Shown here in pieces: positions 1-47,203 of a stretch of 47,203 bases of DNA (position 1 is its first letter; every line of letters starts with the position of its first letter). The position numbers and the translations under genes are program-made. The stretch is from Octopus bimaculoides. Lineage: Eukaryota. The stretch is from the NCBI RefSeq assembly GCF_001194135.2, contig NC_068986.1, forward strand, positions 68,828,182-68,875,384, written 5' to 3'. The notes under the pieces were generated by a model that was given only the letters and a program-made list of their open reading frames with translations, was not told where the DNA came from and did no database searches.

Positions 1-366
1 TAGTGATCAGCTCTGCCACATTCAGCTTCCTCACTTTCACATACAGAACTTTTCCTATAGTGTACTAAAGAACTGGTAAAATTGCTCACGTGTTATTGAC
101 TCTTTTTCTATCTGCTGTAACATTTCACATACATGTATCACTCACATACATACTTTTCTTTGTACGACGGCCTGTCTTTGATAATGTTCTTATATGTCGC
201 ATTCACACTCTCACACAGACATACACCTTTAACGCTACAATAAATATCTCTGTTATTCATCTAATACGGTTGTGGTCTTTCATTGCTGGTCATCTATGTT
301 ATCGTCGTATAACATATTATGTATATCATATTTGATATATATATTTTTGTGTTCGACCGTGTGACA
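1..366 (+). mobile_element. 3' part of an LTR (probable solo LTR, Gypsy/BEL-like)
   Basis: Bases 1-178 are a diverged reverse complement of 12558-12745. Contains AATAAA at about 239-244 and ends in GTGACA at 366; the second copy supplies a TGTAGTG start. Confidence 0.55.
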
Positions 367-463
367 CGTGTAAATAAAAGGAGTCCTCTGTTTTTCCATT
401 CGTCACCATTTCTCCTTTTTGAGTTCGCACGGTCGTTCCTTACACACACATATATATATATAT

Positions 464-612
464 AGTTGAAATTTACAGAAAAACAAAAGACGAAGACAGG
501 TGTATAAACAAACAGGTGTATTAGTTTGACGCTCGGGAAGGTGAGAAAGTCTTTTACTTTTCGAGCCTATGCTCTTCAACAGAAAGGAACACGAGGAAAT
601 AAACAGAGGGAG
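464..612 (-). mobile_element. Short Penelope-derived (pLTR-like) element with degenerate hammerhead-like fold
   Basis: Homologous to 25020-25200 and abuts a (TA)n run. Minus strand reads CTTT-CTGTTGA-AGAGC-ATAG-GCTC-GAAAAGTA-AAAG. Confidence 0.5.
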
Positions 613-620
613 AAAAAAAA

Positions 621-795
621 AAATTGTGAATTTAGTCACGACGGGTTTCTCTCAGTTTCCGTCTACCAGATCCATTCATGAGGCTTTGGTTAGGCCCGAG
701 GCTATAGTAGGAGACATTTGTCCAAGTTGCCGCGCAGTGGGACTGAACCCGGAACCATGTTGTTAAGAAATAAACTTCTTACCAGGCAGTTACAC
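621..795 (-). mobile_element. tRNA-derived SINE, family A
   Basis: GGGACTGAACC is the reverse complement of a B-box. Body shared with copies near 20560, 31070, 33680 and 40740. Confidence 0.75.
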
Positions 796-2170
796 AGACA
801 CACAGATAGACAGACAGAGAGATAGGCAGGCAGACAAATAGATAGAAAAATAGACGAGGAGATAGATATTTACTGCCCTTCCGTAAATTTTTCGAAACGT
901 CAATACAAGTGTTAATATCACGTGATATCTAAAACATTTTAAAGTAAGGAAAGAGCTTGCACACGGTCAGAACCACTTTCTAAACATGCAAGCAATTTAT
1001 CCCCAAATCAGAACTGGTATATATCTATGGCAGTTGTTTTCCACATGTAAATCGCGAGTTTATCATGCATGAAGACCTCATTTCAGCCAATCAGAACATT
1101 TTGTTCACGTGATAAGTTGCAGAATTTTCATTTAACGAAGGCCGTAAAAACACATTTTTAGCGGGGAAAGCCACAGAGAATTTGGATTTCGTTGAATTTT
1201 ATCTTATAACTGCTTTCACAGCTTTATACTCAAGCCCGTACGATTTCCCTAATAGTTGCTATCACAGTTATAAACCCAATATCAAGATGGATGAAGAATC
1301 AACGTAAGGCAGCGATGTGAAAAATCATCCTAATCATCAATTATCCAACATCTGTAAAATATGATGTTCATATAAGATTGACTCTGTGTCTCATGAAACC
1401 TTGTCAATAAATCATGTATAGAAACTGACACCGAGTCTTTGTCATAATCAACGCTACACATGAGATGCATACAAAGTCGCGGGTGTTGCATCAAAGTTTT
1501 CTTTCCCCTAGTGAGATATCTAAACAAATACTTAGGGGGTCTTTCAGTCTCTACTATGAGACGTCTGTTGAGTCTACTGAGTGCATATGCTCGTTGACAA
1601 GATTCGTTTTCTGCACTGCCGTGTCCAACAGAACTGACTTTCTTTACTAAGCAAGCGTAGTCGTGTTACCAGTTTAGTTGCTCGATCATGCTGCAAGTTG
1701 TTCTGGGTTACTTGTTACTAGTAGCAATAAGAGTGACCTAATTCACACACACACACGTACGTACATACGCATATACATACAAACATACGTAAGTACGTAC
1801 ATGTATACAGACATATGGTGACAGTCGACTCGTTAATAAGTATGGAAAAGAATTTATGCTGCCTTCCTCTTTCTTCTTAATATGAAGTGACTCCCTGTCA
1901 TCATCCTCAGCAATTTGTAACTCATATAACACTGTAGCAAGACCAAAGCTTCACCGCCTGGATACTGATAGCACGAAAACGGATATTTGTAAGCATGTCG
2001 AAATATGATTAGTTATCGAAATTTGATTAGTTGACAGTCCTTCCTCTGCCAAAACAGCAGCGTGAAAATACGTCACACATTCAATTGTACGGAGAGCGCT
2101 CGATAACTTTATTCACATGAAAAGCATGTGATTATTATCAAGCTTTTTCTTTTTAATATTAACAAATTTT

Positions 2171-2375
2171 AAGGCGGCGAAATGCTTAGCAGTATTTCGT
2201 CTGCCGTTACGTTCTGAGTTCGAATCCGCCGAGGTCCACTTTGCCTTTCATCCTTTTGGGGTCGATTAAATAAGCACCAGTTACGCACTGAGATCGATGT
2301 AATCGACTTAATCCCTTTCTCTGTCCTTCTTTGTCCCCTATATGTTTAGCCCCCTGTGGGCAATAAAGAAATAAA
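2171..2375 (+). mobile_element. tRNA-derived SINE, family B
   Basis: B-box-like GAGTTCGAATCC, body ACTTTGCCTTTCATCC..GGGGTCGAT, tail GCCCCTGTGGGCAATAAAGAAATAA. A decayed antisense relative lies at about 10830-11030. Confidence 0.7.
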
Positions 2376-3180
2376 TATTAACGAATTTTATCAGAACATT
2401 TAAATACAAAGAAACAAGAAAAGAAAAAAGAGAAANNNNNNNNNNNNNNNNNNNNNNNNNNNNNNNNNNNNNNNNNNNNNNNNNNNNNNNNNNNNNNNNN
2501 NNNNNNNNNNNNNNNNNNNNNNNNNNNNNNNNNNNNNNNNNNNNNNNNNNNNNNNNNNNNNNNNNNNNNNNNNNNNNNNNNNNNNNNNNNNNNNNNNNNN
2601 NNNNNNNNNNNNNNNNNNNNNNNNNNNNNNNNNNNNNNNNNNNNNNNNNNNNNNNNNNNNNNNNNNNNNNNNNNNNNNNNNNNNNNNNNNNNNNNNNNNN
2701 NNNNNNNNNNNNNNNNNNNNNNNNNNNNNNNNNNNNNNNNNNNNNNNNNNNNNNNNNNNNNNNNNNNNNNNNNNNNNNNNNNNNNNNNNNNNNNNNNNNN
2801 NNNNNNNNNNNNNNNNNNNNNNNNNNNNNNNNNNNNNNNNNNNNNNNNNNNNNNNNNNNNNNNNNNNNNNNNNNNNNNNNNNNNNNNNNNNNNNNNNNNN
2901 NNNNNNNNNNNNNNNNNNNNNNNNNNNNNNNNNNNNNNNNNNNNNNNNNNNNNNNNNNNNNNNNNNNNNNNNNNNNNNNNNNNNNNNNNNNNNNNNNNNN
3001 NNNNNNNNNNNNNNNNNNNNNNNNNNNNNNNNNNNNNNNNNNNNNNNNNNNNNNNNNNNNNNNNNNNNNNNNNNNNNNNNNNNNNNNNNNNNNNNNNNNN
3101 NNNNNNNNNNNNNNNNNNNNNNNNNNNNNNNNNNNNNNNNNNNNNNNNNNNNNNNNNNNNNNNNNNNNNNNNGTAATCCA

Positions 3181-3490
3181 TGCCATATGAAAGGTATTTG
3201 ATTAAAATTTCACTAAAAGATATTTTCTTAAAAGTTACGTGGGGAAAAAATCGGATCGTGTGAATTTTCCGAAGGTCCTCCCCCCACCCCCATCCGTTCG
3301 GAAAAATTTCCCCCACAAATTTCTTTATAATCGTAATCTATGCCGTTTGAAAGGTATCTATATAGAATTTCATTAAAAGATATCCGTTTTCCTAAAAGTT
3401 ATGAGGGAAAAAATCGGATCATGTGAATTTTCCAAAAGTCTTCTCCCCACAAACGATTCGTTGGCGCAAATTTCTGTTTTCATATTCGTT
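3181..3490. repeat. Two tandem ~160-bp units at a gap edge
   Basis: TGCC..TGAAAGGTAT..AAAAGTTA..GGGAAAAAATCGGATC..TGAATTTTCC recurs at 3181 and 3341. A similar segment lies near 37380-37470. Confidence 0.6.
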
Positions 3491-4342
3491 TAATATACAT
3501 TTTTTTACACCTATTACTCTTGTTTTTTTGTTTTGGTGGCCGGGTGTTAAAGTAAATATTAACCAAGGAGAAGGAGAGAGAAACGCACAGATAAGAGAAA
3601 TACGAGTTTTGTTATGATTAACAATCCATCCTTTTTCCAGGATGGCCTTGAAAATGTGTCCAACAAGCGATAAAAGTCAGGAAACAAATTGAGTAGCCTT
3701 TGTTGTTTTTTATTGCATCTATATTCAACGATTAGGATAACAGAAGAGTTTTGTCAAGCAGCTAAGTGGTTCAGTCATTTCATTTTCGAAGCGTATAAAC
3801 AGATTTCATCTTTCTGCTTAGTACCGCATTTATCAATTTTAGTACTGCTGCTGCTTTGTGGTATTCATTCAGGACCTACAAGAATTGGTTTCAGCCTGTA
3901 CATCGGTGATCCGGGGCTCAGAAAATTAAGGATGGACTTATTTAATATTTAACGGGTTCTGAATTGTGAGAGGACCCGTCCCTGAGGTCCCAAAAACAGG
4001 TCTTTCTTCCCTTTGTAAAATCTCTCTCGGTGGTCCTATACCTATTTATAACTAGATACTCAAGTGCTTTGATTGACCTGGCTGAGTAGAAATGTCGGTA
4101 GAGTGATATGAATTACCAGTCTGTCAGCTATTACAAAAATTGATAGAGTTTACAATGAAAAAAGTTTAAAATTTGGTTTATTTATCTATATATTTATTCA
4201 TTTCTAATGTAAAGAAATGTTAATCTTTAATTCTAAATATAATAAACCTGTATCCGTTCATTTGAACGCCCGCTCAAACTTTTCGTTACTTCGGGGCATA
4301 TCTCTAATTACACGCACGCACGCACAAAGTGACGTGCGTGTG

Positions 4343-4529
4343 CAGACCCATCACTAGACTTTGGTGCCTGGGGTTGCTTCAAAATATTCTGGGTGGGCTC
4401 TAATTTGTAATAATGTTAAAGTAGTTTCGAAATAAGTGTACCACTGAAAATCTGAGGGTACACCATTAAATAGTGATGGGACAGTGCCGTCCAGTGCACC
4501 CAACCCTTCCACACTTAGCGACGGGCATG
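4343..4529. mobile_element. hAT-like MITE
   Basis: Imperfect TIRs CAGACCCATCACTAG / CTTAGCGACGGGCATG. The 8-bp flanks TGCGTGTG and TACGAGTG match 6/8. Confidence 0.45.
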
Positions 4530-5139
4530 TACGAGTGTATGTTTTTCACATAACAACGTTGGTGAAAACACATGGAATGACAAAAAACTTGTGTTTAAAA
4601 TCACTAGAGCACTGATGATGTACTTTAGCGACCAAGGTATACTGTAAAAAGTCATCCAGGTTGTTAATAATTTCAATTTTTTTTTAACGGAATCGTATGG
4701 AATTTGCTGATACTGAGATAAGAAAACCCGTTCAGTTCGCGAGCTTCATAAAACTTTTGCCTTCATACACAAAATACTCAACAGCTCCTTAAAAACATTG
4801 GTTAGTAAACTGTCGCCTCGTCAAGCTTATGTAGCGTACAAAAGCAATGCCTCTGTAGATTTGTTTGAATGGGTGTAGATATATTAGTATAATGTAAGGT
4901 TGTGTGTTGACCCATAATAAAAGCAATTCCAACGTTGTTTAAATAGAATTAATTTTTACAGAAGCATATCACAATATTTATATAGTTACCCAATGCTTTG
5001 CCAGCAGTGTATTGTGTATTTCTGTAATTTTAATAGTGACAAGCTCCCAGTTAAATAACCGTGTCATATTACCTTCTCTAATCGGCACTGCGTATTCTTC
5101 AGATACAGTTGCTCAACAGCTAGCTCCAAACCTACATTA

Positions 5140-5408
5140 GGGTCTGCCATGAGCCCTAGGACTCATAAAGCTGGACCCTAACCTGTTTCCATTGTGTATG
5201 AGTGACTGAAAATACAATCCCACCTCCCACGAAAAGGGACGCCAGTCTGTCCAAGGGTTGACTTCCCAGCTATTGCTGAGTGGAGTGCAGCAATGTAAAA
5301 CGAAGTAATTTGCTAAAGAACACAATGCACCTCCTAGTCCGGGAACCGAAACTACAACCTTACCATCATGAGTGCAACACTCGAACCACTGGGCCATGTG
5401 CCCTCACA
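5140..5408 (-). mobile_element. tRNA-derived SINE, family C
   Basis: Minus-strand head TGTGAGGGCACATGGCCCAGTGG with a B-box-like segment, then GGTGCATTGTGTTCTTTAGCAA. The same head occurs at about 11030-11141. Confidence 0.7.
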
Positions 5409-5646
5409 ACCAAGGGTCGTACAAAATTAATTGATGAAAAATTAATTGCAATATATTGGTCCAGTTAATTGATTGGAGTCATACTGCCAATTAAATAATT
5501 GATTGCTGTCGTATCAATTAATTGCGACATTGTCAGCGAAAGTTTTTCAAATGGTTCACATTTCATTCGACGTTCAATTGGCAAATACAGCGTTCTATTT
5601 TTATTTGGGGTATTGTGTTGACGCTTTGTTCTGACAGCTGAGAATG

Positions 5647-5716
5647 ATTCATGTATTCTGTCGTGCTTAGGGATTGACTCAATAGTCCATCCCTAAGCAC
5701 GACAGAATACATGAAT
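5647..5716. repeat. 70-nt hairpin with a perfect 28-bp stem
   Basis: ATTCATGTATTCTGTCGTGCTTAGGGAT (5647-5674) is the exact reverse complement of 5689-5716; 14-nt loop. Confidence 0.95.
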
Positions 5717-5797
5717 GATACACATCCTATCATGCCTGGGAACTGGCTATTGTGTATGTTGTCAAATAATCGCTGTCGAGTGATTCTTAGTTCTGAT

Positions 5798-8539
5798 TAG
5801 GACTCGAAACCGGTTTTATATTATGATCAGTAAAACCGAAACGGATTTGCCAAACCCGATTTTAATGCTTGCGGTTTCTATTTTTTTTTTTTTCGCAAAA
5901 CATTTCTCCATTTTTTCTTTTGAAGAAATATCGTTGAAACTGAACTAACTGAACTGTTGTCGGTCGCCTTTAATTGAGAGTGTTGTCTGTTACATTGAAA
6001 CATCGCAGCATGTAAATTCTCTCCCTTGAACCTTAGATCAGCACCTTGTCATTTCCTTCGCTAACCCCTGGTTGACTCTTTGAATTTGGAGGTAACCGAC
6101 TTTATTCATAGCAAGTCAAGGAGATGCTGTTAGTCTTCAGTCAGGTGATCTTTCCCTTTGAGCATATGTAATAACCAATTCCAGATTCATTTCAAGGAAG
6201 TAACGCAAACTAATTTTTTTCTTAATTATTTTCATTAGCCCAAGCATGATAAAAAGAAAATCAAACAAAGATGAAGCTCAATGCAATAAGTGTGATAAGA
6301 TCATGAAGTCTTCTGGAGGATCTACTACGTCTCTGATTTTGCACTTGAAGAAAATTCATCAAATCGACATAAACCAAGATGCAAACCAGCCTCCTGTGAA
6401 AATGACAAGAACAATGGAACACTTTTTAACAAAGAAATCAATGGAAGAAGTTTCAAAGTTAGCTGCTATGGATGGATTCTCTTTCAATTCAATCGCCAAA
6501 AGCGATTTTATACAGAGAAATCTTCATAGTCAGAGAAGCAAATATGATAAATTACAACCAACATCTGCAAACGGAGTCAGGAATATGGTAATAAATTATT
6601 ACATAACCAAGAAAGAAGAAAGAAAGTAGTACTGGGGATTCGATACTCATTGACATTGGATGAATACACATCAATTCAAAATAAACGATATATGAACATA
6701 AATGTTCATGAGAAAGACAATTATTGGTCGTTGGGTCTTATTGAGATCCATGGCTCCCTTAATAGCAGGAGAACAGAGCAATTTGTGAGAGGACATCTTC
6801 GTGAATTTGGATTGGATTTTGATATGCACATTGTTGGCTGTACGACGGATGGTGCTTCTATGATGGTGAAATTCGGAAAAGAAATAAGACCTGATCACCA
6901 ACAATGTCTCACACATTGCATACATCTGTTTGTGATCGACATTCTCTATCGAATGAGACTGATAAAAAAAAAAAGAGATCGCTATAACAGACGATAGTGA
7001 TGATGAAGCTGACATAAGCCAACAAGACATACTTTTTCAAACAGATTTGGCTCACGAAAATGTTTTGTTTCTCCAGCTAAAACCTGAATTTAACAAAGTT
7101 TTAAATAAGGTAAGAAAAAATTTTTCCGTAAATCTCCTACAAAAATGAAATTTTGCAAGATTTTGTACGAGCGAACTTTGATAACAGAGAATATAAACTT
7201 ATACTGGATTGCAGAACTAGGTGGACTAGCACATTCCATATGAGTGAGAGATTTTTGAAATTGAAAAGCTGCATTCCAAATGCTCTACGAGCAGTACTTT
7301 TCACAGATGCCGTAGCTGACGAAGAATGGAAATCTCTCGATTTACTATATGAAATTCTGCATCCAGTAGAAATTATTTTGAAGGCTATTTGCGCTGATGA
7401 ATCGGATTTACTGAAAGCGAATATTCTATAGAATTTTTATTGAATAAACTTAATATCGTCGGCAACCCTTTAGCTCTAAATCTTCGTAAAAGACTTATAG
7501 ATATAATAAAAGAAATGTTGAAACCTTGACTCTCTTGAGGTATTTACATAACCCAAGGAAGTTTAAAGGTGAATCAATTTCTGGACCTTTTCTGTTTTTA
7601 ACGTAACAACATTTAAGGAAGTATGCTGAACAAACATATAGGAGATTATTTTCCTGAACATGACACTGAGAACACAACAGAATTATACAAAGAAAATGAA
7701 ATAGGAGGGAACCTAAAAACAAGTGTTACTGTTGTCCCATCTACTTACGAAGGTAATGAACTCCTGCGTGAATACACAAGCGCAATGAAGAAAATGAATG
7801 AAGAGCCCAAGATAGTAACAGATGGATTTGGAATCTCTAAAGAATTCGAATATTTTGAAGCAACTTCGAACAGAAGTGAAAAGCTCGAGAAACTTTATAG
7901 AGCATTGCTTACAACTAAAGCAACTAGTGTCCAGTCGGAAAGAGTTTTTTCAATTACTGGATTTTTCAACACAAAAATTAGGACAAGTTTGTCAGGTAAA
8001 ACACTGAATGCATTGTGTTTTTTAAAAGANNNNNNNNNNNNNNNNNNNNNNNNNNNNNNNNNNNNNNNNNNNNNNNNNNNNNNNNNNNNNNNNNNNNNNN
8101 NNNNNNNNNNNNNNNNNNNNNNNNNNNNNNNNNNNNNNNNNNNNNNNNNNNNNNNNNNNNNNNNNNNNNNNNNNNNNNNNNNNNNNNNNNNNNNNNNNNN
8201 NNNNNNNNNNNNNNNNNNNCAAGCAAGTCAAGAAACTTGATTGATTCCCAAAAATACAACGACTTGGAAAAACGTTGCATTCCTGATTAAATAAATATAA
8301 TACCATCACTTTTTGTAATTGTTTGTACATAGATACAGATACAGGCACCATCAACATATTTGTGGATATCAGTCAACCTGTTACTTTCTCTCTTTCTCTG
8401 TGTATGTATATAAACAAAATACAATATACGACAAACTTCTTCGTTACAGGGACACCGCTCTAAATCCGCGAAAACCGGTTTTGAGAATTACTTATACTTA
8501 AACTCGGTTTTGGGAATTATCGGTTTTTTGCGAGCCCTA
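5798..8539 (+). mobile_element. Degenerate hAT transposon (inner) with BED zinc finger transposase pseudogene
   Basis: TIRs TAGGACTCGAAA / TTTGCGAGCCCTA; 8-bp TSD GTTCTGAT/CTTCTGAC (6/8). ORF pieces: CNKCDKIMKSSGGSTTSLILHLKKIH (BED), TLDEYTS, TTDGASMM, CLTHCIHL, DCRTRWTST, ATSVQSERVFS. Confidence 0.85.
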
Positions 8540-10829
8540 CTTCTGACTGCCGAGAATGATTTACACATTCTGTCTTCAAGTCATGTAAATTGTAACGCAG
8601 TTGTTGTATCTTGAATTCCGTTCCAACGTATTAACTGAATCAAACTATTATCAGTGGAATGGCGAAATATCTTCTATTTTAAACTGTGGCGAAATATCTT
8701 TTATTTCAAACCAACCCATGCCACGTGAAAACGAGCAAATCGTCAGAAAATATTTTAACCAAACAGACAGTGAACATGTAAAGAAATGCAAGTGTGGAAA
8801 AAAGTTGACCCAGAAAAAAGAAAAAGAAAAAGAAAAAAAAACATCGAAAAATGGTGGACAAATTGTTAGTGAAATAGCAATAAATCTANNNNNNNNNNAC
8901 CCAGAAAAAAGAAAAAGAAAAAGAAAAAAAAACAACTGGACAACCATCTTTATTGAGTTTTCTATCACCAAAAAGTAGCTTGGTCAGTCGCTCGGCCTCA
9001 AATGTTTATGGTTGGATTGAGTGGGTATGTGTTGTTTTAAAACCATATTTCTTAATTGAAGACTCACTGACTCGTAAGTATACAAACTTGGGGGTATGAG
9101 GGATGTGACCTTAAAGAAATACCATGGAGAAACTTACTCAAGAAGTGGAAAAGAAAATATCTGATGAAATTCCAAGTAAATTTTCATTGGTAATCGACGG
9201 TTGGACTTTCTGCATTTCATTCGTGCAATTATCAAAATGACTATTGTACTATGTTGGTGGCATTTTCGCCAATGGCAAGTGAAACATCATTCACTGCTTC
9301 TGATTATGTCGAATTTATAGAGTATGTGTTAAGTGTCTATAAAAATATTTAGAAAATGCTGTAGCTATTACCGGAGATAATACTGAAGTGAATAAATCTA
9401 TAGCCAATTTGTGTAGAATAACATTGATTGGATGTGCCTCTCATAAATTCAATCTAGCTGTTTCTGCTTATCTCGACAAGCAGGAAGTTCTGTTTGATAA
9501 GAGTAATATGTTGATGGTCAAGCTAAAATTATTAAAACTTGAGGGCAAACTTCGGGAAAAAACGCCTTTGCAACCTATACAAAAAAAAATAAAAGCCGTT
9601 GGTCCAGTACTTATGATTGAGAGGTACATCCAAATCAAGCCGTTTTTAGACTCTTTTCAAGGCGATCCAAAGCTGGTTGATTATCTGTTGACTCCACGCA
9701 GTCATAATGAACTGCAGACTCTAAAAGACAATTTAGGAAAGTTACGCTCAGTAAAAATCGCCTTCCAAAGAAGAGAAATAGATTTGGGAGATGCTCGAAT
9801 TCTTTTTGATGAAATTCTCGCATTGTATTCTTACAAGGAGTTTTAAAAAATACTTGCTTACATCGGCAGCCATAGTGCACAGCCCAAATTTTGAAAGTGG
9901 AGTTGTGAAAATTTTACAACATGCAGTAGCAGAGCCAACTGCGGATGAAGTGGCTGCTCTACACTAGCTGAAAGTGGTGAAAGACACATCACAACTGTCT
10001 TATTTACTTGGAGAAGATGATAATTTTGCTTCATTTGTTTGAAGAAACACAAAAAAATATAAAATTTCATCTCAACAATATCCGAACTGTAGATTTTTGT
10101 TACCAACGTCCAACATCTTGAAACGTTTCTTCAGCTGAGCAGGATACGTTTTTAATGATTTTCGGCAATACTTAATACCAACGAATTTAGAAATGCAATT
10201 ATTTCTAAAAGTCAATCGCACTTTCTGGGATGAAGACCTAGTTTCAGAAATCTGCTATCGTTCATGACCTTTTGCTATATCAGAACGTTTTAATCGTGCT
10301 ACTCGTTTGAGAAACTTTTTCAATTAAAGACCTTCAATTTATTTGTTTTTCAACTACTGTACAATGTCAGTATACATATTGCTTGTTCCCTATTCTAAAT
10401 CAATAAAACTGAACTTTGAACGTTTTCTAATAATAATTTTTTTTGAAACTATAAAACGTGCCTTTTATTTTCGTATCATTTTGGTTCTTATCTAAATCGA
10501 AGCTAACACCCCAAAATATATGGCATTTTTACGTTCGGCAAAATAATTGACAATTAATTGCAATTAACTGTAATAACTGATTGGCCTGCATCCTAATCAA
10601 AATTAATTGATTGCCAGGAAAATAACTGATTGGAAAAGTTCCAATCAATTATTTACAACCCTATATTAATCAACTAAAAACCTGGATCCAAGGCGACAAA
10701 CTTAAAGGAGTATCTATCAAGTTCATCGCCTTCTCTTCTTATGAGGAATCCCAGCACACATCGAATACAACAAAACAACCTGTGCGGGTGAACCTTCTCC
10801 AGCATTCATTATACGACCTGGGAGGGCTC

Positions 10830-11141
10830 TAACCCTCCCCTGTTGCTGTTGAGTAGATTACTAGAACTTAGGCTACCATTACTAGACTGGGTATAAAAAC
10901 TAGAGTTTTTTCCCCCCCTTTGCCTTCTCCAGGCAGGTGGTATTTGAACTCAGAAAGTAGAAAACCGAAAGATATACCGTAAAGCATCTCTGCTGACGTG
11001 CCAAAAATTCGGCTACTCCATTACCCTCAGAAGAACATGAAATGAAGTGTTTTGCTCAAAAACATAACGCGCCGCCCGGTCCGGGAATCGAACCCACGAT
11101 TGTCAGTGCAACACTAACCACTAGGCCACGCGCCTTCACAT
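10830..11141 (-). mobile_element. Adjacent SINE fragments (family B-like, then family C head)
   Basis: GTATTTGAACTCAGAA and GGGAATCGAACCC are antisense B-boxes; similar to 2171-2375 and 5300-5408. Confidence 0.55.
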
Positions 11142-11313
11142 AACAACAAATACATAATAAAAAATCTTTGAGATTTACGTTCCTGACACTAAAAAATTTT
11201 TTTATTCATGCTTTGTAAGCTAACACTAAGTAAGAATTATATTTAACACAGTTTATAACGGTATATAATTAACTGTGTTTCCAATTCCGTAGATTTCTTA
11301 AAGTATTTAATTA

Positions 11314-14300
11314 CACTGGTCAACAGCCAATTTTCATCAGGGATATTAGATGGTGTTTTATATGTAGTTTTGTCTGTGGATTTCAAAAATGTAATCGGTT
11401 TCTTTCTATCAGGCACAGTTTTTCTGTAATTTTATGTTTTCATAATCTTTTCTTTTCATAAATTTTACTTTCTGTTTAAGGTGCCAAGTCATCATCAAAT
11501 TCTACTCAGGATGTCAAGGCATTGCAAGAACAGTCCTGATATATTTTGTTATGTCTGTGGTTCATTTACCACCAAAGCTCAGCAACGTGTCATCACAAGT
11601 GAAATCAAGAAGGTCTACCAGTTATACTTTGGCTGCTCTNNNNNNNNNNNNNNNNNNNNNNNNNNNNNNNNNNNNNNNNNNNNNNNNNNNNNNNNNNNNN
11701 NNNNNNNNNNNNNNNNNNNNNNNNNNNNNNNNNNNNNNNNNNNNNNNNNNNNNNNNNNNNNNNNNNNNNNNNNNNNNNNNNNNNNNNNNNNNNNNNNNNN
11801 NNNNNNNNNNNNNNNNNNNNNNNNNNNNNNNNNNNNNNNNNNNNNNNNNNNNNNNNNNNNNNNNNNNNNNNNNNNNNNNNNNNNNNNNNNNNNNNNNNNN
11901 NNNNNNNNNNNNNNNNNNNNNNNNNNNNNNNNNNNNNNNNNNNNNNNNNNNNNNNNNNNNNNNNNNNNNNNNNNNNNNNNNNNNNNNNNNNNNNNNNNNN
12001 NNNNNNNNNNNNNNNNNNNNNNNNNNNNNNNNNNNNNNNNNNNNNNNNNNNNNNNNNNNNNNNNNNNNNNNNNNNNNNNNNNNNNNNNNNNNNNNNNNNN
12101 NNNNNNNNNNNNNNNNNNNNNNNNNNNNNNNNNNNNNNNNNNNNNNNNNNNNNNNNNNNNNNNNNNNNNNNNNNNNNNNNNNNNNNNNNNNNNNNNNNNN
12201 NNNNNNNNNNNNNNNNNNNNNNNNNNNNNNNNNNNNNNNNNNNNNNNNNNNNNNNNNNNNNNNNNNNNNNNNNNNNNNNNNNNNNNNNNNNNNNNNNNNN
12301 NNNNNNNNNNNNNNNNNNNNNNNNNNNNNNNNNNNNNNNNNNNNNNNNNNNNNNNNNNNNNNNNNNNNNNNNNNNNNNNNNNNNNNNNNNNNNNNNNNNN
12401 NNNNNNNNNNNNNNNNNNNNNNNNNNNNNNNNNNNNNNNNNNNNNNNNNNNNNNNNNNNNNNNNNNNNNNNNNNNNNNNNNNNNNNNNNNNNNNNNNNNN
12501 NNNNNNNNNNNNNNNNNNNNNNNNNNNNNNNNNNNNNNNNNNNNNNNNNNNNNNNNNAAGACAGGCCGTCGTATAAAGAAAGGAGTGTGTGTAAGTGATA
12601 CATGTATGTGTATGCGTTATATACAGCAGATAGAAAAAGAGTCAGTAACACGTGTGAGCATTTATACCAGTTCTTAGAGTACACAATAAGAAGAGTCTGT
12701 ATGTGAAAGAAGTTGAGGCGTATGAGTGTGGCAGGGCGATCACTAGTTGTGATGTTGTGGCTTCCATGCCGGGCCGGGTTCTTGTTATACAGATGTTCGT
12801 CGCTGGCTGAACTTCTTGTCTATTATTAATCGTGGTGAATATGAAACACCTAACAGAATCGAAGAGAGAATATGTGCCGCGGTTACTGTTTGGTTTATTG
12901 GTGTACATAGAAATCATGTTGATGATATTGGCGAATCTTGTCGTTCGTAGTTAAAGTCGTGTTGACTATGGTTGGCGATGATGGTGGCGAGGACGATGCT
13001 TGGTAGTAGTCGTAGACTCGTGTTGCTGATGGCGATGTCGGTGGTAGTCTTAGCTGGACGAAGTTGTGCTTGTTGTCGCTGGCTGCTGCTGCTGCTGTGT
13101 GGTACACGGAACAGGTCTCTAAGAGATCTGAACCGAGACGAATTTTGCCGCTGAATTAAAGCTATTTATAGTTGATGGTGGGCTCCCGAATAGGTATTAG
13201 AAAAGCACTATCACGTGACCTTATTAAGGGCTGTGATTGGTCAGTTTGTGTTCTGGCGGGAACGGTTCGAAGAAGTTGCCGCTTCGAATAATAATCAGTC
13301 ACGTGATTACAAGGAAATGTGTTTTCTACTACGCCCGCGCTTGTTTATATTTAACAGCGGGGAAGATGGCTTCTTTGTGTATAATGGCGATCGAAGTGTT
13401 AGTTTCACTACAGATTCATCTAAGAGAAGCCTCAAGGCAGTACTACTACACAACGGCAATAAGAAACCATCCATTCCTATAGGACATTCAGTGCACATGA
13501 AGGAGTGTTATGAAAACATGCAAGTACTCCCCAATGCCATAAAGTATACAAACTACAGCTGGAAAATCTGTGGAGACTTGAAAGTGGTTGGNNNNNNNNN
13601 NNNNNNNNNNNNNNNNNNNNNNNNNNNNNNNNNNNNNNNNNNNNNNNNNNNNNNNNNNNNNNNNNNNNNNNNNNNNNNNNNNNNNNNNNNNNNNNNNNNN
13701 NNNNNNNNNNNNNNNNNNNNNNNNNNNNNNNNNNNNNNNNNNNNNNNNNNNNNNNNNNNNNNNNNNNNNNNNNNNNNNNNNNNNNNNNNNNNNNNNNNNN
13801 NNNNNNNNNNNNNNNNNNNNNNNNNNNNNNNNNNNNNNNNNNNNNNNNNNNNNNNNNNNNNNNNNNNNNNNNNNNNNNNNNNNNNNNNNNNNNNNNNNNN
13901 NNNNNNNNNNNNNNNNNNNNNNNNNNNNNNNNNNNNNNNNNNNNNNNNNNNNNNNNNNNNNNNNNNNNNNNNNNNNNNNNNNNNNNNNNNNNNNNNNNNN
14001 NNNNNNNNNNNNNNNNNNNNNNNNNNNNNNNNNNNNNNNNNNNNNNNNNNNNNNNNNNNNNNNNNNNNNNNNNNNNNNNNNNNNNNNNNNNNNNNNNNNN
14101 NNNNNNNNNNNNNNNNNNNNNNNNNNNNNNNNNNNNNNNNNNNNNNNNNNNNNNNNNNNNNNNNNNNNNNNNNNNNNNNNNNNNNNNNNNNNNNNNNNNN
14201 NNNNNNNNNNNNNNNNNNNNNNNNNNNNNNNNNNNNNNNNNNNNNNNNNNNNNNNNNNNNNNNNNNNNNNNNNNNNNNNNNNNNNNNNNNNNNNNNNNNN

Positions 14301-14762
14301 NNNNNNNNNNNNNNNNNNNNNNNNNNNNNNNNNNNNNNNNNNNNNNNNNNNNNNNNNNNNNNNNNNNNNNNNNNNNNNNNNNNNNNNNNNNNNNNNGGAA
14401 CGTTAGCTGACTACTGTTGGATGTTATACAGGGATGAACCTGAGACAAAACACCATAGAAAGTCCAAATCCCAAAGATTTTAAGATGTTATGCATTCGAG
14501 TGTATTCTAACTTATTTGTACACAATAAATTTTAATTTTGTACAATAAAAAGCCATGAAATTATTATATATTGTATTCATTATACTTTATATAGACATGC
14601 TTTACGTATCCTATACGTTAAAACAGCAGGTATCATTAACATGAAAATGTGACCTGATAGAGGAAATTGGACTTCAGATTCGTAATCAGCATCAAAAATT
14701 AACCCAGAAAAGTCAAACAGCAACTCAGATGATTACAAAAAGTTTCATTTTGTTGACCAGTG
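11314..14762 (+). mobile_element. Chapaev3-like (CMC superfamily) DNA transposon, disrupted by an LTR and two gaps
   Basis: Perfect 12-bp TIRs CACTGGTCAACA / TGTTGACCAGTG; 3-bp flanks TTA/GTA. Transposase pieces: MSRHCKNSPDIFCYVCG (ATG 11511), DSSKRSLKAVLLHNGN..WKICGDLKVV, LADYCWMLYRD (stop 14483). Family name is from recalled motifs. Confidence 0.7.
12558..13412 (-). mobile_element. LTR inserted antisense into the Chapaev3-like transposase
   Basis: Minus strand starts TGTAGTG at 13412 and carries CCAATCACAGCCCTTAATAAGG. Shares about 180 bp with 1-178. Transposase homology resumes at 13413 (GATTCATCT = DSS). Confidence 0.6.
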
Positions 14763-14829
14763 GTATTGTTGTTAAATTTCATAGCTTAAACGTCAATAAT
14801 CTATGTTTGGTACATAAACCACTTACATA

Positions 14830-14927
14830 TGTAACGATATCGGTTATAGTCGGAGGTTACCACTTGTAACGATTAATTTTTCAAGTCGGAGTCACCATTT
14901 GTAACGATATGTGTTAGGAGTCAGAGG
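14830..14927. repeat. Three 35-bp-period repeats
   Basis: TGTAACGAT starts at 14830, 14865 and 14900, each followed by AGTC(G/A)GAG. Confidence 0.75.
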
Positions 14928-14957
14928 TAGTAATTCGTTTTTGAGTTGTCATCAAAA

Positions 14958-15300
14958 TGTAACGGGTGTTGATGTTGCAGATGTGAAAGAACAGTGGTCG
15001 AAGTTGAAGTTGACACCAAATTTTATTCACTGTTACTTTAATAAGTATAGCCACAACGACGGCGGGCTTGTACAATATAACTGAGAGTTAATTTTTCCTT
15101 ATAGAAATGTGTATAATATTCTTGTCATTGTAGCAGTAAAAAGATTGAGACAGAGCGATGTTGAAGAGAGAGTGAGAGTGAGTAGAGGGAAGTTGTATGT
15201 ACCATAGCAGCCGATTGTTTGTCCGTCAGCCTCCAACTTTTCCTTACGGGATTCTAGTATTTATAACCATGCAAGCCAGCTATAAAGAGGGGCACCACAA
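14958..15300 (-). mobile_element. Possible LTR remnant
   Basis: Minus strand has TATAAATA, a CT-rich stretch, ATTAAA/AATAAA and ends CCCGTTACA. No second copy in the window. Confidence 0.3.
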
Positions 15301-15305
15301 AAATT

Positions 15306-15597
15306 GATCTTTCTGAATTGACGGGCACCACTTGTTTTCTTAACGAAACACTTTCAGACTTGGGATACTCGTAGAATGTGTCATATAAAACATCTTTTTC
15401 TCTTAGTCTTCTTAACAAAAATTTCTACATCGCAAGTGGTTGAAATGACCGAAATACGACAATTTTTTTACATGAAATAACTTTGAATACAAAGTTTTTT
15501 ATCTGTTCTATAACACAAAATATAGTATACGAAGTTTGAAAGTGTTTCGGTACAAAAAATATAAATGAAAAGTGGTGCCCGTCAATTCAGAAAGATC
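15306..15597. mobile_element. MITE with perfect 28-bp TIRs
   Basis: GATCTTTCTGAATTGACGGGCACCACTT (15306-15333) and its exact reverse complement (15570-15597). No clear TSD. Confidence 0.8.
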
Positions 15598-16052
15598 CGA
15601 CCACTCTTCCCCCACCTCTAGCTACGCTAATGGATTAAATAATTGCTAAACAACAATTGTTAATGCTATCATTAATACCAAAAACATCTCACTTATCAAT
15701 AATTTACTATATCCAATGAGGATTGAGTCTTTAAAAAGTATCTCTTCACAAGCTTTATTCCGCCTCCCCCAGCTGCATCCTCCTCAACTACTAATGTTTT
15801 GAGAAAAAAATCAAACGAAGGATTGCCAGGCATTTGAATTGTCCTTTGTTGTTTTGTCTCTTCTCAGCACTATCAAGTTTTTAAAAATAACCAATAAAAT
15901 AAGGAAAGCACCTAACTTAGTTCACAATATTTGACAATCCTTAACAAAAGTTGCGTTTTATTAAGTATTGGTTAAATGACAAACCGCTCATTGTGAAGTT
16001 GAGCTTTCACTAAAAGAACTTGGGATTTTCTAAAACTCGCACAAAATTGAAA

Positions 16053-16253
16053 ATGAATTTCATGTATATTGTTATATTTTTCGTGCAACCTCCCATGTTT
16101 CTGTCAGCGGAGAAAACTTTAAGGGCCGCAGTTTTTGAACCGACAATATTAAGTAGAACACCTATGGGAAACGTATCACGCGACAATGCTATTGCTCAAA
16201 TGAAAATTGTCCTGAAAGGATACGCTGATGTTGCTACAAAAGCTAGTAAAGAG
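16053..16253 (+). CDS. VNN1-like: Vanin/biotinidase-family (pantetheinase-like) protein, coding exon 1
   Basis: MNFMYIVIFFVQPPMFLSA is signal-peptide-like. LRAAVFEP..VSRDNAIAQMKIVL..ATKASKE resembles the vanin N-terminus (YIAAVYEH..VSREEAL..M). Phase-0 donor GAG|GTTTGT at 16253/16254. Start could instead be ATG 16062. Confidence 0.8.
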
Positions 16254-16859
16254 GTTTGTAAATATCTTACAGAAAATATTTTACAACTGTTGTCCTTTGA
16301 TATGAATCAAACATTAATACATTTTGATAATTAGCTTCATTTTTGAATACATTATATTATAATATATTACCAAACAAGTACAACTTACATGTAAAATGCG
16401 TGCGTGTGTGCGTGTTCACGCGCGCTTGCATATATAGATATTGATATAGAAAGATGGGTCGAAGCTGATATTGTGTAACAACAAATAACAACTAACGACA
16501 TGTTTGTATGTATGTATGTACGTATGTATGTGTGTGTGTGTGTGTAAGTATGTGAGTACATGTATGTGTATGTGCGTGTTTACTACTGTCGCCCAACATG
16601 CTAGAAACAGCAGCTACGTTCCCCATATATAAATTTCATTTTCAAAAATCCATGTAAATACTGAATACACACTATTTTAAAGAAGACCTGAAGATGTGAT
16701 GGCCATGGACGGAATGCCTTTGATTATTGGTCTGATTGATAACTAGTGACAGATTCGGCTAACAATACAAAAAAATCTATCGCTCACCAGTTAGAAAGAT
16801 CAGTAAATCTGCTGTTGTTGTTTTTATGGTTGTTTTTTTTTTATTACTATTTGTCGTCA

Positions 16860-17190
16860 GGTCATCACTGTTCTTAACAAGTCGGACAATACGGTCAGTG
16901 GAAGTTCTATGGTAGCAATATGGATCTTTTCTGTTAGGCTGTCACGCACAAAATGACAGTTTCCAAATCCTGTTTTCTGGGATTTTCCCTCATTGACCCT
17001 AGTTGGAAATCCTCCTGTATCAGGACTGCATCGTCCATGTTATCACATACTTTGTATACTAAGTATAACTATATCGCATTTGACAGTCTTTTCCATTTCT
17101 TTCTCTCCATCCTTTATGTAAATTCCCACACAAATTGTTGTCTATATTTGTGATACTCCCTCATCTCTGCCCCTGTGGTTAATGAAAGAA
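16860..17190 (+). mobile_element. Non-LTR retrotransposon 3' end (second copy at about 44990-45335)
   Basis: Both copies share CCCTAGTTG..AGGACTGCATC..CATACTTT and the tail GCCCCTGTGG..AATGAAAGAA followed by a simple repeat. Confidence 0.5.
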
Positions 17191-17191
17191 T

Positions 17192-17292
17192 TTCTTCTTC
17201 TTCTTCTTCTCCTTCCCCTCCTCCTCCTCCTTCTTCTTCTTCTTCTTCTTCTTCTTCTTCTTCTTCTTCTTCTTCTTCTTCTTCTTCTTCTT
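17192..17292. repeat. (TTC)n/(TCC)n microsatellite
   Basis: Read directly from the sequence. Confidence 0.95.
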
Positions 17293-17324
17293 TTGTTCAG
17301 ATTTGTGTCAGGCCAAATCACAAC

Positions 17325-18095
17325 TGATGTCATATTCCTGGTTAGGTAACTGCAGGAGAAATATCAAGCCAAAAATAAAATCCCTGTACCTAGCTTTTGT
17401 CAACATGGAGAAAGCCTTTGATAGAGTCCCCTGATCCCTTATCTGGTGCTCAATGCAAAAGCTAGGAATTGATGAGTGGTTGGTGAGAGCTGTACAAGCC
17501 ATGTACAGGGATGTTGTCAGTAAGGTGAAGGTTAGCAACAAGTATAGCAAAGAATTCAGGGTGCAAGTAGGGGTTCATCAAGGATCAGTCCTCAGCCCCC
17601 TCTTGTTCATCATAGTTTTCCAGGCAATAACAGACGAATTTAAGATAGGCTGCACTTGGGAACTCCTCTATGCTGATGACCCTGTTCTATAACCAAATCA
17701 GTTTGTTCCAGAACTAGAGAAGAAATTCCAGGCATAAAAGCAAGGTCTAGAATCAAAGGGCCTTAGAGTTAATCTAGCAAAAAACAAAGTCTTAGTAAGT
17801 AGGAGGCATTAATAAGTGACCAAGATCTTTGGCAATATATCGTGCTTGAGAAAACCTGTGAAGCTGAGTGAGACCATAGTCATGGCCAATGCCGGTGTTT
17901 CATAAGTGGCATCTGTGCCAGTGGCCCGTAAAGACCACCCACTACAGTCATGGAGTGGTTGGTGTTAGGAAGGGTATCCAGCTGTAGAAACCATGCCAAA
18001 TCAGACTGGAACCTGGTGCAGCTCTCCAGTTTTCAGTTAAACTGTCCAAATCATGCCAACATGGAAAAAGGACATTAAATGATGATGATGATGAT
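17325..18095 (+). mobile_element. RTE-clade LINE fragment (RT domain plus 3' tail)
   Basis: LYLAFVNMEKAFDRVP, GVHQGSVLSPLLF, ELLYADD. The 3' tail ends in (GAT)n. Confidence 0.85.
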
Positions 18096-18108
18096 ATTGA
18101 AGAAAAAA

Positions 18109-18581
18109 TTTTATCGTCTCTAATTGTGACTGAGAGTTCCGATGCACCTATATTGCAAGAAATAAGAGTTAAAAACTCTTAGAGCTGTAAGAAGTGTGCA
18201 ATATATATATATATACACTGACAGAGGAGATAACCGTCCCATTAGCGTCTCTAGGATCATTAGACTAGACTAGTCCTACCTATAAGTTGTAGGCTCGTCA
18301 GTAGTGACTCCTCAAATGCTCGATGGTTTGGTTAAGTCCAGCTGTCAGTATATATATATTATTACCATAAAAATTCATGGCTGATTTAGTGAAATGCTAG
18401 TGTGTACATAAAATTTTAATATAAGCAACTAGTCACTATTGACTGAGAGGCAAAGTAGTTTAGTCAAGTGATCCTAGAGACACTCGTGGTTATCTCCCCT
18501 GTCAGTGTATTATATGTTGTGTTCTTATTTCTTGTAATATATGTGCTTCAGCATCCTTAGTCACAATTAGTGATGATAAAT
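18109..18581. mobile_element. MITE with ~150-bp imperfect TIRs
   Basis: CTAATTGTGACT..CAAGAAATAAGA..TACACTGACAG..GGAGATAACC..GTCTCTAGGATCA is mirrored at 18455-18581. Confidence 0.75.
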
Positions 18582-18632
18582 TATTTTCGTTTATGTATTA
18601 TATTGCGTCTAGCTGTTTATATATATATATTT

Positions 18633-19156
18633 ATCATCATCATCGTTTAACGTCCGCTTTCCATGCTAGCATGGGTTGGACGATTTGACTGAGGACTGGT
18701 GAAACCGGATGGCAACACCAGGCTCCAATCTAATTTGGCAGAGTTTCTACAGCTGGATGCCCTTCCTAACGCCAACCACTCAGAGAGTGTAGTGGGTGCT
18801 TTTACGTGTCACCCGCACGAAGGCCAGTCAGGCAGTACTGGCAACAGCCACGCTCAAAATGGTACATTTTATGTGCCACCCGCACAAGAGCCAGTCCAGG
18901 GGCACTGGCAACGATCTTGCTCGAAAATCCTACGAAGGTCAGTCAGGCGGTACTGGCAACAGTAACGCTCAAAATGGTGTATTTTATGTGCCACTCGCAC
19001 AAGAGCCAGTCCAGGGGCACTGGCAACGATCTCGCTCGAAAATCCTACGAAGGCCAGTCAGGCGGTACTGGCAACGGTAACGTTCAAAATGGTGTATTTT
19101 ATGTGCCACCCGCACAAGAGCCAGTCCAGGGGCAGTACTGGCAATGGCCACGCTCG
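18633..19156 (-). mobile_element. RTE-type 3' tail element with an internal 115-bp tandem array
   Basis: (ATC)n followed by GTTTAACGTCCGCTTTCCATGCTAGCATGGG. Units start at 18821, 18936 and 19051. Confidence 0.85.
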
Positions 19157-19166
19157 TATATATATA

Positions 19167-20432
19167 TTGGGTCATCCCATAAATATTGCGTTTATTTCAA
19201 TTGCATGAACTAAAAGGTGGAGGGGGACAGGATAAGCTACCTGCATCTATTTGCTATAAAAGCATGTAGTAATTTAACCTTGTGCTTATTCTTAGTGCAA
19301 GTTCTGAAGAGTGTAGTTCAATTTTAACAGTTATTTTTTCAAAGCTATAATGGAAGTGATAAAGGAGCATATTTGGCATATTTTGTTTTATGAGTTCAAT
19401 AAAGGCAACACTCCAATGGAAAGTGCGAGGAATATTAATGCAGCATATGGGGATCGGACAATAAGCATAAGCCAATGTCAACGGTGGTTCCAGAAATTCT
19501 GAGCTGGAAACTACAGCCTAGAAGACAAGCTTTGTCCTAGAAGATTTGTAGAGCTCAATGAGTATGTCCTGCGAACCCTGGTGGAACAAAATTCCATTGT
19601 AACTGTTTAGGAACTAGCAGAGAAGCTTGGATTTGGTCATTCAACCATTCATCGACACTTGCATGCCATCAGAAAAGTCAGCAAATTGGATTAGTGGGTT
19701 CCTCACAAATTTTCCAAGTCTAATCGCGTGCAGAGAGTGAATATGTGCTTCTTTGCTGTCATGTCTCACAAATAAACTTTTTTTTGACCGAATAGTGACT
19801 GGTGACAAGAAATGGGTTCTCCATAAAAATATCAAGCACCGAAGACGGTGGATAGGGAAAGAAGAAACACTGGTACCCCAGGCTAAAGAAGGTCTTCACC
19901 CATGTAAGGTGTTGTTATCTATTTGGTGGGATATGAAAGGTTTAGTTCACTTTGAACATTTAAGCCCAAACCAAATGATAACAAAGGAGATCTACTCTAA
20001 GCAGCTTGAGTGGCTTAAGTCAGCACTAGAAGAAAAACGATCACCTTTGGTTTCAAGATGAAAGGTGTTGTTCCATCAGGATAATGCTCGGCCACATACG
20101 AGGATGACATTCCAATGGCTGGAGCAGTTTGGATGGTAAACGATGCCCCACTCACCATTTTCGCTGGACATTGCCCCATCTGATTATCATTTATTCCATA
20201 GTCTTCAAAATCATTTGGACGGAAAAAATATGAATTCTGTAGACAAGGTCAGAACAGTACTAGAAGAATATATTTTGTTACGGACGAGTGAATTTTGCAA
20301 GTCTTCCAGATAGATGGAAGAGCATTGTAGAAAATGAAGGAAAGTATATTTTAGATTAAAAGAGAACTTTGTTTATCTTAATTTTGAAAAACAGAAGTAT
20401 AAAAATATCGCATTATCTATAGGATGACCCAA
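19167..20432 (+). mobile_element. Full-length degenerate mariner (DD34D) element
   Basis: TIRs TTGGGTCATCC / GGATGACCCAA with TA on both sides; 1266 bp. Motifs IVTGDKKWV, KVLLSIWWD, HQDNARPH, DIAPSDYHLF, with stops and frameshifts. Confidence 0.9.
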
Positions 20433-20554
20433 TATATACAAATATATACAAGTATGTTTATATAAATATATATGCACATGTATACATATATATTTGTATA
20501 TATGTGCATATGAACATATAAATGTGTACATATATGCATACATATACATGTGTG

Positions 20555-20848
20555 TGTGTGTTTAACCTTGGGTTGACCAAAAACCTGTGAGTTTGGTAGA
20601 TGGAAACAGAAAGAAACCCATCATATATGTCTGTATATCCATATGTGTTTCTCTGTATTTGTGTCTGTCTTTCACCACTGCTTGACAGAGATGGTTTGTT
20701 TATTTTCCCATAACTTAGCAGTTTGGCAAGAGAGACCAACAGAATGAGTACCTGACTTTAAAAAAATAACATACTGAAGTTGGTTTCTTCAACTAAGCCC
20801 TTCCCTGTGGTGCCCCAGTATAGCAGCAGTCCAATAACTGAAACAAGT
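20555..20848 (+). mobile_element. SINE family A, 3' portion; tail split by the foldback element
   Basis: GAGTTTGGTAGATGGAAAC..GCCCCAG..ACTGAAACAAGT; the AAAAGA tail resumes after 22258. Confidence 0.65.
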
Positions 20849-22254
20849 TGTAGCAAGTCATAAAAGGTGGCAATATGACATAATAGTTATTTGCCCAAAC
20901 AAGCATAATTGTTGGTAATTCCATTGGTTAAAATGACTGCCCATATTTGAGTTCTAAACTTTCGTCAAAGAGAATTCTTTCACAAAATACGGTTCTTAGA
21001 ATTCAGGTATGAGCAGTTATAAAAACCCTGATTTTGGTAAAATTAATCAGTGTTCGTAGGATGTTACTAAACCCCACGACATTCACTCCTTGAGATATTG
21101 GCTATTTTTTATGCCATGTCTATGATAAAAATCCAACAACACTTATTTGAATTGTTGTGAACTCACTCTAGTTAGTATGAAAGATTAGCTAGTGTGAATT
21201 TTAAGTCGTAATTCTCTACTACAAAATGACTTTATTTTCCAATTGTTCTATAAATGCTAAATGTACATAAATAAACTAATGTAGTAATTATTTTCTCTTT
21301 CTTCATGTTCTTCAACTTGTAAATGAAATTTATTTCTGCAATTAGGAAACTGTGTATTTTTTTATAGTGGTTAAAAGAGCACGAATTTATTTATCTTCAA
21401 CATACATGCATGCATAAATTGTCCATTAGCGTTTCAGAGTATATATTTCTCACTATGGTGTTTATGTAGCTGGAGTCAGGATTTATGTATAATGATAACA
21501 CTTATAAGTAAGTTATAAGTGACATATTTATCAATATATATTCCTACTTCAAAAGTAAAATATATTTATTATCTATTTCCAAATAGGAAACATATACAAG
21601 TAGTGTTACACAAACAGTAACAAAACGCGACTATAAAAAGTGGTGACCCCCCAATGTGATCTCATAGATAAACCACCGCATCATAAAAGTATAGACACTT
21701 GTGAAAAATATATAAAATTTTTAATAGAAAATAGATGAGTTTTATTACACAAAATTTTATTAACAGAAATATTTGATATTAAAAGTTGAAGGAAAAAGAA
21801 TGTTAAGAAAGAGAAAATAATTACTACATTATTTATGTACATTTAGCATTTATAGTACAATTGGAAAGTAAAGTCATTTTGTCGTAGAGAATTACGACTT
21901 AAAATTCACTCTAGCTAATCTTTCATACTAACTACTAGAGTTCGCAACAATTCAGATAAGTCTTGTTGGATTTTTATCATAGACATGGCATAAAAAAATA
22001 GTCAATATCTCAAGGAGTGAGTGTTGTGGAGTTTAGTAACATCCTATGATCACTGAGTAATTTCCCCCAAATCAGGGTTTTTATAACTGCTCATATCCGA
22101 ATTCTAAGAACCGTATTTTGTGAAAGAATTCTCTTTGACAAAAGTTTAGAATTCAAATATGGGCAGTAATTTTAACCAATGGAATTACCAACAATTATGC
22201 TTGTTCAGGCAAACAACCATTATGTCAGATTGTCGCCTTTTATGACTTGCTACA
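20849..22254. mobile_element. Non-autonomous foldback element with ~470-bp TIRs (Ginger-like termini)
   Basis: TGTAGCAAGTCATAAAAGG / CCTTTTATGACTTGCTACA ends; exact 4-bp TSD AAGT (20845-20848, 22255-22258). Arms about 20849-21320 and 21783-22254. Confidence 0.85.
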
Positions 22255-22559
22255 AAGTAAAAGATTAGAAAGTGAAAAAGGTATATATACATACACACAT
22301 GCATGTGCGCACACACACACACATGTATATTGCCTTCCCAGCAAGCAATCAGGCCTTGCATGACAAGCGGGGGGGGGGGGGGCACTTCCCACTGTACACA
22401 CGTATGTATATATAGATATATAAGTGTGTATACATACATATAACAACCTGGGTATGTCTTTCACTAGAAGAACTGGAACCAGACACCACCTGTTGAAGGA
22501 GCATTTTGTTTACAAAAATTACACAACAGATCAAGATATGAACTTAAGAACAGATAACT

Positions 22560-24400
22560 TGGTTAGAGTGAGATGTTACCAAAGCTTATCTTAACTTTAT
22601 TGAATTTCCTGAGAGGCTCAGCTATATCTCTGCTTCTTTTTATATCACTTGTTGGCTAAGCTGTTGCTTCACAAGTCATTGTTTGGCACTGATCATGCAA
22701 ACCCATGATCAAAGGAATAATGATTCTCTCATTTGTATGTCTACAACTACATTGTCTAACGTCTCCTTTCATTTGTAAGTCTGTAAATAGTGATTTGCTT
22801 GAAATCTGACTGCCGTTTCTAGCATGTTGTATGACTATGCAGAAGCTCTTTTGTTCAATAAGGTACTTAGATTCACAATCAACAACAAAAAACATTTTCT
22901 GAGTACAGAGAAAAAAATATCCTTAATTATGATATCTGGCTTCAGCATTAGTTAGAAAGAGGTCTGTATTTTGACTTGAACCTTGTATATAACTGGTATG
23001 AATTGCTGCAATCCTGGAGGAATGACAAATACTTTCAGCCAGATGTATTTAACTTACTGTTAATTTTATCCATTCACATAATTAATTCCTGCTGGAATTG
23101 ACTTGGCTTTTTATCTGTCTGCAGTTGCTAAAATAAGTTCCAGCGATATACTGGCATTGATTTTATTGAATTTACTTTATCCTTGAGCCAAGTTAAAAAG
23201 AACAATTTTCTTTTGTGAGTGCATATATTACAATGTGTAACATGATTTTTGTCCTTGGGTAGCAACTGTTATTTCCTATTTGCTTAACCACAGAAAGTAT
23301 GAAAAATAGCTAATATTTCCTTCAAACTTTGCTTTTCTTACATTTATTCAAACCCCAAAGAATCCCTCTCAGCACATGACTCTAATGCTTCCCCATTGCT
23401 CTTGCTCTTGATCAGAGATGCATATATTGGTAGCCACGAAGAGATATATTCAGGTGGTTAAGGCCAAGCAACTGACAAACAAATCTGTAGTTTTGAGCAG
23501 ATTATTTGCTATAATGATATTTCTGCTTCAGCAGCTCAGTGCTGAATCTGTCTGAAATATAATGGAAAACATTGATGTCCAGGTTACAAAAGCTAAGCTT
23601 GAAGGGAGTAGTAATCATTCCCTTTGGTTTCTAGATAGATGCAAATAGGAAATAATACTTACTGACTAAAGACAAAAAAAAAAAATTGAAATTTTGTTTC
23701 AGTGTTATCTTTCTTGTACTAGGCCACAGTTGATTTAAGTTATTGTAAGTATAAAATACAGATGTGAAATCTAAAAGGATTAAGCATTTAAAAAAATTAC
23801 TTGTTTTAATGTTTGTGTCACTAACCTCTCTATGATGATCTAGCAAATAAATTGAGAGGTTATTTACTTTATTTGATAGACAAAATATAGGTCTACTGAA
23901 TGCTTGAGTAGTTTCCTTGAAAGACTTCATTCAAAGTAATGGATTTCACTAAGCATAGGCATTAATAAGTTTGCAAAAATTATACATTCAGTTCAATGGT
24001 CTCAATGCTAGTGATTTAAATTTAACATCAATTTATATAAAAGTTGCTTTTGAAATATTCATATTATCTGTCTGTATATATATATATATGTGTGTGTGTA
24101 TTATATTATGTGTTAACATGGGCCTCCTAACGACAAAGTAAACTTAATTTAATCAAGATATCTTTGGCCTGAAGAGTAGTCTGTAGTATACACCTTGCTT
24201 GGATATTTGCCACTTCCAAGGTTCTGCTTGCTATGAAACATATGTAGCCTGGATTTTATCTAGTCCAACCATGAAATATAAAATAATTTTCAGCTTAGCA
24301 TACTTCGATATGGGGAAAATTCACAACCTTCCACCCCAATAAACCACTAATGTTCCTGAAAGTTGTTTTCTATGTTTTCTATGGATTACTTGAAGCTCAC
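22560..24400 (-). mobile_element. Heavily decayed non-LTR retrotransposon (possibly R4/Dong-like)
   Basis: Only faint minus-strand RT-like remnants (CLILLDFTS, GLNKCK) and a Cys-rich C-terminal piece; many stops. Confidence 0.3.
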
Positions 24401-24429
24401 TTTTGATCTACACCTTGATCCTTAGAGCT

Positions 24430-24463
<34 letters not shown>

Positions 24464-25019
24464 NNNNNNNNNNNNNNNNNNNNNNNNNNNNNNNNNNNNN
24501 NNNNNNNNNNNNNNNNNNNNNNNNNNNNNNNNNNNNNNNNNNNNNNNNNNNNNNNNNNNNNNNNNNNNNNNNNNNNNNNNNNNNNNNNNNNNNNNNNNNN
24601 NNNNNNNNNNNNNNNNNNNNNNNNNNNNNNNNNNNNNNNNNNNNNNNNNNNNNNNNNNNNNNNNNNNNNNNNNNNNNNNNNNNNNNNNNNNNNNNNNNNN
24701 NNNNNNNNNNNNNNNNNNNNNNNNNNNNNNNNNNNNNNNNNNNNNNNNNNNNNNNNNNNNNNNNNNNNNNNNNNNNNNNNNNNNNNNNNNNNNNNNNNNN
24801 NNNNNNNNNNNNNNNNNNNNNNNNNNNNNNNNNNNNNNNNNNNNNNNNNNNNNNNNNNNNNNNNNNNNNNNNNNNTGTTCTTTTCCCTTAATCTATATAT
24901 TTATATATATTTAATACTGTGAAACTTAATTTAATTTTTATTTTTATAAATTGATTTTAATTGAGTTTTTACCTGTAATTTTGGATTTTTATCCTTAATA
25001 TTACTATTATATATATATA

Positions 25020-25200
25020 TAGGGAGAATTCACAAAAAAACAAAAGACAAAGACAGGTGGTGTAGACAACAAACAGATATATTAGTATAACGCTTGGGAA
25101 GTGAAAAAGTCTTTAACGTTTCGAGCCTACGCTCTTCCACAGAAAGGAACACACAAAGAAACAAGGAGAGAAAATAAAGAATGTGTAGTGGCTAGCGATC
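25020..25200 (-). mobile_element. Short Penelope-derived (pLTR-like) element with minimal hammerhead-like fold
   Basis: Homologous to 464-612 and flanked by (TA)n on both sides. Minus strand reads CTTT-CTGTGGA-AGAGC-GTAG-GCTC-GAAAC-GTT-AAAG. Confidence 0.55.
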
Positions 25201-25744
25201 TGTCATATATATATCAAGGTGTTGGGCCTCATGGAGGCAATGACAATGAACTGAGATGTCTGGTGATATGAGGTTCTTGAGAAGCTCTCTCCTACTTCAG
25301 AGAGCCTTTCCTCATTTTCATGCACTATGCTTATGCTTATCTCTTGCTCCCAAATCCTGTCCTCACTGCCCTGCCCACAGTATCATAGCTATCCTGTTGT
25401 GCCCCCATCCTCTATATACCCAGGTTTCACCAGTCACTGCATTCACCCCTGTTGTTTGCATTCATATGAATTCACTATTCATGCATGCACCCTTACTAAT
25501 ACCCTACCATCTCATTTATATTCTGATCCCTGTACCTTGAGGGTATGCCCTGGCACATCAACACCATCTCTCCCTTGCTCTTTCTCATCCCACTTTCTCT
25601 CATTCTTGATCATTCCTTTGCTTTCTCTCTCTGACTGGATAACTATGTATCTCCTCTACAGCAAGACACCTATTCCTGGCCCTCTGTCACATTGTAATCT
25701 CTCATCACCTGGCACAAGGCCACCTCCACCAATACTCCATCTCT

Positions 25745-26060
25745 CAAAGGATCTTTGTCCTGTGAGTTACTTGGTGACCCAGCCAGTGCTGATGCCATGT
25801 AAAAAGCATCCAGTCCACACAATAAAGTGGTTGGCATTTGGAAGGGTGCTTACTTGTTAAAACCCATGCCAAAACAGACCTCGCCAGTACTGGTACCATG
25901 TAAAAAGCACTCAATCCACTCTGTAAGGTGGTTGGCATTCAGCTGTAAAAACCATGACAAAACAGACAGTGAAACCTGGTGCAGTCTTCTGGCTAGCCAA
26001 CTCCTGTCAAACTGTCCAACTCATGCCAGCATGGAAAATGGACATTAAATAATGATGATA
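25745..26060 (+). mobile_element. RTE-type 3' tail element
   Basis: GCCAGTGCTG..CCATGTAAAAAGCA repeats, GTGGTTGGC..CAGCTGTAAAAAC, CATGCCAGCATGGAAAATGGACATTAAAT and an (ATG)n tail. Confidence 0.75.
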
Positions 26061-26203
26061 ATGTGTGTGTGTGTGTGTGCGTGTGTNNNNNNNNNNAATA
26101 ATGATGATAATGTGTGTGTGTGTGTGTGCGTGTGTGTGTGTGTGTGTATGTGTACATACAGTGTTTTTGCTATTAACAAAGTATATTATATTTATATTTC
26201 CAG

Positions 26204-27571
26204 GGTGTGAATATTTTGGTATTTCCTGAAAATGGCCTTATTGCACATTTGATGAATTATTCTCGTACTGATATTGAGAACTTTCTTGACATTATACCAC
26301 AGCCTAACAAAGTGAGACCATGGATTCCATGTGATGAACCTGATCTCTATCCAAGAACACAAATTCAGGAAGCTATTAGCTGCATTGCCAAAGAGAACAA
26401 GATTTATCTTGTAGTTAATGTTGGAGACATGCAACTCTGCAATCACACAGAAGATTCAAACTGTCCTTCTGATGGACGTTACCAATACAACACTAATGTT
26501 GTTTATTCATCAGAGGGTGCTCTTGTTTCTAGATATCACAAGAAACATCTTTCTGATGAGCCTTATTACAACGTTCCCAAGACTGCAGAATATGCAGTGT
26601 TTGATACTCCATTTGGTCGTTTTGCAAGCATTGTATCTTATGATATATTCTTCAATGACACGCTAAATAATTTAATAGAAAAACATCAAGTTTCAAATAT
26701 TCTTTTTCCAAATCTATGGTTACATGTTCCTCCTTTCTTTTTATCATCTTTATTCCACAATTCAATTGCCAAAGCTTTCAAGATAAACCTTATTTCTGCA
26801 AATGTCAAAATAGATATGTTCCCAGATATTATATCTGGTGGAAGTGGTATTTATACACCTTCAGAAAGTCTTTATAGCTATAAACCCTTTAATTCTGTTC
26901 CTTCAGACGGATATCTTCAGTTAGAAATTAAAAATATTGAAGAGTCAGAAAGAAAATTTCTTTGGCCTCTAAAACGTGAAGTACCCATATCAGACAACTC
27001 TGTTGTTAAAACGGCACTTATGACAAATGTTTTCCCTGTATCTGCCGTGATACTTCAGAATGATTCAGGCATTGTTAGTGTGTGTAATTATAAGGTATGT
27101 TGTTCTCTTGAGTATGAATTCATGTCTAATAGAACTTTAAAATTTAAAATCAACTATATTTTAGCAATAAGTAACAAGAAAGATGTAGATCTGACTAATC
27201 CAGAAGGTAAAGAAATGCAATCATGTCTTTTATGTCCAATTTATGATGAAAAAATATCATGTTTGATGACTTTGCCAGCTGATATTCCCAAAGGAGATGT
27301 TAGCTTTCGCAAATTAAAAATGACAGCTCATAATTTTAATACTCCTTATTTATTTCCCCACATTGCGACTTTTAATTCAAAAACTTACGATATCAATACA
27401 TCTTGGAAACATGACAGAGGAAAAATAGAAAATACGAAACCAATTGAAAAAGTTTTTACTGCTATAATATTTGGAAGATTGTATCCTATTACCTCATCAG
27501 CTACATCTACAGTATTTCCAGTCACTTTTGTAATCTTGTTAAATTTAATATCAAAGGAACTACTTGTTTAG
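26204..27571 (+). CDS. VNN1-like: Vanin/biotinidase-family protein, coding exon 2 (nitrilase domain, base domain, GPI-type tail); catalytic Cys replaced by Ser
   Basis: Acceptor TTTCCAG|GGT, phase 0, then an uninterrupted 455 codons. Motifs: ILVFPENG (Glu), GRYQYNTNVVY, RYHKKHL (Lys), DTPFGRFASIVSYDIFF, VCNYKVCCSLEY, FGRLY, hydrophobic C-terminus. Spliced product about 522 aa; intron 16254-26203. Confidence 0.92.
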   Translation, partial: GVNILVFPENGLIAHLMNYSRTDIENFLDIIPQPNKVRPWIPCDEPDLYPRTQIQEAISCIAKENKIYLVVNVGDMQLCNHTEDSNCPSDGRYQYNTNVVYSSEGALVSRYHKKHLSDEPYYNVPKTAEYAVFDTPFGRFASIVSYDIFFNDTLNNLIEKHQVSNILFPNLWLHVPPFFLSSLFHNSIAKAFKINLISANVKIDMFPDIISGGSGIYTPSESLYSYKPFNSVPSDGYLQLEIKNIEESERKFLWPLKREVPISDNSVVKTALMTNVFPVSAVILQNDSGIVSVCNYKVCCSLEYEFMSNRTLKFKINYILAISNKKDVDLTNPEGKEMQSCLLCPIYDEKISCLMTLPADIPKGDVSFRKLKMTAHNFNTPYLFPHIATFNSKTYDINTSWKHDRGKIENTKPIEKVFTAIIFGRLYPITSSATSTVFPVTFVILLNLISKELLV

Positions 27572-27786
27572 CCCTTTAGCATCTAAACTGGCCATATCAG
27601 GCCCAAATATTCTGACTGTTTTATGCTCAAACTGACCCGATCAGGCCTGTCACAACTACCCTGCAATGTCATTCTAAAATTAAACAATGCATCATCGAAA
27701 TTTCAAATCTACAAGATAATGATTAATTCAAAAGAATGTGAAGAAATAAGCCTTATATTTGACAGAATAATCTGAATGCTAAGGGG
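27572..27786. mobile_element. piggyBac-like MITE inserted at the vanin-like stop codon
   Basis: TIRs CCCTTTAGCAT / ATGCTAAGGGG. Flanks are TTAG (27568-27571, containing the TAG stop) and TTAA (27787-27790). Confidence 0.75.
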
Positions 27787-28072
27787 TTAAGATATTTTTC
27801 CTTCTTTTCTTACTCACACTCAATATATTTCTTTTTAATTCTTTGTCACAACTGCACTCTGTGGAACTTCCTTGGTACCTGTTTTATACTTATGTCCTAA
27901 CCTTCAAGAATGCAAGTATTAACCATATTATGAATATCAGATAGTTATCTCCAATTCCTCATGTTTTGTGAAGTATGAAAATGTTATGGATACTACCTCC
28001 AAATTCTCAGACTAAGCCAGATTACAATAATTTGTTAAAAATAAGAAATGTCATTAGTTTTGTTCATTAATC

Positions 28073-28078
28073 AATAAA
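28073..28078 (+). terminator. Candidate polyadenylation signal of the vanin-like gene
   Basis: First AATAAA I noticed downstream of the stop, about 500 nt away; no transcript support. Confidence 0.35.
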
Positions 28079-28242
28079 ATCTAAAATCTCATCGTGCTTC
28101 TGGTTGATTTTCTCAATATTCAATGTTAAAATTTTCACATAATTTTTGAATGATTCATTTATGGTAATAATTTTGGGCAGTTAACACATGTATATATTAT
28201 TTTAATTCAATTATTATTTGTTAGGTTTGTAAATATCAGGCT

Positions 28243-28592
28243 GTGGAGGCGCAATGGCCCAGTGGTTAGGGCAGCGGACTCGTGGTTTCGATTCCCTGAG
28301 CGAAAACACCTAAAACTCCACGAGGCTCCGGCAGGGGATGGTGGCGAACCCTGCTGTACTCTTTCACCACAACTTTCTCTCACACTTACTTCCTGTTTCT
28401 GTTGTGCCTGTAATTCGAAGGATCAGCCTTGTCACATTGTGTCACGCTGAATATCCCCGAGAACTACGTTAAGGGTACACGTATCCGTGGAGTGCTCAGC
28501 CACTTGCACGTTAATTTCACGAGCAGGATGTTCCATTGATCGGATCAACTGGAACCCTCGACGTCGTAAGCGACGGAGTGCCAACAACAACA
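28243..28592 (+). mobile_element. tRNA-derived SINE, family D, with a 12-bp TSD
   Basis: A-box TGGCCCAGTGG, B-box GTTTCGATTCC, (CAA)n tail. TSD AAATATCAGGCT at 28231-28242 and 28593-28604. Confidence 0.85.
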
Positions 28593-29319
28593 AAATATCA
28601 GGCTAGTGGCTAGCTCCAGTTTCATAACATTAAGTAGATGAAACTTGAATCTCCTCCTGGAGAGGACAATACTAAAGATTCTTATGTGATCTACCACCTA
28701 TTTCCATCAGACACTAAAATTTACATCTCAAGAACAATATACTAGCAGATTTGAACTCTCAATCTATGAGAATATAGTCTAACAACTTATCTACTCAATA
28801 TTTATTATATATTTCAAATATGAGTGAAAATTGGAAAGGGTATTAACAGCTCCAAGAAACAAAAAATATAGATTGGAATTCATAAATGTATTTATTTACA
28901 TTAGCATAATGCCATACATTTGCTGGAGGAGTTCTTGCAAATTTCATTTTTGGCCATTGCTGAGTATTTAATTTGAAATACCTTGTGTAATGCTCAACAT
29001 TTATGCCACTGGTAGCTTGTTACTTTGTACCAAAACATACATGACTGTGCAATAGTTATAATTTAGTTAATTAAACAGTTAGCTATTTTATCTATCTATT
29101 TATAACGAATTAACTTTTATTTATCAATTCATTTATTTGTATTAATGCTTGTATAGCACCTGCTTCCAGTGGCGGAAGCAAGTATAACACAGATGATGGC
29201 AGATTAAAAGACAATTGCTATATGTCTATTGACTAATGCTCATTAGAACCTTCTTTTTAGATGCTGAATCCCATCCTCCCCATGTTCTCTCCTGCCTCAA
29301 CTTTCATTTCCTCAGGAAG

Positions 29320-30582
29320 GTATGTCAGGTAGCACTGGCAATGACCACACCCGAATGGTGCTTTGTTACGTGCTGCCAGCACAGAAGCCAGTCAGGCAGC
29401 ACTGGCATCGACCATGCCAAGACAGTATGTCTTACCTTATCTTCGTGGCTGGTGATTTCAGTGAACATGTTGGCCAGCACCTGGATGTCTTCAACATTAT
29501 ACATAGAGGCTATGGAATTTTTCCTGAAACAAGGAATAGGGCTATGGGAGTTCTGTGATGTGAATAACCTAATGATCTGCAACACCAACTTCAGGAAACC
29601 AGCCAGTAACATGATAACCTACAAATCCAGTGACCACACTAGTCAGATTGATTACATTCTCACCAGAAAGTGAGATACATGGTTACTTATAAATGCAAAG
29701 ACCTTCCCTGGTGAAGAATGTACCCCTCAACATTGGTTTGTCATGACTTCAGGTTAGGAGGATTCCAAGAAGTAGACCAATCTGGAAACGAAGGGTTTGG
29801 AAGCTTTAGAATCCTTTGAATAGTCAGAGATTTAGAGACGCCCTAATTGAGACATTTAATGAGGAAGAGACCAAATGTGTGGATGGTGTAAAGTCCCAAT
29901 CAGATCTAGTGTGACATGGTGGTAGAGTGTGTAGTAGACAGGGCTATTAGAACAAAGAAATAGTCTTGGAAGAATGGTAGTAGCAGAGAGCTAGAAGACA
30001 GGTATACTTAACTGGGGAAGAGGCAGAAAGGAAGAAGTTTATCAACATTCTGTTGCATGTGGTGTTTCAAATTGCAAGACAGCGTCAGAGATGTAGGCAA
30101 TGTGGAAGCTAGGGGTAGATGAGAGTTGTACAAGCCATAATGGAGAAATTTAATACTGGCTACTTTTTTGAGTTCCTCTACACCGACGACCTTCTTCTTA
30201 TTGCTGAATCAGTATAAGAACTAGAAGAAATTTCAGGTGAGGAAGCAAAGTCTGGAGTTAAAAGGCATTAGAGTTAATTTAGCAAAGACCAAAGTCCTAG
30301 TAAGCAGGAAAACAGACAACTCACTGATCCCTTCAGGGAGATAGTCCTGCTCAATATGTAGGTGGAAACCCCATATGGTGTACCCAGTGCAAGCTATAGA
30401 CACATTAAGAGGTGCAGTCATTATATGTGGCAGATGTGCAGGTACATTAAACACCAGGAACATATAGGGGAATTCTTAGAAGTGATAGACAGTTTCCCTT
30501 AGTCAGCAGTGGAGAAGGGCTGGGCTAAATTCAGGGAGCTGCTACTATTGTTGGTGACAGACATTGAATGATGATGATGATG

Positions 30583-30595
<13 letters not shown>
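29320..30595 (+). mobile_element. Internally deleted RTE LINE (endonuclease-to-RT fragments)
   Basis: VAGDFSEHVG, NTNFRKPASNMITYKS..SQIDYILTRK, LLYTDDLLLIAES and a (GAT)n tail. Preceded by an antisense piece of the hairpin repeat. Confidence 0.7.
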
Positions 30596-30624
<29 letters not shown>

Positions 30625-31069
30625 CATTGGTGACCGATAGTTCCATTGGTTATTGCTTTCCAACAGGAATTTGACACTAAGAGACAAGAGAGTGTACAAA
30701 ATAAGAGCTAAGAATCTTATAGATCACCAATTTTTGTTGTTTTCTCACTGATGCTTATACCTTTCATTTGTTTACATTTATGGTCAACCTAATGTAACAT
30801 AGAAGACGTTTGGCTAAATTGTTCTGCAAACTTGGTATCAAATTGCAAAATGAACATATATAATACAATGCCAAAGTTTACTATCATATCTGAACAGACA
30901 AGGGATTCCAAAACGTCCACTTTTCCATACTTGCCTGCACTGGAGTTTATTGAGGCAGATTTTCTATGACCAGATGTCCGATTGCCAGTTTCCAAGCAAG
31001 GTAATATTTCTCCATGGCCAGACATGGCCTTGCAGAATATCGGAAATGACATTCATTTATGATTACAAA

Positions 31070-31200
31070 TGTCAAGACAAACACACGACAGGCTTCTTCG
31101 TTTCTGTCTATCAAATCCACTTACAAAAGTTAGGTCAGCCCAGGACTACAGAAGACACTTGTCAAGAGCATCATGCAGTGGGACTGAACCAGAAATGTCA
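31070..31200 (-). mobile_element. SINE family A fragment
   Basis: GACAGGCTTCTT..CAAATCCACTT..AGAAGACACTTG..GTGGGACTGAACC matches 621-795. Confidence 0.65.
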
Positions 31201-31493
31201 CTAACTATATATTTTTTTTTTTTACTCCTGGCCTTCACCTACATCTGCTTTCTGTTGTCATAAAATGGTTGTCTCCCCTACCATAAATATGTGTTGTGTT
31301 AACCCTAATTATGAATAGTCACAAAAGTTTAACTAGGTACGTATTAACATTTTTTTTTTTTTTTAATGGACTCCAAATTATCAATGCCATTCAAAATGAT
31401 TTGCAAAATGAAACCTTTCTATTTGGATTCGAAGTAGATACTTAGAACACTTGAAAAAAAAACCAACAAGCAGATAAAATTTTAAATTGTAAA

Positions 31494-31499
31494 TTTATT
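31494..31499 (-). terminator. Candidate polyadenylation signal of PPP1R15
   Basis: AATAAA on the minus strand about 990 nt past the stop, followed by a U-rich tract. Other AATAAA hexamers lie closer to the stop. Confidence 0.4.
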
Positions 31500-31651
31500 T
31501 GAGAAATTAAAATAACATGAATTTGAAAACAGTTAATAACTAGAAGTAAAATCAGACCCAACCCTTAAGGCTTTCAATAACTTGCATGCAATGTAAGATG
31601 AATTACTCCCAAGTTAGGAATTATAAAGAAAGAAGCTGATTATTGTGTGTG

Positions 31652-31689
<38 letters not shown>

Positions 31690-32102
31690 TACATACATAA
31701 AATCTAAGATTTAACTGATCAGCATTAGCTATTTAAAATCTACAATTTAAAATTGCCTTAAAACTTAATCCTATTAAAAATGTTACATAAAAAGCAAAGA
31801 TTTTGTAATAGAATGCTATATATTTTATTTAAGTTATCTTCATAGAAGATGTTAAATAATCTGTTATTACCTCCCCTTTCACTGTGGTTTACTTTATGTA
31901 CAGCAGTAATTATTTATAGCTGGTCAGGTACAACCACATAAAACATTATACCTAAAAGGTTACAACAATGTACCAAGTCATAATTTTAGAATTTACTTAG
32001 ACGATGGTATACAAAAGAAAACACCACCATTTAGAGTCAGACAGTCATCTTTAATCAGAGACTGGTTGCCAAAGCAATTCAAAATCTGAGTCAGCCAGAT
32101 GT

Positions 32103-32118
32103 AATAAATAATAAATAA
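32103..32118 (-). promoter_or_regulatory. AU-rich element (two overlapping UUAUUUAUU nonamers) in the PPP1R15 3'UTR
   Basis: Minus strand reads TTATTTATTATTTATT. Confidence 0.45.
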
Positions 32119-32482
32119 CTAAGGCCAGATACATTAACTGTTGCTTGCTACATATATGTATTGAGAGATGATATATCATTAAAGACATACCATCACTTCC
32201 AACACCAACCACAATGTTGAGTTAATAGTAATTCAAATATTACTTCAAAGCTTATATGATCTACAAAGTTCCAAAAGACCATCATATGAAATTTTTCTTT
32301 TTAGTTTAATTACAAAAATATTTCATTTTGTATCACAGAATGCTTCAATGACGACATTTAAGATGATGTCCATTTGACAGTTGTCTGTATGTGACAAGAT
32401 TGCATTTAACAGTCTGTAATGTAGTCTTGCCTAAAGAAAATACAATAAACCTTCAGTTAGGCAAATTCTTTACTAGATGCAT

Positions 32483-32704
32483 TTAGTAATGTTCATATTT
32501 CTTTCGAAGAGCCAAGATCTTCAGTCTGTGAGAAGGATCCAAAATTGGTTTCAACACTTGCTCAGTGTTTTCTATCCGACATCGAAACCTCTCTGAATCA
32601 ATATGAATTTGTACCCATTCACCTTTACGGGCAGCTTGGTAGGCAAAACTCCATACAAGCATAAAATGCTTGGTTTCTAACTTCTCATCAGCAGCAAAAC
32701 GAAC
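32483..32704 (-). CDS. PPP1R15: PPP1R15 (GADD34/CReP-like PP1 regulatory subunit), terminal coding exon
   Basis: Acceptor TTTTTTTTTCTCCAAAG|GTT. Manual translation: VRFAADEKLETKHFMLVWSFAYQAARKGEWVQIHIDSERFRCRIENTEQVLKPILDPSHRLKILALRKKYEHY*. Matches the RVxF plus RxGxW..DxxRFxxRI PP1/eIF2alpha module. Absent from the supplied ORF track. Confidence 0.92.
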   Translation of the reverse strand, partial: VRFAADEKLETKHFMLVWSFAYQAARKGEWVQIHIDSERFRCRIENTEQVLKPILDPSHRLKILALRKKYEHY

Positions 32705-33679
32705 CTTTGGAGAAAAAAAAAGTAATAAGAAAATTAAAGATCAATTTCAGGGAAAGCAAACTAACACCATACTATTTCAATACTATTACCAGCAAACTGC
32801 TGAAAGTATTTTTCAGCTTAATTCCCAGATGAATACATCAGAGTATGTGAACAATCAACATTTACCTTTCTGGCATATATGTATTTAAAAATATAGACTG
32901 ATTTACTTAGCAGTGATCCTGATAGCTTCATAGTCCACTGTGCTTATAGGTGGAATAAAAAAAAACACCTGAAAACAAAATTCAGCACTAGAAAGAGCAC
33001 ACAGCCATAGAACAAAAATATTTTGTTCAACCTATATCATTATAAGAAAAACAAAGATTGTTTCTCACAGGCGAAACAGTTAACTGAATAAAGTGCACCT
33101 AATGCCAGGCAACTGCATTATAATAAACTGTTGGTATGCCTAACAACAACCATGCAACACAATGGTCTGCACTTGGTCGAAACCCAATGATGCATAACAT
33201 ACAAGCCCAACAAAAGGCAGCTGGAGCAGAGATTAAAATCAACCATGCAATACATGGAGATACTGGAGGCTTCCTTGTATCTGGAGTAGTAGCTATCAAA
33301 GTAAGGCATCTTTGTATTGTATTTAGACATTACTATCATACAAATTAATTTTCAATTATAAATTCTTTTGTATTTATATTTTAGTATTAGTAATAAAAAA
33401 CATTTGGACTTAAACTTTATACAAATAAATGCGGTAACGTTCACTTTCATTTCACCAATGATTCCTGCCTTAAATTGCTTCATTTTCACACCTTCAAGAG
33501 AAAGATCGCCTAATTATACTGACGAGACTACTACAGCAACATCCACTAAAGCACAGGAAAGAAAAAAATTACAAATTCTCACAACAGATTTTAAACTGTG
33601 TGCATGAGAAAATGTATTTCTATTTGTGAATCTTTTATATCACAAATAGAAATACATCGGCATCTTAGACAAGTGAGTT

Positions 33680-33830
33680 CCACTATAGCCCCGGGCCGAT
33701 CTAAGCCTTGCAAGTGGATTTAATAGACGGATACTGAAAGAAGCCCACCATTTGTCTGTCCCCCACCAGTGGCGGTTTGTTTACGTCCCTGCAATTTAGC
33801 GGTTCGATCGAAGACACTGATAAAATAGTA
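33680..33830 (+). mobile_element. SINE family A fragment
   Basis: CTATAGCCCCGGGCCGA..AAGCCTTG..AGTGGATTT..GACGGA.ACTGAAAGAAGCCC. Confidence 0.65.
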
Positions 33831-35178
33831 CTGAAATGCGTGGAGTTCTAGTTTAAACATCCTCTATAACCTCTTACATCTTTTTGGAATTTTCATAAAG
33901 TTCTAGCGAATTTTAGGCCATCTTATTTTTGTTTTCAAGTGAAAGATGTCTGTACCTGTATGTGTGTTATGTATACGTGCATACATAAATACATAGACCT
34001 TTTTTGTATGTGTGAGTGAGTGAGTGCCACCTAGATATACATGCGAACACACATACACACTCTCCACAAAAATGCTTTACGGAATCTCACATTTTCGGCT
34101 ATGGAGATTTCAATTCTGAAATTTTTTTTTCACAAATCGCAACTTCAAATTTCTACCCCCACCCACCCCTTCTTCATTTTCTACTTTTCCGGAATTTTTT
34201 TGCGAAATACATAGAAAAATACGGGGATTCTGATTCTGAAAATAAATTGTAAAATTTCAACTTTTCGGACCCTACCACCCTAAACTCCTCTCCTCCCGAT
34301 TCTACGGCCTTGGCCATCAAGCAGGCTATATCCACATGCTAGAAATAACAGCCAAATCTCACAAAACTGCGATAACATAATGAAAGAAATATGTAATCTA
34401 TTCACTTTTCTGCAAAGATTTTTTTCAGAGTATTTTTTTTTGAANNNNNNNNNNNNNNNNNNNNNNNNNNNNNNNNNNNNNNNNNNNNNNNNNNNNNNNN
34501 NNNNNNNNNNNNNNNNNNNNNNNNNNNNNNNNNNNNNNNNNNNNNNNNNNNNNNNNNNNNNNNNNNNNNNNNNNNNNNNNNNNNNNNNNNNNNNNNNNNN
34601 NNNNNNNNNNNNNNNNNNNNNNNNNNNNNNNNNNNNNNNNNNNNNNNNNNNNNNNNNNNNNNNNNNNNNNNNNNNNNNNNNNNNNNNNNNNNNNNNNNNN
34701 NNNNNNNNNNNNNNNNNNNNNNNNNNNNNNNNNNNNNNNNNNNNNNNNNNNNNNNNNNNNNNNNNNNNNNNNNNNNNNNNNNNNNNNNNNNNNNNNNNNN
34801 NNNNNNNNNNNNNNNNNNNNNNNNNNNNNNNNNNNNNNNNNNNNNNNNNNNNNNNNNNNNNNNNNNNNNNNNNNNNNNNNNNNNNNNNNNNNNNNNNNNN
34901 NNNNNNNNNNNNNNNNNNNNNNNNNNNNNNNNNNNNNNNNNNNNNNNNNNNNNNNNNNNNNNNNNNNNNNNNNNNNNNNNNNNNNNNNNNNNNNNNNNNN
35001 NNNNNNNNNNNNNNNNNNNNNNNNNNNNNNNNNNNNNNNNNNNNNNNNNNNNNNNNNNNNNNNNNNNNNNNNNNNNNNNNNNNNNNNNNNNNNNNNNNNN
35101 NNNNNNNNNNNNNNNNNNNNNNNNNNNNNNNNNNNNNNNNNNNNNNNNNNNNNNNNNNNNNNNNNNNNNNNCATGCCA

Positions 35179-36033
35179 ACTATTCAAAACAATGTCAGAT
35201 TGACAAAGAAACCAGGAAGGTATTGGGTGGTCGTGAGTTGTGCAAAAAAACACCAGCTAAATCGTCCTTAAATCACGCGAGTCGTGACTAGTCGATCCTA
35301 CGACTACCTAGCGCGTCATGCGCAAAACATGTATGAGGGTTTTTTTCTAAACAAAGTAAATATTTTTTTTAAAACTAAGATGATCTTTCGATACAATGCC
35401 CAGAAATGTCATCCCTTGTTCAATGGTATCAGTACATGAAGGGCATTACAAGTAATTATCTTTTGCGTAACCTTTACCAAATTGGTGGACTTGAGCGCAA
35501 ATACAACAGAGGATGGGATAGAGAGGATAAAAATAGGTTTTTAGAACGTTGTAGCTCTAAAACTCTTCAGCCACTTATTAAAAAATTTATCAAACCAGGG
35601 ACGACTATATATTCTGATTGTTGGAGTGCGTACAATGGGATTACTGAAATAGATGTGACACCAAAATACACCCTGGAAGAACGTAAAACGACGTTTTAGG
35701 AGTAAGGTGTGGAAGATTTAAAAAAAAAAAAATTTAATTTGTGTTTTATTTACTTTGTTTTAAAAAAGTCATACATGTTTTGCGCATACGCGCAAGATAG
35801 TCGTTGTAGGATACACAACTAGCTAGCACGGATGCGCAAGTGAGCGCACCGGGACCACTCGTCTTGAATAGTAGATCAGTAACACCGTACGTATTCTTTA
35901 CTTTCGCCCATTAATGTGTTTACGGGGAGAAAACTATTCAAAACAATATATGTCAGATTGACAAAGAAACCAGGAAAGTATTGGGCGGTCGTGAATTGTG
36001 CAAAAAACACCAGCTAAATCGTCCTTAAATCAC
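35179..36033. repeat. ~100-bp direct repeat pair (35179-35276 and 35932-36033) bracketing the Merlin remnant
   Basis: ACTATTCAAAACAAT..GTCAGATTGACAAAGAAACCAGGAA..CACCAGCTAAATCGTCCTTAAATCAC occurs twice. Confidence 0.9.
35277..35856 (+). mobile_element. Internally deleted Merlin (IS1595/ISXO2-like) transposon
   Basis: ORF fragment RCSSKTLQPLIKKFIKPGTTIYSDCWSAYNGI. Inverted ends GCGCAAAACATGTATGA / TCATACATGTTTTGCGC; right end finishes GCGCACCGGGACC. Confidence 0.75.
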
Positions 36034-36447
36034 ACATACCCCACCCCCAAAAACGTATGAATTCCTGTGTGTAGAATACAGATTCGTAAAAAATTTCAGA
36101 AAATAAAATTATGAGGGGTTATATCGGGTGCTTAAACTAGAATTCCGCCAAAAATCCTATTCTTCCGTATTTAAAATAAATTTATAAAACGTTCTTTATA
36201 AAAGAGAAGTCAGAAAGAGTACTTATTTCGAGATAATTTTAAGCAATACAAAACCATTCTTGTAAGCAGCGTATAGAACCTAAAATTTTTCTGTTATTCT
36301 GAAAAGAACAGTAAAAGTGGAACATTGAAGCAGTTACTCAACTCATAAAATGGGCGCGGTCTATTTTACAACATATCTACTGCGCACATGTTTAGGCGGA
36401 AGGACCCAAAATTGTTCAGTTGTAATGGTTCTTTACGAGGTAGAGAC

Positions 36448-36981
36448 GGACTATATGTAATCTGAACCTTTCCCCACCTTATTTATTAATTTTTTTAACG
36501 GAATCCCACGTTTTAGGCTATGGAGACTCCGATTCTGNNNNNNNNNNNNNNNNNNNNNNNNNNNNNNNNNNNNNNNNNNNNNNNNNNNNNNNNNNNNNNN
36601 NNNNNNNNNNNNNNNNNNNNNNNNNNNNNNNNNNNNNNNNNNNNNNNNNNNNNNNNNNNNNNNNNNNNNNNNNNNNNNNNNNNNNNNNNNNNNNNNNNNN
36701 NNNNNNNNNNNNNNNNNNNNNNNNNNNNNNNNNNNNNNNNNNNNNNNNNNNNNNNNNNNNNNNNNNNNNNNNNNNNNNNNNNNNNNNNNNNNNNNNNNNN
36801 NNNNNNNNNNNNNNNNNNNNNNNNNNNNNNNNNNNNNNNNNNNNNNNNNNNNNNNNNNNNNNNNNNNNNNNNNNNNNNNNNNTTTTTTCAGAATCGGAAT
36901 CTCCATAGCCTAAAACGTGGGATTCCGTAAAAAAAAAAAAAATAATAATAAGTGAGGAAAGGTTCAGATTACATATAGTCC
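36448..36981. mobile_element. MITE/foldback with ~95-bp visible TIRs spanning a gap
   Basis: GGACTATATGTAATCTGAACCTTTCC..GGAATCCCACGTTTTAGGCTATGGAG is mirrored after the gap. Related sequence at about 34075-34130. Confidence 0.75.
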
Positions 36982-38623
36982 ATCTGGAGTTTTCGATAAA
37001 ATTTTGGCATATCTACGTCAAGTGTGTTCAACAACTTTGTTACCTCATAACTTCCGGAAAAATGAAGATTTTTCTACAAATATTTTTCGTGGGGGAAGAA
37101 ATAGAGAGGAGGTCCGATTTACTCACACGAGTGTCGACTATTTCCTTATAGCTTTCAGAAAGATGGGTAATTTTAAACGAAATTTCCCACAAATACCATT
37201 CAGATAGTGTACATTACAATTACATATGAATTCAACAAGAAAATAATACATAAAAGAAATTGTCACACATATTACACATATGTACAAAAGCTTGAAATTG
37301 TTATGCGCGTCAGTAGGTGTACACCTACGAATTTTTACCCACCCCTGGGAATTCAATTTCGATATGATCATAAATCTACACCATTTGAAATGCATTTGTA
37401 GAAAATACCATTTAGAGATATTCATCTTTCTCAAAGTTATGAGGAAACAAAATTCGGAGAAGGCCGGGGGAGAGGGGGCACTTGTGTAGGTATGCCTAAT
37501 TTAATACAAATTATTTTGTAATGCCGGTATTAAATTGAAAAATTTCGGACTCTCATATATTAGCAAGTTACTGTTAAGTTTAATTTCCAAGGGATAACAA
37601 AACCGAAAAATGTATTTTTGAAAATTTTCAGGATAATGCAGTTTCCAAGACGAGAAGCACAAAAAATATGGAGAAAGAGGAAGATACATATGAAAGAGAG
37701 GAAGAATAGCTTGAGAGAAATATGCTCTAAACCGGAACTTAATTATATTAAAGCCCCCCAACTATTTTTATATATTTTAAAAAAACAACCCTTTCTTTCA
37801 ATGTTCACACAATAGAAGAGAAACATTTTAAATAGAGAGAGTGCTCGATTAATATAGTCAAAGTGTAATATATGGTAGCTGCGGAGTAATTCATTTAGAC
37901 TGTGTACTGTGGTTCAACTGCGCAGGAGTATCTTTAGAACGTGTCAAATGCGCGCCCTACTTTACCAAGAATTAAAAATGTCGAATCAATTCACCGGCGC
38001 CATATTTACTTTTCGATTATTTCTTTGGGGGTTTTCTTTTTGTTGTCAACACGAAAAATTGGAATTCTTTAAAAAAAAAAAAAAAAAAACCGGTCTTGTT
38101 TCGGCTGCCGGTCTTTGAGCTCGGACTATGTACTTTGAAAAGAGATATTTCCATTAATGTTAAATAGTATTAATACAATCCTCATGAGAGAGAGAGATTG
38201 GGGGGGGGGAGAGCAAAATCAACAGTTCGACTCTCAATCCGATAAAAAGACAAAAAAATCAGTCGAAGAGGACATGCAAAGTGATACATCCGTTTGAGGG
38301 CCACGAAATATACGCTTTGTGATAAGCTTAAATAGGTTGAACAAACGTTTAACATGTTCTACCAGGAGTGAATAAATAACTGCAATTAAAATAATTCATG
38401 CGAAAACCAGTTTAAAATTAAATGGCAAATGTAACAAGTGCTGATTGAACCATTTGCTTAGATAGACATAAATCAATTAGATTTATTTCCTATAATTTTT
38501 GGAAAGAGGGAAGTCAAATATACAACATATGGCATTCAATAGTTTACATAAACCAAATGAAAAAAGAAATTACAATATATGTTCATGTGAAGTTTTTAAG
38601 GAAGTAATAATAGAAATTCAAAC

Positions 38624-39526
38624 CTTAGAAGTTTTATGGTGTACGTTCGTGTCCGTATAGATTTTATTCCATCTGTCGTTGGCTTTTCCTATGATACTGG
38701 GAATGGAGTCTGTATTTTCAGTTTTTGTATTTTGAGTATTTTCAAACAGTTCATTGAAAGAAAAGCAAGGGGTATTAGAAAACAAGATATCATCATCGTA
38801 ATCTTCATCATAGTCATCACTATCACACTCATCATCGCTTTCCACTAACTGAAAAACGGTTTTCCAAAATGGGACGTCTTTGGTACATGGTAAATCGTTA
38901 CAATTTGTGTCTGAATTAAAATCCCAATTTTCGTCACCACTAGCATCCTCAAAAGAAAAATGTCCATCATCATCGCTATCCTGCCCATCATGAGCAGAGC
39001 TGTGCAGATCAGTAAAAGAGTCTAAAGTAGTGGAGTTCATTGAACTCTTGCTGCTCGGACTGAATAACAAGTCGTACTCGCTTTTTGGGGAGTATGCTTC
39101 TTCTTCATCTGAAGGGTTTTCTAAGGAGTTAGATTCGCTAATAAGACTATCGTATTCAATAGCTAAGTCGAATGGGGTATCAGCATCATCACTTACAGGG
39201 GTCAACGCGATGGTGTCGGGAATAGAACCGACCGCGTTTTTTGCATGCTGTCGGTTCATTTCAATATTTTTTGTATTTAATATACGGCTTATGTTACTGT
39301 GAGTACAGTCGCCACAGTTCAGCTGCATAAACAGCATATGTCTTTGTAAATGCACGACACTTAACTTGGCAATAAAGTCTATCAGAGAATCGCCGTTCGA
39401 CGATTTTGGAGCGCCGTAAGTAAAGCCGTCTTCCCTTGGTGTCGTTAAGTGGCACACTTTTGGACTCGCCATCTCATCACATGCTTCGTGAGAACTAAAT
39501 GGATTTATTAAAGCAGGTGGTGCCAT
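38624..39526 (-). CDS. PPP1R15: PPP1R15, main coding exon (acidic, Ser-rich, PEST-like region)
   Basis: ATG at 39526 in strong context (ACAATGG); 301 codons open; Asp/Glu/Ser-rich; ANDRW near the end. Phase-0 donor AAG|GTTTGA joins ..TSK to VRF, giving KVRF. Total about 374 aa; intron 32705-38623. Confidence 0.85.
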
Positions 39527-39584
39527 TGTGATGCGAAATCCAAGTATATATATAATAGTCAAATGCGATTAGCTGTTTGTTTTT

Positions 39585-39845
39585 TCAGAAATTGTTTTGA
39601 ATGCGGTGTTGGTGATGGTCAACAAATGTAGCAGAATTGTTTTTGTAGAGTTTGTGACAGGGTGGAAAGGAATATTGAAGCCAATATCTATCGAGTTTAT
39701 TCCAGTATTTATCAGTGTAATTTACCTTTGTCATGAAATATTGGGAACCATCATTTTCAGTACAGCTGCAACGTTTAAAATCATCGGCGAACAAAGTAGA
39801 CGAAAAATCAAGATCGGAGCATAGTGTGGAACATAATACATCCAT
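39585..39845 (-). other. 86-codon upstream ORF in the PPP1R15 leader
   Basis: ATG in GAAATGG context; stop 58 nt before the main ATG; out of frame with the main ORF. Confidence 0.55.
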
Positions 39846-39916
39846 TTCTGTAAAAAATATAAATCCAATTAGAGAAAGTAAACTGTTTGCATAAAATAAA
39901 GCAACACTTGTCGAAA

Positions 39917-39963
39917 TTATTCAGCGGAGGGCATTAATCACGAAGCATTTGTATTCCTTTCAT
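39917..39963 (-). other. Two short overlapping uORFs (MKGIQMLRD* 39963-39934 and MPSAE* 39934-39917)
   Basis: Manual translation; the stop and start overlap as TAATG. Valid only if the TSS is near 39974. Confidence 0.45.
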
Positions 39964-39973
39964 ATTTTGTGAG

Positions 39974-40005
39974 TGACACAATTAACGGAAGTTACACTAT
40001 TTATA
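39974..40005 (-). promoter_or_regulatory. TATA box plus initiator of PPP1R15 (predicted TSS about 39974)
   Basis: TATAAATA at 40005-39998 and TCACTC with its A at 39974, 31 nt downstream of the TATA start. Confidence 0.55.
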
Positions 40006-40221
40006 GTTAGCGCATTGATTTTTAATCGCGCATAGAAAATAGTTCCACATTAAAAATGAAAACTAACTAAAATTTGTCATTTTCAAAAAATACTAGACTT
40101 TGGATTTTAAAGTAATTAATATGAATTCTACTATTAAATTATCTGTAACAAAAAAAATTCGCACAAATTATTTCCTGTAGACGAAAACGAAATTTTTAAA
40201 AATTTAACATGGCTACCGGTT

Positions 40222-40230
40222 ATTGCATCA
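40222..40230. promoter_or_regulatory. C/EBP-ATF (CARE/AARE) ATF4-type site ATTGCATCA
   Basis: Exact TGATGCAAT on the gene strand, about 250 bp upstream of the predicted TSS. Confidence 0.5.
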
Positions 40231-40739
40231 GCCAAAGGAGAAAAAAAGTTAAAGTGTTATTCACGCGATCACTTGCGTTTTATTATGCATCTAAAAACAA
40301 AGTGAAACACAAATTATTGTTTTAAAATATTAAATTATATGATAATACAATTATAACCAAACATTTCTAAGACATAGCTGCAGAAACACACTGAGTGCGA
40401 AAATAACACTGTGTTTTCAGTTTCAAGCATTTGGAAAAGTTTGATTTCTGTTGATAAATTAGCATGTAAAAAGTGAAGACAAAATTTCATGAGATAATAA
40501 TCATGACTTTTATTGAAGAAAGTTGGTGTATTTATAATCAACATGAATACCTGTCCATTCCACATTCACAGTCATAATGTTGTTAATTTAGCATTTTTAA
40601 GTAAATTTTCAGTAGAGCATATGGTGGGTGGGAAAAAATTTTAGGAAATTCATTTTAGTTGCAAATAAATTTCCTAAAATTTATTTGCGTCTTTTTAGCA
40701 TTATGCATATATATTCTTGATTCAGACTGCGACTACGAG

Positions 40740-40985
40740 GGGTCCCCAAGTTATGGGGACAAACAAACCAACACCGGTTGTCAAGTGGTGGTAGTGGGGG
40801 CAAACAGACACAAAGACACTCATATACATACATACATTTATGTATTTGACGGTCTTCTTTTAGTGTCCGTCTACCAAATCCACTCAAGGCTTTGGTTGGC
40901 CCAAGGCTATAGTGGAAAACTCTTCCCCAAGGTGCTACACAGTAGGACTGAACCTGGATCTATGTGGTTGGGAAGCAAACTTCTT
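40740..40985 (-). mobile_element. SINE family A
   Basis: GTCTACCAAATCCACTC..GGCTATAGT..AGGACTGAACCTGGA..GGTTGGGAAGCAAAC. Confidence 0.75.
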
Positions 40986-41200
40986 TATTTCTTTTAAATT
41001 ACCATAAAGGCATTACATAGAGGGGGACACTACAACACATGTAAATGAACATGAAAAATATTAAAATCAAAATATTAAAATGATACATGAATGATAACTT
41101 GAGAAATGAGAATATGAAAAGTGTGTTACTCACCTCACACTAACACCACTCGCCACCTCTGAGTACTGAGTCCTCTTTAGTCTTTGATCTAGTCTTTCGT

Positions 41201-42154
41201 TTACTGTTTTCCCATCACTGAGTGACAGCACTCTCTCCTCCATGTACACATAACCTTTTTCACCGGGGAAGAGGTCTTGTAAATTTTGTGGAGTCTGTTC
41301 CTTTTTTTTTCCTGTGGAGAGAGGGGGTGGGTGGGTTTGGTGTCTGTATGGGGAGGGTATGTCTGAGTGGTCTTGGGTGGGATAGAGTTGGTCTGGGGTC
41401 CCACATTACACTGACTGTTCTTCCTCTTCTTTCTCTTTTTCCTTTTATTCTCTGTCACTGTCCATTCATCCTCCTTCTTCCTTCCATCTATCTGTACTTC
41501 TTCCTTTTTCTCCTCCGTCTCCAGCACTGCTTCTTTTGTCATTTTCCTCTGTAGAGGGCAGTGAGCTCTAATGTGGCCTTTTTGGCCACATTTAAAGCAT
41601 TGCGGAACTCTACCCTCTACCCATACTCTCAATACTATTTCTCCCAACGTCACCGTCTCCGCCAAATTTTCCAGCTGCTTCGCCTCTGCTTGTATGATGA
41701 TTTCCAATGTTTTTCCTTTATATCCTCCTTCCTCCATCCCTGTGGCTTGGAGGACAGCCACCTCCTCCTCACTACCAATGAGGACGGCTGCTGCAACCCA
41801 AGCCACTTCTATATCAGGTGGGATTCCTTCTACCCTCACCTTAGAAGTCTTACTTCGAAGGTATGTGGGTAGAAGTACTACTTTCTCCATTCTCACCGTT
41901 GTGCTCACCAGCCTCTTTACCTTCTCCACTGTCCTAAACTGGACAACCACTGTCCCATATCCATTTCCTTTCGCTATATATGTTACTTTGTTCGAAAGCC
42001 CCTTCAGAGCTTTTTCTACTTTTTCCATCTCCATCCGCTCCACCTTCCTACTCTCCACTGAGTACACCTTGTAGGTAATTGTCTTCTTTTCCATATTTTC
42101 CAAGACCCTTTTCGGGGGTAATAACTTTATGTCACCGCCCACCTTCTGTGTCAT
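41201..42154 (-). mobile_element. Gag-like ORF1 of a non-LTR retrotransposon (CCHC zinc knuckle), no ORF2
   Basis: 317-aa open frame with CFKCGQKGHIRAHC, an RRM-like N-terminal half, a basic KRKKRKKRK tract and a Pro/Thr-rich tail. Confidence 0.75.
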
Positions 42155-42763
42155 CTTACACAGCTCCTTCAGTCCAGCTAGGTCTCCCTTTTCTTCACCT
42201 CTGCAAAACTCTTTACTCTTTCCAAATGCTCATCCATTCTATTTACCACCTTAACAAGCTCCTCCTCTGCTGAGGACAGTTAATACTCGCTAAGGTCTGA
42301 ATATGTTCCTTTCCCGGTACAACACTCAACGACAAACCGCTGCCAAGCAGCTCAAAAAATAATGTCCGTCTCATCAAACATCAACACAGCAAATAGACTA
42401 ACGCATGCACGGGAAGCAAGCTTCTTACCACACAACTTATGATATATATATTTCTTTTATTTTCTTTTACTTGTTTCAGTCAGTGGACACTACCTCGAGG
42501 TAGTCAATCAAACAAATCGACCTCAATACTTAATTTTTTAAAGCCTAGTATTTAATTCATCAGTCTCCTTTCTGCCCGAACTACGAAGTTATGGAGATAT
42601 AAACAAGCCAATAACACCAGTCATAAATTTCCAGTCACATCTTGCCTGTAGATCTTGTGCACATACAAGTGAAACTAAGGGACTAACTCAGAATAAATTA
42701 TGAAATATATTATTAATCTTTACTATGGTATTGAGAACTCTTTCTCAAGTTTGTTAACATTAG

Positions 42764-42809
<46 letters not shown>

Positions 42810-42844
42810 CTACCTTCACGGTAATCCCTAAAAGCATGTTGGAG

Positions 42845-43420
42845 CATCATCATCATTATTTAATGTCCACTTTCCATGCTGGCATAGGCTAGACAGTTTG
42901 ACTGAGGACTGACAAGCCAGGAGGCTGCACCAGGCTCCAGCCTGACCTAGCAAAGTTTTTACAGCTGGATGATGCCCTTACTAATGCCAACCACTCTGAG
43001 AGTGTAGCGGTTGCTTTTTACGTGTCACCATCACAGGGGCCAGTCAGGCAGCACTGGCATCGACCACATTTGAATGATGCTTTTTATGTGTTACTGGCAG
43101 GGGAGCCAGTCAGGCGGCACTGGCATCGACCATGCTCAAATGGTGCTTTTTACATGCCACCAGAACGAGTGCCAGTCAGGCAGCACTGGCATTAGCAACG
43201 ACTACTATTTCACTTGACTCAAAAGGTCTTCTCAAGCACAGCATATTGCCTGACGATTCAAGGGTACTTTTAAATGGGCTGGTTATATGACACTGGCATC
43301 GGCCATGGCTACAATCTCACTTGGCTTGCCAAGTCTTCGCAAGCACAGCATATCTCCAAAGGTCTCGTCATTGCTTCTGTGAAGCCCAGCCCAATGTTTG
43401 AAGGTCGTGCTTCACCATCA
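42845..43420 (-). mobile_element. RTE LINE 3' end with a 66-bp hairpin repeat array
   Basis: (ATC)n tail; VKHDLQTLG..AVL-type C-terminal coding remnant; GCCAGT-N8-ACTGGC at 43039, 43105 and 43171. Confidence 0.8.
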
Positions 43421-43449
43421 TTGAAAAGTTTATGGAAAAAAGTACAGGA

Positions 43450-44560
43450 GCTAAAACGCAGCTGTCTTTGGTTCCAGTGGAAACAGAAATTGCCTCTGAA
43501 CATTGATTGCTAGATATCACTGTTGCTATCATTCCTTTGTACAGAGATACTATTACTCTTATCATTTTATCAGGAAGACCAACTTTTGACAAAATTTTCT
43601 AGAGCACCTCATGATTCACTGTAACAAAGCCTTCGTCAAATCAACAAAGACCATGTACAAGTCAGTATTTTGCCCATGTGCTTTTTCTTGAACTTGCTGA
43701 AGGACAAAAATCACGTCAACTGTGCCAAGCCAGCAATCCACATTTGGAATCAGGATATATGCTGTTTACTACATACTTATTGATGTGGTTAAGGATTACC
43801 CACGCAAAATTTTTACAGCTATGTGCAACAAAGTTATTCCCCTGTGATTATCACACGCCCTCTTCTTCCCCTTGTTTTTGTACAATTGGATTATAGAAGC
43901 ATCTTTGAACTGTTGGGACACAGATCCAGTTTCCCAGATCAAACAGGTCAGTTTGCGCAGCTTTCTTACAAGTTGTCTACCACCATGCTTGTACTCTTCT
44001 ATGGGAATACCGTCTTGTCCAGGAGTTTTACCATTGAAAAGATTTTTAATAACAATACTTATCTCTTCCAAGGAAGGATCTTCCACAACTTCCTCAATTG
44101 TAGGTCTCTGGAAGATTTCATTGATTACTTCAGGATCGAAAGTGGATTCTTGATTTAATGCAGATTTAAAGTGTTCAGCCCATCTTTTCAGAATTTTATC
44201 TTTGCTATTTAAGAGTTTTAACCTGTTATTAGAAAGAATAGGTTCCATACCACCCCTTTTTGGACCAAATACACCATTTAAGTAGTCATACAATTTGTGA
44301 GAGTTAGCAGCCTGTTCCAATTCTTGGGCATTTTTTTTTTTTGGCCACCAAAAATTTTTCATTTCATTCAGTTTTTTCTGAGTAGTTTTTTTTAAGCTCA
44401 TAATATGAGATGGAAATGTTAACCTTTTCTTTTCTTCTATTCTCTTATCACATCTCATAACCTCAAAACCTTTCACTATCTGCGGTCAGATAGCAACAGA
44501 ATCATACTGCATATATTTGTGTGGTGTCTGAGCATTGCTGGCTTGTGGAGTTATGCCAAA
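43450..44560 (-). mobile_element. RTE-BovB-like LINE ORF2 fragment
   Basis: ILKRWAEHF..LN, PSLEEI..I..L.NGKTPGQDGIP, FKDASIIQLYKNKG..CDNHRGITLL and VLAPVLFS. Confidence 0.8.
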
Positions 44561-44804
44561 CTTCTGTTGTTGCATGCAGGACAAATCATGTCATTGGCTG
44601 AGTCCATCATGAGAACTACCCCACCATGCACCTTTATCAAGGCAGGACTTGTGGTGTTCCTCTGTATAGTGGCTATGGTGAAAGGGACTGTGTGGTGGAT
44701 GAGGTTGAAAGGATTGAAAAAAGACACCTTCCTCTTTGGTCAAACCCTCATAAACTTTTCTAAGTTCCACTTAGAAAGGAAAGTGAGGGTGGAGAGGGAA
44801 GTGC

Positions 44805-44982
44805 TAGCACCTGCTACACTCTCTGAGTGGTTGGCGTTAGGAAGAGCATCCAGCTGTAGAAACTCTGCCAAATCAGATTGGAGCCTGGTGTTGCCATCCG
44901 GTTTCACCAGTCCTCAGTCAAATCGTCCAACCCATGCTAGCATGGAAAGCGGACGTTAAACGATGATGATGATGCTGATGAT
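44805..44982 (+). mobile_element. RTE-type 3' tail element
   Basis: Near-exact reverse complement of 18633-18800; ends in (GAT)n. Confidence 0.85.
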
Positions 44983-44989
44983 GAGTGTC

Positions 44990-45335
44990 AGAGGTAAAAA
45001 TGGTTTGGGTGAATGGATCTGCTCCAAGTATGCATCTGTAGATTGGAGAACAGGGCTTGTGAATTTGATAGTCAGGATAATCCTCGATCTGTGGGGTTCT
45101 TTAATTAGCCCTAGTTGAAGGTTTTCCTTTATTAGGAGGACTGCATCATTCATATGTTCACATACTTTCTATATAATGTAAATTTTTATCCGATTTCACT
45201 CTCTTTTCTTTTCACACTCTTTCCTTTTCTTTCCCCATATCTTTTGTGTAAACACCCAACACAAATTGTAGACTGTCCATTTGATGTACACCTCATTTTT
45301 GCCCCTGTGGCAAATGAAAGAAATCATTATTATTT
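44990..45335 (+). mobile_element. Non-LTR retrotransposon 3' end (homolog of 16860-17190)
   Basis: Shared internal blocks and the tail GCCCCTGTGGCAAATGAAAGAAATCATTATT. Confidence 0.5.
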
Positions 45336-47058
45336 TTGTTGTTGCGTGGTATCAGAAACACAGCACTTGTAGGTTTTGTTTTATTTTAAGTGTCTTCTGA
45401 AGATATATGCTCAAAATTTTCATTGAGTGTTACACAAACTCCCAAAGGTTCTGAGTAGGTGCTCAACTTCATTGTAGTTTTGCCCTTCGTGGAGAGAGTT
45501 CTGATTAATTTTGTAAAAATTATTCATTTCTTTAAAAGTTTCAAGACAGTATGGTGTTAAATTTTCCAGTAAAATGTCAGGGTAGTGTAATCACAGATTG
45601 GAGGAGTCCTTTTGACACAACCTTCTCATTGTTAAAACAAAGTACCACCATGCCCACCACTACTGCTACTGCCAATGCTAACTGAAACCACAACTACAAT
45701 AAAGAAAATGCAAGCAACAAAAAAATGAAAACAACCACAAAAATGAGAATGAACATAAAAACGAAAAATTAAAATGTTATTTCAACACACCGACAAATTC
45801 TGCTACTGTTATCATCACCACCATTAAAATGAACATAGTAAAACATGATAAAGAAGAAGATCAAGCAAATATGACTTGCAAAACTAGTGTTGGCAGTGTG
45901 TGCCAAGTAAAAAAAAATTGTTTTAATTATCTCAAGATTAAAAATAATGCAAACAACATCCTTATATGGTTGGGCCAAAACATAGTTTTTATTGGAATCC
46001 ATTTAGTGAAAAAACAGCCTCAAGACTGTTGTTTACATATCCATATAAATAAAAAAGAAAAGTCAGAAAGTGGAGAATACTGCATAGTAGAGGTGGGATT
46101 TACATCAGAAGATAAGACCAGGAAATGATCCACAATAACCCTAATGAGAGATGAATTGGTTTTCATATCAATCTACCTATAGAGTAGTAATAATAAAAGT
46201 AGTAGATGAACCTTCAGAAATAACCATCTATTGGCTGGTTTCAGATGTCCTTTTTCACAAAGAGGACAGCACTAATATTCTACAGGTCCAGAGGCTGAAG
46301 GAACAAAATTAGACTGGTCAACAGATAGAGCTATTGATCTAACTGGATCATGACAGTAAGGAATCCATCCCAGACCCGAACAGTCTGCAAGATGGCTCAC
46401 AACTGTATGTGACTGCTGAGGGCAAAAAGTGAAAGTGTAATTCACAAATCCCCTCAAGGCCTATTGGTCATAACAAAATGGACACTATCACTACAACAAT
46501 AACAATGTCAACAGCAACAATGCCAAAGAAAATGTGCAGCCAGAACAACAGCAATGACAGCAACTGTGTCAAAAACAAAAGAAACGCTGCCTTCACAATA
46601 CTACTACATAACCAACAACAACAGCTATTGAAAGCCCCCAAACAACAACAACAGAACGAAATTACAAAGGGCCCCCCCACCACCACAACCACTAGCAATA
46701 CATCCTTCTCCCAAAGACATCACCCTCAATGCTGAGACCACTCAGACATGTGTGGCAATGGTGATGGGGTAGAAAACAAATAGATATAAACATGAATAGA
46801 GTCAACAGATGAGATCCAGAGCTTCTCAATATAGAAAACACTTTGTGGTACTCAAATGATTTGAACTTAAATTCTAAAACCAAGTCTGTGGAGTAAAGAA
46901 TGGCTATAACAGGAATCCAGGTGAGCAGATATGGAGAGACAATGATGCAAATAAACAAATAAAACTACTTGGGTTTGATGTACCAAAAGATATATACATA
47001 TATACATGTAAATAGAAAGAAAGCAAAGACTGAAAATTTTCAGATGATGAATATTCAA

Positions 47059-47092
<34 letters not shown>

Positions 47093-47203
47093 TCTAACTT
47101 CCACCCTCCTCTTGACTTTACTTCTACCATCTCTGACACCTCTGTTAACTTCCTCGACATCTCTCTTTCCATCAACCCCCTCTCCAACACTCTAACTACC
47201 TCC
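47093..47203 (+). mobile_element. Penelope-like RT C-terminal fragment, starting right after a (TA)n run
   Basis: SNFHPPLDFTSTISDTSVNFLDISLSI resembles the Penelope FHPxLxFT..FLD motif; runs off the window end. Confidence 0.6.

Follow-up and report, generated by a model that had tools for sequence, protein, structure and literature searches.

A constrained Octopus paralogue of the vanin/biotinidase family with serine in place of the catalytic cysteine

Introduction

Enzymes of the nitrilase superfamily are held to require their catalytic Cys. A gene that is otherwise intact but encodes serine at this position raises the questions of whether the serine is real, whether the gene is maintained and what its product might do. 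Such a gene lies in the window analyzed here, a 47,203 nucleotide stretch of Octopus bimaculoides DNA. A sequence-only reading of the window had described a vanin/biotinidase paralogue with its catalytic Cys replaced by Ser and had offered two roles for it, a ligand-binding surface protein or a rare Ser-nucleophile enzyme. The finding is already known in that the protein and its Ser-Tyr pattern fall within the study of Francis, Christianson & Haddock 2017 (PeerJ 5:e3633).

Results

Structure of the locus and reality of the serine codon

The gene consists of two coding exons and is followed by a neighbor gene on the opposite strand.

16053..16253, + strand: coding exon 1, residues 1-67, identical to P0002 over the first 67 positions of that protein
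16053-16109, + strand: hydrophobic signal-peptide-like stretch within exon 1, residues 1-19, by hydropathy
16254..26203, + strand: the sole intron, phase 0, 9,950 bp, with GT...AG boundaries
19741-20061, inside the intron: mariner-type transposase remnant (Pfam Transposase_1, E 1.3e-20)
26204..27571, + strand: coding exon 2, residues 68-522 and the stop codon TAG
27017..27484, + strand: residues 339-494, the base domain (Vanin_C, Pfam PF19018, E 2e-18, 67.2 bits with a cutoff of 23.4)
27491..27568, + strand: candidate GPI-attachment signal by hydropathy, a small-residue site (Ser-Ser-Ala) and a hydrophobic tail
32284..39791, - strand: downstream neighbor gene, outside the enzyme gene, used as a synteny marker

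Exon 1 comprises 67 codons from the ATG at 16053 to the donor GT at 16254. The acceptor AG at 26202-26203 directly precedes exon 2, whose coding part of 455 codons (26204-27568) ends at the TAG at 27569-27571 and encodes what is left of the nitrilase-type domain together with the 'base' domain, Vanin_C. The reading frame, taken from the letters alone to be intact at about 522 residues, indeed runs for 522 codons in each of three species, where the splice sites are canonical, and the spliced 522 aa product is a 100% match to NCBI XP_014768680.1, 'pantetheinase [Octopus bimaculoides]'. The name 'pantetheinase' in the database comes from automated annotation. The intron is interrupted by assembly gaps at 24464-24875 and at 26087-26096 and is collinear with the orthologous introns of O. 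sinensis and O. vulgaris at 84-92% identity.

The nucleophile codon was TCT in three independent assemblies, those of O. bimaculoides, O. sinensis and O. vulgaris. Two earlier gene models of O. bimaculoides, XP_014768680.1 and A0A0L8HWZ3, also have serine here, and the identical spliced 522 aa protein is encoded by the RNA-seq transcript 'obirnaseq.12337.1' (supplement of PMC5541922). Because TCT was found in three assemblies and Ser in an RNA-seq transcript, the serine is no artefact of assembly. An assembly or sequencing error, which the sequence-only reading had named as a way in which it could be wrong, draws some support from the several N gaps in the window, one of them merely 108 bp upstream of exon 2, but given the same codon in three species, the serine in both older models and the transcript protein it is so improbable that it can be set aside.

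Domains, fold and termini

Pfam CN_hydrolase (PF00795) matched the protein at 36.2 bits (cutoff 23.2, E 5.3e-9) and the match ended at about residue 221, just beyond the nucleophile motif. The AlphaFold model (pLDDT 86.7, pTM 0.86) superimposed on vanin-1 with a TM score of 0.88-0.89 across both domains and also matched nitrilase-fold enzymes; its Vanin_C region is a beta-sandwich. The CN_hydrolase and Vanin_C matches and the TM score bore out the assignment as a vanin/biotinidase paralogue that had been made from sequence. Ser212 was modeled at the N-terminus of a helix (212-216) after a strand (205-209) with a pLDDT above 90. By hydropathy the most hydrophobic stretches are residues 3-17 at the N-terminus and 499-522 at the C-terminus; the model has low pLDDT at residues 498-505 followed by a terminal helix, and the protein contains seven N-x-S/T sequons. 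The hydropathy, together with analogy to GPI-anchored vanin-1, fits a putative signal peptide and GPI-type tail.

Catalytic residues and the nucleophile position

The residues in and around the active site are the following.

26228..26230, + strand: Glu76 (GAA), the catalytic Glu, kept, in VFPENG, aligned with the Glu of VNN1 'VTPED'
26540..26542, + strand: Lys180 (AAG), the catalytic Lys, kept, in RYHKK, aligned with VNN1 K178 in 'RYHKQ'
26552..26560, + strand: Ser184-Asp185-Glu186, of which 184-185 changed on the Ser-clade stem from Phe-Tyr (TTT TAT) to Ser-Asp (TCT GAT)
26636..26641, + strand: Ser212 (TCT) and Tyr213 (TAT), the nucleophile position and the next residue, ancestrally Cys-Phe (TGT TTT)
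26720..26725, + strand: Leu240-His241, replacing Phe-Asp of the 'NLWFD' loop in the Ser clade only

In a full-length phmmer alignment with human vanin-1 (4CYF, E 1.5e-56) Ser212 stood opposite the Cys of 'FTCFD', and no other Cys was found within residues 195-225, which excludes the possibility that another cysteine takes the nucleophile position. The numbering of Glu76, Lys180 and Ser212 given by the sequence-only reading was exact (TCT at 26636-26638, in frame), and the VNN1 triad E79/K178/C211 that it gave agrees with the text of PMC5541922. Glu76 was invariant across a family alignment of 39 sequences (A1), and Lys180 was conserved in at least 90% of these sequences, as was Glu186, a near-invariant family Glu that is kept here and that we infer to be the second catalytic Glu of the superfamily. 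The 'NLWFD' loop comes after the next beta-strand (strand 232-236). Of the triad by which the vanin/biotinidase family is recognized, the Glu and Lys are present and the Cys nucleophile is absent. The protein is a member of this family by descent and fold and is not a canonical thiol enzyme.

Orthologues and the duplication

P0044 of O. sinensis and P0043 of O. vulgaris are the orthologues of this protein; both are 522 aa long, contain 'IVSYD' with the codon TCT, and lie in loci collinear with the window, with flanks and intron alike. The serine is fixed in an orthologous clade of O. bimaculoides, O. sinensis and O. vulgaris, which answers a question the sequence-only reading had put to an alignment. 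In the tree this Ser clade had a support of 100/100 and was sister to a Cys clade (99/98); Argonauta, Vampyroteuthis and the decapodiform group lay outside both. The stem of the Ser clade was double the length of the Cys stem (0.144 vs 0.070). Placement with the Vampyroteuthis and decapodiform Group 2 sequences was supported at 100/99 and 100/100, and the protein represents, in O. bimaculoides, a paralogue that is specific to Octopus and belongs to the symplectin/pantetheinase-like clade of cephalopod 'Group 2', where the equation with the numbered group of the published work is drawn from its text and from the tree. The Cys-clade protein P0004 comes from Logan run SRR11869391.

The O. bimaculoides Cys paralogue (P0003) has the E-K-C triad and lies on a different contig (C30) from the Ser copy, which is on a chromosome-scale contig (C6); it is the only O. 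bimaculoides family gene with the canonical triad. The single Argonauta hians copy has Cys and is followed downstream by a gene that matches the neighbor at 32284..39791 in the window (collinear tblastx, E 4e-66), and O. sinensis and O. vulgaris have this neighbor too. The marker was unmatched within about 20 kb on either side of the C30 paralogue, and no second copy was found in the 50-kb C30 region, about 11 kb of which is N. Since the Argonauta synteny is found at the locus in the window and not at C30, this locus is the ancestral position. The duplication of a single ancestral Cys gene would fall between the divergence of Argonauta and that of O. bimaculoides from O. vulgaris and O. sinensis; the copy at the ancestral locus would then have become Ser while the relocated C30 copy kept the Glu-Lys-Cys triad.

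Selection and transcription

We estimated dN/dS with our own GY94-F3x4 branch model. The Ser stem, the branch of the Cys to Ser change, had an omega of 1.30 (p=2e-5 against background). This value was not significantly greater than 1, so positive selection on the stem is unproven, and the contrast between the Ser stem and the Cys stem was marginal (p=0.066). In the Ser crown omega was 0.31, rejecting omega=1 (p=3.6e-7), and equality with the Cys crown was not rejected (p=0.36). At codon 213 the species differ synonymously (TAT vs TAC) and Tyr is retained. One mark of a pseudoenzyme, loss of a key catalytic residue under purifying selection, was found here in the Cys to Ser change with a crown omega of 0.31.

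The Ser gene is maintained and is not decaying. That it is a young pseudogene, or a duplicate both dispensable and in decay, might be suspected from the lost nucleophile, from the stem omega of about 1.3 and from the Logan assemblies, where a 240-aa query across the exon junction and Ser212 returned distant proteins only and no Ser-clade partial ORFs. Against this stand the 522-codon frame and canonical splice sites, intact in three species, a spliced transcript on record and the crown omega, which excludes the neutral evolution that the sequence-only reading had held in reserve against its own claim. The pseudogene explanation is largely refuted by these data and we consider it highly improbable.

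Remodeling of the catalytic loops

The Cys to Ser change was accompanied in the catalytic loops by F213Y, F184S, Y185D, F240L and D241H, and S184, D185, S212, Y213, L240 and H241 are fixed in all three Octopus species. A second loss of the nucleophile within this Octopus clade was found in O. sinensis, where XP_029653108.1 (P0006) is a young duplicate with an independent Cys to Gly change and no nucleophile. Like the Ser protein, P0006 combines this loss with parallel changes at 184, 185, 213 and 240, so that it is altered at positions 184, 185, 212, 213 and 240, which are otherwise invariant; F213Y and F240L are identical in P0006 and the Ser clade. Seven changed positions overlapped between the two where 1.3 were expected (P=7e-5). 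Unlike the Ser copy, P0006 derives from the C30-type Cys copy, belongs to an inverted pair about 12 kb apart, and is known from a single species. Gene conversion was considered as a source of the parallel changes and rejected, as the flanking clade-specific residues of P0006 stay Cys-clade type. The parallel changes suggest that the accompanying substitutions follow loss of the thiol and are not tuning of a Ser nucleophile, although the omega of P0006 (0.69) was not distinguishable from 1 and its changes may therefore be simple relaxation at the same sites.

Cephalopods recode their transcripts extensively, and the cysteine could in principle be restored in RNA. A-to-I editing cannot make TGT from TCT, as the sequence-only reading rightly held, but editing of the Tyr213 codon from TAT to TGT would give Ser-Cys and a thiol one residue off. 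The codon is editable (TAT in O. bimaculoides, TAC in O. sinensis and O. vulgaris) and Tyr usually follows the Ser in cephalopod variants. The published transcript has Tyr at this position, however, the RNA fold around the Ser-Tyr codons is unremarkable (z = -0.47), a thiol shifted by one residue at the nucleophile elbow would point elsewhere, and the same Tyr stands after Gly in P0006, making rescue by editing very unlikely.

Discussion

The best overall explanation of these data, held with confidence evenly balanced between belief and doubt, is that this is a maintained Ser paralogue that would have lost thiol chemistry and would act as a ligand-binding pseudoenzyme. From the sequence comparisons we favor a loss or strong attenuation of thiol-type catalysis. 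TGT would have become TCT, along with the remodeling of the catalytic loops, in a brief phase when selection was relaxed or positive. Purifying selection has since acted on the Ser copy as strongly as on the Cys copy, and the gene is transcribed and spliced. The protein would be secreted or GPI-anchored and glycosylated, and its active-site pocket would still be formed, with Glu76, Lys180, Glu186 and Asp214 in place and the thiol-based amidohydrolase chemistry gone. Its most likely role would be that of a non-catalytic or weakly catalytic ligand-binding surface protein, a pseudoenzyme, with the C30 copy supplying the hydrolase activity of the family. A binder without thiol chemistry is suggested by the parallel changes in P0006, by analogy with MtCPA C158S and by the C30 E-K-C gene as cover. 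Against a pseudoenzyme, Glu76, Lys180, Glu186 and Asp214 are kept under purifying selection and a fully dead site needs none of them.

This objection is the starting point for a different reading, that the protein is a natural Ser-nucleophile amidohydrolase, with a Glu-Lys-Ser triad, Tyr213 and remodeled 184/185 and 240/241 loops and with an acyl-enzyme still formed, which by sequence would probably differ from the Cys paralogue in substrate specificity or kinetics. We regard it as possible but doubtful. The four retained residues and the purifying selection on the site speak for it, Ser-Lys-Glu nucleophile systems occur in other enzyme folds, and paralogues with Ser turn up again in bivalves, spiders and scorpions. 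Engineered Cys-to-Ser forms (MtCPA C158S, Nesterenkonia C145S) serve as low-reactivity or inactive enzymes, however, and Lnt C387S has been assayed as an active-site mutant. To our knowledge no natural Ser-nucleophile member of the nitrilase superfamily has been characterized. Within cephalopods Ser-Tyr arose repeatedly and independently, and the published text gives Ser in all of Group 3 (PMC5541922), but in Group 3 the catalytic Lys is Arg, and F213Y and F240L also arose beside Gly in P0006, where there is no nucleophile. Fixation of Ser in three species and its conservation, according to Francis et al. 2017, in all of the much older Group 3 argue that the hydroxyl is functionally needed, which is equally compatible with a Ser-based hydrolase and with a binder. 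Both roles offered by the sequence-only reading are therefore still live, whereas its word 'rare' fails, since Ser was found here in about 15 of 215 sampled family members, among them bivalve, spider and scorpion proteins and cephalopod Group 3.

It could also be that the nitrilase pocket is irrelevant and that the maintained function resides in the Vanin_C base domain, for example in ligand or cell-surface recognition, the nucleophile loss being a tolerated side effect. The symplectin chromophore binds Cys390, which the published text places in the base domain (PMC5541922), the base domain of vanin-1 is lectin-type-like and has been proposed to act in homing (PMC4834066), and the base-domain cysteines are retained in the octopus protein. 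Still, S184, D185, S212, Y213, L240 and H241 were fixed in three species after the stem and the whole-gene crown omega equals that of the Cys copy, indicating that the pocket was not free to drift, and we judge this explanation unlikely. The ligand-binding pseudoenzyme remains our preferred reading.

It is rather doubtful, judged from sequence, that Ser-Tyr and the remodeled loops (after Lys180 and after strand 232-236) make up a working natural Glu-Lys-Ser center. If they did, this would be the first natural serine-nucleophile enzyme of the nitrilase superfamily, reached by convergence on several occasions among cephalopods (in Octopus Group 2, in Group 3 and in a symplectin homologue of Dosidicus) and perhaps also among other invertebrates, and a possible advantage would be an extracellular enzyme insensitive to thiol oxidation. 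A Ser variant kept by selection is a natural test of whether a thiol amidase turned into a serine enzyme or the fold was repeatedly recycled as a binder. What is new here is the proof that the codon is real, the orthology and synteny that place the Ser copy at the ancestral locus, the episodic and then constrained pattern of selection, and the alteration of the same active-site-loop positions in two independent nucleophile losses; together these findings narrow mutagenesis down to a few specific residues. For annotation, automated names of the 'pantetheinase' type overstate what is known of the two O. bimaculoides family genes other than that on C30.

Comparison with known systems

Recurrent independent E-K-S triads, mostly with Ser followed by Tyr, are described for cephalopod symplectin/pantetheinase-like proteins in the text of PMC5541922, and its tree pairs obirnaseq.12337.1 with obirnaseq.93053.2 (= P0003) at a support of 100, with Vampyroteuthis as sister. 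The text and legends of Francis et al. 2017 do not single out the octopus Ser protein. That study lacked the O. sinensis, O. vulgaris and Argonauta genomes and as a result did not include orthology, synteny, dN/dS or the Gly variant; it also did not analyze the accompanying loop substitutions.

The Group 3 proteins (O. bimaculoides Ocbimv22003864m on contig C3 and the O. sinensis and Argonauta 'VNN3-like' proteins) share Ser-Tyr with the Octopus Ser protein, in 'VVSSYD' or 'IVSSYD', and our Group 3 homologue search for Ser-Tyr returned O. sinensis and Argonauta only. According to the published text all cephalopod Group 3 proteins carry Ser (PMC5541922). They differ from the Ser protein in being only about 30% identical to it, in belonging to an old clade also present in decapodiforms in which Ser is independent, and in having Arg instead of the catalytic Lys (E-R-S).

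Human vanin-1 (4CYF, 4CYY, 7SLV) shares the nitrilase and base domains with the octopus protein at 29% identity, and the putative signal peptide and candidate GPI-like tail of the octopus protein would be further common features, while Cys211 and Phe212 of vanin-1 correspond to Ser212 and Tyr213. VNN1 Glu249 is buried at the interface and essential (PMC4834066). It corresponds to Leu250 in the octopus protein and is absent throughout cephalopod Group 2. We considered the vanin-1 Glu249/Glu439 pair as a marker of activity and found it uninformative, because Leu stands there even in the Cys-bearing Group 2 copies.

Symplectin, the photoprotein of Sthenoteuthis oualaniensis, has the same family and domain layout but keeps the E-K-C triad, and shows that a family member in cephalopods could take on a non-hydrolase role. 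In the published text no symplectin-group protein is found in octopodiforms (PMC5541922), and in our tree the symplectin-like Chiroteuthis sequence fell outside the clade of the octopus protein, which does not belong to the symplectin group. We saw no link between the octopus Ser protein and light production.

The engineered MtCPA C158S (5H8K/5H8L) and Nesterenkonia amidase C145S (5NZ5) share this exchange of a single atom with the octopus protein, at the corresponding point of the structure. In MtCPA C158S binding was kept and reactivity strongly diminished (PMC4812014), and Lnt C387S is listed among assayed active-site mutants. These mutants are laboratory constructs without compensating changes, unlike the octopus protein.

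The window gene has Ser at the nucleophile position

The window (contig C6:68828182-68875384 of the O. bimaculoides genome) carries a two-exon gene of the vanin/biotinidase family:

16053-16253, +, exon 1 (67 codons, ATG at 16053, donor GT at 16254)
26204-27571, +, exon 2 (455 codons plus TAG, acceptor AG at 26202-26203)

Its 522-aa product matches XP_014768680.1, 'pantetheinase [Octopus bimaculoides]', at 100% identity and contains the Pfam domains CN_hydrolase and Vanin_C. Alignment to human vanin-1 (4CYF) using phmmer was full length (E 1.5e-56) and paired 'FGRFASIVSYD' with 'FGSFGIFTCFD', placing Ser212 (codon TCT, 26636-26638) opposite the nucleophile Cys and matching Glu76 and Lys180 to the remaining two triad residues. 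This bears out the sequence-only reading, which had placed a Ser at this position beside an intact Glu and Lys; its VNN1 triad (E79/K178/C211) agrees with PMC5541922. By hydropathy and sequon counts the protein would be secreted and glycosylated, with a putative GPI-type tail. One older gene model (UniProt A0A0L8HWZ3, 468 aa) lacks the signal peptide and does not start from exon 1 at 16053; its start, 'MLYDYAEALLFNK', derives from an intronic ORF at 22803-22955 (+). The spliced transcript and the orthologues contradict this model.

The 90%-identity cluster of the window protein includes O. sinensis XP_029637940.1 and O. vulgaris CAI9723734.1, each 522 aa and each with 'IVSYD'. Coding sequences taken from the genomic loci demonstrated that both genes, like the window gene, have two exons, phase-0 GT-AG introns and intact frames. 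Collinearity of the three loci, at 79-92% identity through the upstream flank, intron and downstream flank, makes them true orthologues. Codon 212 is TCT in all three species, confirming fixation of Ser in the orthologous clade, a check the earlier reading had proposed. At residue 213 the codons differ only synonymously, so that Tyr is kept: O. bimaculoides has TAT, O. sinensis and O. vulgaris have TAC. The entry 'obirnaseq.12337.1' (Francis et al. 2017 supplement) is the identical, spliced, full-length protein and was taken as transcript-level confirmation of Ser, splicing and expression; its name, and the authors' statement that they used the data of Albertin et al. 2015, point to an RNA-seq origin. 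Beside these observations, an assembly error at the Ser codon is a minor alternative.

Intron, repeats and assembly gaps

The Ser-copy intron is 10-13 kb in the three species versus ~2-5.6 kb in the Cys paralogues and Argonauta. The following were annotated in the window:

19741-20313, +, degenerate mariner-type transposase remnant inside the 9.95-kb intron (19741-20061, Pfam Transposase_1, E 1.3e-20; the ORF at 20140-20313 presumably resembles the C-terminal part of mariner transposases)
2192-2379, one unit of a ~185-190-bp satellite, beside the gap at 2436-3172
17907-18105, 18633-18863, 25884-26063, 42845-43043, 44806-44974, SINE-like ~200-bp interspersed repeat, five copies with both orientations represented
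2436-3172, 8030-8219, 8889-8898, 11640-12557, 13592-14396, 24464-24875, 26087-26096, 34445-35171, 36538-36882, nine assembly gaps (N runs)

In O. sinensis the satellite is arrayed in long tandem stretches around the paralogue pair (81-89% identity), and the orthologous loci of O. sinensis and O. vulgaris carry the SINE-like repeat too. A 10-bp gap lies within a (TG)n tract 108 bp upstream of exon 2; none of the nine gaps touches coding sequence.

Family history and synteny

Three loci of the family lie in the O. bimaculoides genome, on contigs C6, C30 and C3, and only one of the three genes has the canonical Glu-Lys-Cys triad. The C30 paralogue (XP_014777355.1) is 76% identical to the window gene and retains 'IVCFD'. 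The C3 gene (Ocbimv22003864m, Group 3 of Francis et al. 2017) is 30% identical and reads 'KYRRKAL ... VVSSYD', an E-R-S arrangement; it lies at 102307068-102308312 (L003 1456-2895), with Arg in place of the catalytic Lys and Ser-Tyr at the nucleophile position. O. sinensis has, beyond its Ser orthologue, an inverted tail-to-tail pair of C30-type genes ~12 kb apart on another chromosome (CM016887.1:9822146-9829263, L006, and 9841038-9846853, L007, opposite strand), of which P0005 has Cys and P0006 (XP_029653108.1) has Gly ('ITGYD', codon GGT). Only one copy was seen at the O. bimaculoides C30 locus, where 11 kb of the region is N.

In a maximum-likelihood protein tree the Ser clade was supported at 100/100, its sister Cys clade (the C30 copy, the O. 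sinensis pair and an octopod sequence from Logan read-level assemblies) at 100/98, and their join at 99/98. Next outward were the single Argonauta hians Cys gene, Vampyroteuthis 'symplectin/biotinidase-like 2' and a decapodiform group. The Ser copy/Cys copy pairing is also present in the published tree (Francis et al. 2017).

The gene 3' of the Argonauta hians copy has its match on the minus strand of the window at 32284-39791 (tblastx E 4e-66), and no counterpart was found within ~20 kb each side of the C30 copy, of which 11 kb is N. The Ser copy therefore sits at the ancestral locus, and it is the Cys copy that moved. The neighbour gene is likewise placed and oriented in O. sinensis, O. vulgaris and Argonauta hians:

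32284-39791, -, neighbour gene
32483-32740, exon with a weak sub-threshold Pfam match to the PP1c-binding region (PF10488, E 0.008)
38618-39568, large acidic exon with no Pfam match

Selection on the Ser copy

Nei-Gojobori estimates between O. bimaculoides and O. sinensis gave dN 0.035, dS 0.135 and omega 0.26 for the Ser copies, and 0.062, 0.256 and 0.24 for the Cys copies. Alignable intron segments diverge 8-11%, in agreement with the Ser-pair dS. Branch classes were fitted to eight sequences with our own GY94-F3x4 implementation.

Omega by branch class (four-class model)
Background: 0.20
Ser-clade stem: 1.30 (vs background p=2e-5; vs omega=1 p=0.69)
Ser-clade crown: 0.31 (vs background p=0.066; vs omega=1 p=3.6e-7)
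Gly-copy branch: 0.70 (vs background p=5e-6; vs omega=1 p=0.20)

Adding separate Cys classes gave 0.22 for the Cys stem and 0.25 for the Cys crown; equality of the Ser and Cys crowns was not rejected (p=0.36) and the difference between the stems was marginal (p=0.066). On the branch that lost Cys, these estimates show a burst of selection, relaxed or positive, which then gave way to ordinary constraint. A stem burst followed by ordinary constraint excludes a decaying pseudogene, and with omega=1 rejected for the crown, pseudogenisation is a minor alternative; the neutral young pseudogene that the sequence-only reading had raised was not borne out.

Changes accompanying the loss of Cys

Across 276 columns invariant in the three Cys copies and Argonauta, 18 differences are fixed in the Ser clade, and six of them fall in three loops carrying or flanking catalytic residues: F184S and Y185D immediately N-terminal to the near-invariant Glu186, C212S and F213Y in the nucleophile-position loop, and F240L and D241H in the third. 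The Gly copy, whose loss of Cys was independent, is changed in 20 of these 276 columns and shares seven positions with the Ser clade (90, 184, 185, 212, 213, 240, 320) versus 1.3 expected (hypergeometric P=7e-5), F213Y and F240L being identical substitutions. Gene conversion is disfavoured by the clade-specific residues that flank these positions. Glu76, Lys180, Glu186 and Asp214, at positions invariant or at least 90% conserved family-wide, are kept.

Discussion

Cephalopod members of this family were analysed by Francis, Christianson & Haddock (PeerJ 2017; PMC5541922), whose data set already contained the exact window protein. Passages of that paper report that Ser replaces the catalytic Cys in some cephalopod sequences, multiple independent times, that every Group 3 protein carries Ser, and that Tyr mostly follows Ser where others have Phe. 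The finding was therefore already known. Among 215 sampled family members the nucleophile position was Cys in 186, Ser in ~15 and Gly, Asn, Ala or Trp in a few. Ser at this position also occurs outside cephalopods; non-Cys variants were seen in Pecten, Mactra, a spider, a scorpion and the gastropod Gigantopelta. The present analysis adds the fixation of Ser across species, the synteny, the tests of selection, the Gly variant and the loop changes that occurred in parallel. Our literature search found no publication testing the activity of any natural Ser variant, and the residual interest, which is moderate, lies in that biochemistry.

We infer that the window protein has probably lost thiol chemistry. 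The earlier proposal of either a pseudoenzyme or a Ser-nucleophile variant is supported. We favour, at about an even chance, a ligand-binding surface protein that would be non- or weakly catalytic, because the same accompanying changes, Tyr213 included, arose beside Gly, which is unable to be a nucleophile, because the genome still has a canonical paralogue, and because an engineered Cys-to-Ser variant of a nitrilase-superfamily enzyme keeps binding with strongly diminished reactivity (PMC4812014); comparable Ser mutants of superfamily enzymes are present in the PDB. A Ser-based hydrolase, which we judge possible and rather doubtful, would account for every other catalytic residue being conserved, for Ser being fixed in the Ser clade and, in the published passages, throughout old Group 3, and for the recurrent, independent origin of the Ser-Tyr pair (PMC5541922). 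That RNA editing converts the Tyr213 codon (26639-26641) to Cys is a minor alternative: A-to-I change of its middle base would read Cys adjoining the lost nucleophile, but the published transcript encodes Tyr, and nothing about the local RNA fold stands out (z = -0.47). Another minor alternative is a function residing in the base domain only.

An AlphaFold2 model of the window protein from a 39-sequence alignment (mean pLDDT 86.7, pTM 0.86; active-site surroundings >90) has Ser212 at a helix N-terminus after a strand, and matches the vanin-1 structures at TM 0.88-0.89 with both domains covered.
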